DNA from: an uncultured Alphaproteobacteria bacterium
Lineage (GTDB): Bacteria > Pseudomonadota > Alphaproteobacteria > MPNO01 > UBA2964
Direction: 5' to 3'
Assembly: GCA_951812775.1 (NCBI GenBank)
Contig: OX638326.1
Span: 320,335-384,334 of the forward strand
Length of the DNA stretch: 64,000 nt
A program made the position numbers and the translations under genes. Shown in pieces: positions 1 through 64,000 of the stretch (its first letter is position 1; each line of letters starts with the position of its first letter). Below the pieces are notes generated by a model, which did not search any database, was not told the DNA's origin, and saw only the letters and a list, made by a program, of their open reading frames with translations.

Positions 1-1637
1 ATGATTCGCGGATACTTTCTTAAGCGCTGCCTGGATTTCACGTTCAGTTCGTGTATCCAAGGCAGAGGTTGCCTCATCAAAGATCAGTATCTTTGGTTGT
101 TTGAGAATTGCCCGCGCAATGGCGACCCTTTGTTTCTCACCGCCCGACAGCTTTAGACCACGTTCCCCGACAATTGTTTGATATCCATCCGGCATCCGGA
201 GAATAAATTCATGAAGCGATGCCATTTTAGCCGCTTCTTGAATTTCCTCCGAAGAAGCATCAGGACGGCCATACCCAATGTTATAAAGAATTGTATCGTT
301 AAACAGGACCGTATCCTGTGGTACAATAGCGATAGAGGCCCTTACACTATCCTGGGTAACAGACCGAATATCCTGACCATCGATTTTTACAGCGCCTTTA
401 TCGACGTCATAAAATCGGAACAGCAGTCGTGACACTGTCGATTTTCCGGCACCGCTGGACCCAACGATCACCAACGATTTCCCAGGGGCGACTGTAAAGC
501 TCACGTTCTGCTGTATTTCCCGCCGCGTATCGTAACCAAAAGAAACATCTTCAAAGGCAACTTCACCTTTGTCGACATTCAGGGGGGAGGAACCAGGTAG
601 ATCGGAAACCTCCTGTTCGACATGCAAAAGATTAAACATCGCCTCCATATCGATAAGCGATTGTTTGATTTCCCGGTATACAAACCCGAGGAAGTTCAGC
701 GGCTGAAATAGCTGCATCAAATAGATATGGACCATCGTAAACACGCCGATCGTCAACTCTCCAGCCACCACACCATTGCCGGCCATCAACATCATAATGA
801 CCAGGCCGCCACCAATTATTCCCGCCTGACCAATGTTCAGGAGAGACAGCGAGCTTTTGCTCAAAACAGCAGCTTTTTCGTAACTGGCGAGCGAGCGATC
901 AAACCGTTGAGCTTCATGCTCTTCATTTCCGAAGTATTTGACTGTCTCGTAATTCAAAAGGCTGTCGATTGCCCTCGTATTCGCCTGGCTATCTGTCTCA
1001 TTCATCTGCCGGCGGAATTTAATCCGCCATTCAGTGACAATGAATGTAAAGGCGATATATCCGGTCACCGTTACGAAAGTTACGAGCGCGTACCAGAAAT
1101 TGAACAATCCCCACAAAACGCCGCACACCATCAAAATTTCCAGCAGGGTGGGGAGGATATTGAACAACATAAAATTCAGAAAGAAATCGATCCCCTTAGT
1201 GCCGCGCTCTATGGAACGCGTGAGACCACCCGTTTGCCGATCAAGATGAAAACGCAAGGCGAGGGCATGCAGGTGTCGGAATGTTTCCAGCCCGACAGTT
1301 CGGATAGCCCGCTGACCAACTTTAGCGAAAACAGCATCCCGTAACTCGGCAAATGCTATGGAGAGCACCCGAACAACGCCATAGCCGACAAGTAATCCGA
1401 CCGGAACGACTATAATGGCTGTTTCTTTGCCGGATAGGGCGTCGACTGCGTCCTTAAACAGGATGGGCGTATAAACATTGGCTACTTTTGCCAACGCGAG
1501 CAAAATCAGCGCAATAACGACTCTGACCTTTGTTTCAAACGCATCGGGCGGCCAAAGATAGCGTGACAATGTCCGCAGAGCGCCCCATTCAAACCCGGCC
1601 TCTTTTTTACGACCGCTCAAAGTCCTGTTGAGATCAG
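1..1637 (-). CDS. ABC transporter ATP-binding/permease protein (ATM1/MsbA-like exporter); C-terminus runs off the window edge, probable TTG start near 1637
   Basis: The reverse-strand translation has Walker A, the LSGGEKQRVAIARAIL signature and Walker B (ILIFDEATSALD) at 1-600. An N-terminal transmembrane domain lies upstream of these. Confidence 0.8.
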
Positions 1638-1757
1638 TCAAAGCTATTTCCTGTTCTTACATGCCGGATTTGACAACGATATAGGCCTATCGTCGTCGCT
1701 GGACCAGCTACATTTTGAGTAGTTGTCGCCATTGCCCTGGATGCTTATGAATTAGTT

Positions 1758-2569
1758 ATGTTCATTCTTTCCAAAATATTTTTAACGCTCACCGACCCCG
1801 GCTTTCTTGTCTTGTTGCTGTTGTTGGTTTCAACGGGTCTTATTTTGCTTCGTCGCGCGGCAGGAAAGTGGCGCCTGACAGCCACTGTATTATTTTGCGC
1901 AGCTATTTCGATACTTCCCGTAGGATCACTAATGGTCGCCGCTCTAGAGGACAGATTCCCGGTCGTTACGTCCGTTAAGGGCCCTGTTGATGGCGTTATC
2001 GTGCTTGGTGGCAGTGTTGATCAATATCTAAGCCAGTATCGCAAACAAGTCGTCTTAAATAACGGTGGCGAACGCATGACCGGTTTCGTTGCCTTGGCGC
2101 GTCAATACCCCAACGCCAAACTCATCTTCACCGGAGGCTCGGGCCGTTTGGAACAGAAATACAAAGAAGCCGATACGGCCCGAGCGTTTTTTTACGTCAT
2201 TAGGACTTCAAGCATCACGTATTTTTTTCGAAGACCAATCGAGAAATACATTCGAAAATGGCGTTTTTTCTCATCGTCTCGTTAAACCACAACCATCAGA
2301 ACGGTGGATATTAATCACCTCCGCGCGCCATATGCCGCGTTCCATTGGCGTATTCAGCTGGCGTATTCAGCAAACTCGGTTGGAAGGTCATACCTTACCC
2401 GGTCGACTACTTTACCTATGGGGTGGGGGACGATGGATTACAGTTCAACCTCGCGAACAGCCTCAAGTCGTTTCATTCAGGCCTGAGAGAATGGATGGGG
2501 CTGGCAGTATACAGAATTCTTGGCAGAACTGATGAATTCTTCCCTGGACCGGAGCAAAAACAAGGGTAG
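1758..2569 (+). pseudogene. DUF218 (YdcF/ElyC-like) family gene disrupted by two frame lesions
   Basis: Three consecutive frames carry the family sequence: 1758-2285, 2089-2532 (EDQSRNTFENG motif) and 2345-2569. Removing one T from the T7 run at 2187-2193 and one copy of the 13-bp tandem duplication tggcgtattcagc (2346-2358 / 2359-2371) restores a single ORF. Confidence 0.7.
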
Positions 2570-2684
2570 CCTCACGACATGTTTGCTCGATTCGTATGGC
2601 TATGGCACAAGGCTAGGCTTTGATTGTTGAAAGGTACGCGTGATGTCCGTCGCATGCGGGTTGCAATTCCCGGCTGGAATCTCG

Positions 2685-3686
2685 ATGCGTTTACTTGTCC
2701 TTGTATTTGCGTCATGCCTTTTCGCGCAAACCTCCTATTCACAAGCCAAACCCGACTTTTCAGCCTGGCTGGAAAATGTTCGCGTCGAAGCAGCTAAGCG
2801 TGGCATCAAGCAATCAATAATCGATAGTGCCCTCAAAAACGTAAAACCCATTAAGCGCGTCCTAAAACGTGACCGCAATCAGTCTGAGTTCAAGCTCACC
2901 CTAAAGCGCTATCTCAACCGCGTCGTTACAAAGACAAACATTAAACGCGGACGGATAATGGCGGATCGTCATAAGGCGACCCTCAAAGCTGTTTCGAAAA
3001 AGTATGGCGTTCCCCCTAGAGTCATTTTAGCAATTTGGGGAATCGAAACGCGGTTTGGCCTTGTAAAGGCCAATGTCCCACTCATCCCTTCAGTTGCCAC
3101 ATTGGCTTATGATCGAAGGCGTTCTAAATATTTTCGCGGACAGCTATTTGCCGTTCTGCAAATGTTAGACCGCGGGTATATCGATCAAAAGAGTCTCTTT
3201 GGTTCATGGGCCGGGGCGATGGGACAGCCGCAATTTATGCCGTCGAGTTACCTTGCCTATGCCCAGGACTTCGATGGCGATGGCAGACGAGACATTTGGA
3301 AGAGCGTCCCGGACGTTCTAGCCTCGATTGCAAACTATCTGGCAAAGCATGGTTGGCGCTCTGATCTGAACTGGGGCAGGGAGGTAGCACTTCCTATTTC
3401 ATTTGCCGAAAGCCTGAAACCATTCAAAAGACGTGCTGCGCGTGGCTGCCGTGCCAGAACCTCCGAACCCAGATCACTTCCGGCATGGCAATCTGCAGGC
3501 ATTCGACATGTCAGTGGACAAGATCTGCCAACACGAAACATTTCCGCCGTACTTGTCCTTCCTGACGGTAAGGAAGGACGTACCTTCCTTACTTACAAAA
3601 ACTACGCCTCAATCATGGCATATAACTGTGCACATCTTTACGCTGTAACCGTTGGCGTTCTGTCAGATCGTATAGGAGGAAAATAG
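2685..3686 (+). CDS. mltB: lytic murein transglycosylase (MltB family), periplasmic
   Basis: Signal peptide MRLLVLVFASCLFAQ. The MltB-type motif PSSYLAYAQDFDGDGRRDIW is present. The ORF track starts it at 2640; the later ATG at 2685 is more likely the start. Confidence 0.7.
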   Translation: MRLLVLVFASCLFAQTSYSQAKPDFSAWLENVRVEAAKRGIKQSIIDSALKNVKPIKRVLKRDRNQSEFKLTLKRYLNRVVTKTNIKRGRIMADRHKATLKAVSKKYGVPPRVILAIWGIETRFGLVKANVPLIPSVATLAYDRRRSKYFRGQLFAVLQMLDRGYIDQKSLFGSWAGAMGQPQFMPSSYLAYAQDFDGDGRRDIWKSVPDVLASIANYLAKHGWRSDLNWGREVALPISFAESLKPFKRRAARGCRARTSEPRSLPAWQSAGIRHVSGQDLPTRNISAVLVLPDGKEGRTFLTYKNYASIMAYNCAHLYAVTVGVLSDRIGGK

Positions 3687-3690
3687 GATC

Positions 3691-4614
3691 GTGCTCATCC
3701 GAAATCTTACGGTCGCTGCAAGCTCGGTACTCCTTCTATTAACAGGGTGCGCCGAAACCCAATTGGCATTACATACTGCAAAGAAATTGACCACGGGTAC
3801 TCCAGCTCAAAGCAAGGGTGCCTACAAAGTCGGGAACCCCTATAAAATCAAAGGTACTTGGTACTACCCGGCCGTGAATTACGGTTATGTCGAACAGGGT
3901 ATCGCTTCCTGGTATGGGCCACAGTTTCACGGGCGAAAGACGGCTAATGGCGAGATATTCGACATGAATGTGGTGTCAGCGGCACACCGAACCCTTCCAA
4001 TGCCAAGTGTCGTCCGCGTGACCAACCTTAAAAACAGTCGATCCCTTAAAATACGCGTAAATGATCGTGGACCTTTCGCGAAAAGTCGGATCATTGATTT
4101 GTCCCGTCGAGCGGCACAATTGCTTGGTTTTGAACGACGCGGCACGGCATTGGTTCGAGTAGAAATTATCGCTGACGAAAGCCGAAGAATGGCGGCTTTG
4201 GCGCAGGGAAAAGCTAAAAGCCTCCCAACACAAAAATCAGCAAATGTAAAAATTGCAAGCTTACCCGGCAGCATCGGAGAAAACCCGGCTGTTACAAATA
4301 CCAAAAGAGCACTGTCATCGCCCACACCGAAACCCGTACAAACCAAACCAGTAGATGTTGTAAAAATCGCGCCGGTTGGTGGAAGCAAAAAGATTTACGT
4401 ACAGGCAGGGGCCTTCGTTTACCGGGATTTAGCGGCGAAAATGCAAAAGCTGCTCAATCCGCTGGGTCCGAGCAGAATTGTTGAAAAGGTAATTGGCAAA
4501 CGGCGGTATTTTCGAGTGCAGGTCGGCCCGGCATCAAGCGTTAGCCAGGGAGATAAACTTCTTAACCTCGTCATCGCCAGCGGATATCCAAAAGCTCGCC
4601 TTGTCGTCGACTAA
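3691..4614 (+). CDS. rlpA: septal ring lytic transglycosylase RlpA family lipoprotein (DPBB domain plus C-terminal SPOR domain)
   Basis: Lipobox LLLTGC. RlpA DPBB motif GIASWYGPQFHGRKTANGEIFDM. SPOR-like C-terminus. RBS ggagga upstream of a GTG start. Confidence 0.8.
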   Translation: MLIRNLTVAASSVLLLLTGCAETQLALHTAKKLTTGTPAQSKGAYKVGNPYKIKGTWYYPAVNYGYVEQGIASWYGPQFHGRKTANGEIFDMNVVSAAHRTLPMPSVVRVTNLKNSRSLKIRVNDRGPFAKSRIIDLSRRAAQLLGFERRGTALVRVEIIADESRRMAALAQGKAKSLPTQKSANVKIASLPGSIGENPAVTNTKRALSSPTPKPVQTKPVDVVKIAPVGGSKKIYVQAGAFVYRDLAAKMQKLLNPLGPSRIVEKVIGKRRYFRVQVGPASSVSQGDKLLNLVIASGYPKARLVVD

Positions 4615-4667
4615 GATAGAAGTCATCCTTTGGTCTTATTTTTGATGTTAAATAGGTTGGAATTAAC

Positions 4668-5831
4668 ATGCTTGATCTGAAAGGTCTTTCCGTGTTTCAA
4701 CCCATAAAACGCTCCACCCTGATTGGCGTTTGTGTTTGTTTAATCTCAAATTCTTTGGCCGCGCAAACGATAGAGACGGCCGCCCGTCACGCAGTTCTCT
4801 ATGACCTGACCACGGACGCTATATTGTTGGATAAGGCGTCTGACGTGCCAATGCCCCCGGCATCCATGAGTAAACTGATGACCGTCTATATGGTCTTCGA
4901 ACGTCTCAAGGCCGAACGGTTAAGTCTGGATGACAAGTTTGTTGTCAGTCGCAAAGCCTGGCGCAAGGGCGGATCAAAGATGTTTGTCATGGTCAACACC
5001 CGTGTCGCCGTCAAAGACCTGCTACGCGGCATTATCATTCAGTCGGGCAATGACGCCTGTATTGTCATCGCCGAAGGAATTTCAGGTTCCGAAGCAGCCT
5101 TTGCAGCTGAAATGACCCGAAAAGCCAAAGAAATCGGGCTCACGAATAGTGCATTTAAAAACGCTACCGGATGGCCAGCGGAAGGCCATCACATGTCGGC
5201 CCGCGATATCGCAACACTATCCAAGAAACTCATTGTTGATTTTCCGGAATATTACAAACTCTTCAGTGAAGTCGATTTCACCTATGGTGGTATCAAACAG
5301 GGAAACCGGAATCCTTTGCTCTATAGAGGGTTTAATGCCGATGGTCTGAAGACTGGTCACACAGAGGCTTCCGGATACGGACTCGCTGCATCAGTGATCC
5401 GGAAAGGACGCAGACTGCTTCTGGTTATCAATGGATTAAACAGTAAAAGGGCGAGAGCATCAGAGTCGGCGCGACTCCTTGACTGGGCATTTCGAGAAAC
5501 TGCCTCCTACGCTCTTTTCAAAAAGGATGAAGTAATTGAACAAGCCGATGTCTGGTTGGGAAACGCTTCGAGTCTTCCACTGGTTGTCGGTAAAAAAATT
5601 ACGCTAACAATGTCCCGCAAAGCCCGGCATGGAATGAAGGTAAAAGTCAGCTATACCAACCCCGTACCGGCGCCAATAAAAAAGGGAACCTCGGTTGGCA
5701 TGGTAACCGTCACGGCGCCGGGAATAGAGCCAATTCAGGTCCCCTTAATCGCGAACGCGGATATCGAACAACTTGGTGCGATGGGGCGGCTAAACGCTGC
5801 CGTAAAATATCTGCTTTTCGGCGGCTCTTGA
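4668..5831 (+). CDS. D-alanyl-D-alanine carboxypeptidase (PBP5/6 family)
   Basis: Signal peptide. SMSK (SxxK) active-site motif, SGN motif and KTG motif. Confidence 0.8.
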   Translation: MLDLKGLSVFQPIKRSTLIGVCVCLISNSLAAQTIETAARHAVLYDLTTDAILLDKASDVPMPPASMSKLMTVYMVFERLKAERLSLDDKFVVSRKAWRKGGSKMFVMVNTRVAVKDLLRGIIIQSGNDACIVIAEGISGSEAAFAAEMTRKAKEIGLTNSAFKNATGWPAEGHHMSARDIATLSKKLIVDFPEYYKLFSEVDFTYGGIKQGNRNPLLYRGFNADGLKTGHTEASGYGLAASVIRKGRRLLLVINGLNSKRARASESARLLDWAFRETASYALFKKDEVIEQADVWLGNASSLPLVVGKKITLTMSRKARHGMKVKVSYTNPVPAPIKKGTSVGMVTVTAPGIEPIQVPLIANADIEQLGAMGRLNAAVKYLLFGGS

Positions 5832-5864
5832 AATGAGCGCAAAATCTCCTGCGATTATTGCCGC

Positions 5865-6524
5865 ATGACCACTGGATTTTTCATTACACTGGAAGGCGGT
5901 GAAGGCGCTGGCAAATCAACACAGATCAAGTTGCTCGAAGAACGCTTATCCGCGCACAATATTGAGGTTGTTCGAACTCGAGAACCCGGTGGCGTCCCTT
6001 CGGCAGAGGACATACGGAACTTATTGGTCAATGGTGAAACCGATAAATGGCTTCCTCTGACAGAGACACTGCTCCATTTCGCTGCCAGGCATGAACACAT
6101 AGCTAGGCTTGTCGAACCTGCTCTTATTGAGGGGAAATGGGTTTTGTGTGACCGGTTTGCTGATTCTACTACTGCCTACCAAGGATATGCGCAGAGTATG
6201 GATATGAAGACCATATCAACTCTATATGAATTGGCCGTTGGAAATCTGAAACCAGACCTGACAATAATTCTTGATCTACCTGTAGAAGTTGGTTTGGAAC
6301 GAGCTGAGGAACGGGATGTCGGTGGTACGCGCTACGAACGCATGGGTATAGAATTTCATCAAACTCTTCGCGATGGTTTTTTGCAGATCGCTGAGGATAA
6401 TCCAGGAAGATGCTCCGTGATTGATGCTACACAATCAATTGATGCGATATCCGTCCAAATTTTTGCTCTCGTTGAGGAACGCTTTTTATCATCAGTAACG
6501 CCATCTAAGGGTCAAACCGTTTGA
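5865..6524 (+). CDS. tmk: thymidylate kinase
   Basis: P-loop FITLEGGEGAGKSTQ. Conserved tmk-holB-metG-tatD neighbourhood. Confidence 0.9.
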   Translation: MTTGFFITLEGGEGAGKSTQIKLLEERLSAHNIEVVRTREPGGVPSAEDIRNLLVNGETDKWLPLTETLLHFAARHEHIARLVEPALIEGKWVLCDRFADSTTAYQGYAQSMDMKTISTLYELAVGNLKPDLTIILDLPVEVGLERAEERDVGGTRYERMGIEFHQTLRDGFLQIAEDNPGRCSVIDATQSIDAISVQIFALVEERFLSSVTPSKGQTV

Positions 6525-7618
6525 CTGATACTGACGACACCAGGCATCCACGACACAATCCCCAACTGATCGGGCATAGCGCTGCAGAACAGAAGTTTCT
6601 TTCGATCTGGAAATCCGAACGAATTCCCCATGGGTGGCTTCTGACCGGTCCCCGGGGCATCGGCAAAGCAACATTGGCCTTTCGCATTGCCCGATTTGTT
6701 TTATCCAATGGGGGCGATCAAGCATCTTCACCAGGATTGTTTGGCGAGCCCGCCGTCCCAAACCTTGAACTTGACGAGGAGAGTCCGGTTTTTCGGCGCA
6801 TTGCATCGGGTGGCCACGCGGACCTTATGACTCTCGAACGAACGATAAATCCAGATACGAATAAAATGCGGTCGAACATCGCCGTTGAAAATGTCCGTTC
6901 TGCAGGCGATTTCCTACGTTTAACAGCATCCGAAGGCGGTTGGCGTGTCGTCATTATCGACAGTGTCGACGAGCTTAACGTCAATGCTGCGAATGCACTG
7001 CTTAAAATTCTGGAGGAACCGCCGAATAACGCTTTATTGCTTCTTGTTTGCCATGCACCTGGCCGTCTTTTGCCAACAATCCGCTCGCGATGTTGCCAGA
7101 TGCCGCTCTTACCATTGCCAGAAACGGATGTTGCGTCGATTTTGCAAAGCGCCAGTCCGGATTTACCCGCCGGTGATCTACAGCCCCTTTGTCAGCTCTC
7201 CGATGGAAGTCCGGGCAGGGCAGTCGCCCTCGCGGAAGAAGGCGGGCTCGAGCTGTACCGCGAGTTGGTTTCGTTACTGGTCAGTCTTCCCAATACCGAA
7301 ACCTCCGCCATCCATAGTTTTGGCGATCGCCTTGCCAGACGGGGTGCCGAAGACAGTTTTCGCCTCGTTACCGAACTCCTCTCCTGGTGGATAAGCCGCC
7401 TTACACGCATGGGCGCCCGGGGATTGGAAATACCCAATATTGTACCAGAAGAGGAGGGGTGCGCAGCCCGTTTGCTAGCTGCAACAGGGGTTGATCACTG
7501 GCTGGAGGTATGGGAGAAGGTCAACACGTTGGCTCGTCAAACGGATGGGTTAAACCTCGATAAAAAACAAGCCCTACTAAACATGTTTCATGCGCTTAAG
7601 GGTGCTGCAACAGGTTGA
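6521..7618 (+). CDS. holB: DNA polymerase III subunit delta-prime
   Basis: AAA+ motif HGWLLTGPRGIGKATLA. Start overlaps the tmk stop. Confidence 0.85.
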   Translation: MTDTDDTRHPRHNPQLIGHSAAEQKFLSIWKSERIPHGWLLTGPRGIGKATLAFRIARFVLSNGGDQASSPGLFGEPAVPNLELDEESPVFRRIASGGHADLMTLERTINPDTNKMRSNIAVENVRSAGDFLRLTASEGGWRVVIIDSVDELNVNAANALLKILEEPPNNALLLLVCHAPGRLLPTIRSRCCQMPLLPLPETDVASILQSASPDLPAGDLQPLCQLSDGSPGRAVALAEEGGLELYRELVSLLVSLPNTETSAIHSFGDRLARRGAEDSFRLVTELLSWWISRLTRMGARGLEIPNIVPEEEGCAARLLAATGVDHWLEVWEKVNTLARQTDGLNLDKKQALLNMFHALKGAATG

Positions 7619-9217
7619 GTGGCAGCTCAATTCTCAGGTGACGGCATGTCGGCCGATAAGCGTTATTACCTCACAACCCCGATATATTACGTCAATGACG
7701 TCCCACATATTGGTCACGCCTATACCACGTTGGCATGTGACGTAATTGCCCGCTTTAAGCGGCTTGACGGGTATGATGTTCATTTCCTGACCGGAACAGA
7801 TGAACATGGCCAAAAGGTTGAGAAATCAGCCGCCGTGGCTGGTATCGCGCCTCAGGAATTCACTGATCGGGTTTCCCAAAATTTCCGTGACCTTGCGGAT
7901 GCAATGAACTACTCGCATGACGATTTTATCAGAACCACTGAACAGCGGCATATCGAGGCCTCCCAGGCAATATGGGCCAAACTTAAAGAGAATGGGCACA
8001 TCTATCTCGGAAGTTATGCTGGTTGGTATGCGGTACGAGATGAAGCCTTCTACGATGAGAGCGAGCTGACGGAAGGTGAGGGCGGAACAAAACTGGCCTC
8101 TTCAGGAGCAGAAGTTGAATGGGTGGAAGAACCCAGCTACTTCTTTGATCTGTCTAAATGGCAAGAACCGCTCCTCAAGTTCTACGAAGATAATCCGGAT
8201 TTTATCGCACCCAAATCGCGTCGAAATGAAGTCATCAGTTTTGTAAAGGGTGGCCTCCACGACTTGTCGATTTCACGAACAAGTTTTAAGTGGGGTGTGC
8301 CTGTCCCTAACGATCCGGATCACATCATGTATGTATGGCTGGATGCGCTAACAAATTACATCACCGCCGTTGGCTACCCGAACACAGATTCTGACGAGTA
8401 CACAAAACGTTGGCCAGTTGATCTTCACATGGTGGGTAAAGATATTCTGCGGTTTCATGCGGTATATTGGCTGGCCTTTCTCATGGGTGCAGGAATTGAT
8501 GTTCCTAAACGCGTGTTTGCCCATGGCTGGTGGACCAATGAAGGTCAAAAAATTTCCAAATCAATTGGCAACATCATCGACCCCAACGAAATAGTAGAGA
8601 CCTATGGGCTCGACCAGGTGCGCTATTTTCTGCTTCGCGAGGTTCCCTTTGGAAATGATGGCGATTTTTCGAACAAAGCCATGATTTCACGCATTAATAG
8701 CGATCTTGCGAATGATCTTGGAAACCTATGCCAACGCGTCCTCTCCATGATCAATAAGAATTGTGATGCGAAGATCCCTGAGTGCCGACCGGCCGATTTA
8801 GGGGCTTATCCCGTAAATGGCACTCTTCAAGACGCACACCGATTGTTAGAAAAAGTCCGCGTTCACATCGATAATCAGGCTTTTCACGAGGCGCTCAAGG
8901 AAATCTGGCGCGTCGTTCGGGATGCCAATCGAACTGTAGACGAGTCCGCTCCCTGGACTTTGCGAGAAACAGACCCTGAAGCCATGGCGAGCGTTCTTTA
9001 CATTCTTGCTGAAATCATTCGCCATTTCGCCATTCTCTTGCAGCCGTTTATGCCGCAATCCTGCGCAAAAATGCTTGATCAGCTCGCTGTACCTGAAAAT
9101 GCACGAGGGTTTTCACAGCTTCAATCTGCAGATGAAGAAGCATTTGATGAAAATGCCTTGAAGGCAGGAACACCTTTGCCTACACCGGAAGGAATCTTTC
9201 CAAGATTCTCCGACTAA
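7619..9217 (+). CDS. metG: methionine--tRNA ligase (short form); ATG at 7646 is an alternative start
   Basis: HIGH-type motif PHIGHAYT and KMSKS-type KISKSIGN motif. Confidence 0.9.
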   Translation: MAAQFSGDGMSADKRYYLTTPIYYVNDVPHIGHAYTTLACDVIARFKRLDGYDVHFLTGTDEHGQKVEKSAAVAGIAPQEFTDRVSQNFRDLADAMNYSHDDFIRTTEQRHIEASQAIWAKLKENGHIYLGSYAGWYAVRDEAFYDESELTEGEGGTKLASSGAEVEWVEEPSYFFDLSKWQEPLLKFYEDNPDFIAPKSRRNEVISFVKGGLHDLSISRTSFKWGVPVPNDPDHIMYVWLDALTNYITAVGYPNTDSDEYTKRWPVDLHMVGKDILRFHAVYWLAFLMGAGIDVPKRVFAHGWWTNEGQKISKSIGNIIDPNEIVETYGLDQVRYFLLREVPFGNDGDFSNKAMISRINSDLANDLGNLCQRVLSMINKNCDAKIPECRPADLGAYPVNGTLQDAHRLLEKVRVHIDNQAFHEALKEIWRVVRDANRTVDESAPWTLRETDPEAMASVLYILAEIIRHFAILLQPFMPQSCAKMLDQLAVPENARGFSQLQSADEEAFDENALKAGTPLPTPEGIFPRFSD

Positions 9218-9359
9218 GGTTTCTCCTGTTCCTGAACAGATAAACAAAAAACCAAAAAACGGCCTTGCGAACTATCGATGGTTCTCGATAACCTTTCCAG
9301 GTTAAGGGCTTCGATGAAAAGCTCTATATCAAAACATACCTGAAACAGGAGGCCAGATA

Positions 9360-10397
9360 ATGCGTGCCAGACCAAAAAGTTTGTTGGCGATTTCGTTGGC
9401 GGTGGGTCTAATCTCAGCACCAACATTCGCTCAAAGCGTTGAAAAACTTTACAAAAACAGAACGATCACGATAGCGATCCCATATGGCCCCGGCGGAACA
9501 TATGATAAGTACGGATCTACATTTGCAAATCACCTCGGCAAACATATTCCGGGAAAACCGAATGTCATTGTCCAACATCGCCCCGGCGCAGGTGGCGCGA
9601 AAGCGATGAATTACACCTATAATGTCGCCGCCAAGGACGGTACTTTTGGAATTGTTCCACTCGACGCAGCAGTCGTTAACCAACTGATCCGTCCTGATAA
9701 GATGAAATATCAAGCCAATAAGTTTCAATGGCTTGGCTCATCCAATCAAACGAATTCAGTGCTTGTCGTCCGCACGGATACTGGAATTAAATCAATCAAC
9801 GATATGAAGCGCATCGAAGCTATCGGTGCCAATAGCGGTAAATTTAATTCGGGCTATATGAATCCGAAACTGGCGATGGGTCTCTTGGGTCTGAAAGGTC
9901 GATTTGTCACCGGCTACAAAGGCTCTTCTCGTTCGATCCTCGCTATTGAACAAGGCGAAGCTCAAATGTCGAGTTTCAATTGGTTAACCTGGGATTCCAA
10001 AGTCCCGCATTGGTTTACCGGGAAGAAACCGTTTGCTCGTGCCATACTGCAAAATGGTACTGAGAAAGACCCGGCTTTACCGAACGTCCCGATGTTAGCC
10101 GATCTTGTAAAAGAACAAGACAAACCGCTTGTTGCTTTTATCGCCTCTATGGGCCCAATCGGTCGAGGAATCACAATGCCACCAGGCGTTCCCAAACACG
10201 TCATCAAAGCATTGCGCAAAGCGTATGATTCCATGAATGCGGATCCCGTTTTTAAAGCCGAACTTAAAAAACGTCGGTTGCGGCTGATTGCAAGTTCAGG
10301 AGAAAAAATTCAGTCGATTGTCAATAATGCCCTCAAGGCCTCATCTCCAGAGGTAATCAAGCGCGTTCGTGAGGTTATATTTGGTAGCGCCAGTTGA
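9360..10397 (+). CDS. tripartite tricarboxylate transporter substrate-binding protein (TctC/Bug family), orphan
   Basis: Signal peptide. Family N-terminal pattern IPYGPGGTYD...HRPGAGG...AAKDGT. RBS caggagg. Confidence 0.65.
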   Translation: MRARPKSLLAISLAVGLISAPTFAQSVEKLYKNRTITIAIPYGPGGTYDKYGSTFANHLGKHIPGKPNVIVQHRPGAGGAKAMNYTYNVAAKDGTFGIVPLDAAVVNQLIRPDKMKYQANKFQWLGSSNQTNSVLVVRTDTGIKSINDMKRIEAIGANSGKFNSGYMNPKLAMGLLGLKGRFVTGYKGSSRSILAIEQGEAQMSSFNWLTWDSKVPHWFTGKKPFARAILQNGTEKDPALPNVPMLADLVKEQDKPLVAFIASMGPIGRGITMPPGVPKHVIKALRKAYDSMNADPVFKAELKKRRLRLIASSGEKIQSIVNNALKASSPEVIKRVREVIFGSAS

Positions 10398-10420
10398 ACA
10401 TTCAACAGACTAAGAAAAAA

Positions 10421-10452
10421 GGGTCGCAATAGTTTTGCGGCCCTTTTTTAAT
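10421..10452 (+). terminator. rho-independent terminator after the tctC-like gene
   Basis: Stem GGGTCGCAA / TTGCGGCCC with one G-U pair, followed by a T6 run. Confidence 0.6.
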
Positions 10453-10476
10453 TATATAACAGTTCAATGCGCACCA

Positions 10477-10496
10477 CCTCAGCCCAACTCGACCCC
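10477..10496 (-). repeat. partial Tn3-family terminal inverted repeat (outer 20 bp, GGGGTCGAGTTGGGCTGAGG on the minus strand)
   Basis: Identical to the outer 20 bp of the IR at 18033-18071. The match continues imperfectly through 5 flanking bp (tgcat vs ttcat). Confidence 0.6.
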
Positions 10497-10504
10497 TGCA
10501 TCGG

Positions 10505-10975
10505 GCGCTCGATGTTACCTTCCGGCAGGACGATTGCCGCATCAGAACCGGAAATGCCACAATCAATCATGCAGCAATGAACCTGCTACGCCGCGCGCCG
10601 GACAAACTCAGCCTGCCGCAAAAACGCCGATCAGCGGCATGGGACGACACCTACATGGAAGCCGTAATCCGACAATAGCCGTTCGGTCGATTCCCCTGGG
10701 GGGAAGGTCCAGGAACAAACCTTCATCGACAACTGGCCCGACGTTTTGGGATGCACGGCCACGATGCTTTCTGGCAAGGTGCCGCCAAGCCAACTGCTCA
10801 GGCAATTGTCGGCCCGTCCGCGCAAGCACGATCCGGCCATCGCGATGCGGGTATTTCATCAGCTTGAGGTCGGTTGCATTGACCTGCGTATGGCCGTTGA
10901 AGCGCCGGAAATGCTCATCTACTACGGTCGTGTTCAGGAACACGGCCAATCCACGGGCAAGCGCTTCGGGTAAGC
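10505..10975 (+). pseudogene. tnpA: decayed Tn3-family transposase (TnpA) C-terminal fragment with multiple frameshifts and stops
   Basis: Plus-strand frames give QEQTFIDNWPDVLGCTATMLSGKVPPSQLLRQLSARPRKHDPAIAMRVFHQLEV. This aligns to the NWPDVLRCIATMLSGHLLRKLAARPRQHDLALALREIGRVE segment of the tnpA at 16913-18028. Confidence 0.6.
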
Positions 10976-11049
10976 CGTGTTTGTTCTCATGAAATAGGTT
11001 CATGTGGTTCTCGAAGCCCAGCCCCGAATGATCGCCAAAAGCGGCAGGA

Positions 11050-11286
11050 TCAACAACGCTCGCTACCACGCGGCGCTTTTCCTCTTTCGACGAGAAGCGG
11101 CGTACCACGCAATAAAAGCCACTTTTCCGTCTCGTCATTACGCATGATCGCGTTGGGCTTCTTCAGGCCAGGCACGGGCCAGACGGTGCCGCTGTCATCT
11201 TGAACACCTGAAACCTTTCCGCTTTTCAATGCTTTTGTAAAAGTTGGCCGGGATACTTGGTAAATCTTTACCGCTTCTTTCATGGA
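11050..11286 (-). CDS. small helix-turn-helix DNA-binding protein (excisionase/AlpA-like HTH), about 78 aa from MKEAVK
   Basis: HTH-like motif KEAVKIYQVSRPTFTKALKSGKVSGVQDDSGTVWPV. The longer ORF to 11409 has no better start support. Confidence 0.4.
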   Translation of the reverse strand, partial: SMKEAVKIYQVSRPTFTKALKSGKVSGVQDDSGTVWPVPGLKKPNAIMRNDETEKWLLLRGTPLLVERGKAPRGSERC

Positions 11287-11469
11287 AACATTAGCCACGT
11301 TGAACACTCTATTCGCTGTCTTCTGGAGGGTTGCCAAATTCGGGCAAATCTGGCTCAAGGCCGGGGAAAGATGGCTGCTCAAAATTCGATCAGACCTACC
11401 TCCCCCCAATAACTTGTTGATTTCATTGGTTCGAAAATTTGCCCTTTCTTATGATCTACAGAAAGGAAG

Positions 11470-11528
11470 AAAAATCCACCCACGTTCGATCGGGGGTGCA
11501 CCCCCGATCGAACGTGGGTGGATTTTTT
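11470..11528. terminator. 58-bp perfect palindrome (24-bp arms, TGCA centre) flanked by A5/T6; probable bidirectional rho-independent terminator
   Basis: AAAAATCCACCCACGTTCGATCGGGGG TGCA CCCCCGATCGAACGTGGGTGGATTTTTT read directly from the sequence. Confidence 0.6.
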
Positions 11529-11581
11529 GACTGACAAACGTGACCAAGGAGCCTGTTCCACTACTTACAGCTAAACTTACC

Positions 11582-11617
11582 GTTGCGGCTTGACCGCGAA
11601 TTTTGAACAGCTACAAT
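11582..11617 (+). CRISPR. single 36-nt type II-C CRISPR repeat (GTTGCGGCTTGACCGCGAATTTTGAACAGCTACAAT) with no spacers
   Basis: Length and 3' end (GCTACAAT, -10-like) match the Neisseria-type II-C repeat architecture. It lies 73 bp downstream of cas2 on the opposite strand, and residues 12-28 are perfectly complementary to the candidate tracrRNA anti-repeat at 16398-16414. No further copy occurs within 70 bp on either side. Confidence 0.75.
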
Positions 11618-11690
11618 AGATGTCCGGATAGAACTTTGTAATCACAAGGTTTTATCCGGGGTCTGTTGACTATTTTCTGTCCGAATCGTA

Positions 11691-12035
11691 TCAGAACATC
11701 ACCAGTTGCTCCGGATTCTCACGAGCTTTGCGGCGGCCCTGATCCGATAAATGTATGATATCACGATATTGCCGGTCCGTGAAATTCAGGATTTGCACAT
11801 CGCCGGCATCGGGCAAGTTGCGTTCAATCCGGAGGACCCGGGCCGAAAACGCCTCTTTCCCGTTCACGAACCGCGCATAGACCGAAAATTGGCTGCGCTC
11901 GAACCCTTCGTCCAGCAGGAAATTGCGAAAGCTGCCCGCGTCCTTTTGCTGTTTCTTCGTGTCCGTGGGCAGGTCGAACATCACGAGAATCCACATGAGA
12001 CGATACCTCGACAACCGGGTGATGGTTGTCGTCAT
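11691..12035 (-). CDS. cas2: CRISPR-associated endoribonuclease Cas2 (type II)
   Basis: LSRYRLMWILVMFDLPTDTKKQQKDAGSFRNFLLDEGFERSQFSVYARF closely parallels Streptococcus type II Cas2. Overlaps the cas1 stop by 4 bp. Confidence 0.9.
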   Translation of the reverse strand: MTTTITRLSRYRLMWILVMFDLPTDTKKQQKDAGSFRNFLLDEGFERSQFSVYARFVNGKEAFSARVLRIERNLPDAGDVQILNFTDRQYRDIIHLSDQGRRKARENPEQLVMF

Positions 12036-12967
12036 TTTCCCAGTCCAGCCAGTGCAAGAGGATCGGGAGGGTCGGGCAAGGCGAGAGTCAATTTGGCCGC
12101 TTCAAAACTCTGCCCCAAGGATGTCGCCAGCTTTATCAGAGCGACCGAGACCGGTGTGACACCATCGCCCAAAGGCAGGTCTGTGGCTATCAGGCGGGCG
12201 AGTTGCTGCTTGGCCTCTGTGTCGACCTCTGGTCCACATTTTGCCGCGATGGCCCGAACCGTACAGTCGACCAGTGGGCGAAAGGGCTCCATCAGGTCAT
12301 CGGCCAAAGCAAAGGCGTTGCCGCGGTTTGCGTGAAATAGGCCTATGGTCGGATGCAGACCCGCGGCAACGACGGCGCGGGCGGTGGCGGCACGCAAGAC
12401 CGTGTAGCCATAATTCAGCAGCGCGTTTTCCCGATCTGCCGACGTGTTGCGGCGAAAATCCGAACCCATCATACGTGGCCAGTAGTAGCGGGCCGCCTGT
12501 GCCTCGATGTTGGTTCTGTCACCCGAAGATATCTTGCGGATCATCATTTCCAGTGGCGCGGACGGCTCGCCAATTGCCGAAAGGGCAGCTGCCTGCATTC
12601 TAACCTTGGAAGTTACGATCTGTTTCCAGGCCTGTTTGGTAAACGATGCCTTGGCGTTCCATTGTGCTCGCATTCGCGCTCCCTGTATGTGATGGCCTTC
12701 CAGCGGCATGAGAACGGATTTAGGGGCATGATTGGCGGCACAAAGGACCACCGGCGCACCGCGCTCGGCAAGCTCGACCAAAAGAGAGGAAGACCATGTT
12801 GTGCCATGGGCATGCACGATGACGCCTGCGATCTGGTCGAGCGGGGTGCGGCCGATTTCGGTCCCGTGTTCCGTGACCTTAAGAAAACCCCGGTCGCGCG
12901 ACAAATGGCGCCCGTCGGTTGCAATATCAATGATCTGATCCAATACAACACCCCGTGCAAAAGACAT
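12032..12967 (-). CDS. cas1: CRISPR-associated endonuclease Cas1 (type II)
   Basis: Cas1 signature ALLNYGYTVLRA. About 311 aa. Immediately downstream of cas9. Confidence 0.9.
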   Translation of the reverse strand: MSFARGVVLDQIIDIATDGRHLSRDRGFLKVTEHGTEIGRTPLDQIAGVIVHAHGTTWSSSLLVELAERGAPVVLCAANHAPKSVLMPLEGHHIQGARMRAQWNAKASFTKQAWKQIVTSKVRMQAAALSAIGEPSAPLEMMIRKISSGDRTNIEAQAARYYWPRMMGSDFRRNTSADRENALLNYGYTVLRAATARAVVAAGLHPTIGLFHANRGNAFALADDLMEPFRPLVDCTVRAIAAKCGPEVDTEAKQQLARLIATDLPLGDGVTPVSVALIKLATSLGQSFEAAKLTLALPDPPDPLALAGLGK

Positions 12968-13021
12968 GAATCGTCAACCTATTGAGTGTATTACACCGTC
13001 AGGAATCTACCAAATCCCAGG

Positions 13022-16000
13022 TTACCTTTGCCGTAAGGGATTCCGCAGGCGACCCATTTCATCCACATGGACCCTTCGGACATTAGCTTTTACAAGGGGC
13101 CTTGCTCTCATACATCTGAAACGAAACGTATCGGTCCTGTCGCGGTTGCGAGCATCGGCATTGGCCTCGTTATGGGGGGCAATACAGAGCCCGTTGGCAC
13201 CCAGGCTTTGCACATAGCCAATGATTATTTTGCGATCTCGTTCTTCAATCGCAACCATGTCCCGTTTGAAGACCCGCAGCAACCGTTTCGCAGCGGGGTG
13301 GGGCCGTTTCACGGCGCCTGACTGATGCGCCTCGAAAGTCGTGATCACCTGGGGTTCGATCTTGCCGTCGGGCATGCGCCAGATCTCGTAGCAGTGATTA
13401 CTGTCGCCTTTGTAGGCCTTGAACTCCTTGCCATCACGGTCGGTAACCGGCACCCGGGCGCTTTTCTGCAAGGTCTCCACCATTCGCACACGGCGCAATC
13501 CGAAATACGGGTTGTCCGATTGATCCGGCCAGATCTTGGATTATACGGGCCAGGTGACGTTGCAGGTCCGCGTCGCGGATGTTGGTGCCTTTTGTGGTGA
13601 TCTTGATGTCATTTGCGCTAAGCGACCTCAGCGGCTTACGGCTGACCACCTTGCCGTCACGGGCCAATCCGTAGGCGGTATCATTGTGCAATTGCCCAGT
13701 CGTGCTGTCCTTGCCCGATGCGCGGGCGGCGGGGTCGATACGGCCATGATCGGCCCGGTGACTGACGATGATGCGATCGAGCTGCGCGGCGATGTCGGCC
13801 CGGAATTCTTCCCACGGTGGCGCGACGGAGCGGGCCACTTCTTCAGCGCCATCGCGTTTATCTCGGGAGGCCGTATCGCTGATGCGCTTGATCAAAGAAC
13901 GATCCGTTGCCGCGACCACGGCCGCGTCGATTGCGTGGTGGCGGTGATCCGTGCGGTTCTTGGCCTTCACCGCCCCATCCTTGTCGGGCAAAAGACTGTT
14001 CAGCCCCCAGTGCCGACGCAGCATTTCGGTCAGCCTTCCGGGCACGACCCAAACATGGGATTTGCTGTCGGTGCCATCGTAAAGAGCACCTAGATAGGCG
14101 CGGGCGATGCGCGACAGGTACTGCGTGTCCTTCAAGGCGCGGGTGGAAAAGTCATTTTCGCCCTCGAACCGCTCCATCGCGTCAGGCGCGAAACGCCAGG
14201 CTTTGTTTTTGGGCAGGTTCTTAAGGTTTGCGGCAATCACCTCCCACTGATCGGTCTCACCCCAAGCCTCCCATGGGGTCCTATTCGTCTTTTGCCGGTT
14301 GAATTCCTTCAGACAGAGGGTGCGGTTGGCGAAGCGGTCATCCAATGTGCGCGAATAGGGTAGGATGTGATCTACATCGCAGGAGCCATCGAAAAGCATG
14401 GCCGCACTGATCCGTTTCCCGGAATATGGACAGTTGCGGGTCATGACGTCTTCGCCAAGGTCTTCCCACAGCCGCAGCCGCATGCGGTTGGCCCCGGTAT
14501 CGGGCACGCCCAGTTCTTCCAGCTTTTTGCGGCGCCGGTCCGCTGCCTCGGTGTTTTTCTTGATGTCGCTCTCGACGGCGCGTTTTTGGTCTTTGGACAA
14601 TTTCAAATCGCGGGCCAGTTCTACCACGATCTCGTCAGGTTTGCCGTAGACAGTGATGATCCGGTTCACCAATCGGCGAAGCTGGTTCAGCCCGATATGC
14701 ACCGTGGGGTTGGTAATGCGACCGAAACGGGCGATGTCATCGTCGTTCTCGTCGTAGGTGCCCGGAATGACGTGACGGCCGAGCACCTCGCCATAATAGG
14801 GAAGTTCGTCCAATATCTCGCCGGTGCGCTCATCCGAGTGATGCCAGCCACAGCGGGCCACGGCCTCGCTATACGGGATCACCTCGGCCTCCAGCGCGGC
14901 AAGGATGCGAGAAGTGGCCGACAGTCCCAGCCGTCCGTAACCTTCGGGCAGGGGGGCATGGGCGACCTCTTTGGCATGGTTGCAATGAAGACTATGGGTG
15001 GAGGTCAGCCATGCGACCAGCCTGTCATGTTCCGCCTCGCTTTGCACGGCGCGGATGCGCTCGATGACCTGCCATTGTGCCTCGACAGCCAGCGTCGACC
15101 AGCGTGGCCCGAACCGTCGGGGGTCGGACAAGCTGGCACGGACCGGATCGCAGGAGATGGCATCCCGATTGGCGGTTTGAAGCGTGAAATTCTGATTGGA
15201 GCGCAAGCCGATCAGCGTGCCAAGCGCCTTGAGCTTCATTGACATGTTCGACGGCGATTCCGTGTGCTTTTTGTTGTCCAGCGCGTGGAGGATTTGGTCA
15301 CGTTCTTCCAGGGTCAGGCTACGTGCCGACTCGCCCCGTGCCGCAACGCGCAAGGCGTTGACTGTTTCAACCAGAATGCGCCGCTGGTGCAGGGGATGGG
15401 CGCTGGGGACGCGCCGTTCGTCGGTGAAGAGGCAAAGCCCCACCTCGGGCGTCTTCAAAGGGCGCTGGTGAAAAATGACCTTGCTGATCTCATCGCGCAG
15501 TTCATCAGTCAAAACATCAGGTTGAAACCGGGCTTGCGACGCCCACAGCTTGTCGAACTCCTCCCGCAGATGGCGGCGGTCGGGGTAGAAATCATAGCCC
15601 GGTTCCTCTTTCTCGGAATTGTTGCGTCGGGCGACGGACAAGTGGGTACGCACCGAAGGCACATGTTTCGGATCGTCCGCCGAAATGCGACGCATATGTA
15701 AAAACTCGCCATAGGTTCGGGCGCCCTTGACCATCATCGCTTTCTCCAGCCGCGCGGTGGCGTCCTTGATCTTGCCGCTATCATTGTCTCTGCGGTCGAT
15801 CTTGCGGTTGGATTTGAACCCACGACGTTGATTCAAATGAAACAGCGCCCGTCCGAGGTGCGAAAGCGGCAGTTCCCGATCCAATCCCTCGGCGCGAAGC
15901 GCATATGGATCGAGTTGCACCAGTTCCTTCGCCTTGTCAGGGTCCGATGGCATCAGCCCCGCCGAGGCCATGCGTTTCATCAGCGCGGCTTTACGGCGCA

Positions 16001-16193
16001 TAAACCTGTCGCGACGCCGACGCTGGGCACGGGCGGCACGGCGATCTACAGCTAATGAAGCTTTGGTTTTGGGATTGCGGCCGTCCGAGAATATGCGAAC
16101 GCCCCTGTCGACAACCTTTGTGACTTCACCGTTTTCGGTGGCATAAAGCCACCAGCCTATAGAATTTGTACCAACATCCAGGCCAAGACGCAT
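13022..16193 (-). CDS. cas9: Cas9 (type II-C, about 1070 aa) interrupted by a frameshift: main ORF 13434-16193 plus C-terminal PAM-interacting segment 13022-13498 in the +1 frame
   Basis: RuvC-I MRLGLDVGTNSIGWW, HNH DVDHILPYSRTLDDRFANRTLCLKEFNRQKTNR and RuvC-III HHAIDAAVVAATD are present. The C-terminal fragment VRMVETLQKSARVPVTDRDGKEFKAYKGDSNHCYEIW resembles II-C PI domains. The frames cross near 13505-13540. Confidence 0.9.
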
Positions 16194-16354
16194 TCGATCA
16201 CCATTTCACTATTACGCAGTCTGTTGAGTTTTACTATGCCTGAGGAACCAGCCATGGTCAAGACATGGCTGGTTGGTGTTTGCAAGATTGCTGCCTGGGT
16301 CCACACCAAGATAATGCAACTGCCTCCTGCTATCGCTCGATAACGGGAAGTCTG

Positions 16355-16391
16355 TTGGTTGCGCCTTGACACGCAAATTTTGAACAGCTAT
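16355..16391 (+). repeat. degenerate CRISPR repeat copy (about 85% identical, 37 nt) immediately upstream of the tracrRNA; likely supplies its -10 box (TATACT)
   Basis: GTTGCGCCTTGACACGCAAATTTTGAACAGCTATACT compared with the repeat at 11582-11617. Confidence 0.65.
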
Positions 16392-16397
16392 ACTGAC

Positions 16398-16484
16398 GTC
16401 GTTCAAAATTCGCGGTCGGGCCGTTAACAAGCATTCGATTGCACCACATTGAGACGCAGGCTACGGCCTGCGTTTTCTTGTTTT
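16398..16484 (+). ncRNA. tracrRNA: candidate tracrRNA: anti-repeat, linker, GC hairpin terminator
   Basis: GTTCAAAATTCGCGGTC (16398-16414) is the exact reverse complement of repeat positions 11-27, and the following GGGCCGTTAAC extends the pairing. Hairpin ACGCAGGC-TACG-GCCTGCGT with a TTTCTTGTTTT tail at 16451-16481. Transcribed divergently from cas9. Confidence 0.7.
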
Positions 16485-16912
16485 CGGCTTGGCTCTTCTC
16501 AACGGTGTGCTTCCCGGATTTCCGCTGGAGTAATTCTACGAACAACCCTTGCCAACCCGGAAACCCCGCCTGCTACCCGTCTGGATATCGCTGTCCATTG
16601 CCTCCACCTCCCGCCCGGTTCCTCTTGAATCCAAGATATAAAACAATGCTAAATATTATTTAGCATTATAAAACACCGCCTTCCGCAAGGCGCTTGTCCT
16701 ACCCCTTTCCGGGCCGTTTTCCCCTCCAAAACAGGCGTTTCTCCGCGCCGGAATCTTCCGGCCATGCCACGGAAGCAATCATGAATGATGTCAATGCATT
16801 GCCGATGGCATGCAGGTCACATCAAAACGAACCTCGTTTTGATGTATAATCATGTCTTTTGCTAAGATAATGATTATTTTATGTCGGATATTTCCGGCTC
16901 AAAGAAAGATAC

Positions 16913-18028
16913 ATGGACCCGAACGACAGGCACAAAAACCAGCGCAAATTCATTGCAGCCAGAAAGGCCGAAGGGCTCAATCTGGGCTTGAGCAAAATGG
17001 CCAACGCCACCAGCACCCATGACTTTATGCAGCTCTCTCGGCTGTCGCGTTGGCATGTGGAAAGCGACTGCATGGCCCGCGCATTGGCTATGGTGATCGA
17101 GGCACAGGCGCGATTGCCGATGGCGCAATTCTGGGGGGGGGGGCAAACCGCCTCCAGCGACGGGCAGTTCTTTCCCGCCACTCGCCAAGGCGAGGCGCTG
17201 AATCCCATCAATGCAAAATATGGGCGGGAGCCCGGGCTGAAAGCCTACACCCATGTGACGGATCAATACGCGCCCTTCGCCACGCAGGTCATCCCCGCCA
17301 CGGTGAACGAGGCGCTGTATATCCTGGATGGGTTGCTCATGAATGAGGCAGGGCGGAAGATCAAAGAGCAGTACGCCGATACCGGCGGGTTCACTGACAT
17401 GGTCTTCGCAACCACATCATTGCTTGGATATCTCTTCCATCCCCGCATCCGTGACCTTGCCTCCAAGAGATTGCATGTCTTTGACACGCGATCTGTCCCA
17501 AAAGAACTGAAGGGCCTGACGGGTGATCGGATCCGTGAAACCACGATCATCGCCAATTGGCCCGACGTCTTGCGCTGTATCGCAACGATGCTGTCCGGCC
17601 ATCTCCTCAGGAAATTGGCGGCACGACCGCGGCAGCATGATCTGGCGCTTGCATTGCGCGAAATCGGACGGGTCGAACGAACGCTGTTCATCATTGAATG
17701 GCTGCTCAATACCGAGATGCAACGCCGCGCGAACATCGGCCTCAACAAAGGTGGGGCGCATCACGCACTGAAGGGGGCATTGCGGATCGGACGCCAAGGT
17801 GAAATCCGCGACCGCACAACAGAAGGCCGGCACTTCCGCATCGCAGGTCTGAACTTGTTGACTGCCATCATCATCTTTTGGAATACCAAGCAGCTGGGGA
17901 TCGCCGTCGCTCAACGCCAGAAAGCAGGGCTTGATTGCTCTCCAGACCTCCTGGCGCATATCTCGCCACTCGGATGGGCCCACATCCTTCCCACGGGCGA
18001 ATATCGGTGGCGGATAAAGAGGCCATGA
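16913..18028 (+). pseudogene. tnpA: 5'-truncated Tn3-family transposase TnpA (C-terminal 371 aa including the DDE region)
   Basis: ADTGGFTDMVFATTSLLGYLFHPRIRDL, ANWPDVL and HISPLGWAHILPTGEYRW are typical Tn3-family C-terminal blocks. There is no N-terminal half upstream. The stop lies 4 bp before the IR. Confidence 0.85.
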
Positions 18029-18032
18029 ACTG

Positions 18033-18071
18033 CTTAAAGGGGTTTTCCGCCCTCAGCCCAACTCGACCCCC
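18033..18071 (-). repeat. Tn3-family 38-bp terminal inverted repeat (GGGGGTCGAGTTGGGCTGAGGGCGGAAAACCCCTTTAAG read from the outer end)
   Basis: The GGGG outer end, internal GAAAAC and inner TAAG match Tn3/Tn1000/Tn21-type IR architecture. The outer end is 3 bp upstream of the tatD ATG. Confidence 0.8.
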
Positions 18072-18074
18072 TTC

Positions 18075-18869
18075 ATGCTGGTAGACAGCCACTGCCACCT
18101 GGATTTCGACAGCTTCGACGAAGATCGTGCTGAAACGATACAGCGGGCATTTGATGCCGGGGTTGGTATGCTCGTTACCATCTGTACACATTTCAGTAAA
18201 TTTGAAGAAATACTCGAGGTCGCAAAACTAGATACGAGAATTTATTGCTCTGTGGGTATTCATCCGCATCAGGTTGAGGAAGAACCAACTATCGCGCTCG
18301 AGAACCTGTTGGAAAGCGCAAAGCATCCCAAAGTAATCGGGATAGGGGAGACCGGACTGGACTATTATTACGATAAAAGTCCACGCGAAGACCAGAAATC
18401 CAGCTTTCGAACACACATCACTGCAGCCCGCGAAACGCAGCTACCCTTGATCGTACATACCAGAGATGCCGACGACGATATGGCTGCCATTCTTCGAGAG
18501 GAAATGCAGATCGGGTCCTTTCCATGCGTTTTACATTGTTTTTCCAGTGGCCGTGCTCTTGCTGAAACTGCGATTGATCTCGGGTTTTATCTGTCTTTGT
18601 CCGGTATTTTGACGTTCAAGAACGCTGGAGAGCTCCGCGGGATCATCCGTGATATGCCTGTCGATCGGTTGCTTGTTGAAACAGATTCACCTTATTTAGC
18701 ACCGGTTCCAAATCGAGGAAAAAGAAATGAGCCTTCCTTCGTGGTGCACACCGCGGAAAAGGCTTCTGAAATCAAAGGGTTGGCCCCTAAAACTTTTTCC
18801 GATACCACAACAGAAAACTTTTTCCGACTGTTTACAAAAGCACAATCAGAACAAGGCGCTCCGCAATGA
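18075..18869 (+). CDS. tatD: TatD family deoxyribonuclease/hydrolase
   Basis: MLVDSHCHLDF N-terminus. Conserved position after metG. Confidence 0.85.
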   Translation: MLVDSHCHLDFDSFDEDRAETIQRAFDAGVGMLVTICTHFSKFEEILEVAKLDTRIYCSVGIHPHQVEEEPTIALENLLESAKHPKVIGIGETGLDYYYDKSPREDQKSSFRTHITAARETQLPLIVHTRDADDDMAAILREEMQIGSFPCVLHCFSSGRALAETAIDLGFYLSLSGILTFKNAGELRGIIRDMPVDRLLVETDSPYLAPVPNRGKRNEPSFVVHTAEKASEIKGLAPKTFSDTTTENFFRLFTKAQSEQGAPQ

Positions 18870-19553
18870 GGGTCACAGTCCTTGGGTGCGGCCCATCAAG
18901 CGCGGCGTACCAACCATCACCGGTGACTGGGGCTCCTGCGACCCTAAAAATCCTAAAAATCGTCGTCGGCGGCCGTCAATATTGATGCGGTCCTTTATAC
19001 CCATGAACATGCAGATCATGTGATGGGAATCGATGATTTAAGAGGTATTCAGCGGCATATGGACCGAAAGATTGATGTCTACGCGGAAAAACCTGTACTC
19101 GAAAGTTTAAAACTCAGGTTCGGTTATCTTTTCGAAGGCATCCAGGATTCTGAAGATTTGTACCGACCAATCCTCATACCGCATGAAATTCCTGCTGAAC
19201 GATTTAGCGTTGGACCATTTCTTTTCGAGGCAATCCAACAGGATCACGGCATATGCACGTCCTTGGGCTTTCGTATGGACGAATTTGCCTATTCTACGGA
19301 TGTCGTCCGGTTGTCCGAAGAGGCGTTCGCGTCACTTGACGGCATTAAGACATGGATTGTTGATAGTTTACGTGATGGCGGTGAACACCCGACACATGCA
19401 AATCTAGAAACAACGCTGACCTGGATTAGCAGGGTCGGGGCATCAAAAGCATATTTGACTCATATGAACTTTCAAACCGACTATGAAACGCTGCGTAATC
19501 GGCTTCCACATGGAGTAGAGCCTGCATATGACGGCTTGGTTTTAGAGTTATAG
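18866..19553 (+). pseudogene. MBL-fold metallo-hydrolase (the conserved gene downstream of tatD) with two frameshifts and an internal deletion of about 90 bp
   Basis: MRVTVLGCGPSS is in frame 2 (18866-18901), GVPTITGDWGSCDPKNPKNRRRR in frame 1 (18904-18972), and NIDAVLYTHEHADHVMGIDDLRG onward in frame 0. Typical members have about 30 more residues between the RRRR block and the HxHxDH motif. The longest intact ORF (19020-19553) lacks the metal-binding motif. Confidence 0.55.
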
Positions 19554-19664
19554 CTAAGACATTGATCTTAAATGGATATAATAATTATTCATAATATATA
19601 TTATGCGACAATTGTTAGTATGACCTGGTATATCCCTCTCCAATAAATGATCATCTGAACTCCC

Positions 19665-20462
19665 ATGCAAAAACCCAGATCAATCGACCGGCTACTCAAA
19701 ATTATGGAGGATTTAAGAAATCCGGAAACTGGATGCCCATGGGACAAGGAACAAACTTTTGAAACTATTGCGCCCTATACAATCGAGGAAGCCTACGAAG
19801 TCGCCGACGCTATAAAAAACAACGATCAACAATCCCTGAAGGACGAGTTAGGTGATTTACTCTTTCAGCTCGTTTTTTACGCCCAGATGTCAAAAGAAGA
19901 TGGTGGTTATGATTTCGATGATATCGCCGACACGATCTCCGATAAAATGGTTCGAAGACATCCCCATTTATTCGGAACACCTGAACCCCGTACGGCGGAA
20001 GCCCAAACTGTCGCCTGGGAAGAACAAAAAGCTCTGGAACGCGCCGAAAACACAAATGAAAAGGGTGCTCTAGACGGTGTCGCACGTGCCTTACCCGCCC
20101 TACTTCGTGCGCAAAAACTTCAAAAACGTGCTGCTCGCGTGGGATTTGACTGGAAATCATTAGATCCCGTTATTGAAAAAATTCAGGAAGAGATAGAAGA
20201 AGTCACTGACGCACTAAAAAACCCCGATAATGCGGCACATGTGAGCGAAGAAATTGGCGATTTGTTGTTTGCCTGTGTGAACTTAGCCAGACATGCAGGA
20301 GTCGATGCCGAACAGGCGCTTATGTCAGGCAACGACAAGTTTCAACGCCGATTCCAATCCATCGAGGACCGTGTTCAAAAATCCGGAAAAACCGTTGAAG
20401 AATGCTCGTTGGTTGAATTAGAGGAGTATTGGAATGCGGCGAAATCCGAAGAACGCAATTAG
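19665..20462 (+). CDS. mazG: nucleoside triphosphate pyrophosphohydrolase MazG
   Basis: Two MazG EExxE-type repeats. N-terminus ...LLKIMEDLRNPETGCPWDKEQTFETIAPYTIEEAYEV. Confidence 0.85.
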   Translation: MQKPRSIDRLLKIMEDLRNPETGCPWDKEQTFETIAPYTIEEAYEVADAIKNNDQQSLKDELGDLLFQLVFYAQMSKEDGGYDFDDIADTISDKMVRRHPHLFGTPEPRTAEAQTVAWEEQKALERAENTNEKGALDGVARALPALLRAQKLQKRAARVGFDWKSLDPVIEKIQEEIEEVTDALKNPDNAAHVSEEIGDLLFACVNLARHAGVDAEQALMSGNDKFQRRFQSIEDRVQKSGKTVEECSLVELEEYWNAAKSEERN

Positions 20463-21337
20463 GCGAGTCCTAAACGCATCATAAGGCTCGATGTATCCGC
20501 CCTATTGCCGCCCATTTCCTGCACTTCTTTATAAAATTGGTCGACGATCGCTGTAACAGGTAGATTAGCGCCGTTTCTATTTGCCTCATTGAGACAAATC
20601 CCCAGATCTTTTCTCATCCAATCAACGGCGAACCCAAAATCAAACTCATTCCGCAGCATCGTTTTTCCGCGGTTTTCCATCTGCCAGGATTGCGCCGCTC
20701 CTTTTGAGATGACATCAACGACCTGATCGCCATTTAGTCCGGCCTTTTGTGCAAAATTTAGCCCCTCTGCGAGAGCCTGAACCAGACCAGCAATGCATAT
20801 TTGATTGACCATTTTAGTGAGTTGGCCAGCGCCAGCGTCTCCCATAAGGGTAACGGCCTGAGCGTAACTCTTCATCGGCAATTTTGCCCGGTCAAAAGCG
20901 CTGCTATCTCCACCCACCATAACCGTAAGAGCCCCCTGCTCCGCTCCAGCTTGTCCACCCGACACAGGTGCGTCGAGAAAATGGAGGCCCACGTTTTTTG
21001 CCTGGTCATGCAGCTCACGCGCAACCATTGCGGAAGTTGTCGTATGATCCACCATAGCCGCCCCCGACTTCATGCCAGCAAGGATCCCGTCGTCTCCATA
21101 CGTCACTTCCCGTAGATCGTCGTCGTTTCCGACACAGCTAAATATGAAATCGGCATTCTCTGCGGCGGCTCTGGGAGAATCCGCTCTATGCCCCTCAAAT
21201 TCTTCACACCATTTTTCTGATTTCGCTTTGGTACGATTATAGACAGTGACGTTATAACCATTCGAAGCCAAATGACCGGCCATGGGGTAACCCATTACGC
21301 CCAAGCCAACAAAAGCAGCGTTTTTTCTTTCAGACAT
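20459..21337 (-). CDS. NAD(P)-dependent oxidoreductase, 3-hydroxyisobutyrate dehydrogenase family
   Basis: Rossmann N-terminus AFVGLGVMGYPMAGHL and family C-terminal region. Confidence 0.7.
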   Translation of the reverse strand: MSERKNAAFVGLGVMGYPMAGHLASNGYNVTVYNRTKAKSEKWCEEFEGHRADSPRAAAENADFIFSCVGNDDDLREVTYGDDGILAGMKSGAAMVDHTTTSAMVARELHDQAKNVGLHFLDAPVSGGQAGAEQGALTVMVGGDSSAFDRAKLPMKSYAQAVTLMGDAGAGQLTKMVNQICIAGLVQALAEGLNFAQKAGLNGDQVVDVISKGAAQSWQMENRGKTMLRNEFDFGFAVDWMRKDLGICLNEANRNGANLPVTAIVDQFYKEVQEMGGNRADTSSLMMRLGLA

Positions 21338-21345
21338 TCTGTTCC

Positions 21346-22146
21346 CTAGTTAGGTAGCGTTGCAAAGACTGGATCAATGGCTTCTGCAACTATATTCCAA
21401 GAGTTTTGATCTCGAGCCGAAAGTAACCCTTTCGAAGGCATATCTCCGGGTTGATATCGGGTTCCGTCGAGGCAGGCAACAAATCCTCCAGCTTCACGAA
21501 CGATAAGATCTCCAGCGGCATGATCCCAAGGTTTCAGACGCCGAAAATGCGCGAAATCGAGTTTTCCTCTTGCCATGTCCAAGTACTCCATTCCACAGCA
21601 ACTGGCGTTGCTAAGATCAGCAAAACGCTCCTGCATTCCGGCAAACTCCCTAAATCTCCGCCCAAGTGACCCACGCATCTCGCTTTCGTTCGGACCACCA
21701 GATATCTGAAGACGCACATCACCAAGCCAAGCCCCCTCTCCTTCTTCTGCATTGATCATAAGCCCGTGGATAGGGGCGTAGATCCACCCCGCCCGGATGT
21801 TTTTTGAAACCGACAATGCGACGATTACGGCAAAATCTTCACTGCCCTTTGCGAAATTATTTGTGCCGTCCAGCGGATCAATAATCCAGACAGGAGCGTC
21901 TTGCTCCAGGCACAGATAAGGTTGTTCCTGACTTGCCGCACTCTCTTCACCAAGGACCAGGGAACCAGGCAATAGTTCAACAAGGACCCGAGATAAGAAC
22001 TTCTCGCTTTCAATATCGGCGACTGTTACCAGCCCCCCTATTTTCTTGTGCCATTTCTCATCTTTTTCCAAGGCCCGAAATCGCGGCAAAATTTTAGCGT
22101 CAGCAACCTCCTGCAGAAATTCGAAAACACGCGTGACGTCAACCAA
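21346..22146 (-). CDS. inositol monophosphatase family protein (possible 3'(2'),5'-bisphosphate nucleotidase)
   Basis: WIIDPLDGTNNFAKG motif. Confidence 0.7.
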   Translation of the reverse strand: MVDVTRVFEFLQEVADAKILPRFRALEKDEKWHKKIGGLVTVADIESEKFLSRVLVELLPGSLVLGEESAASQEQPYLCLEQDAPVWIIDPLDGTNNFAKGSEDFAVIVALSVSKNIRAGWIYAPIHGLMINAEEGEGAWLGDVRLQISGGPNESEMRGSLGRRFREFAGMQERFADLSNASCCGMEYLDMARGKLDFAHFRRLKPWDHAAGDLIVREAGGFVACLDGTRYQPGDMPSKGLLSARDQNSWNIVAEAIDPVFATLPN

Positions 22147-22151
22147 TACAT

Positions 22152-23456
22152 TTACACCGATTTGGTAGTAATTGCCGAAAAACGGTGTTCGAACCGTGCG
22201 ATATCAATTGCGTCCAACCCTACTCTAAAATGGGTTTGGTTCTCTTCATCCCGCCTGTCCAACACCTCTCCCCGATCATAAAGCCAGGCCATTGCTTCCC
22301 CATCTGAAAACGCCAAAGAAACCTCGACAACAGATCGGTCAGCATTCAATCGAAGGTCAATCAGCTCAAGAAGCGCGTCGCACCCTAGCCCACTTGCTGC
22401 TGACAAAGGAATTTCGTTTTCATTTCGTCCCGAACGAACCTGTTCCGTCGTCCTATCATCCTCACCCAAAAGGTCAATTTTGTTCCGTACTTCGACCATT
22501 TTTTCCAGACGGTTTTGCGCGACTCCCAATTCTTCCAAAACATCTAGCACATCTGATTTTTGGGCATCGGAATCAGGGTGTGAAACATCACGAACATGAA
22601 GGATCAAGTCTGCCTCAAGTACTTCTTCGAGGGTCGCCCTGAACGCTGCAATTAATGACGTTGGGAGCGACGACACAAATCCAACTGTGTCTGAAATAAT
22701 AATTTTTCTTCCCGATGGTAATGTTACATCGCGCATCGTCGGATCAAGCGTCGCGAAGAGCTGATCAGCGGCCATCACACCGGCGCCCGTCACACGATTG
22801 AACAAGGTCGATTTTCCAGCGTTTGTATAGCCGACGAGTGCAACAACCGGATACGGCACCCGTTTACGGGCCTGACGATGCAGTCCACGTGTCCGTGTCA
22901 CGCGAGATAACCCCCTTTTAATCCGGGTTATGCGGTCATCAATTTGCCGTCTATCGGCTTCAATCTGGGTTTCGCCAGGTCCTCCCAAAAACCCAAAACC
23001 GCCACGTTGACGTTCCAAATGAGTCCAACTGCGAACCAGCCGGCTTCGCTGGTAAGACAAATGCGCTAGTTCGACTTGTAACCGCCCTTCGCGTGTTCGA
23101 GCCCTGGCCCCAAATATTTCAAGAATGAGCCCGGTTCTATCCACCACTTTGCATGACCATGCGGTTTCAAGGTTACGCTGCTGAATGGGGGTTAACGCCG
23201 AATCCACGACGACAATACCGACATGGTCGGCTTCGATTACCGATTTGTAGCTATCAACAGCGCCCTGCCCCAACAAGGTTCCGGGACGCGGCTTGTTCAA
23301 AGTGACTACGTCTGCATGACGGACATCCAGGTCAATCGCGCGCGTTAACCCCACTGCTTCATCCAGGCAGGCGTCAGCATCGCGACTTATACCGTTTAGT
23401 GATCTCCGGTTTGGGTAGAGAACAATCGCCCGTTCGGTCTCTTGCAGATTCCCCAC
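22152..23456 (-). CDS. hflX: GTPase HflX
   Basis: G1 motif GYTNAGKST. HflX N-domain. Adjacent to hfq. Confidence 0.9.
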   Translation of the reverse strand: MGNLQETERAIVLYPNRRSLNGISRDADACLDEAVGLTRAIDLDVRHADVVTLNKPRPGTLLGQGAVDSYKSVIEADHVGIVVVDSALTPIQQRNLETAWSCKVVDRTGLILEIFGARARTREGRLQVELAHLSYQRSRLVRSWTHLERQRGGFGFLGGPGETQIEADRRQIDDRITRIKRGLSRVTRTRGLHRQARKRVPYPVVALVGYTNAGKSTLFNRVTGAGVMAADQLFATLDPTMRDVTLPSGRKIIISDTVGFVSSLPTSLIAAFRATLEEVLEADLILHVRDVSHPDSDAQKSDVLDVLEELGVAQNRLEKMVEVRNKIDLLGEDDRTTEQVRSGRNENEIPLSAASGLGCDALLELIDLRLNADRSVVEVSLAFSDGEAMAWLYDRGEVLDRRDEENQTHFRVGLDAIDIARFEHRFSAITTKSV

Positions 23457-23469
23457 TCTTTACGCTGGA

Positions 23470-23739
23470 TCAATCATTCTCGTCGAGGGGACCACCAACC
23501 TCTGCATCTTCGTCATCCCATAGCTGCACAGGGGATACCGGCATTACTGTCGATATGGCGTGCTTATAGACCAGCTGAGAATGACCATCACGCCGCAAAA
23601 GAACGCAAAGGTTATCAAACCAGGTAATTATACCCTGAAGCTTCACACCATTTACGAGAAATACTGTTACCGGAGACTTGTTTTTTCGGACATTGTTCAG
23701 GAATACGTCCTGCAAATTTTCTTTTTTATCAGTCATCAT
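23470..23739 (-). CDS. hfq: RNA chaperone Hfq (start set at MMTDKK; the ORF track extends it to 23781)
   Basis: Sm motifs [30 protein letters not shown] and YKHAISTV. Confidence 0.85.
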
Positions 23740-23849
23740 TCTTTTCTTTCGCTCTTGGCTCCTATAGGAGCACGACGACAATTTTATACGATGCTGCTCT
23801 GGAGTGTTACCAACCGCACCTCAAAACACCACCTATAGAATATGGATGA

Positions 23850-24503
23850 CTATAGCTTCGGGGCAAGGGTCGTAAGCATATCGCAGCTGGAAAAATGCAA
23901 TTCAGGCATAAATTCTCCAAATTCCTGCGGTTTTGGCGGTAAATTTCGCATCAAAATGGGCAAACACCCTGAATTATAAGCACATTCCATATCAATTTTG
24001 GTGTCGCCAACAAACCAGACGTCAGAACCCGGTTCAATTTCACTCCCCTGAAGGGCCATTATTACCGGTTCTATTGCAGGTTTGTCATTTTTTGCATCCA
24101 TCGCGCCCACGATCCGGCCAAAATAACCGCACCAACCCAAATGATCCGCTTCACGGCGCAAATTTTCGCCAGATTTATTGCTGACGACCCCCAAATAAAT
24201 GTCCTTATCATGAAGGGATTGCAATAAATTCTCTGCCCCGTCCAAGACCTCTAGCCGTTCCAGATGAATTTTTCTGAACCGTTCATAAAAAATATCACGG
24301 GCCTTCTCCCACCTGTCGCCAAACAGATCCGGAAACGCCTCACGTAAAGACCGTCTCACCCGCTCTTTCGTTTCGTCGATTGACCAAAGTGGAAACCCCA
24401 TATGTTCCAAGGTCGTATTCATGGAATCGTGTATAACGGGCCACGTATCAACCAACGTATTGTCCCAATCAAAAATTACCGCTGCAGGACGTTGTAGTCT
24501 CAT
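23850..24503 (-). CDS. HAD-superfamily hydrolase (phosphatase)
   Basis: HAD motif I VIFDWDNTLVD. Motif IV region GDTKIDMECAYNSG. Confidence 0.65.
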   Translation of the reverse strand: MRLQRPAAVIFDWDNTLVDTWPVIHDSMNTTLEHMGFPLWSIDETKERVRRSLREAFPDLFGDRWEKARDIFYERFRKIHLERLEVLDGAENLLQSLHDKDIYLGVVSNKSGENLRREADHLGWCGYFGRIVGAMDAKNDKPAIEPVIMALQGSEIEPGSDVWFVGDTKIDMECAYNSGCLPILMRNLPPKPQEFGEFMPELHFSSCDMLTTLAPKL

Positions 24504-25363
24504 AGCTTTTCGCTCTTGGCGAAGTGCTCTTGATACAAAGCCAAAAGATTTTTCGTTACATCACCGGGTTTACCCGAGCCGATTTTCTTTCCATCTATAT
24601 TTATGACAGGCATGACAAATGAAGTCGTGCTGGTGATAAAGGCTTCTTCGGCATTCAGCGCTTCATCTACGGTAAAAATTCGTTCGGTGACGCGTAGATT
24701 CCCCTCTTGCGCCAGCTCCATCAATTTCATTCGTGTAATCCCGGCCAGAATGTCATGCCCAAGAGGTCGGGTAATAATTTCCTGTCCCTCAACAACTATC
24801 CAGGCATTAGTAGAGGAGCCCTCCGTAATACCCTGTTCACTATCCACAAACCATGTTTCAAATGCACCATTTAGAACAGCAAACTGTTTAGCCAAAACAT
24901 TGGGTAAAAGAGATACTGATTTTATATCTGGTCGCCGCCACCTGTTCTTCGGCATCGTCACAACCTTTACACCTTCAGAAAAAGCTTTTGCCGAAGGCCC
25001 CGCAGTACGGCTGGTTGTAACCACCAAAGAAGGGCGTGTTTTTGCTATCGGAAATGCATGATTTCTACTGGCAACGCCACGGGTGATTTGAAGATAAACA
25101 ATTCCATTTTCCAACCGATTTCGTTTGACCAATTGCGCCAGAATTATCTTTAGAACCCGGGCGCTGCAAGGCCATTCGATTTCAAGATTCGAAAGAGAGC
25201 TTTCCAGCCTTGTCAAATGAGGTTCCAGATCGACCAAACGTGAACCGGCGACAGCGATGACTTCGTAGACACCATCGGCGAATTGGTATCCACGATCCTC
25301 CACATTCACCGTAGCATCACGAGTGGGCACATAGCGCCCATTTACATACGCAACTTCAGACAT
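24500..25363 (-). CDS. class IV aminotransferase (D-amino-acid / branched-chain type)
   Basis: N-terminus VNGRYVPTRDATVNVEDRGYQFADGVYE. Fold-type IV pattern. Confidence 0.7.
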   Translation of the reverse strand: MSEVAYVNGRYVPTRDATVNVEDRGYQFADGVYEVIAVAGSRLVDLEPHLTRLESSLSNLEIEWPCSARVLKIILAQLVKRNRLENGIVYLQITRGVASRNHAFPIAKTRPSLVVTTSRTAGPSAKAFSEGVKVVTMPKNRWRRPDIKSVSLLPNVLAKQFAVLNGAFETWFVDSEQGITEGSSTNAWIVVEGQEIITRPLGHDILAGITRMKLMELAQEGNLRVTERIFTVDEALNAEEAFITSTTSFVMPVINIDGKKIGSGKPGDVTKNLLALYQEHFAKSEKL

Positions 25364-25371
25364 TTGATTTT

Positions 25372-26748
25372 CTAAAAGAACTCAAGACGAACGGCGAAGA
25401 GGCTTTCAATGGCCTTAATTGCCTCCGCTTTGGCAAATAACACCACACGGTCATTCACTTGCAGGACCGTGTTTGCTCTCGGAATGATGACTTCATCGCC
25501 ACGAACAATGCCACCCAATAAAACGCCGTCTGGAAGTTCAGCATCTCTAATGGATTTCCCTGTTAGACCGGAGGTTTCTAAAATTTCAGCTTCAATAAGC
25601 TCACCGAATCCATCTATCAGAGAATGAACCGCTTTAATTCGGCCGCGCCTGACATGCTGAAGGATCGTCGACACCGTAATTGCGCGGGGACTTACAACAA
25701 CATCCACCCCAAGTGACGTCACCAATGGCGAATAAGTGGTATTATTAACGAGCGTAATTGCCCGTTCCGTACCAAATCGCTTAGCTAACAATGATGCCAA
25801 TATGTTCGTTTCGTCATCATTTGTAACAGCAATAATTGCTTCGCTTTCGTCTACGCCAGCCTCATCGAGAATTTCGGGGTCAATAACATCGCCATTTATG
25901 ACCACCGTTCCTTCTAACAAATCCGCAACTTGATGAGATCGATCACTGTTTGCTTCAATTATCCTCGCAGAAACGCCATTGTGCTCATTTTCAATGATTT
26001 CCCCAAGAAACGCACCAATATGACCACCGCCAGCAATGATGACACGTCGTGCGATACGTTCTTCATGTCCAAAAACCGTCATCGCTCGCGAGACATGTGA
26101 TGAGTCAGCGACGAAGTATACTTCGTCACCCTCCAACAATTGATCATCTGCAGCGGGTACAATTCCTTCTCCGTCTCGGGAAATTGCGACAACAACGATG
26201 TTCAGATCCGGAAAAAGACCCGCGAGCTGACGTAAAGGCGTATTAATAACAGGGCAGTCGGCGTTACAACGCACGCCCATCATCCTGACCAAACCGTCGA
26301 CCAAAGAAATTGATTCGAAGGCGCCGGGAATTTGAAGTCGTCTAGAGATCGCCCGTGCGACTTCCATTTCCGGAGAAATGATTACGTCGATCGGCATGTG
26401 ATCTCTACTGAACAAATCTGCCCAAATTGGGTTTCGATAACTTTGATCTCTTACGCGCGCTATTTTCATCGGAACATTAAATAGAGAATGGGCAACCTGG
26501 CACGCGACCATGTTCACTTCATCGGCGTAAGTGACAGCGATTATCATATCAGCGTCCGCTGCGCCGGCGCACTCTAGGACATCCGGATGAGAACCAAAAC
26601 CAACAAATGCCTGTACGTCCAAAGCGTCGCCAACCCGGCGCACCAATTCCGGCGATTGATCTATAACAACCACGTCGTTTTGTTCTGCTGACAATTGTCG
26701 GGCAATGTGAAAACCCACTTGCCCGGCGCCGCTTACAATTATTTTCAT
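25372..26748 (-). CDS. trkA: Trk potassium uptake system NAD-binding protein TrkA
   Basis: Two Rossmann GxGxxG repeats (IIVSGAGQVG; IIAGGGHIG). 458 aa. ntrX-trkA-hfq synteny. Confidence 0.85.
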   Translation of the reverse strand: MKIIVSGAGQVGFHIARQLSAEQNDVVVIDQSPELVRRVGDALDVQAFVGFGSHPDVLECAGAADADMIIAVTYADEVNMVACQVAHSLFNVPMKIARVRDQSYRNPIWADLFSRDHMPIDVIISPEMEVARAISRRLQIPGAFESISLVDGLVRMMGVRCNADCPVINTPLRQLAGLFPDLNIVVVAISRDGEGIVPAADDQLLEGDEVYFVADSSHVSRAMTVFGHEERIARRVIIAGGGHIGAFLGEIIENEHNGVSARIIEANSDRSHQVADLLEGTVVINGDVIDPEILDEAGVDESEAIIAVTNDDETNILASLLAKRFGTERAITLVNNTTYSPLVTSLGVDVVVSPRAITVSTILQHVRRGRIKAVHSLIDGFGELIEAEILETSGLTGKSIRDAELPDGVLLGGIVRGDEVIIPRANTVLQVNDRVVLFAKAEAIKAIESLFAVRLEFF

Positions 26749-26776
26749 TGAACTGTCGTTTCCTACGAGAGGTTTG

Positions 26777-28174
26777 CTAACCTCCCACCTCTTCTACCCG
26801 ATCATTTTCATTAACCCCAAGCGACTTTAACTTACGATGCAGGGCTGAGCGCTCCATTCCAACAAACTCTGCTGTTTTCGAAACATTGCCCCCAAACCTA
26901 GAAACCTGTGCCTTCAAATATTGTCTTTCGAATAGTTCCCTGGCGTCCCGAAGAGAGAGTGCCATGACCTCAGCACCTTCATCCCAACGCATAGAAGCTG
27001 GTGTTTGTGCGCCGATCTCCGGTGGTAAGGCATCGGCTGTTACAGCGTCTTCGCTGTTACCGCCAGCCATAATTAATATCCAGTCAACGACATTTCTTAG
27101 TTGTCGTACATTACCCGGCCATTCATAACTTTGCAGGCATGCCATGGCGTCATCAGCTATTTGTCTTTTGGGAATGCCGGCAGTCCTCGCGGCAACCTCC
27201 ATAAAATGCCCGATCAAAACTGAAACATCTTCAGGCCTTTCCTTTAACGCCGGGACCCTTATAGGCACAACACATAATCTGTAATATAGGTCTTCACGAA
27301 AATTGCCATTGGCCATCTCCTGTTGGAGATCCCTATTCGTGCTTGCTATCACGCGAACATTAACTTCAATGGGCTGAGTGCCTCCCACACGCTGGAACCT
27401 TTGCTCCTGCAGCACTCTTACGATTTTTCCTTGCGTTTCGAACGGCATGTCAGCCACTTCGTCTAATAACAAAATGCCGTCATTTGCCTGCTCGAATGTT
27501 CCCGGCACAATTGTTTGACCAGAGTCGTTTTCCGAACCAAACAGTTCCAGCTCCATCCGCTCAGGAGCCATCGTTGCACAATTTAAGACGATTAGGGGAC
27601 CACTACTTCTAGCGGATGCTCCGTGCAACAAACGCGCAACAACTTCTTTGCCTGCACCCGCAGGACCTGAAATAAGGACTCGGCTTTCCGTAGGCGCAAC
27701 GCGCTCAATCGCCCCCTTTAACTGGCTAACGGCAGTTGAATTCCCCACCAAAGGAACATCTCGTCCGGCAGACTGTCTTAGCTCCTCATTCTCCCGACGT
27801 AATCTCGCTGCATCAATAGCCCGCTCAGCTATGAGCAATAACCGATCAGCCTTAAACGGCTTTTCGATAAAGTCATAAGCACCGTTTTTGATCGCATTTA
27901 CGGCGGTTTCAATATCTGCGTGACCGCTGATCATGATTACCGGTAAATCGGGGAGCTCTGCTTTAACGGTTTCTAAAAGAGCAAGACCATCCATCCCGCT
28001 CCCTTGCAACCAAATATCCAAAATGATGAGATCAGATGGACGCTCTTCCAATGCTTTCAGGGCGACTTCGCTACTCTCCGCTTCGCGACAGCTATACCCT
28101 TCGTCGCGTAAAATCTCAGCGATCAAATGACGAATATCCGCTTCATCATCAACGACGAGAATATCAGGCATCAT
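26777..28174 (-). CDS. ntrX: sigma-54-dependent response regulator NtrX
   Basis: Receiver domain, AAA+ sigma-54 activator GAFTGA-type region (ESELFGSE), C-terminal HTH. Confidence 0.85.
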   Translation of the reverse strand: MMPDILVVDDEADIRHLIAEILRDEGYSCREAESSEVALKALEERPSDLIILDIWLQGSGMDGLALLETVKAELPDLPVIMISGHADIETAVNAIKNGAYDFIEKPFKADRLLLIAERAIDAARLRRENEELRQSAGRDVPLVGNSTAVSQLKGAIERVAPTESRVLISGPAGAGKEVVARLLHGASARSSGPLIVLNCATMAPERMELELFGSENDSGQTIVPGTFEQANDGILLLDEVADMPFETQGKIVRVLQEQRFQRVGGTQPIEVNVRVIASTNRDLQQEMANGNFREDLYYRLCVVPIRVPALKERPEDVSVLIGHFMEVAARTAGIPKRQIADDAMACLQSYEWPGNVRQLRNVVDWILIMAGGNSEDAVTADALPPEIGAQTPASMRWDEGAEVMALSLRDARELFERQYLKAQVSRFGGNVSKTAEFVGMERSALHRKLKSLGVNENDRVEEVGG

Positions 28175-30461
28175 TTGCTTCCGTATTTTTTAAAGATGCC
28201 AAATCTTTTGCTACTCCATCATTGCTATTTGCGGCAAATTTTAGGCTGACGACTGCGCCCCCTTGAGGATGATCATTCATCGTTAGTTCGCCGCCATGAT
28301 CTTCCATAATCTTACGAACTATCGCTAAACCTAGACCTGTACCTTTTTCACGCGTTGTCACATACGGTTCTGTCAAGCGATCTCGTCGTTCATCATCTGG
28401 TAGCCCTTTACCATTGTCCCGAATTGCAACGGATATCGTTTCTTCCTCGTCGTCAATTTCAATCGCAATTAATCCAGAAAAATTTTTAGAAGTGGCATTC
28501 ATTCGACACCCCTCAATTGCATCCACCGCATTTTGCAAAAGATTGGTCAGAGCTTGCCCAATCTGCTGTGCATCGCAGGTAATCAAAATTGAATCTTCCG
28601 AAAAATTGCGTGTGAACGAGATTTCCCGATGTGCGTTCTCAAACAGGATTATTGAATTATGAGCCAACTTAACGATGTCTTCCGGTTTCATAACCGGTGC
28701 AGGCATACGGGCAAATGACGAAAATTCGTCTACTAATCGGCCAATATCACCAACCTGTCGAATTATCGTATCGGTACAATTTACAAAAGTTTCCTGATCA
28801 GTCGTTATTTCCTGTTGATATTTTCGACGTAAACGTTCTGCAGCCAATTGAATAGGAGTCAAGGGGTTCTTGATTTCATGAGCAATTCGACGGGCAACAT
28901 CCGCCCAAGCAGCCTTTCTCTGAGCAGATAGAAGCTCGGTTATATCGTCAAAAGTAACAACGTAACCTTGGTCGTCCTCTTTGCCTCCTTGCGGAGAAAT
29001 TCTAACTAGTACAGTTTGTCTTTGCGCACCGTCGCTTAGAATTATTTGGCCGTTCACCTGTTGCGAGCGATAGGAAAGTGCTTCTGACAACAACTCCGCA
29101 CTCTCCGGAACCATCTCATCCAGGCGCCGACCAATCGCTTCTTCCGCTCTAGTGGAGGACAAGTCGGCCGCCGCATTGTTTACGACTTTGATTTTTCCGT
29201 AACCGTCCAGCCCAATAACACCAGAAGACACACCTGCGAGAACGGTTTCCATGAAATGTCTACGATCATCCAATTGTCGGTTGGCCTCGACCAAATGATC
29301 CCTTTGAGCATTTAACTGCTCAGCCATCCTATTAAAAGCGCGGCTCAGAGTACCCACTTCATCTGAGTCACGCCCTTCATCAACCCGAGCGGTAAGGTCA
29401 CCACTTCTTACCTGTTCCGCTGCGTTCACGAGTTCACTAATTGGGCGTGCTAAACGGGTAGCAAAAGTTAAACCAACCCAAATTGCCGAAAGAAGCAAAA
29501 GCAAAGCGACAAATATGAAGACCATTGCGAAAGTGATCTCGATACTAGACCGTTCCCCTTCCAGCTCCTCATATTCGCGTACGGCAGAACGCGTTCTATC
29601 AATATGTCCTAAGACGCGGTGATCAATAAATCGCGTTACATACAGAAAAACATCAACATAAGGTTCCAGTTTTACCAATGCCCTGACACGGTCTTCAGCC
29701 TCCGCTTTAAGTATTACAGTTTCTCCCTGACGCGCTCGGTCTAAAGCCCCGATTGGCACCGGTTCATCAAATAACGAGAAACCAATTTCATTCCATCGGG
29801 CTAGGGCCCTTCCACTCGAGTCAAATACAACAACCTCGCTCAAGGCTCGAATGGCTCCTTGTGTTGCGATAAATCGTTGAAACCGCTTACTATCGCTGGC
29901 TGCAACAGGGCCCAAACGCGTCACATCACGTGCCATCGCGAGAATATCACCACGAATAGTCTGCTGATGTTCCTTCAAATAAGCCTGCGCTACTGCATTG
30001 GACTCGGAGAGAGCCGTTCTAACTCGGTCGCTAAACCAAGTCTGAATCCCCAAACTAAAAAATACCGCCGAAGACACGGCTACGATGATCGTTGGTGTCA
30101 CCGCGACAAGGCTGAACAGAAGGACTAACCGTGTATGAAGACGCGCCCCGACAGCACCACGCCTTCTTTCCATCCATAACTGTACGAGCCTGCGCGCGAC
30201 AATCGCACCAAGAATCAGGAAAAGGACGAGATCAATGTTTAGAAGTATCAGAACTCGCCGTACGCTTTTTTCACTGGTGCCAAATGGTGCCCATCCGCTC
30301 AAAACAGCAAAGGTTAGTAGCGCCATTCCGAACGCAGCGATCATCAGTAGAATTACTAGTTTTCTACCCAGCCCGATGGCCTGCGCCCATTGAATAAACC
30401 GGGCCCGCGGTTTCATTCGAATTCCAGCACTTTCAACGGACATCAAAATTCTCCGTTGCAA
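28164..30461 (-). CDS. ntrY: sensor histidine kinase NtrY
   Basis: Transmembrane N-terminus, HAMP, PAS, HisKA (AHEIKNPLTPIQL) and HATPase domains. Confidence 0.85.
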   Translation of the reverse strand: MQRRILMSVESAGIRMKPRARFIQWAQAIGLGRKLVILLMIAAFGMALLTFAVLSGWAPFGTSEKSVRRVLILLNIDLVLFLILGAIVARRLVQLWMERRRGAVGARLHTRLVLLFSLVAVTPTIIVAVSSAVFFSLGIQTWFSDRVRTALSESNAVAQAYLKEHQQTIRGDILAMARDVTRLGPVAASDSKRFQRFIATQGAIRALSEVVVFDSSGRALARWNEIGFSLFDEPVPIGALDRARQGETVILKAEAEDRVRALVKLEPYVDVFLYVTRFIDHRVLGHIDRTRSAVREYEELEGERSSIEITFAMVFIFVALLLLLSAIWVGLTFATRLARPISELVNAAEQVRSGDLTARVDEGRDSDEVGTLSRAFNRMAEQLNAQRDHLVEANRQLDDRRHFMETVLAGVSSGVIGLDGYGKIKVVNNAAADLSSTRAEEAIGRRLDEMVPESAELLSEALSYRSQQVNGQIILSDGAQRQTVLVRISPQGGKEDDQGYVVTFDDITELLSAQRKAAWADVARRIAHEIKNPLTPIQLAAERLRRKYQQEITTDQETFVNCTDTIIRQVGDIGRLVDEFSSFARMPAPVMKPEDIVKLAHNSIILFENAHREISFTRNFSEDSILITCDAQQIGQALTNLLQNAVDAIEGCRMNATSKNFSGLIAIEIDDEEETISVAIRDNGKGLPDDERRDRLTEPYVTTREKGTGLGLAIVRKIMEDHGGELTMNDHPQGGAVVSLKFAANSNDGVAKDLASLKNTEANDA

Positions 30462-30487
30462 TCATGGATTGGCACTTGTCGGACACT

Positions 30488-31936
30488 TTAGCGTGCGCCC
30501 TTTACGACATCGATCTCAAGTTCTTTAATTTTCTTACGAAGTGTATTTCGATTAATACCAAGCATCTTCGCTGTTTTAATTTGGTTTCCTTTCGCCGCTA
30601 TCAAAGAAAGGGAGATAAGAGGTCTTTCCAGCTCTTTCAAAACACGATTGTATAGACCTGGCGATGGCAAGCCGTCCCGGTGGGCGTCAAAGTATTTTGA
30701 GAGATGCTTTTCAACCGCTGAACTTAGATTGTCCTCATCCGAACTCGTTTCTCGAGAATTAGCCCCACCCTGATCAAATTCAGCAACAATAATATCGTTT
30801 GAAATAACATCATCGGTATACAGTGTACCGACTCTCTTAATTAGATTCTCAAGTTCCCGAACATTTCCGGGCCAGTCGTAGTCAATTAATCTTTGCATCG
30901 CTTCGACGTCCAAAGACTTTGGAGCGAGACCTTCCGATTGCATTGTTTCCAGAAAATGGCGTACCAAGTCTGGAATATCTTCTTTCCGCTCCCTAAGCGG
31001 GGGCAATCGCAGAGGGACAACATTAAGCCGATAAAACAGGTCTTCACGAAATTGTCCTTTTTCGATTAATCCCTGAAGGTCTCGGTGTGTGGCAGCAATA
31101 ATGCGCACATTTGCTTTTACCGGGACTCTCCCGCCAACCGAGGTAAATTCCCCCTCCTGTAGGACGCGCAAAAGTCTAGTCTGCGCATCGAGGGGCATAT
31201 CACCAATTTCATCGAGAAAAAGAGTTCCATTTTGTGCTTGTTTAAATCTACCAGTTCCCGCGGTTGTCGCGCCCGTAAAAGCGCCCTTTTCGTGTCCAAA
31301 CAATTCACTTTCAACCAAATCTCTTGGAATAGCTGCCATGTTCAATGCTACGAACGGCCCCTGTTTTCGTTTTCCGTATTCGTGCAATGCGCGCGCAACT
31401 AACTCTTTTCCTGTACCTGATTCCCCCATGATCATTACAGTAAGATCTGATGTCATGAGCCGAGCGACCGTTCGGTAGATATCCTGCATTGCCGGAGAGC
31501 GACCGATAAGCGGCAATTTCTCATCTTCAGGCTCGGTGTCCAACTGGGAAGCAGAGGACACCTCTTTGGGTTCAGAGATGGCCCGGCTGACGATCGTCGC
31601 CAATTCGTCCAGATCGAATGGCTTCGGTAAATACTCAAAAGCACCACGCTCCGTCGCCTTTATCGCCGTCAGTAAAGTATTCTGCGCACTCATCACAATT
31701 ACTTTTAGATCAGCGCGAGAACTCTTTATCCTGGGTATTAAATCCAAACCGTTTGCGTCGGGCATAACGACATCGGTTATCACCAAATCGCCCTCGCCCG
31801 CCTCAACCCATTCCCATAGCGTTTTTCCACTTTCTGTAGTCCAAACATTATGGCCGTCACGCGACAAGGCTTGTTCCAGAACCATCCTTATTGAGCGGTC
31901 GTCATCAGCGATCAGAATTGTTGCTGGCGTTGTCAT
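30488..31936 (-). CDS. ntrC: nitrogen regulation response regulator NtrC (sigma-54 activator)
   Basis: Receiver, sigma-54 AAA+ domain ([14 protein letters not shown]) and Fis-type HTH. Confidence 0.9.
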
Positions 31937-33054
31937 TGATTTGATGCCTCAATTTCGGAGACGACCAACATCGGGAAATACAATCGAAAACAGGTACCAT
32001 CACTATTTGTTTCAAATTCAATAACACCACCATGGTCGTGAACGAGCTTCGCCACGAGGGCAAGGCCCAAACCTGTTCCCCCAGTTTTTGTCGATACAAA
32101 CGGGTCAAATATGTTCTGCGCAATATCTTGTGGAACACCACATCCATTATCAGAAACAGAAATCATTAGGGGCAAATGAACTCTCTCATTAGTTCCAGGA
32201 ACAGTAAGCCGGACCCCGCGCCGGAAGCCTGTTGTTAATTTAATTTCACCTTTTCTTTCAGGCAGCGCTTCTGCCGCGTTTTTGACGAGATTCAGGAACA
32301 CCTGAATGAGCTGATCTTTGTTGCCTAACACCGGCGGCAGAGATGGGTCGTAATCCATATGTATTGTTACATTCTCGACAAATTCTGCTGTTGCGAGTTG
32401 ATGCACCCTATCCAAAACTTCGTGAATATTGGTCTCTTCTCTTTCGGGAGGCCCGTCATCACCGAACACCCCCATACGATCAACCAGCTTACAAATTCTA
32501 TCGGCTTCTTCTTTGATCAATTTTGCCAAGGACCGGTCTTCTATACCCACCGCGCGCTCTAAGAGCTGAGCGGCCCCTCTGATACCTGAAAGTGGGTTCT
32601 TGACTTCATGCGCCAGCATGGAGGCCATTGCTGTCACGGATCTCGCGGCGCCGCGATGCACTAATTGTCTTTCCATACTGCGTGCTGCGCCGTGTGAATG
32701 AAATGACAGGACAACTGCGCCAGGATTGTCCAACATCGGTGAAGCTTGAATACTTACCCGTCTAGTCCCGCCACGGGGTCTGGATAATTCGATGTCATGT
32801 TCAAATACGCTAATCGTGTTTGTTCGTACCTGTTCGACTAATGAGAAAATCGGGCTATGTCTGGCGAAAATTTGGTCGAGTGGAAAACCAGTTAAAAATG
32901 ACTTCCCCTGCTCCAGAAATTGTTCGGTCGCTGCATTGACATAATTCACTCGGTTGTCCTGCCCGACAGCCAAAATTGGGAAGGCCAACGCGCCAAGGAT
33001 ACCCGCTTCGCCGAGAGCATGCGGGTTTTCGGGAATCTGAATACTTGTCGCCAT
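31933..33054 (-). CDS. ntrB: nitrogen regulation sensor histidine kinase NtrB
   Basis: PAS domain, HisKA ([13 protein letters not shown]), HATPase. Overlaps ntrC. Confidence 0.9.
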
Positions 33055-33057
33055 GCG

Positions 33058-34044
33058 TTATGCTGCCTCTTGCATCAACACGTCTTCATAATACGTATCG
33101 ATGGCGCGCAGCGCGTCGTCTGCTTCTGGAATTTTGTTAATATTCGCGCGAAATTCAGCAGATTTCGGCAGACCCTTCGTATACCAGCTCACATGCTTTC
33201 TAGCCATGCGCATACCGGTATAACTCCCATAATGATGGAGCATTTCGAGATAATGATCGCGGACAATCTGGTATTGATCGGCGAGCGAAGGATCAGGAAG
33301 CCGGTTTCCAGTTCTCAGAAATTCGATGACCTGCGCCAGAAACCATGGTTTGCCGTATGTACCCCGCCCAATCATTACCCCATCAGCGCCAGATTTCGAC
33401 AAAATCGATTTCACATCATCCAAAGTAGTGACATCACCATTAGCAATCACTGGAATTGAAACCGCTTCTTTTACCTTTCGAATAAAAGACCAGTCAGCAG
33501 AGCCATTATAAAACTGACATCGTGTTCTCCCATGAACCGATATCATTTTGATCCCGACTTCTTCTGCCGCTCTCGCTAGAAAAGGAGCGTTTCTATTGTC
33601 GTCATCCCAGCCAGTCCGCATTTTGAGGGTAACCGGCAATTTGACGGCGGAGACCACCGCCTCAAGAATTTTAACTGCCTTCGCTTCCTCCCGCATAAGC
33701 GCCGAACCTGCATGGCCATTGACGACCTTTTTCACAGGACATCCCATATTGATATCGATAATCGCAGCGCTGCGATCCTCGTTTAACTTAGCTGCCTCAG
33801 CCATAACTTCTGGGTCGCAGCCTGCAAGCTGAACGGACATCGGAAATTCTTCCGCACAATTGCTTGCCATTTTCATAGATTTCTTGTTTTGACGGATCAT
33901 CGCCTGGCTGGCGATCATCTCGGATACGACGAGCCCAGCGCCAAGACTTTTCACCAACCGACGAAAAGGCAGATCGGTTACACCGGACATTGGCGCCAAA
34001 ATGACAGGATCGGCGAGAGACAGAGAATCAATCTTAATGGACAC
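33058..34044 (-). CDS. dusB: tRNA-dihydrouridine synthase DusB (NifR3)
   Basis: TIM-barrel Dus motifs. Classic nifR3-ntrB-ntrC arrangement. Confidence 0.9.
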
Positions 34045-34129
34045 TTCGTAAGCACCTATATTGGATTGCCTAAATAATAGGCGAACCTACTGCAAACGAC
34101 CGAAATTAAGCAATGAAATTCAGGCCCTT

Positions 34130-34930
34130 TTAGGCCAACAAAATATCGGTAACAAATTTTACGCCTGGGTAGGCCAGTGTAATCATCAGATAAGCCAACA
34201 AAGCCAGCCGCGCCGCCTTTTGCCCCCGAAGACCTCTCACTTTACGTGCAACCAAAAGGATAATAACGATGATCAAGGTAATTACTGACAGCAGAGCTTT
34301 GTGGGATAATTCAACCAAACTACCGGTTTGCAAAAAATGTACTGTCATCCCCGTCAACAACCCAACCAGCAAAACACCCGCACTGTATTGCAATAATCGC
34401 GTTTCGAGGTGCTCTGAAGAAGCCAGGGTGGGAAAGGCAATGGTAAGCAAAGACTGACGTTTCGTCTTCAAATTACGTTCCTGAACAAACGCCGCAAACC
34501 CCGCTATGGCTGCTAATGTTAGAAGTGCGTAAGTGGTCAAAGAAAACGCTATATGCAACAGCACCCATACGTTTGGAGCGTCAGATAGAAAGGGCCGTTC
34601 CGGTTGATTTTGCCAAATTATCGCCAAAACGCTCAAAACGAAGAGGTAAGGCATCAAACCTGAGAGCAATTTATGCCCCTCACGACAAAGAGCTGCGACC
34701 GGCACATAAATTACTAAAGTGGCCGTAATTGTTGCCCAAAGCGCCGGGGCAAATCCTGTTCGCCATCCTCCAGAAAAGATCACAATTGTCAGCACTGCGG
34801 AACCGGCGATAGCGACCGCCAAAAAACACCAAAACAAAAATCGACGTTCTGTGTCCAACCGAAATGAATAAAACAGCGACGGAAGCATCGCGGCGATTGC
34901 CGAAATCGATAAATATGTGATTGTATTCAT
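34130..34930 (-). CDS. polytopic inner-membrane protein (cytochrome c assembly / YpjD-like family)
   Basis: Eight or more hydrophobic segments. No soluble domain. Assignment by overall shape only. Confidence 0.4.
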   Translation of the reverse strand: MNTITYLSISAIAAMLPSLFYSFRLDTERRFLFWCFLAVAIAGSAVLTIVIFSGGWRTGFAPALWATITATLVIYVPVAALCREGHKLLSGLMPYLFVLSVLAIIWQNQPERPFLSDAPNVWVLLHIAFSLTTYALLTLAAIAGFAAFVQERNLKTKRQSLLTIAFPTLASSEHLETRLLQYSAGVLLVGLLTGMTVHFLQTGSLVELSHKALLSVITLIIVIILLVARKVRGLRGQKAARLALLAYLMITLAYPGVKFVTDILLA

Positions 34931-35076
34931 GAGTCGATTATATCAACCAAACTTATTCAGTGCAGACTAGTTCTCACGAATCTTGCTATCTTGGCATTAT
35001 GGCGCGACAACAGTACCGTGCGATCTGCATGGGATTTCTTCCTATAATCCCTTAACGCAGTTAAAGCGAGGCGTTA

Positions 35077-36243
35077 ATGACAGGGTGTGTTGCCCTAATT
35101 CTATCCGGCGGAAGTGGAAATCGGTTTGGTGACAACACGCCAAAACAATATTTATCACTTGGCGGTAAAGCGGTCATCAGACATGCCATAGATACATTTC
35201 TTGGCCATCCAGGCGTTGATGCCGTTCGAATTGTCCGCCGCCCACAGGACACCTCCCTTTATGAAGCTGCGATCAACGATATTTCAGTTCTTGAGCCTGT
35301 AGACGGCGGTATAACTAGACAAGAATCTGTCCGACTCGGTTTAGAAAGCCTGAAAGACATGAGACCTACGACGGTTCTCATACACGACGGGGCAAGGCCG
35401 TTTCCAGATCCAGGATTAATTTCGCGCGCCTTAGATGCCTTGCACGAGCATCAGGCTGTCATTCCTGCGTTACCGGTGTTCGACACGATTAAACAAGTCG
35501 CTTCTGACGGAAAAACAATTGAACAAACCTTGGACCGACAAAAGCTGTGGCGCGCCCAAACGCCCCAGGCATTCGATTACAACGCTATTTTCTCTGCGCA
35601 CCAAAAAGCTGCTGGCCAAGAGCTAACGGACGACGCAATGGTAGCGGAAAATGCGGGTATCCCTGTTACCATTGTCCAGGGATCTGAAAGCAATATAAAG
35701 ATCACGACACGTGAGGATATGGAACAGGCGAACAAATCGTTGGAACAGGAAACAATGCTAACGCGCGTCGGAACGGGTTTTGATGTCCACCAATTCGGCC
35801 CTGGCGATCACGCAATGCTTTGCGGAATCTCTGTCGCTCATGAAAAAGGTTTAGAAGGTCATTCGGATGCGGATGCGCCAATGCATGCTTTGACTGATGC
35901 CATTCTTGGCGCCATCGCGGCCGGAGACATCGGAAGTCACTTTCCACCGTCAGATGAAAGATGGCGCGGCGCAGCCTCGTCAGAATTCCTAAAATACGCG
36001 GCAACCCTCGTTAGTGATCAAGGCGGTAGAATCGATAATGTCGATGTGACCATAATTTGCGAAAAACCAAAAATTGGACCACATCGTGATGCTATGTGCC
36101 AAAAACTTGCCGATATTTTAGGAATCTCGGCGACCAGCGTAAGTGTGAAAGCAACAACGACTGAGCAACTAGGATTCACAGGAAGAGGCGAGGGTATAGC
36201 AGCACAAGCGATTGCCTCAGTTTCTCTTCCCGCCAAGCCATAG
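35077..36243 (+). CDS. ispDF: bifunctional 2-C-methyl-D-erythritol 4-phosphate cytidylyltransferase / 2-C-methyl-D-erythritol 2,4-cyclodiphosphate synthase (IspDF)
   Basis: IspD N-terminus ALILSGGSGNRFG. IspF C-terminus GTGFDVHQF...HSDADAPMHALTDA. Confidence 0.9.
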   Translation: MTGCVALILSGGSGNRFGDNTPKQYLSLGGKAVIRHAIDTFLGHPGVDAVRIVRRPQDTSLYEAAINDISVLEPVDGGITRQESVRLGLESLKDMRPTTVLIHDGARPFPDPGLISRALDALHEHQAVIPALPVFDTIKQVASDGKTIEQTLDRQKLWRAQTPQAFDYNAIFSAHQKAAGQELTDDAMVAENAGIPVTIVQGSESNIKITTREDMEQANKSLEQETMLTRVGTGFDVHQFGPGDHAMLCGISVAHEKGLEGHSDADAPMHALTDAILGAIAAGDIGSHFPPSDERWRGAASSEFLKYAATLVSDQGGRIDNVDVTIICEKPKIGPHRDAMCQKLADILGISATSVSVKATTTEQLGFTGRGEGIAAQAIASVSLPAKP

Positions 36244-36246
36244 CTT

Positions 36247-36735
36247 ATGTCAGCGTATTCCTTACCCCGCGGCCTCTCATTTTTTCACCCGATATGTCTT
36301 ATTTCTACATGTTGTGGTCTCGGCCTTATGCCATTTGCCCCTGGCACTTGGGGGTCGCTAGCAGCACTCCCGATTGCCTGGGCAATCCTGACCGAATGGA
36401 ATCAGTATATTCTGCTTGCGGTTACCTTCGTCCTATTTCTAATTGGTATGGCTGCCAGTACGATTTACGCCCGGCGCACGAATGATAAAGACCCTGGCGC
36501 AATCGTCATTGATGAACTCGTTGGACAGTTATTAGTACTTTCAATTGCACCACTTAATTGGAGTTATTTTTTGACAGCCTTTGTCCTTTTCAGAATTACC
36601 GACATATTAAAGCCATGGCCTGCATCTTGGGCTGATCGATCTGTATCAGGTGGTTTTGGGATTATGCTTGATGACATATTTGCAGCCGGTTATGCCGCGA
36701 CCATTCTCTTTGGCCTAATGGCCTTATTTAACTGA
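36247..36735 (+). CDS. pgpA: phosphatidylglycerophosphatase A
   Basis: GTWGSLAALP and GFGIMLDD motifs. Follows ispDF as in many alphaproteobacteria. Confidence 0.8.
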   Translation: MSAYSLPRGLSFFHPICLISTCCGLGLMPFAPGTWGSLAALPIAWAILTEWNQYILLAVTFVLFLIGMAASTIYARRTNDKDPGAIVIDELVGQLLVLSIAPLNWSYFLTAFVLFRITDILKPWPASWADRSVSGGFGIMLDDIFAAGYAATILFGLMALFN

Positions 36736-36741
36736 GGCAAA

Positions 36742-37233
36742 ATGTTACATACTGATACTTTGCAGCGCGCTTCAGAGATCATTCAACTTTGCAGCCAAGG
36801 TGGCTACAAAGTTGCAACGATAGAGTCCTGCACCGGTGGCTTGATAACTGCCGCGTTAACGGCCGTATCTGGGTCATCTGATGTCGTTGATCGAGGGTTT
36901 ACCACCTATAGCAACGAAGCGAAGAACGAATTAGTTGGCGTCCCTATGGAGCTAATAACCGATCACGGTGCAGTAAGTGAAGAAGTCGCTCGCGCCATGG
37001 CTGAAGGAGGGCTTCAAAGATCCGATGCAAATGTTACGGTTTCAGTAACTGGCATCGCCGGGCCCGGGGGCGGTACAGAATCGAAACCAGTCGGGTTGGT
37101 ACATTTCGCGTGTGCCAGTGAAGGTAATCCTACCATTACCTACCACAAAGTCTTTCAGGGAGACCGTGCTGCGGTACGGGAAGCAACGGTACTACAAGCT
37201 TTTAAAATGATTGAAGCCGTCGCAAGGAATTAA
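36742..37233 (+). CDS. CinA C-terminal domain protein (nicotinamide-nucleotide amidohydrolase PncC-like)
   Basis: ATIESCTGGLITAALTAVSGSSDVVDRGFTTYSNEAK motif. Confidence 0.8.
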   Translation: MLHTDTLQRASEIIQLCSQGGYKVATIESCTGGLITAALTAVSGSSDVVDRGFTTYSNEAKNELVGVPMELITDHGAVSEEVARAMAEGGLQRSDANVTVSVTGIAGPGGGTESKPVGLVHFACASEGNPTITYHKVFQGDRAAVREATVLQAFKMIEAVARN

Positions 37234-37667
37234 AGGTTTTTTCCGTACACGACCTTTGCGCGCTCTTCAAAAGCACCGACCATTTTGTTAACTGCTTCAC
37301 CAAAAAAGGGCCCAATTATTCCGCGTAGAATTTTGGAACGAAACTCAAAATCGATAAAAAACTCAACTTCGCACCCCTGCTCAGAATCGTGAAATTTCCA
37401 GTGATTAATCAAATGCTTGAATGGACCCTTTTGATACTCAACATCAATACGTTCAGGACGATCAAAAATAACTTTTGAGGTATAGACCTCACGCACCATT
37501 TTGAACCCAACCATGAGATCAGCATAAACCGCATTTTCTTCACGACGGAGGATACGCGTCCCGACACACCAGGGTAAAAACTCTGGATAACGCTCGATGT
37601 CAGCAACAAGATTAAAAAGCTGTTCGGGCGTGTATGGCAAATATCGTCGGTCGGAATGTACCGGCAT
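37230..37667 (-). CDS. SRPBCC-family protein (RatA / COQ10-like)
   Basis: About 145 aa START/Bet-v1-like. Conserved next to lipA. Confidence 0.65.
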   Translation of the reverse strand: MPVHSDRRYLPYTPEQLFNLVADIERYPEFLPWCVGTRILRREENAVYADLMVGFKMVREVYTSKVIFDRPERIDVEYQKGPFKHLINHWKFHDSEQGCEVEFFIDFEFRSKILRGIIGPFFGEAVNKMVGAFEERAKVVYGKNL

Positions 37668-37669
37668 TG

Positions 37670-38641
37670 CTATGAAGGATTACCAACAGTTCTTTTCCGC
37701 CGTTCTTCGGCGAGCATCTTGAAGTCTTTATCTGCATGATAGGAAGACCGCGTCAAAGGGCTTGCAGAAACCAACAAAAAGCCTTTCGCCGCGGCATGAC
37801 TCTTTAAATCATCAAACTCTCGCGGCGTAACGAAACGATCAATCGGGTGATGTTTAGGGGTTGGTTGCAAATATTGGCCTACAGTTAAAAAGTCTATACC
37901 TGCTGATCGCATATCATCCATAACCTGGACAACTTCTTCCAGTTCTTCACCAAGCCCAACCATGAGACCGGATTTCGTAAATATTGTCGGCGCGAGTTCC
38001 TTAACCTGGCGTAAAAGATTCAAAGAATGGAAGTAACGCGCACCAGGTCTGACTCCAGGATATAATCGAGGAACTGTTTCCAGATTATGGTTGAATACGT
38101 CAGGGCCTGCTTCAACAACAACTTCAAGGGCGCCATCTTTTCGTAAAAAATCCGGCGTCAATATTTCAATTGTCGTTTCAGGTGTTGCCTCACGTATTTT
38201 GCGAATAACACGGGCAAAGTGAGATGCACCGCCATCGTCCAAATCATCGCGATCAACGGAAGTTATCACAATGTGTCGTAAACCCAATTTTGAGGCCGCT
38301 TCAGCAACGTGGTCAGGTTCATTTGGGTCAACATGATCTGGCTTACCAGTTGCGACATTGCAAAACGCGCACGCCCGCGTACACACGCTCCCCAAGATCA
38401 TCATAGTCGCATGCCGTTGAGACCAGCACTCCCCGATATTGGGGCAAGCGGCTTCCTCGCAGACAGTGTTCAGAGACAAACCCCGCATAAGGTCTTTTGT
38501 TCGAAAATACTCGGCTGAATTGGGTGCTTTTACCCGAATCCATTCAGGTTTGTGAGGCGAAGGTATCTCTGGGTTATTCACCTTCTCCGGATGACGGGGA
38601 CGAATATTTTTAAGCGATGTAGCCATCAACTGTTCCGCCAA
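37670..38641 (-). CDS. lipA: lipoyl synthase
   Basis: [12 protein letters not shown] and radical-SAM CTRACAFC cysteine clusters. Confidence 0.9.
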
Positions 38642-38647
38642 TTCCCA

Positions 38648-40045
38648 CTAGAAATGGATGACTCGACCATACGAGTCGAGAGCTGCCTCATGCATCGCCT
38701 CAGAGAGTGTTGGATGAGGGAACACTGTATGCATGAGTTCCGCCTCGGTCGCCTCTGACGTACGCGCTACGGTATAGCCTTGAATCATTTCGGTGACTTC
38801 CGGGCCTATCATGTGGGCCCCCAGCAGTTCACCTGTCTTAGCGTCAAATACCGTTTTGACCTGCCCTTCCGGATCACCAAGTGCGATTGCCTTACCATTT
38901 GCCATAAACGGAAACCGACCAACCTTAACATCATACCCCTGCTCTATCGCTGAAGCTTCGGTAAGTCCGACGCTCGCGATCTGGGGCCTGCAATATGTGC
39001 ACCCTGGTATATTAGAGGTATCGAGCGGGTGTGTTTCAAGACCAGTGATATGCTCTACACAAATAACACCTTCATGGCTTGCCTTATGCGCGAGCCATGG
39101 CGGTCCGACGAGATCGCCAATGGCAAAAACCCCTTTCTCACCCGTTTCCAGCCACTCATTCACGACGACATGGGCCTTATCAACGACAATGCTAGTATTT
39201 TCGATGCCGATATCTTCAACATTTCCGACAATACCTACCGCAAGAATAGCTCGATCAAACTTCACGGTTTGTGCCTTGCCATCAATTTCCAGATCCGCAG
39301 CGACATCATCGGATACTGCCTTCAATCCATTGACCTTGGCCCCGGTATGGATCGTCATGCCCTGTGCTTCAAAGGATTTTCGCGCAAGATCAGAAATTTC
39401 AGCATCCTCTACCGGCAAAATTCGATCCATCACTTCAACAATGGTCACATCAGCGCCAAGATCACTATAAAAGCTGGCAAATTCCATTCCGATGGCGCCC
39501 GATCCTACAACCAATAGGGATTTTGGCATTTCCTCAGGTACCATCGCCTCACGATAGGTCCATATGCGTTTTCCGTCAGGTTCCAGTCCAGGAAGCGTTC
39601 TCGCCCGCGCACCAGTCGCCACAATAATATGCTTCGCCTTGACGTCCTGTTTCTTGCCGTTCGGTGTCGTTATAGCAACAGTCCCTTGTCCAGCGAGACC
39701 ACCGCTTCCATCAAAGACCGTCACTTTGTTTTTCTTCAGAAGGTGCGCCACGCCTTGATTGAGCTGTTTCGCGACGTTTCGCGAGCGCTTAACGATTTTT
39801 CCAATATCAAAAGAGATATCTTTTGCCGACATCCCGAATTCATCGAGATGCTGAAGGATATGGTGAACTTCAGATGTTCTCAGTAGAGCTTTGGTCGGGA
39901 TACACCCCCAGTTCAAACAAATCCCGCCTAAATGTTCTCGTTCCACTAACGCGGTCTTCATGCCTAGTTGGGTTGCACGAATTGCAGCAACATACCCTCC
40001 GGGTCCGCCACCAATTACAACGACGTCAAATTCCGTTTCGGACAT
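38648..40045 (-). CDS. lpdA: dihydrolipoyl dehydrogenase (E3)
   Basis: FAD motif VVVIGGGPGGYVAA. Redox disulfide CLNWGCIPTK. Confidence 0.9.
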   Translation of the reverse strand: MSETEFDVVVIGGGPGGYVAAIRATQLGMKTALVEREHLGGICLNWGCIPTKALLRTSEVHHILQHLDEFGMSAKDISFDIGKIVKRSRNVAKQLNQGVAHLLKKNKVTVFDGSGGLAGQGTVAITTPNGKKQDVKAKHIIVATGARARTLPGLEPDGKRIWTYREAMVPEEMPKSLLVVGSGAIGMEFASFYSDLGADVTIVEVMDRILPVEDAEISDLARKSFEAQGMTIHTGAKVNGLKAVSDDVAADLEIDGKAQTVKFDRAILAVGIVGNVEDIGIENTSIVVDKAHVVVNEWLETGEKGVFAIGDLVGPPWLAHKASHEGVICVEHITGLETHPLDTSNIPGCTYCRPQIASVGLTEASAIEQGYDVKVGRFPFMANGKAIALGDPEGQVKTVFDAKTGELLGAHMIGPEVTEMIQGYTVARTSEATEAELMHTVFPHPTLSEAMHEAALDSYGRVIHF

Positions 40046-40093
40046 TAAAATTCCATTTCGCCAAAATACTGCGCCTACAGTGGCGGCATATGG

Positions 40094-41476
40094 TTAAAGC
40101 AACATTGCCGGCGGATATTCAATCAAGCGTTTGATTGCACTTAAAAGTTTGGCGCCAGTAGCACCGTCAACCACTCTATGGTCACATGAGAGCGTACATG
40201 TCATGACCGTTGCAGGAACGATCTCGCCATTTTTTACCACTGGGCGGGGCTCACCTGCACCTACGGCAAGAATACACCCCTGCGGTTCATTGATTACCGC
40301 ATCGAATTGTTTAATTCCAAACATTCCAAGGTTTGAAATCGTGAAAGAGCCGCCCTGATACTCTTCCGGAGCCAATTTCCCGTCCCTCGCGCGTACAGCG
40401 AGATCTTTCATTTTTGCTGAAATTTCTGCCAACCCTTTGGATTCTGCATCAGGAATAATCGGCGTTATCAAACCTTCATCGAGCGCAACTGCGACAGATA
40501 TGTCTGCAGTTTTATAAAGCCGCATGGTTCCATCACCGACCCAACCAGCGTTGGCGTCAGGAACTTCCATCAACGCTAACGCGCATGCCCTAATGATAAA
40601 ATCATTTATGGACAGCTTCCCGTCTTCGAAACGTTCATTAAGAGAAAAGCGAACCTTGAACAATTCATCAATTTCACAATCAACGCTCAGATAGAAATGC
40701 GGAACGTTCGATTTGGAATGCACCATGCGTTCAGCGATAACTTTACGCATCGCACTCATTTGTACGACGTCGTATCGATCACTATCGGAGGCCTCTATGA
40801 TAGGAGCTGCTGCGTCCATAGCTGTCGCAGGTGCCGACTTTGCTCTTTCAACATCGGCTTTCACAATACGTCCCCCGGGCCCGGTCCCGGTAACCTTTGA
40901 AAGATCAAGGCCCGCTTCAGTGGCCAAACGGCGAGCCAACGGACTGGCAAACAAACGCCCCGTGTCTGCGGAAGATGGAGAAGCAGTCACCGGCGCAATT
41001 TTTTCGCTGCTACCGGTGAGAGCCTCAATGTCCGCACGCGTAATTTTCCCCCGTGCCCCAGTCCCGGCAACTGTCGCCAAATCAATACCGGCCTGTTCCG
41101 CTAAACGCCGCGCCAGCGGTGTTGCTTTAGGAGTATCGTTTGGCGCTGCCGCTGTTTTAGGCTGCTCATCAGCAGAAAGCGTTTCGGGAGTCGTTGCTGG
41201 AGCAGCATTTGTGTCAATATCCCCAGCGTCTTCACCGTCTTCCAACAGGTAGCCAATAATATCATTAACCGCGACATTTTCGCTGCCATCGGGGACGACG
41301 ATCTTACCCAGCGTTCCAGAATCTACGGCTTCAACCTCCATTGTTGCCTTGTCGGTTTCGATTTCCGCCAATACGTCACCCGGCTCAATAGAATCCCCTT
41401 CGGCTTTATGCCATTTGGCAAGGTTACCTTCGGTCATTGTCGGCGACAGCGCCGGCATGAGGATATTAATGGGCAT
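40094..41476 (-). CDS. pdhC: pyruvate dehydrogenase complex dihydrolipoamide acetyltransferase (E2)
   Basis: N-terminal lipoyl domain (ETDKATME), E3-binding domain, catalytic DHRVVDG motif. Confidence 0.9.
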   Translation of the reverse strand: MPINILMPALSPTMTEGNLAKWHKAEGDSIEPGDVLAEIETDKATMEVEAVDSGTLGKIVVPDGSENVAVNDIIGYLLEDGEDAGDIDTNAAPATTPETLSADEQPKTAAAPNDTPKATPLARRLAEQAGIDLATVAGTGARGKITRADIEALTGSSEKIAPVTASPSSADTGRLFASPLARRLATEAGLDLSKVTGTGPGGRIVKADVERAKSAPATAMDAAAPIIEASDSDRYDVVQMSAMRKVIAERMVHSKSNVPHFYLSVDCEIDELFKVRFSLNERFEDGKLSINDFIIRACALALMEVPDANAGWVGDGTMRLYKTADISVAVALDEGLITPIIPDAESKGLAEISAKMKDLAVRARDGKLAPEEYQGGSFTISNLGMFGIKQFDAVINEPQGCILAVGAGEPRPVVKNGEIVPATVMTCTLSCDHRVVDGATGAKLLSAIKRLIEYPPAMLL

Positions 41477-41497
41477 TCGCTAATCCAACCGTATCAA

Positions 41498-42880
41498 TCA
41501 CGGTAGCTGATGGACTTTGGCCGCAGAAACAATATTCTCGGCCTGAGGTAAAGCCAGCGCTTCTAAATTTGCCGCATAGGGCAGCGGGACATCTTCCGCC
41601 GTTACCCTGTGCACTGGTGCATCAAGCCAATCAAACGCTTTTTCCATAATCGTCGCTGAAATCTCCGCACCCACACCAGAGAACGGCCACCCCTCTTCAA
41701 CTGAAACTAACCGGTTGGTCTTTTGCACTGAATTTACGATGGTTTCGCTATCTAACGGGCGGATCGTTCGAAGATCAATGACCTCCGCTTCAATGCCCTC
41801 CGCAGCAAGTACATCAGCGGCCTCTAAAGCTTTGCCGACCATGATAGAGAAAGCCGTAATCGTAACATCACTACCCTCTCGAACCACTTTCGCTTTACCG
41901 ATTGGAACAACCCAGTCAGGGTCAGTCGGCACATCAAACGTGCCGCCATATAGTAATTCATTCTCTAAAAAAATTATAGGATTGGGGTCTCTTATTGCAG
42001 ACTTCAATAGCCCTTTCGAGTCCGCTGCACTCCATGGAGAAACAACTTTTAAACCCGGAATATGCGCATACCAACTTGCAAAACACTGAGAATGTTGGGC
42101 CCCAACACGAGCTGCAGCACCGTTTGGTCCACGGAAAACAATTGGGCAGCCCATCTGGCCACCAGACATGTAATTGGTTTTGGCTGCTGAATTAATAAGC
42201 TGATCCATGGCCTGCATCGCGAAATTGAAGGTCATAAATTCGACGATTGGTCGCAGGCCTAAAAAGGCTGCGCCGATACCAACACCAGTAAACCCATGCT
42301 CGGTAATGGGGGTATCAATTACCCGCTTATCCCCAAACTCATCAAGAAGCCCCTGACTTACCTTGTACGCGCCCTGATATTCTGCGACTTCCTCTCCCAT
42401 CAGGAAAACCCGATCATCTGCGCGCATTTCCTCAGCCATCGCATTGCGCAGAGCCTCCCGAACGGTCATATGCTCCGTCGCACCGGTATAATCGAGTTCA
42501 ACGACTGGTTTTGCCTGAGGAAGTTCAGGTTGAATGGCTTTTGATTCCGCGACGGACCCCGGCGCATCGGACGGTGTCGGCGTTGTTTTCGTCGTCGCCG
42601 CACTAACCTCGATCACTGTGGCATCTTCTCCATCGGCAATTATGACACCAATGATGTCATTTACCTTCACACTCTCGGTACCGTCCGGAATCAGTATCTT
42701 ACCCAAGGTTCCTTCATCGACAGCTTCAACTTCCATTGTTGCCTTGTCTGTTTCGATCTCTGCCAGGATATCGCCCGGTTCAACAGAATCCCCTTCCTGC
42801 TTGTGCCACTTGGCAAGGTTACCTTCCGTCATCGTGGGCGAAAGTGCGGGCATCAAAATATTCGTTGGCATTTTCCGCAA
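41498..42880 (-). CDS. pdhB: pyruvate dehydrogenase E1 beta subunit with N-terminal lipoyl domain (likely start at MPTNIL, 42871)
   Basis: Lipoyl domain nearly identical to that of pdhC. Transketolase-like E1 beta body. Confidence 0.9.
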
Positions 42881-42888
42881 CCTTCCTT

Positions 42889-43953
42889 CTATGCGTCGAC
42901 CAAGACATCGGTATAGAGTTCCGATGGGTCTGGTTCCGGACTTGTTTGGGCGAATTCAACTGCCTCAGAAACAATTTCCCGAATTTCTTTATCAATTTTT
43001 TTCAGGTCGTCTTCGGTAATCAGCTTCTGCTTAATCAAACGGCTCTGGAGATTGGTTATCGGGTCCTGTTCTTCCCTGACCTGTGCAACTTCCTCTTTGC
43101 TTCGATAGTTGGCAGGATCTGACATCGAATGTCCCCGGTATCGATAAGTCATCATCTCCAGGATCACAGGACCATCTCCTGACCGACATTTCGACGCGGC
43201 CATTTCACCAGCCTCCTTGACCGCCTCAACATCCATACCATCTACCTGGACACCAAATATTCCGCGGCCAGCACCGAGTTGGGACAGGTCTTCTGCCGCT
43301 GACGATCGTTCTACGGATGTGCCCATGCCATATCTATTGTTTTCGATGACATAAATTACGGGAAGGTTCCAAAGAGCCGCCATGTTAAAAGACTCATGAA
43401 CCTGACCTTGGTTCGACGCCCCGTCGCCGAAATAGGCAAGCGTAATCGTTCCATCGTCTTTGTAACGCTGAGCGAAAGCTAATCCCGTTCCAATCGAAAC
43501 CTGGGCGCCGACAATTCCGTGACCACCAAAAAAATTCTTTTCCGTGCTGAACATATGCATAGACCCCCCCTTACCACGGGAATATCCACCACTCCGCCCG
43601 GTCAGTTCGGCCATAACTCCTTTGGGATCCATACCACAGGCAAGCATATGGCCATGATCGCGATAGCTCGTAATGAGCGCATCAGCTTCGGTAATCGACG
43701 CCTGCATCCCAACGACAACCGCTTCCTGCCCTATATACAGGTGACAAAAACCGCCAATTAATCCCATGCCATAGAGTTGCCCAGCCCGCTCTTCAAATCG
43801 GCGTATAAGGAGCATGTCTCGATACATCGACAGTAACTCATCAGGACTACTCTGAGATTTTCCCGCGCCGTTTCCGCTTACTTTTCGTGACTTGGCAGCA
43901 GGCTTTTTGGTTTTTGATGCTTTTGAAGCAGCTGGTTTGCGTTTAGTTGCCAT
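42889..43953 (-). CDS. pdhA: pyruvate dehydrogenase E1 alpha subunit
   Basis: TPP-binding GDGASNQG region. Lysine-rich N-terminus. Confidence 0.9.
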
Positions 43954-44161
43954 ATATTACGCCTCGCAATGGGAATGCCGAAACGGCCTCATATATCCCG
44001 AAAATTAACCATAACGAGGTTATACAAAACCAGTGCACACGCAATATTAGCGTGAGTAAGTTTATGTTCTTTTGACAGAACGAATTGAAAGAAAAATTAA
44101 GATGACGAAGAGAATTCGATAGAATCTGAAATTCGCCGAAATTCAGCGCAAGACTGGTTGA

Positions 44162-44491
44162 TCAGCGGTCGGGTTTTTGGTCCGCTGAAATTACCAAAAT
44201 TTCATCCTTTTTTAGAAATCCTGTAACCAACCGAACACGTTCATCAAGCATGTCCCTATTCATCGCATCGCTACGCAGTAATGCGATCCGGCGCTCCCAA
44301 TTCAACCGCTTTTCCAATGAAATAGAGTGTTCCACGTCAGCAGTTGCGATCTGTTGACGAATTTGCAGCCATGCAAGCAATCCACGGTTCCCCTGGATGG
44401 CATGCATGACAAAGTACGCAAATAATAACGCTCCAAGAATAGAGCCTGCGATATGTCGCCCCCGGCGGCGGATTTCCAAAACTACTGACAT
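44162..44491 (-). CDS. ftsB: septum formation initiator FtsB-family protein
   Basis: Single TM plus coiled coil. Sits between eno and pdhA as in alphaproteobacteria. Confidence 0.7.
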   Translation of the reverse strand: MSVVLEIRRRGRHIAGSILGALLFAYFVMHAIQGNRGLLAWLQIRQQIATADVEHSISLEKRLNWERRIALLRSDAMNRDMLDERVRLVTGFLKKDEILVISADQKPDR

Positions 44492-44614
44492 GACCGAATC
44501 GAATCACAAACCGATTCGTCAGGTCAAGGAAATATTCAAAAAGAGTCTGAAAAAACCTTAGGTTATGACAAAATGTTGCAAAAAAGAATCAGTTTGACTC
44601 TTGGGAATCATGTA

Positions 44615-45910
<1,296 letters not shown>

Positions 45911-45915
45911 TCAAA

Positions 45916-46761
45916 TTAGTGGTTAGATTTTGCAACCTGATCAAAGGCCATTAAATTCCTGAGCAAAGTTTCCATCTGATCTAATGGCACCATATTGGGA
46001 CCATCGCTAGGCGCACTGTCAGGCTCTTGATGGGTCTCTATAAAAACAGCAGCAACACCGATGGCAACCGCGGCACGCGCCAAAACCGGTACAAACTCGC
46101 GCTGTCCACCACTTGCAGTACCTTTACCACCGGGTTGTTGAACAGAATGAGTGGCATCAAATACAACCGGACAACCGGTTTCAGCCATGGTGGGCAATGA
46201 TCTCATATCTGACACCAGCGTGTTATATCCGAAGCTCGTGCCACGTTCGCAGACCATGACATTGTCATTTCCGCTTTCGATCGCTTTCGCGACAACGTTG
46301 TCCATATCCCACGGAGCCAGGAACTGTCCTTTCTTGATATTGAGTGCTTTTCCGGTTTTTGCCGCCGCGACAATTAAATCTGTCTGACGACACAAAAAGG
46401 CCGGTATCTGAAGCACGTCCACCGCTTCTGCAACTGGCTTACAATCCTCGGGAAGATGAACATCGGTAACGACAGGACACCCATATGTCTCGCGGACCTC
46501 GGCGAGGATAGGAAGCCCGTCTTCCATGCCAATGCCGCGATTACTTTTTAACGACGTCCGATTGGCCTTATCGAAAGAGGTTTTATAAACCAAACCAATG
46601 CCAAGCTTCTCAGTCAACTCAACCAATGCATGGGACATTTCGAGTGCGTGGTTTCTGCCCTCGAGCGCGCAGGGTCCAGCAATCAATGCCAAAGGCAAAT
46701 CGTTGCCAACGGTTAAATTTCCAATCGATAGGTGGCGAGGAGGAGCCATAGCCGAATTCAC
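45916..46761 (-). CDS. kdsA: 3-deoxy-8-phosphooctulonate synthase
   Basis: DAHP/KDO8P synthase fold, 281 aa. Confidence 0.85.
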
Positions 46762-46794
46762 CAGAGTAAGACGAGAAGCTTTACCGCTTTTCTA

Positions 46795-48447
<1,653 letters not shown>

Positions 48448-48512
48448 TCAATTAGCCCAATGGCAAAGAGACGGCAGAAATGCCGCCTCTTAGAGAGTGA
48501 TTCGGCTTTTGC

Positions 48513-48830
48513 CTATTTTGCGAGAGGAACTGTCGGTCCTGTTGGTTTCGCAGGAACAGTCTTTTCAACGGGCTGATCGACAATCGATCGAGCAGGACCG
48601 CTACCGGTATTACCGGCCAAAATAGCAAGCATTAGACTCGTCGCGATAAAACAGGCAGCAATAATGCCTGTGGCCTTAGTCAACAGATTGCCTGAACCAC
48701 GAGCGGAAACCAGACCACCCATTGTTCCACCCCCTATTCCAAGGGCGCCGCCTTCGCTCTTTTGCAGCAACACAACAATCACTAAAGCGATTGCCAAAAA
48801 TAAATGTATTAACAGTAGTACCGTTTCCAA
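48513..48830 (-). CDS. secG: preprotein translocase subunit SecG
   Basis: Two TM helices, glycine-rich linker, about 105 aa. Between pyrG and tpiA. Confidence 0.8.
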   Translation of the reverse strand: METVLLLIHLFLAIALVIVVLLQKSEGGALGIGGGTMGGLVSARGSGNLLTKATGIIAACFIATSLMLAILAGNTGSGPARSIVDQPVEKTVPAKPTGPTVPLAK

Positions 48831-48957
48831 AGGACTGCCCTTCCCTGGACCGAAATTGACTTACCCTAAACAATATAGGTAATGCGAGCGCTTCTTTTAA
48901 TCCTGCAAGGGGTACTTTGACCAGCGGAATTTATGACTGTTAAAGTCACAATTGATT

Positions 48958-49707
48958 TTACACGCTTGTACAGATTGCCCAAAAATCCTCAACTTTGAGG
49001 CTTGCGCCGCCAACCAACCCTCCGTTTACGTTTTCTACAGCTAATATCTCTCGGGCATTTCCTGGATTCATTGATCCGCCATATAGAAGTCGGAATTCTT
49101 CACCATCTGTAAAACTAGCTGTTAAGAGCCCACAAATATGGTCATGTACCTCAGCAATTTGCTCGATTGTCGGCGTCAAACCAGTGCCGATTGCCCAAAC
49201 TGGTTCATAGGCAACGACAGTATTCTTCGCGGTTGCATTGTCTGGAACCGCGTTGGTGACCTGATTTTCTACAATTGAGAGTGTTTTCTCTGCATTTCGC
49301 TGCTCAAGGGTTTCTCCGACACAAACCACTACCGTAAGCCCATTTGAAATTGCGGCTTTTGCCTTTGACGCAATTAGCTCGTCATTTTCATGATGGTTAG
49401 CGCGACGTTCCGAATGACCAACAATGACAAATTCACATCCCGCATCGGCAAGCATCGTAGCACTCACATCACCGGTATGCGCCCCAGCGGTTTCCGAATG
49501 GCAATCCTGACCGCCAAGGGCAATTGGGGAGTTTTCGATTAAATCTCCAACCGGACGTATCGATACAAAGGGAGGGCAAACAAGCATGTCGCACCCCGGG
49601 TCCTGTTCTGCTCTTTGCTCCATCAGCCCTGCAACCAATGTTGCCGCCTCCGAACGCAAGTTGTTCATTTTCCAATTACCGGCAATTAAGGGTCTCATCG
49701 CAATCAC
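48958..49707 (-). CDS. tpiA: triosephosphate isomerase
   Basis: AGNWKMN N-terminus. Active-site VGHSERR and AYEPVWAIGTG. Confidence 0.95.
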   Translation of the reverse strand: MIAMRPLIAGNWKMNNLRSEAATLVAGLMEQRAEQDPGCDMLVCPPFVSIRPVGDLIENSPIALGGQDCHSETAGAHTGDVSATMLADAGCEFVIVGHSERRANHHENDELIASKAKAAISNGLTVVVCVGETLEQRNAEKTLSIVENQVTNAVPDNATAKNTVVAYEPVWAIGTGLTPTIEQIAEVHDHICGLLTASFTDGEEFRLLYGGSMNPGNAREILAVENVNGGLVGGASLKVEDFWAICTSV

Positions 49708-49881
49708 GCCTTCCTAAATTTCGGAATTATAACTTTGCTATTTATCATATGCAGCAGGAGGCACCAAGCAGCGGGAATAAAAGGACTTATTGTTTATTGC
49801 AGCACCAGTCCCCACTTCCTATTATGCGCGCCACATTGAGTGGGTGTAGGGCTCACAAAAGTACATCAGCAAGGCGTCAAT

Positions 49882-51774
49882 ATGATTGAGCAAATGCGTA
49901 GCAAGGCAGTCTCATGGATTGCCAAAATTCTAGCGGGGCTATTGATCCTATCGTTTGCCGTTTGGGGCATTGGCGACGTTGTACGTGGGCCGGTCATCGG
50001 AGACGTTGTCGCCAAAGTTGGCGGCACTGAAATCAGCCGCAACGAACTCAGTAATCAAGTAAGGCGGTTATTGTCCGTCATGCGCCGGCAATTAGGCGGA
50101 AATTTTGATGCCCAGCAAGCGACACAGCTTGGCCTGATAGATCAGACTGTCGATCAGCTGGTGAACTCCCGATTGCTGACGCTTGAATCACAAAATCTCG
50201 GCCTGGGTGCTGGAGAAGACCTGATTAGGCAAACAATTTTAAATGACAATCGCTTCCACACCGCTGGCGGACAATTTGACCGCGTCGCATTCCAGCGCTT
50301 TCTTCAAACCGAAGATTTGTCCGAACCAAGATATGTTGAGTTATTGCGGCAAGAAATCACCCAAAGCCAGGTCACTGGTGCGCTCAGAACCTCAGCTCAT
50401 GTGCCAAAAGCTTTGTTAAATACCGTCTATAAGTATCGCAACGAACAACGCGTCGCTGACATTGTAAAAATTCCGTATGGAAAAGCAGCTGAAATACGCG
50501 CCCCAAAAGAAGCAGAGCTTGTCGAGTTTCATAAGAAAAACCCTGCACGTTTCACGGCGCCCGAATATCGACAAGTCACTGCAATTTTTCTCGACCCGGT
50601 CGAAGTTGCAAAAGAACTGACGCCTTCAGCAGATCAAATTAAACAAGAATATGAATATCGCAAAGAAACCCAAACAGTTCCGGAACGACGGGCGCTAGAA
50701 CAGGTTCTTTTCCAGGACGAAGCAAAAGCTCAATCATTCGCTAACCTCACCAAGACCGGTCGAGCATTCGACGTTGCTGCAAAGGAAATCTCGAATGCTA
50801 CTCCCAACGACCTTGGCAATCTGAGAAAACAGGATTTGCCACCTGAAGTCGGAGAAGCCGTATTTAAGCTTTCTGTCAACGGAGTAACAGCTCCGATAAA
50901 GACGGCATTAGGGTGGCATGTCGTCCATGTGAAAAAAATAGAACCAGGCAGAACTCCCACATTTGATTCATTGAAAACTGAAATCAAAAACGATCTCGCA
51001 CGGGAAATGGCTGTCGACAATATTGTGAAGTTGACGGGCAAGTTAGACGATGCACTCGCTGGCGGCGCAAGCTTGGAAGATGCTGCTGCTACCGTGTCTG
51101 CGAAGGTTCTGAAATTTGCAGCGGTGGATTCAACAGGTAATAGCCCAGATGGAAAACCCGCCGCTGGCCTACCAAAATCTCCGCTATTCGTCGAAAAAAT
51201 AGCCACGACGCCCAAAGGCGAGACGACAAACGTGGAAGAAACTCAGAATGGTGGTTTCTTTGTTTTGAAGGTCGAGTCCATAACGCCACCAAAACTTAAG
51301 CCACTTAGCGCTGTTCGCAATGAAATAGTCGATATTTGGAAACAAAGCCAAGTACGCGGTGAAACAAAGAAGAAAGCAGAAACACTTCAAAAAGCGACAC
51401 AAAACAGTGTTGGCCTAAATGCTGCCGGCAAAACCGGTGGTTATTTGGTAAAGACCAGCAAGCCAGCGTCCAGGTTTATCAAACCACAAGGGTCAATAGT
51501 GTCTGACTCACTTCTGAGCGCTCTTTTCAAAGCCAAAAAGGGCGAAGTCGTAATTGCGGCCTCAAATGAAGGGTACTCTGTAGCCCAAATAAAGCAGATC
51601 ATTGACGCGGAACCAGGCAAGAACAAGGCTGAAGCCGACTCTCTATCGACGCAACTGAGTAACGTCGTCTCGGCTGATGCAATTGCCCAATATTTGGCTG
51701 CTCTTAGAACAACCTACCCGGTTTCCATAGACCGAAACGCAGTAAACCTGGCGGTAACAGGCCGCGCTTACTGA
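49882..51774 (+). CDS. ppiD: periplasmic chaperone / peptidyl-prolyl isomerase PpiD-like (SurA family); ORF track starts it at 49840
   Basis: N-terminal membrane anchor. Parvulin-like domain region. Confidence 0.7.
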   Translation: MIEQMRSKAVSWIAKILAGLLILSFAVWGIGDVVRGPVIGDVVAKVGGTEISRNELSNQVRRLLSVMRRQLGGNFDAQQATQLGLIDQTVDQLVNSRLLTLESQNLGLGAGEDLIRQTILNDNRFHTAGGQFDRVAFQRFLQTEDLSEPRYVELLRQEITQSQVTGALRTSAHVPKALLNTVYKYRNEQRVADIVKIPYGKAAEIRAPKEAELVEFHKKNPARFTAPEYRQVTAIFLDPVEVAKELTPSADQIKQEYEYRKETQTVPERRALEQVLFQDEAKAQSFANLTKTGRAFDVAAKEISNATPNDLGNLRKQDLPPEVGEAVFKLSVNGVTAPIKTALGWHVVHVKKIEPGRTPTFDSLKTEIKNDLAREMAVDNIVKLTGKLDDALAGGASLEDAAATVSAKVLKFAAVDSTGNSPDGKPAAGLPKSPLFVEKIATTPKGETTNVEETQNGGFFVLKVESITPPKLKPLSAVRNEIVDIWKQSQVRGETKKKAETLQKATQNSVGLNAAGKTGGYLVKTSKPASRFIKPQGSIVSDSLLSALFKAKKGEVVIAASNEGYSVAQIKQIIDAEPGKNKAEADSLSTQLSNVVSADAIAQYLAALRTTYPVSIDRNAVNLAVTGRAY

Positions 51775-53288
51775 TGATCATCGAGCCTTCTTACGAGGCC
51801 TTTGAGGAAAAGTACCTTTCAGGTCAGGCCCAAGTTGCCTGGACAACTCTGGTCGCCGATTTAGAAACACCCATTTCAGCGATGCTCAAAATAGCTGAAG
51901 ATCTGCCGAACAGTTTTCTCCTGGAATCTGTCGAAGGTGGCGCCAACCGAGGTAGATATTCCATCATTGGCTTACGACCAGATGTTATTTGGCGGTGTGA
52001 CGGCAACAAGGCGGAGATCAATCACGCGGCGACGACCGATGACGGAACATTCGTCCCTAGCGACTTAGGTGCATTGGAGTCACTTCGGCAGCTCGTAGAT
52101 GCTTCCCGCATCGACCTCCCAGAACACTTGCCGCCGATGGCAGCAGGGCTCGTTGGCTATCTTGCTTATGACACTGTCGCGTTGATGGAAAACATTCCTT
52201 CAACCCGACCGGATGGGCTCGGTACACCGGACGGCTTATTTATTCGCCCGACAATCATGGCGATTTTCGATTTAGTCAAAGACACCGTCACAGTGGTCAC
52301 ACCAATCAGGTACGAAGCTTCGGTTTCCGCTCAGGACGCTTTTGATGCCACCCGTAGTCGGCTGCAAAATGTTGTAATAGATTTCGATAACAAACTCCCT
52401 CACCAACAGGCGGGATTAGGGGCAGCGTCGCTCGCAGTTCCGGTATCGAATACGTCCGTTGAACGTTTCAAAGAAATCGTGCGCAAAGCAAAAGAGTATG
52501 TTTATGCTGGCGACATATTTCAGGTAGTTCTCTCGCAACGTTTTAGCATTCCATTTAAGCTCCCACCCTTCTCGCTTTATCGTGCCTTGCGCCGGACGAA
52601 CCCATCGCCTTTCCTGTTTTTCCTAAACTTTGGAGATTTCTCAGTTGTCGGATCAAGTCCGGAAATTCTCGTCCGCTTACGCGATGGTAAAGTGACATTG
52701 CGGCCGCTCGCCGGTACTCGGCCGAGAGGCGCAACGGCTGCAGAAGACAATGCCCTTGCCCAAGAACTACTCGCGGACGAAAAAGAATGTGCTGAGCACC
52801 TTATGCTGCTCGACCTAGGCCGTAACGATGTCGGACGTGTCGCAAAGGTTGGGAGCGTCACCGTCACAGAAAAAATGGTTATAGAACGCTATTCACATGT
52901 CATGCATATCGTCTCAAATGTTGAAGGTGAGATCGACGCGAAGCATGACGCTATGGATGCGCTGGCAGGTGGTTTTCCTGCCGGCACAGTGTCAGGTGCC
53001 CCTAAAATTCGGGCGATGGAAATTATCGACGAACTCGAGACAGAAAAGCGCGGAATTTACGCTGGAACTGTAGGCTACTTTTCTGCAAACGGTTCCATGG
53101 ATACTTGCATCGTATTACGTACGGCCGTTGTCAAAGACGGTACAATGTATGTTCAATCAGGCGCCGGAATCGTCGCTGATAGCGATCCCGATAGCGAACA
53201 TCAGGAGTGCATCAACAAAGCACAGGCTCTGGTTCGCGCAGCGGAAGAAGCGGTTCGTTACGCCGGAGAGTCGGGCAACCAGCTCTGA
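51774..53288 (+). CDS. trpE: anthranilate synthase component I
   Basis: Chorismate-binding motifs (LLESVEGG, GAGIV). Confidence 0.9.
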   Translation: MIIEPSYEAFEEKYLSGQAQVAWTTLVADLETPISAMLKIAEDLPNSFLLESVEGGANRGRYSIIGLRPDVIWRCDGNKAEINHAATTDDGTFVPSDLGALESLRQLVDASRIDLPEHLPPMAAGLVGYLAYDTVALMENIPSTRPDGLGTPDGLFIRPTIMAIFDLVKDTVTVVTPIRYEASVSAQDAFDATRSRLQNVVIDFDNKLPHQQAGLGAASLAVPVSNTSVERFKEIVRKAKEYVYAGDIFQVVLSQRFSIPFKLPPFSLYRALRRTNPSPFLFFLNFGDFSVVGSSPEILVRLRDGKVTLRPLAGTRPRGATAAEDNALAQELLADEKECAEHLMLLDLGRNDVGRVAKVGSVTVTEKMVIERYSHVMHIVSNVEGEIDAKHDAMDALAGGFPAGTVSGAPKIRAMEIIDELETEKRGIYAGTVGYFSANGSMDTCIVLRTAVVKDGTMYVQSGAGIVADSDPDSEHQECINKAQALVRAAEEAVRYAGESGNQL

Positions 53289-53764
53289 TCCACGAGAACA
53301 ATGGACTTTCGGGCCTGACGTTCCGGTACCGACCAATATTTTTTAAGCAGTTTGGATGTTTCATTGGGGCACAGCTTCCTGAATCCGTGTTTTTCATAAA
53401 ACTCGATTGCCCAGATAGCCGCCGCCCAGGTACCAACCAGAATGGGCATAGTTGTTCTTTTCTGGAGCTCCGAAATAAGGTTTGAGCCGATCCCCCCTCG
53501 CCTCGACCGAGTTCTCACATAAGCGTGTCGGATCAGTAATACATCCTGAATTGGTTGAGCCCCCATGACGCCCGCTATTTCACCTTCCTCATCGAGGCTA
53601 ACGCTAAAGGATACACCAGAATCAATCTCGGCAAGGAGCTCTTCAGCAGACATATAAGGATCCCGCCAACAATCGTCTGGGATCACGCCTTTGTAGGCCA
53701 CCGCCGCATCATTAATAATAGCGAGAAGTTCGCCGAAATTTTCCGGCCAATACTCTTTGATCAT
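53258..53764 (-). CDS. GNAT-family N-acetyltransferase
   Basis: 168 aa. Acetyl-CoA binding RRGGIGSNL motif. Convergent 31-bp overlap with the trpE 3' end. Confidence 0.6.
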   Translation of the reverse strand: MIKEYWPENFGELLAIINDAAVAYKGVIPDDCWRDPYMSAEELLAEIDSGVSFSVSLDEEGEIAGVMGAQPIQDVLLIRHAYVRTRSRRGGIGSNLISELQKRTTMPILVGTWAAAIWAIEFYEKHGFRKLCPNETSKLLKKYWSVPERQARKSIVLVDQSWLPDSPA

Positions 53765-53877
53765 CTCTTAATTCACCCGCCCCCTTACCTGTTACTCTAC
53801 TTCTGCCTTCTTTCACTGCCATTTCAGACCTGTTATAAGATTTTAATCGGCACCAGGTCTCATGTTAAGTATTTGAA

Positions 53878-54465
53878 ATGCTGCTCTTAATAGACAATTA
53901 CGACAGCTTTACCTACAACTTGGTTCACTATCTCGGTGAACTGGGTGCCGAAACCGCTGTATTTCGGAATGATGCCCTCACCGCAGAGGATGCATTGGCG
54001 ATGGACCCGGAAGCCATTGTTTTGTCCCCAGGGCCCTGCGACCCTGACCAAGCTGGAATTTGTGTGGACCTTATAAAAATGGCAAAAGGCAACATTCCTA
54101 CTCTCGGCGTCTGCCTCGGCCATCAATCAATCGCACAAGCTTTCGGTGCTGAAATTGTCAGAGCGGGCAAACCTGTTCATGGAAAACCGAGCAAAATAAA
54201 ACACGATGGAAAAGGACTATTCCATGAGCTACCCAAAGACTTTGAAGCAATTCGGTACCATTCCCTAACCGTAGACCCAAACTCAGTGCCTGACATTCTG
54301 ACCGTCAATGCTAAAACCAATGATGACGTGATAATGGGTATTTCCCATAAGGAGTGGCCAATTTATGGCGTCCAATTTCATCCAGAGAGTATCGATACAG
54401 AGCACGGACATACTATTTTGGGTAATTTTCTTAACCTGTCCCGACAATGGAGGAGCGCGGCATGA
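53878..54465 (+). CDS. trpG: anthranilate synthase component II (glutamine amidotransferase)
   Basis: MLLLIDNYDSFTYNL N-terminus. Catalytic GVCLGHQ. Confidence 0.9.
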   Translation: MLLLIDNYDSFTYNLVHYLGELGAETAVFRNDALTAEDALAMDPEAIVLSPGPCDPDQAGICVDLIKMAKGNIPTLGVCLGHQSIAQAFGAEIVRAGKPVHGKPSKIKHDGKGLFHELPKDFEAIRYHSLTVDPNSVPDILTVNAKTNDDVIMGISHKEWPIYGVQFHPESIDTEHGHTILGNFLNLSRQWRSAA

Positions 54466-55505
54466 ACAACGCCGCTGAAGGGATTAAGCCCCTTCTCAAT
54501 AAAGTCGCCGGTGGTCATGCACTCAGCGAACCCGAAGCAGAAAATGCTTTTGACATCATCATGTCAGGGGACGCAACGCCGGCACAAATCGGTGCTTTCC
54601 TTATGGCCCTGAGGGTTCGAGGGGAATCTGTAGAAGAAATTACAGCTGCTGCCCGTATCATGCGATCCAAGGCACTCATGATATCTGCCCCGGAAAACGC
54701 TATTGATGTCGTTGGTACCGGCGGCGATGCTAGTGGGACACTCAATATTTCCACTGGGTCAGCTATCGTCGTCGCAGGCTGTGGCATTCCCATTGCAAAA
54801 CACGGAAATCGTGCACTGTCTTCGCGCGCAGGTGCCGCAGATGTCCTTGGTGCATTAGGGGTAAATATCGACTGCGACATGCCCCTGATCGAAAAATCAA
54901 TCCGAGAAGCAGGCATTGGCTTCATGATGGCTCCCAGACATCACAGCGCTACCCGCCACGTGGCGGGCCCGCGCGTCGAACTCGCGACCCGCACAATTTT
55001 TAATATACTGGGCCCACTCTCAAACCCCGCGGGCGTCAACCGACTTCTCGTCGGCGTCTTCGCCAAAGAATGGGTGGAGCCAATGGCTGAGGTGCTCGGT
55101 AAACTCGGTGCCGAAAAAGCCTGGGTTATTCATGGGTCCGACGGGATCGATGAGCTGACCACGACAGGACCATCATATGTCTCCGCCTATGAAAACGGCG
55201 AGGTTACAAACTTTGAAGTATCCCCCACTGACGCCGGAATACCACTGTCGAATTCTGAAGACCTAAAAGGGGGAGATGCTCAGGAAAACGCCAAAGCCAT
55301 GATCGCCATGCTGAGCGGTGAGAAAGGGGCCTTCCGGGATATTGTTATCTATACTGCCACCGCCGCGTTGATTGTTGCAGACAAAGCCAGCGATCTGAAA
55401 GAAGGAGCGGCAATCGCCGCAGACGCCATCGACAGCGGCAAAGCACAAAAAGCCTTGGACACGATGGTCACCATCACTAATGAAGGCAATGCTACGGAAG
55501 CTTGA
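54462..55505 (+). CDS. trpD: anthranilate phosphoribosyltransferase
   Basis: GTGGD motif. ATGA overlap with the trpG stop. Confidence 0.9.
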   Translation: MNNAAEGIKPLLNKVAGGHALSEPEAENAFDIIMSGDATPAQIGAFLMALRVRGESVEEITAAARIMRSKALMISAPENAIDVVGTGGDASGTLNISTGSAIVVAGCGIPIAKHGNRALSSRAGAADVLGALGVNIDCDMPLIEKSIREAGIGFMMAPRHHSATRHVAGPRVELATRTIFNILGPLSNPAGVNRLLVGVFAKEWVEPMAEVLGKLGAEKAWVIHGSDGIDELTTTGPSYVSAYENGEVTNFEVSPTDAGIPLSNSEDLKGGDAQENAKAMIAMLSGEKGAFRDIVIYTATAALIVADKASDLKEGAAIAADAIDSGKAQKALDTMVTITNEGNATEA

Positions 55506-56329
55506 TGGACAACGTTTTAGATCGCATCTGCGCCGATAAGCGTAAACACGTAGAAGCCTGCAAGGCGCTACGCTCCGCCGAACAGGTTGAAACAGTTGCC
55601 CGTGGAATGTCCCCGCCTCGAGGTTTTGCCGGCGCGCTTAAAAAGGCATCTCAAAACGGCTACGGTCTGATTTCTGAAATTAAACGCTCGTCTCCAAGCA
55701 AAGGCCTAATTCGATCGGATTTCGACCCGGCTGTTCTAGCGCAAGCATACCAAGCAGGAGGTGCAACCTGTATTTCGGTTCTTACCGATACGCCCTACTT
55801 TGAAGGCACTGATGAACATTTAGTTCTGGCAAGAAATACTGTTGATTTACCAATCCTGCGCAAGGATTTCATGCTTGATCCCTACCAGATACACGAAGCG
55901 CGAGCTTTGGGAGCTGATTGCATTTTGCTCATCATGGCAGCCCTTTCTCAAAACGACGCCAAATCCCTCGAAAAACTTGCAATGTCTCTGGGAATGGATG
56001 TTTTGCTCGAAGTACACAATGAGACCGAGTTAGAGCAAGCATTGTCCCTAAAATCATCACTTATCGGTATCAATAACCGAAATCTTAAAACCCTGAAAAC
56101 TGATATCAACACGACAAAGCAACTCGCCAAACTAGTTCCATCGGATAGGCTTCTCATTTCTGAAAGCGGCCTATACACGTCGGAAAACCTTGCTGAAATG
56201 GCAATTGCGGGCGCAAGATGTTTTCTCATCGGAGAATCTCTTATGCGTCAGGATGACGTCGCTGAAGCTGTTAGGAACCTGCTTTCCCATCCCGTCGCAC
56301 CTGCGGAACAAATGGCAAAATCACAATGA
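55502..56329 (+). CDS. trpC: indole-3-glycerol phosphate synthase
   Basis: IGINNRNL motif. Confidence 0.9.
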
Positions 56330-56823
56330 CCAAAGAACCTCGCCTTAGCCATATCGATGAAGACGGCAAAGCGGTGATGGTAGACGTTTCGGCCAAGGAA
56401 ACTTCGAGCCGAATTGCTACGGCGAGGGGCACAGTCCTGATGCAACCAAAGACCATGGCCCTTGTTCAAGAAGGCGGCATGAAAAAGGGTGATGTTCTTT
56501 CGGTCGCTCGTCTCGCCGGCATTATGGGGGCGAAGAAAACACCGGAGTTGATACCTCTTTGCCACCCCTTCGCCCTTCAAAAAATTGATATAGAGTTCTC
56601 ACTTGACCCTGATCGCAATGCCATTGATATCGAAGCAACATGCAAGGTATCCGGGCAAACAGGGGTTGAGATGGAGGCGCTTACTGCCGTCTCCGTCGCA
56701 GCTCTAACAATATATGACATGTGCAAGGCCGTTGATCGCACGATGCAGCTAACTGACATCCGGCTTCTCGCGAAATCGGGGGGACAATCTGGGGATTTCC
56801 GAGCGGACGGACACGACCAATGA
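56326..56823 (+). CDS. moaC: cyclic pyranopterin monophosphate synthase MoaC
   Basis: [14 protein letters not shown]-terminus and GVEMEALTA motif. Confidence 0.9.
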
Positions 56824-58037
56824 TCTCGGTAGAAGAAGCAAAAAATAAAATTAAGGCGGATATGCCCTTAATGCCGCCGGAACAGGTCTCACTTTCCGAA
56901 GCACTCGGCCGTGTCCTGGCAAATGATGTTGTGGCAAGAAGGACCCAACCACCTCATGCTGTATCAGCGATGGATGGTTATGCTGTTCAGTCGAATGACG
57001 TGAAAAATTTACCGGTAACGCTCAAAGTCGTTGGTCATCTTCCTGCAGGCCAGTCCTTCGAGGGCTCAGTAGGCCCCGGTGAAGCCGTCCGAATTTTTAC
57101 CGGCGCAGCAGTACCCGTTGGCGCTGATACGATCATTATTCAAGAAAACACCGAACGAAACGAGGGTCAGGTAACCGTTATTGATGGCGACGCTCCCAAA
57201 GGACGCTTCATCAGACCCGCCGGCCTTGATTTCTCAGAAGGCGACCTGCTTCTTTCAGCAGGCCGTATTTTAACAGCGCGCGACATCGGATTGGCCGCTG
57301 GTATGAATGTTCCCTGGCTTTCAGTCAGAAGAAGACCACGGATTGCCATACTGGCGACAGGTGATGAAATAGTAATGCCCGGTGACCCTATTGGTCCCAA
57401 CCAAATCGTCAGTTCCAACGGCCCCGCGCTCGCGGGCTTTATAACCGCATTAGGCGGCATTCCCGCAGATCTCGGCATCGCCCCAGACTCGGAAGATACG
57501 CTCCGGGTTATGGCCGAAGGTGCCAAGGGCGCAGACATGCTTATCACCTGCGGTGGAGCGTCCGTTGGAGATCATGATCTTGTTCAGAAAGTTCTGGGCA
57601 AAATTGGACTTGAAATTGACTTTTGGCGTATCGCCATGCGCCCGGGAAAACCTTTGATGTTCGGGCACATCGGTGAAACCAGAATGCTGGGCCTCCCCGG
57701 CAATCCTGTTTCGTCCTTGGTTTGTGCCACGATTTTTCTTGGCCCCGCCCTGAATGCAATGTTGGGGAGCACTTCTGAAGACGCTATTTTCGAGACGGCT
57801 AATCTGGCAACGTCACTGCCCGAAAACGATGAACGCGAAGATTATTTGCGCGCTTCTTTGCAAAGAAATGAGAATGGTGTCCCCGTTGTCTCGCCCTTCA
57901 ACAAACAAGACAGCTCGGTCTTTTCCGGCCTGGCACGCGCCGACGCATTAATCATTAGAGAACCATTTGCCCCGGCAATCAATGAAGGCCAGCAAGTCCG
58001 AATTATGAAGTTAGGCGGCAGCGTCTTAAGCATCTGA
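56820..58037 (+). CDS. moeA: molybdopterin molybdotransferase MoeA
   Basis: MoeA domains. GGASVGD motif. Confidence 0.9.
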
Positions 58038-58075
58038 TTCGAAAATGGTCCAGTTACCAGCTTGACCGAAAAATA

Positions 58076-58090
58076 GAACTAAACTAGAAC
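58076..58090 (+). promoter_or_regulatory. alphaproteobacterial SOS box GAAC-N7-GAAC (GAACTAAACTAGAAC) upstream of lexA
   Basis: An exact GAAC-N7-GAAC direct repeat sits 64 bp upstream of the lexA start. Confidence 0.7.
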
Positions 58091-58153
58091 ATCAACAATG
58101 TTTTTGTTTTGTTCTCAGCTTAGTCGCTGAGACTTTTATTGCCGGGGCCCGAA

Positions 58154-58843
58154 ATGTTGACCAAAAAGCAGTATGATTTACTTCAATTTATTGACAATCA
58201 TTTGAAGTCACGTGGTGTTTCGCCATCCTTTGATGAAATGAAGGACGCATTAGGCCTCAAATCAAAATCTGGCATACATCGGCTTATTACGGGTCTGGAG
58301 GAACGTGGATTTATTCGTCGCTTGCCCCATCGTGCCAGGGCTCTTGAAGTCATCCAATTACCAGAGAACTTGAAACAGCCTGAAAGAGTCAGTTCGGGCT
58401 TTACCCCAAATGTGATTGAAGGTGGTTTTAAAGAAGAACCGGCAGATCAATCCGGGGATAGCGTCATCCAAGTCCCTCTGTATGGGCGTATCGCAGCGGG
58501 CTTGCCAATTGAAGCAATACGAGACGATACCGCCACCACAGATGTTCCTGCAGGTATGTTGGGCCGAGGTGATCATTATGCTCTGGAAGTCCAGGGCGAT
58601 TCCATGATCGATGCCAGCATACATGATGGTGACATTGCCATTATTGAACGGCGCGACAATGCTGACAATGGAACTATTGTCGTTGCGCTTGTTGATGAGA
58701 ACGAAGTCACATTAAAACGACTGCGGCGAAAGGGTCAGTCAATAGCCCTCGAACCAGCCAATGAACAACATGAAACCCGAATTTTTAGCCCTGACAGAGT
58801 AAAAGTACAAGGGCGTCTCAAGGCCATATTACGTCAATATTAG
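58154..58843 (+). CDS. lexA: LexA repressor
   Basis: [13 protein letters not shown] winged HTH. Ser-Lys dyad region. ORF track starts it at 58139. Confidence 0.9.
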
Positions 58844-60996
58844 GGACGAGACTTTCTGTTACTCTTATACTCGCGTGGAAAACGTGACCAAGGACGTAGC
58901 TTACCGCTCCCGCCATTTGAATTTATAATTACCCTATCAGGGTAAAGATAGACAACGTGGTTTCCATTGCGCCACAAGTCGAAACGATCAATTACGTTGT
59001 CAGCAGTGCTGCAGTTTCTGCGGGCGATTGGTATCGTTGAAACGACGACATCCGCTTTCAGACAATCCTCAGAAATGGCAGCTGGATGCCAAAGAAGCGC
59101 CCCTGAATTCCCATTCTTTCGAAATACGCAGCCAAGACTGTCGCAACGGATATTACCCTGCCCACTTATGTTGCGATAGCGTATTGGTTCCTGAAATTTG
59201 TTGCCAGTTCGTCGCAACCAGGTATCCCCGACGATTCCTCTTCGCCCTTTCACGAAGACCAGTTCTCCGTTCGCTTGCCTGATCGCAATCTGATTTCCTG
59301 TCGATGAGATATACATGTCCGGAATTGGTAAGCCCGGCATAAGAAACATTGCGATCACAATCGGTATCAACCCTAAATACCTCACCGATTGTTGCCAAAG
59401 ACAGAGCCACAACCCGCCAAATGTTATCGCAACAAGAAGCCAACCGTTCATTGCCGATTGGGTATAGATTGCATCAGGAATATTCTGAACGAATTGGGCG
59501 ACGCCCACGACTCCTTCAATTCCGATACCCATCGCCATTAGCGGATAACTCTCCAATCCAAAGGGCATGGATACAACTGACAGGATTGCAAAAGGCATAA
59601 TCCAGAAACCAGTTATTGGAACGGCAAGAATATTAGCCAGAATGCTGTAAAGCGCGACTTGGTTGAAATGAAACAACGCAAACGGTGCCGTTGCCAAACC
59701 CGCGACAACTGTCGTGATCAGAACTCCCGCAAAATAAAGTGAAATTCGCCCTAATGTTGTACGAGCCCCGTTGCGCGCACCGAATGTTCCAGAAATGCCC
59801 TCATAAACAGCAACCAACGCGATGACGGCGGCAAACGACATTTGAAAACTAACATTGAAAAGGCTTTCCGGTGCAATGAACAATATGACACACCCCGCCC
59901 AGGCAACCAGGTGCATTGAGATCGCACGCCGATCTAGGATGACAGCGGCAAGAACGAGGCCGAGCATTAAAAAGGCCCGCTGTGTCGGCAGTGTCATTCC
60001 AGAAATTAGTAAGTAAAAAAAGCTGCCAATTAGTGCGATTACAGCCGCCCACTTCTTTATTGGATATTTGAGCGCCAAGAACTCTATTGAGGCCAATCCA
60101 AAACGAACAACCAAAAACAGAATTCCTGCTACCAGGCCGATATGCAGTCCCGAAATAGCCAGCAAATGGGCCAACCCTGACTCCCTCATTGCAGACAATA
60201 TATTTTCGGGAATATTTCCCCGTTCTCCCGTAATCAGAGCTGCTGAAATACTTCCGTTGACACCCGGAAGACTTAACAAAATCCGTTCTGTCAACATTTG
60301 ACGGATGCTGACGACATAGGTTCTTAGGTCGCTTTCCGCTCGACGTTCGAGGATTTCAGGATTGCTTACCGCATAACCGACACCACCGATCTGCTTGAAA
60401 TAAGCCTGTCGAGCAAAATTAAAGGCGCCTGGCATCGCTGGTCCCGCCGGAGGATATAGAACAGCCCGAACACGTATCTTGTCACCAGCTTTTACCAACG
60501 TACGACCGCTTTTGACGGTTATACGAACAGATGCAGGACTGCCCCAATTGGACAAACGATCAATGCTCAGATTTGAAAGCGTAACCCTGTAATGGCCCGC
60601 TTTAGGTTCCCACCGCAGGACAGTACCAACGACCCAGACGGGCCCAACTTTTTTTTCGATTACTGGTGCATGAACGGAAAGAGTACGAACTTGGGCGGCC
60701 GAAAACCCAACAATTGGTATAAAAAACAACAGCAGAATAAGGCGCCCCAACCTTTTTCTCGTAACCAATAACCAACAGCTACCGAGGATTATTAGCAACG
60801 ACGGCGCCAACCATATGGATGGTTCATGATCCCATTGGAAATAAACCGCAATACCACAAGCCATGAGTACCGGGCACCAAAGGACCCAGCGCAACCGTTC
60901 TTTGACTAACCAAGCCAAGAATTTCGCGCTGACACTGCACTCGGGTGAGGTCGTGTCACCTACCAGGTCTTTAGGGGCGTTACTGTTTGTGGCCAT
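58840..60996 (-). CDS. comEC: ComEC/Rec2-family DNA internalisation membrane protein (ORF open to 61221; start placed at MATNSN to avoid overlap with gltX)
   Basis: Polytopic competence-domain region. C-terminal beta-lactamase-like part is absent or short. Confidence 0.7.
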
Positions 60997-61156
60997 GACT
61001 GCTGTTAAAATAGTTACACTGAGGCCAAATGATATTATGAGTTTCTGCTTTCTTCTACTTTCAGTTGCTGAATTACTCTGGACCCCCGACAAGTAATGCA
61101 CGGTCTGCGTAGATGTGTTATCCCCCCAATGTCTCCGACCGAAAGTAAGTTGCACT

Positions 61157-62560
61157 ATGAACGTCGTAACAAGATTTGCCCCCTCTCCCACAGGTTTTCT
61201 CCATATTGGAGGAGCACGCACCGCCCTGTTTAACTGGCTATTTGCCCGTCATTATGGCGGAAAATTCTTACTGCGTATCGAAGACACAGACCGCAAACGG
61301 TCTACAGAGGAGGCCATTGATGCAATATTGAATGGATTGAGCTGGCTAGAACTCGATGCCGACGAACAGCCAGTATTTCAGTCGGCAAATATTAAACGAC
61401 ATACTGAAATCGCGAACGAACTTTTAGAAACAGGTAATGCGTACCATTGTTATTGTTCACCGGAGGAACTGGCAGAAATGCGCGAAAAAGCTCGTGCCTC
61501 AGGTAGTGCGCGACTTTATGACGGTACCTGGCGAGACAAGAATCTTAATGATGCCCCCTCTGACATCCAGCCGGTAGTGCGATTTAAGGCCCCCTTGGAA
61601 GGCGAAACCGTCATTCAGGATCTCGTACAAGGCACCGTTACGGTGTCAAATACCGAACTCGATGACATGATATTGCTGCGGGCGGATGGATCACCGATCT
61701 ACATGCTCTCGGTAGTCGTTGATGATCACGATATGGGTATCACCCACGCCATCCGAGGCGATGACCACCTGACCAACGCCTTTAGGCAAACTCAGCTCTT
61801 CCATGCAATTGGATGGGCACCACCGGAATATGCCCACATTCCTCTAATACATGGCCCGGACGGTGCAAAACTGTCGAAAAGACATGGCGCTCTTGGTATC
61901 GAGGCCTATCGTGACATGGGATATTTACCGGAAGCCCTACTAAATTATCTCATGCGGCTTGGTTGGAGCCACGGTGACGATGAAATCATCTCATTGAAAG
62001 ACGCCATTAACTGGTTCGAAATTCAAGATGTCGGGCGCGGCGCAGCACGCATCGATTTTGACAAACTTTCGTCAGTTAACGCCCATTACATTCGCGAGGC
62101 GACTGATCTAGCACTTGCTACATTAATCCAAGACGCAGTTGCGGAGAAAACTCAAAGAACCTTCGATCCATCCATGTCAGAGCGTCTAGTCCAAGCCGTC
62201 GCGGGATTAAAACCCCGTGCGAAGACAATTACTGAACTAATTGAAAATTCTTTATTTTATTTTTACCCCCGGCCGATAAAAATCAATTCGAAAGCTGAAA
62301 AATCATTGGATAGCGAAGCACGTGAGCGTCTTGAGCGACTAGCAAAGGTCCTCGCAGAACTCTCACAATGGTCAGAAGAAGCAGTGAATGTTGCTATACA
62401 CGAGTTTGCAGAGAGCGAAGGCATTAAATTGGGTAAAATTGCGCAGCCATTGCGTGCCGCCCTCACGGGCACGACGGTCTCACCTGGTATCTTTGAAGTT
62501 GCAGCAGTTCTGGGACAGGACGAAACCATCGGACGTCTCAAGGATGTGACAAGCAATTAA
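61157..62560 (+). CDS. gltX: glutamate--tRNA ligase
   Basis: MNVVTRFAPSPTGFLHIGGART (HIGH) and KLSKRHG (KMSKS) motifs. Confidence 0.9.
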   Translation: MNVVTRFAPSPTGFLHIGGARTALFNWLFARHYGGKFLLRIEDTDRKRSTEEAIDAILNGLSWLELDADEQPVFQSANIKRHTEIANELLETGNAYHCYCSPEELAEMREKARASGSARLYDGTWRDKNLNDAPSDIQPVVRFKAPLEGETVIQDLVQGTVTVSNTELDDMILLRADGSPIYMLSVVVDDHDMGITHAIRGDDHLTNAFRQTQLFHAIGWAPPEYAHIPLIHGPDGAKLSKRHGALGIEAYRDMGYLPEALLNYLMRLGWSHGDDEIISLKDAINWFEIQDVGRGAARIDFDKLSSVNAHYIREATDLALATLIQDAVAEKTQRTFDPSMSERLVQAVAGLKPRAKTITELIENSLFYFYPRPIKINSKAEKSLDSEARERLERLAKVLAELSQWSEEAVNVAIHEFAESEGIKLGKIAQPLRAALTGTTVSPGIFEVAAVLGQDETIGRLKDVTSN

Positions 62561-62679
62561 ACCCGAATGATTGAATTAACTGAATTAATCCGCTATTTTC
62601 CCGGCACCTCCAATCTTAACCATATTGCGCTACTGCACAGAAGCCGGGGCTTCCGCAAGCGCTACGAAGGGTAAACCGT

Positions 62680-64000
62680 ATGAGCCAGAAATCCTCCGCT
62701 GCGGGAACGGCATCAAACAGCAACGTCACCGTCACTGACAATGTTTCGGGCAAAGAGTCTACATTTCCTATTCTGACGGGGACAGAGGGCCCGCCAGTCA
62801 TCGATATACGTCGCCTTTACGCGGAAACTGGTTATTTTACTTACGACCCGGGATTTGTCGCGACTGGCAGCTGTGAGTCAAAAATAACCTATATCGACGG
62901 CGATAACGGAATCTTGCTTCATCGTGGTTATCCGATCGAGCAACTTGCAGAAAAAAGTGACTTCCTCGAAGTGTGCTATTTACTTCTTTATGGGGAGCTT
63001 CCGAACCTGGAGCAAAAAACTGAATTTGACCGTGCAATTACTTTGCACACGATGTTGCATGAGCAATTGACCAATTTTTATCGGGGATTCCGCCGAGATG
63101 CTCATCCTATGGCGATTATGTGTGGGGTCGTTGGTGCATTATCGGCTTTCTATCACGATAGCACCGATATTTCTGATCCCCATCAACGCATGGTAGCGTC
63201 CTATCGAATGGTCGCGAAAATGCCAACAATCGCCGGTTGGGCCTACAAATACTCTCTCGGCCAACCTTTCATCTATCCACGAAACGATCTTGGATTTGCT
63301 GAGAACTTCCTTCACATGATGTTTGCTACACCATGCGAAGATTATGAAATTAACCCGATCATCGCAAAAGCTATGGATCGCATTTTAATATTGCATGCTG
63401 ACCATGAGCAAAATGCCTCGACCTCTACCGTACGCTTGACGGGCTCAAGTGGCGCAAACCCATTCGCATGCATTTCCGCTGGGATTGCCAGCCTTTGGGG
63501 GCCTGCCCATGGTGGTGCCAACGAAGCAGTTTTGAATATGCTTGGAGAGATTGGCAGCAAAGATAATATTCATAGCTATATCAAAAAAGCGAAAGATCCC
63601 GACGACCCATTCCGGATCATGGGATTTGGACACCGTGTTTACAAGAACTTTGACCCGCGCGCTAAAATCACGCAGGAAACATGCCATTCAGTTCTAGATG
63701 AACTCGACATCCGTGATGAGCCCCTCCTGGACCTCGCTATGGAACTGGAACGAATTGCTCTGGAAGATGAGTATTTTGTCGACCGTAAACTCTATCCAAA
63801 TGTCGATTTCTACTCAGGCATTATTTTCCAGGCTCTCGGCATTCCTACCACGATGTTTACAGTGTTATTTGCTGTGGCCCGTACGGTTGGGTGGATCGCG
63901 CAATGGAACGAAATGATTGAAGATCCAAGCCAGAAAATTGGCCGCCCAAGGCAGCTCTATACCGGTGCTGATCGGCGAGACCATATGCCCGTTTCTGAGC
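62680..64000 (+). CDS. gltA: citrate synthase (3' end runs off the window edge)
   Basis: ATG at 62680, open to the window end. Encodes ...[39 protein letters not shown] and the GFGHRVYK motif. Confidence 0.9.

Follow-up and report, generated by a model that had tools for sequence, protein, structure and literature searches.

Tn1721, a member of the Tn21 subgroup of the Tn3 family that consists of the "minor transposon" Tn1722 and a tet region, carries three 38-bp inverted repeats (IRs), two of which (IRRI and IRRII) stand in direct orientation around the cargo, together with a truncated transposase gene, and is thought to derive from two copies of Tn1722, one of them partly deleted (PMC5736529, PMC6205034). 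Tn6122 and Tn3434a are small cryptic tnpR-tnpA transposons of the same family, with Tn6122-like elements found in Sulfitobacter, Ruegeria, and Roseovarius, and two copies of Tn3434 bracket TnPpa1 of Paracoccus pantotrophus (PMC3281130). Cointegrates similarly have two direct copies of an element at their replicon junctions and have been observed to persist, though the case documented there concerns IS1248 and not a Tn3-family element (PMC3281130). Tn3-family elements show target immunity, which works against a second copy nearby (PMC10250215, PMC3281130), and TnpA protects the inner ca. 30 bp of the 38-bp IR (PMC10250215). One-ended transposition of Tn3-family elements with variable second endpoints is documented in a passage of PMC4133298 that cites Avila et al. 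1988.

The locus described here lies in a 64-kb window (the whole stretch of DNA that was analyzed) and comprises an island of 7,594 bp (10477-18070) between tctC and tatD, with a GC content of 56.6% compared to 48-49% in the flanks and a right boundary that falls exactly at an IR tip. Two right-hand IRs (IRRs) in the same orientation surround its cargo, and the outer one follows a truncated tnpA (16967-18070), which is the Tn1721 type of arrangement. Like Tn1721, which we know from its description in the cited papers, the window thus shows an IRR stub, cargo, truncated tnpA, and IRR. Unlike Tn1721, the window has neither a complete minor transposon nor an IRL and retains just 20 bp of the inner IRR, which leaves the structure dead; plasmid debris and a decayed type II-C CRISPR-Cas locus make up the cargo in place of tetA/tetR, and the transposase comes from a different, alphaproteobacterial lineage. 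The original prediction for this locus had missed that Tn1721 is a classical precedent for two IRs in one orientation, the outer of which adjoins a truncated tnpA.

A Tn3-family end beside tatD

The right edge of the island is a genuine Tn3-family terminal inverted repeat, i.e., the complete 38-bp IRR of a small cryptic transposon of the tnpR-tnpA type that occurs on plasmids of Roseobacteraceae. It occupies 18033-18070 on the minus strand with its tip at 18070, where it reads GGGGTCGAGTTGGGCTGAGGGCGGAAAACCCCTTTAAG; its plus-strand sequence CTTAAAGGGGTTTTCCGCCCTCAGCCCAACTCGACCCC is the reverse complement of the IR form GGGGTCGAG...CCCCTTTAAG. The 38-bp IRs of tnpR-tnpA elements from Roseobacteraceae and Paracoccus share this form, and 35 of 38 bases are identical between the window and the complete elements L001 and L002, two 3.7-kb tnpR-tnpA transposons on Sulfitobacter plasmids; a 3,684-bp element on plasmids of Sulfitobacter sp. 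OXR-159 is an example of the same group. The link to Tn6122 and Tn3434 is one by description.

An intact Tn3-type IR at the tatD start had been predicted from the outset, and its family assignment holds, but its proposed extent (18033-18071) was one base too long. Because the IRs of the complete relatives are 38 bp long, start with GGGG, and are flanked by exact 5-bp target duplications (CATTG for L001 and AGCAT for L002, found where the original prediction had proposed to look), the fifth C at 18071 is target DNA and an IR of 39 bp is ruled out. The pentanucleotide CTTCA that adjoins the IR tip (18071-18075, plus strand), with the A of the tatD ATG as its last base, would be one copy of such a duplication.

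Inward of the IR lies a 3' remnant of tnpA on the plus strand (16967-18028, about codons 604-966), recognized by tblastn, Pfam, NCBIfam, and nucleotide alignment. What had been taken as tnpA is therefore a fragment: the mechanically called open reading frame (16913-18028, 371 aa) begins with a fortuitous ATG, and homology to intact tnpA sets in near 16962-16967 in the nucleotide alignment. In tblastn the remnant matches aa 606-959 of the 966-aa TnpA of L001 with 86% protein identity, it covers positions 27-389 of 389 of the Pfam model DDE_Tnp_Tn3, and it matches positions 590-954 of 954 of NCBIfam transpos_Tn3 with a score of 444 (E = 8e-133), below the 500 bits that this model sets as cut-off for full-length proteins. 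Judged by these matches, its membership in the Tn3 family is unambiguous. Together, tnpA and IR share 76.8% nucleotide identity with the plasmid-borne Sulfitobacter elements and are collinear with complete family members, in which tnpA stops a few bp inside the IR; here, the TGA stop at 18026-18028 lies 4 bp inside the inner IR end, as had been noted before. By these alignments, the segment descends from a Tn3-family transposon, of which it is a remnant.

Only the last 1.1 kb of that transposon, i.e., the 3' third of tnpA and the IR, survives. A full-size TnpA, a DDE transposase of about 950-1000 aa, is absent with just aa 604-966 or so left, no further copy of the element's tnpA is present in the 64 kb, and a tblastn search of the window with Sulfitobacter TnpR gave nothing better than E = 2.6. 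Neither IRL nor a res remnant nor a left copy of CTTCA was found in the window, and the flanking 5-bp duplication of the Roseobacteraceae and Paracoccus elements is missing, with CTTCA on the right compared to CACCA left of 10477. The reported absence of an inverted partner was confirmed across the 64-kb window both by a search with the outer 20-mer of the IR (up to three mismatches) and by blastn-short with a word size of 7, which gave no match longer than 11 nt. There is consequently no inverted pair of about 38-bp IRs (GGGG...TAAG), the second copy being a direct stub of 20 bp. A TIME or Tn3-derived miniature element, defined by two inverted Tn3-type IRs bounding a short non-coding core (PMC4133298), is ruled out by two IR copies that are direct and 7.6 kb apart. 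Since transposase, resolvase, and IR pair are all missing and the stub lacks the inner IR region that is bound by TnpA, we infer that the locus is now immobile and nothing here can still transpose.

A second IR copy and the cargo

At the left edge of the island, a second IRR is represented by its outer 20 bp at 10477-10496 (minus strand), in the same orientation as the right-hand IR and identical to it at 20 of 20 positions. The inner 18 bp are absent, and in direct reading a single one of the 18 bases found in their place agrees with the inner IR. In shuffled sequences, the number of 20-mer matches expected by chance was 0.00 even with three mismatches allowed; a scan of the metagenome collection gave 0 exact matches to this 20-mer. 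A direct copy of 25 bp had been described at this position, of which orientation and the 20 nt stand while the five flanking bases do not: read in register, TGCAT (10497-10501) and CTTCA (18071-18075) share none of five bases, and the likeness of "tgcat" to "ttcat" requires a slip by one nucleotide. The two flanks are unrelated DNA, the left one belonging to an ISAs1 gene fragment and the right one to the start of tatD.

This 3' fragment of an ISAs1-family transposase gene (10497-10684, plus strand), identified with NCBIfam and by protein alignment, starts exactly at the IR tip, matches positions 279-307 of 314 of NCBIfam transpos_ISAs1, and shares 47-50% protein identity with plasmid-encoded ISAs1 transposases. 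When it is aligned with an ISAs1 protein of Tistrella, the IR-encoded residues LSPTRP stand where the conserved WAIENS is expected, and this replaced motif rules out that the 20-mer is itself a piece of the ISAs1 gene. With its end at the IR tip and the ISAs1 fragment next to it, the 20-mer is the truncated right-hand IR of a second copy of the same element, still joined to its ISAs1 target gene, and TGCAT is the pentanucleotide that the transposon once targeted. The original prediction had overlooked this real junction of IR tip and target inside the ISAs1 gene. Assignment to the same transposon is suggested by 20/20 identity compared to two differences over these 20 bp in a Sulfitobacter element that is 77% identical; the call of "same element" for the left copy draws on just these 20 identical bases. 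A short fragment of an older, different Tn3-family tnpA follows at 10698-10868 (plus strand, aa about 791-847; similarity and NCBIfam) and shares 54% protein identity with the TnpA of L001 as well as 74% nucleotide identity with 17532-17599 of the window. As source of the 20-mer it is ruled out by this 54% identity and by its position on the wrong side.

The remaining cargo begins with a frameshifted C-terminal fragment of a PstI-type (Eco57I-domain) DNA methylase gene (10806-11193, minus strand; nucleotide matches and tblastn) that covers aa 338-471 of 489 in tblastn and shares 88-89% nucleotide identity with genes on gammaproteobacterial plasmids. A decayed type II-C CRISPR-Cas module (11582-16485, minus strand) comprises a single 36-nt CRISPR repeat (11582-11617), cas2 (11691-12035) and cas1 (12032-12967), a cas9 split by a frameshift near 13525 (13022-13498 and 13434-16193; all three genes on the minus strand), and a plus-strand tracrRNA-like unit with promoter (16366-16394), anti-repeat (16401-16423), and terminator (16451-16476). 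No CRISPR array was found in the window, and Rfam returned no family at gathering threshold across its whole length. In the plasmid database, the nearest matches of this locus lie on plasmids of Haematospirillum and Pseudosulfitobacter, and in a metagenome scan the best Cas9 relatives are 71-81% identical with intact arrays; no Tn3 pieces lie near those relatives, and no donor was found among them. Between the CRISPR module and the truncated tnpA, an orphan AT-rich spacer (16486-16966) gave no match in a plasmid search. Given the ISAs1 fragment, the second tnpA fragment, the 89% plasmid-like restriction-modification methylase fragment, and the type II-C CRISPR locus, the cargo looks plasmid-derived.

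The host locus and tatD expression

The loci L004, L005, and L006 show the order holB-metG-tctC-tatD with about 120-130 bp between tctC and tatD and without the island, and none of the relatives recovered by scanning a genome collection with TatD (TatD identity up to 82%) carried it either. Exact-protein look-ups for island-free strains found no identical TctC or TatD protein on record. In the window, residual host DNA of this intergenic region (10398-10476, plus strand) retains the tctC terminator hairpin (10415-10449) and 27 AT-rich bp before it stops at the junction with the partial IR. On the other side, tatD (18075-18869, plus strand, 264 aa) is intact and matches positions 1-252 of 253 of Pfam TatD_DNase, with its ATG at 18075, 4 bp past the IR tip. 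Host sequence resumes at this tip: L003 reads CCTTCC-ATGCTGGTAGAC and the window CTTC-ATGCTGGTAGAC.

All four closest relatives share a promoter-like motif upstream of tatD (GCGACA-17 nt-TAAAAT) and a GGA(G) Shine-Dalgarno sequence, whereas the window retains nothing but CTTC before the ATG. As proposed originally, tatD is cut off from its own upstream signals and, as far as this comparison goes, stripped of native promoter and Shine-Dalgarno sequence; the loss of host DNA is read from spacers that can be aligned solely at the promoter motif, among relatives with TatD identities of 72-82%. A promoter scan found no consensus sigma-70 promoter on the plus strand between 16480 and 18075. The hexamers TATAAT and GATAAT can be seen by eye in the spacer 16486-16966, which is a candidate site for a promoter now feeding the tnpA remnant and tatD. 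No terminator-like site was found in 17500-18200, and tatD probably now relies on read-through from inside the island. A mini-ORF of 19 codons (18025-18084) spans the tatD ATG, to which its translation may be coupled.

Possible histories of the island

With moderate confidence, we favor a history in which the cargo lay between two copies of one transposon pointing in the same direction and deletions followed. The ancestor would have been plasmid-derived foreign DNA between these copies, laid out as IRL-Tn-IRRI-cargo-truncated tnpA-IRRII as in Tn1721 or, equivalently, as an unresolved replicative cointegrate, which the transposase would have inserted 4 bp upstream of the tatD ATG with CTTCA as target. 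A later illegitimate deletion would then have covered part of the host intergenic DNA, extended into the left copy, and halted 20 bp before its IRR tip, removing about 30-50 bp of host DNA including the tatD promoter along with the left CTTCA, IRL, tnpR, res, and tnpA. In the right copy, tnpA may already have lacked its 5' two thirds at the time of transposition, as in Tn1721, or may have lost them later. With the left copy, a long direct repeat able to excise the island by homologous recombination would also have disappeared, so that the island would be fixed in place. The left junction appears secondary because a 5-bp duplication (CACCA compared to CTTCA) and the promoter-like motif of the relatives are both absent. 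As in TnPpa1, two copies of one Tn3-family transposon would have bracketed or mobilized a large foreign block, though the TnPpa1 copies are divergent and intact while the window keeps only vestiges of both. A complete basic transposon (IRL-tnpR-tnpA-IRRI) and a duplication flanking the whole unit are absent from the window; on the two-copy model, the former would have been removed by deletion. Three observations speak against this model: no IRL, tnpR, res, or left CTTCA is left in the window, scans of metagenomes and the genome collection found no donor or sister locus with an intact structure, and Tn3-family target immunity disfavors two copies per replicon.

That a single simple transposition does not leave same-orientation ends had been correctly pointed out, and of the three origins then offered, tandem elements and deletion of a left arm fit best. 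The third, one-ended transposition, is the main rival; it is possible but receives no positive support, and we regard it as unlikely. Like the one-ended products of Tn21, Tn1721, and Tn3 cited in that passage of PMC4133298, the island has a constant end at the IR tip, no inverted partner, and donor DNA contiguous with the IR; it differs from them by lacking a target duplication, by a left junction that looks deletion-like, and by an other end inside a second IR copy. A circular donor with truncated tnpA and one IR would have been mobilized by transposase acting in trans, starting at the IR, running once round a circle of ca. 7.57 kb, and stopping 20 bp into the IR. The expected product, partial IR - donor flank - ... 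- complete IR in direct orientation, is exactly the layout of a slightly more-than-unit-length event: the ISAs1 fragment that comes after the left 20-mer would be the donor DNA flanking the IR on its outside, the IR tip is precise at the right host junction, and a donor with truncated tnpA and a lone IR would have no other route. However, work on Tn21 and Tn1721 in the 1980s reportedly found 5-bp repeats flanking one-ended products, and none are present here (CACCA compared to CTTCA). The left junction seems to lack host promoter DNA, so that an extra deletion would be needed anyway and the 20-bp endpoint would no longer mark where transposition ended. A 7.6-kb circle without a replication gene would also be an odd donor, and a halt no more than 20 bp from a complete turn is unlikely a priori.

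A further reading is that the same transposon inserted twice, independently and in the same orientation, into an island acquired by another route, with an ISAs1 copy and the region upstream of tatD as the two targets, and that deletions followed. This would account for two normal transposase-made junctions (IR tip/ISAs1 and IR tip/tatD), and nested insertions in the left kilobase of the island suggest a region that was hit repeatedly. We nevertheless consider this quite improbable, since target immunity opposes a copy 7.5 kb from the first (PMC10250215, PMC3281130) and the second insertion would have to land exactly on the boundary of island and host unless a deletion trimmed precisely there. 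It would further require an additional, separate integration mechanism; no integrase or tRNA-type attachment site was noticed among the open reading frames and repeats listed for the island. Integration of a circle by short-homology recombination between its IR and a chromosomal IR beside tatD, with ca. 20 bp duplicated, would explain the exact 20-bp direct repeat on both sides of the insert, and the native spacer of L003 (ACACCAGCC) set against the left junction of the window (CACCTCAGCC) hints that microhomology may have contributed. Yet recombination between shared IRs would restore full IRs on both sides and not a 20-bp stub next to unrelated host DNA, a solo IR would have to be present at tatD beforehand, and 20 bp are shorter than an efficient RecA substrate, so that we give this route very little credence. 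Lastly, it is hardly credible that the repeat arose by chance or through a chimeric assembly in which a repeated 20-mer linked a plasmid contig to the chromosome. The recovered relatives are mostly metagenome-assembled genomes and the source may be one as well, and 20 nt equal k-1 at k = 21. However, 0.00 chance matches are expected from the shuffles, the repeat stops exactly at a functional boundary (the IR tip), a chimera would still need the 20-mer beside tatD in the host, and both junction sequences are internally coherent.

Overall, the locus is ordinary mobile-element wreckage with a decayed Tn3-family end marking the edge of an island, and our findings leave current understanding unchallenged. 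For annotation, this means that tnpA is a pseudogene fragment and the IR a solo relic, and that an active transposon should not be called at this locus. For a 7.6-kb foreign island in an uncultured lineage of Alphaproteobacteria, the analysis sets the boundaries precisely at 10477 and 18070 and names a likely route of delivery. The case also illustrates that a Tn3-family end can displace the promoter and ribosome-binding site of a housekeeping gene, with tatD as a testable case of dependence on read-through. Tentatively, a Tn1721-type compound transposon or a single-IR one-ended event may have carried a complete type II-C CRISPR-Cas9 passenger (tracrRNA, cas9, cas1, cas2, and array) from plasmid to chromosome, where it has since decayed. 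A plasmid-type type II-C CRISPR-Cas9 locus could then reach the chromosome within a Tn3-bounded unit and, if this is true, a Tn3-family transposase acting replicatively would have transferred Cas9 immunity, a case with no relation to the Tn7-like CRISPR-associated transposons.

The right-hand IR and its partial copy

The feature next to tatD is real but ordinary: a solo Tn3-family terminal inverted repeat (IR) with a tnpA pseudogene, and an IR stub of 20 bp, bound a decayed, plasmid-derived island (10477-18070; 7,594 bp) with 56.6% GC in flanks of 48-49%. The right-hand IR at 18033-18070 reads CTTAAAGGGGTTTTCCGCCCTCAGCCCAACTCGACCCC on the plus strand (reverse complement GGGGTCGAGTTGGGCTGAGGGCGGAAAACCCCTTTAAG), and the tatD ATG lies at 18075. 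As reference for IR length we used the closest complete elements, found on Sulfitobacter sp. OXR-159 plasmids (L001 and L002), which have 38-bp IRs starting with GGGG and the 5-bp target duplications anticipated for complete relatives, here perfect copies of CATTG and AGCAT. The IR is thus 38 bp and not 39 nt long as the coordinates of the original prediction imply, so that the fifth C at 18071 is target DNA and the target pentanucleotide at the right tip is CTTCA (18071-18075). As described before, an ORF ends (TGA, 18026-18028) 4 bp inside the inner end of this IR. However, the adjacent “tnpA” turned out to be only a fragment covering amino acids 606-959 of the 966-aa Sulfitobacter TnpA (86% identity), positions 27-389 of 389 in Pfam DDE_Tnp_Tn3 and positions 590-954 of 954 in NCBIfam transpos_Tn3. 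Nucleotide homology to intact tnpA begins near 16962-16967, and neither tnpR nor other pieces of this tnpA are present in the window.

The outer 20 nt of the IR have a perfect same-strand copy at 10477-10496. Scanning both strands for this 20-mer with up to 3 mismatches gave only these two direct sites, with 0.00 expected in shuffled sequences, and blastn-short of the whole IR (word size 7) gave no further match longer than 11 nt in 64 kb, so that the reported absence of an inverted partner stands. The five flanking bases once counted into a 25-bp repeat are TGCAT on the left and CTTCA on the right, with no base shared in register, leaving a repeat of 20 bp. Directly right of the 20-mer runs a reading frame, LHRALDVTFRQDDCRIRTGN...AAWDD... 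up to a stop, that is the C-terminus of an ISAs1-family transposase (10497-10684; positions 279-307 of 314 in NCBIfam; 47-50% identity to plasmid ISAs1 proteins). Where a full-length homologue reads HWAIENS-LHWVMD, the window has LSPTRP, encoded by the IR 20-mer, in place of WAIENS, and ISAs1 homology therefore starts at the first base past the IR tip. By this alignment the 20-mer marks a genuine junction, made by a transposase, between a right-hand IR and its target within an ISAs1 gene. Read directly, the 18 bp on its left agree with the inner IR in 1 of 18 positions, and the left IR has been cut at position 20. The outer ends of both IRs are identical (20/20), whereas the 77%-identical Sulfitobacter element differs twice in the same stretch, which argues that both derive from one same transposon.

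Host junctions and arrival of the island

The nearest genomes are alphaproteobacterial MAGs with 72-82% identical TatD and the gene order holB-metG-tctC-tatD-MBL-mazG, in which the tctC-tatD spacer is only about 120-130 bp long (L004, L005 and L006). The closest relative, L003, has no tctC between metG and tatD (9846-10001) while L004-L006 do (compare 9360-10397 in the window), so the metG-tatD spacer is itself variable within the lineage. All four closest relatives (L003-L006) carry a promoter-like motif upstream of tatD, GCGACA (AGGACA in L005)-17 nt-TAAAAT, TAGAAT or TAAAGT (e.g., L004 9940-10000), that stops 26-29 nt short of the ATG, with a GGA(G) Shine-Dalgarno sequence downstream of it; the window has neither upstream of tatD. 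Host DNA is kept on the left as the tctC terminator with 27 AT-rich bp and on the right as CTTC only before the ATG, where L003 reads CCTTCC-ATG. The right IR tip is thus a primary junction between element and host, made by the transposase, and such a junction at the island/host boundary indicates that Tn3-family transposition using the right IR brought the island. The left junction reads CACCA without a CTTCA repeat, and some 30-50 bp of host DNA seem to be missing there when the spacers of these only moderately related genomes are taken for comparison; the left side is therefore probably a secondary deletion junction.

Ends in the same orientation have a classical precedent in Tn1721, which has three 38-bp IRs, with IRRI and IRRII as direct repeats around the tet region, and a partial tnpA duplication; its believed origin is a pair of Tn1722 copies around cargo, of which one lost part of its sequence (PMC5736529, PMC6205034). 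Like the island, Tn1721 has a truncated tnpA ahead of the outer of two right-hand IRs, which point the same way and have cargo between them. In topology the proposed ancestor equals an unresolved replicative cointegrate (chromosome-Tn-donor-Tn-chromosome), and in Paracoccus the TnPpa1 composite is bracketed by two Tn3434 copies and cointegrates persist (PMC3281130).

The original prediction had offered one-ended transposition, recombination between tandem elements or loss of a left arm. We lean slightly towards two same-direction copies with a deletion on the left: an ancestor IRL-Tn-IRR(I)-[ISAs1 fragment...CRISPR-Cas...]-(truncated) tnpA-IRR(II) would have entered the target CTTCA, 4 bp in front of tatD, before a deletion took out the DNA from the host spacer up to position 20 of IRR(I). 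Its main rival is one-ended transposition that goes a little beyond one turn of a circular single-IR donor. This predicts the identical sequence order, but no target duplication speaks for it and the missing host DNA would call for an extra deletion, and we regard it as rather improbable. Less likely are two independent insertions, integration of a circle through short homology, and an artefact or chance resemblance.

Present-day mobility and expression of tatD

Lacking a transposase, a resolvase and an IR pair, the locus is immobile. In Tn4430, protection by TnpA covers the inner ~30 bp of the 38-bp IR (PMC10250215), so the 20-bp outer stub should escape TnpA binding. The tatD gene is complete (Pfam TatD positions 1-252 of 253) yet has lost its native promoter and Shine-Dalgarno sequence, in line with the proposal that it is fed from a promoter in the element or by tnpA read-through. 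Such read-through is feasible given that 17500-18200 holds no terminator-like structure, and the tracrRNA terminator at 16451-16476 confines its source to about 16,480-18,070. No consensus sigma-70 promoter was found in that interval, but visual inspection of an AT-rich stretch near 16,840-16,900 showed the hexamers TATAAT and GATAAT. In Tn5393, a Tn3-family tnpA promoter was shown to drive downstream genes (PMC3281130). A 19-codon mini-ORF (18025-18084, plus strand; MNCLKGFSALSPTRPPSCW) runs through the IR; its start codon overlaps the tnpA-remnant stop (ATGA), and its TAG falls 7 nt beyond the tatD ATG. The Sulfitobacter elements do not share this mini-ORF, which, speculatively, might serve as a translational-coupling relay to tatD.

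A CRISPR-Cas9 locus in the island

Next to the ISAs1 remnant lies an older tnpA fragment of a different Tn3-family element (10698-10868, plus strand; amino acids about 791-847, 54% protein identity to L001 TnpA), apparently broken by ISAs1 as ISAs1 was by the transposon of the IR stub, a three-level nest. The C-terminal part of a PstI-type (Eco57I-domain) methylase gene survives with a frameshift (10806-11193, minus strand) and shares 88-89% nucleotide identity with genes on Morganella, Citrobacter, Pseudomonas and Aeromonas plasmids, strikingly close for an alphaproteobacterial chromosome. A perfect 58-bp palindrome (11470-11527; 29+29, no spacer, A5/T5 on its flanks), unusual for its length plus perfection, may be a bidirectional terminator. 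AT-rich orphan DNA without a match in a plasmid search (16486-16966) precedes the tnpA remnant and IR (16967-18070).

The type II-C CRISPR-Cas module occupies about 11582-16485. Its array is down to one 36-nt repeat (11582-11617; ATTGTAGCTGTTCAAAATTCGCGGTCAAGCCGCAAC on the minus strand) that matches the repeat of the related locus L090 at 35 of 36 bases, compared with arrays of 20-40 such repeats in related loci (L083-L090). The cas2 and cas1 ORFs are of full length. A frameshift near 13525 splits cas9 (13022-16193, minus strand) into two overlapping ORFs of 919 and 158 aa in different frames, while its 71-81% identical relatives form one ORF of about 1,074 aa; either it is a pseudogene or the sequence contains an error. 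A tracrRNA-like unit (16366-16485, plus strand), whose conservation among related type II-C loci is 89-95%, combines a promoter close to consensus (TTGACA-17-TATACT) within repeat-like sequence (16372-16390), an anti-repeat (16401-16423) and the terminator already mentioned.

That this transposon lineage takes up passengers is shown by the related L001 element (826-7120, Sulfitobacter plasmid NZ_CP139708), in which an IS1247 copy plus an L,D-transpeptidase gene, both taken up between IRL and tnpR, bring the length to 6.3 kb. The sole, mildly novel angle of this feature is that the type II-C CRISPR-Cas9 locus appears to have been carried, as a whole, by a Tn3-family element.
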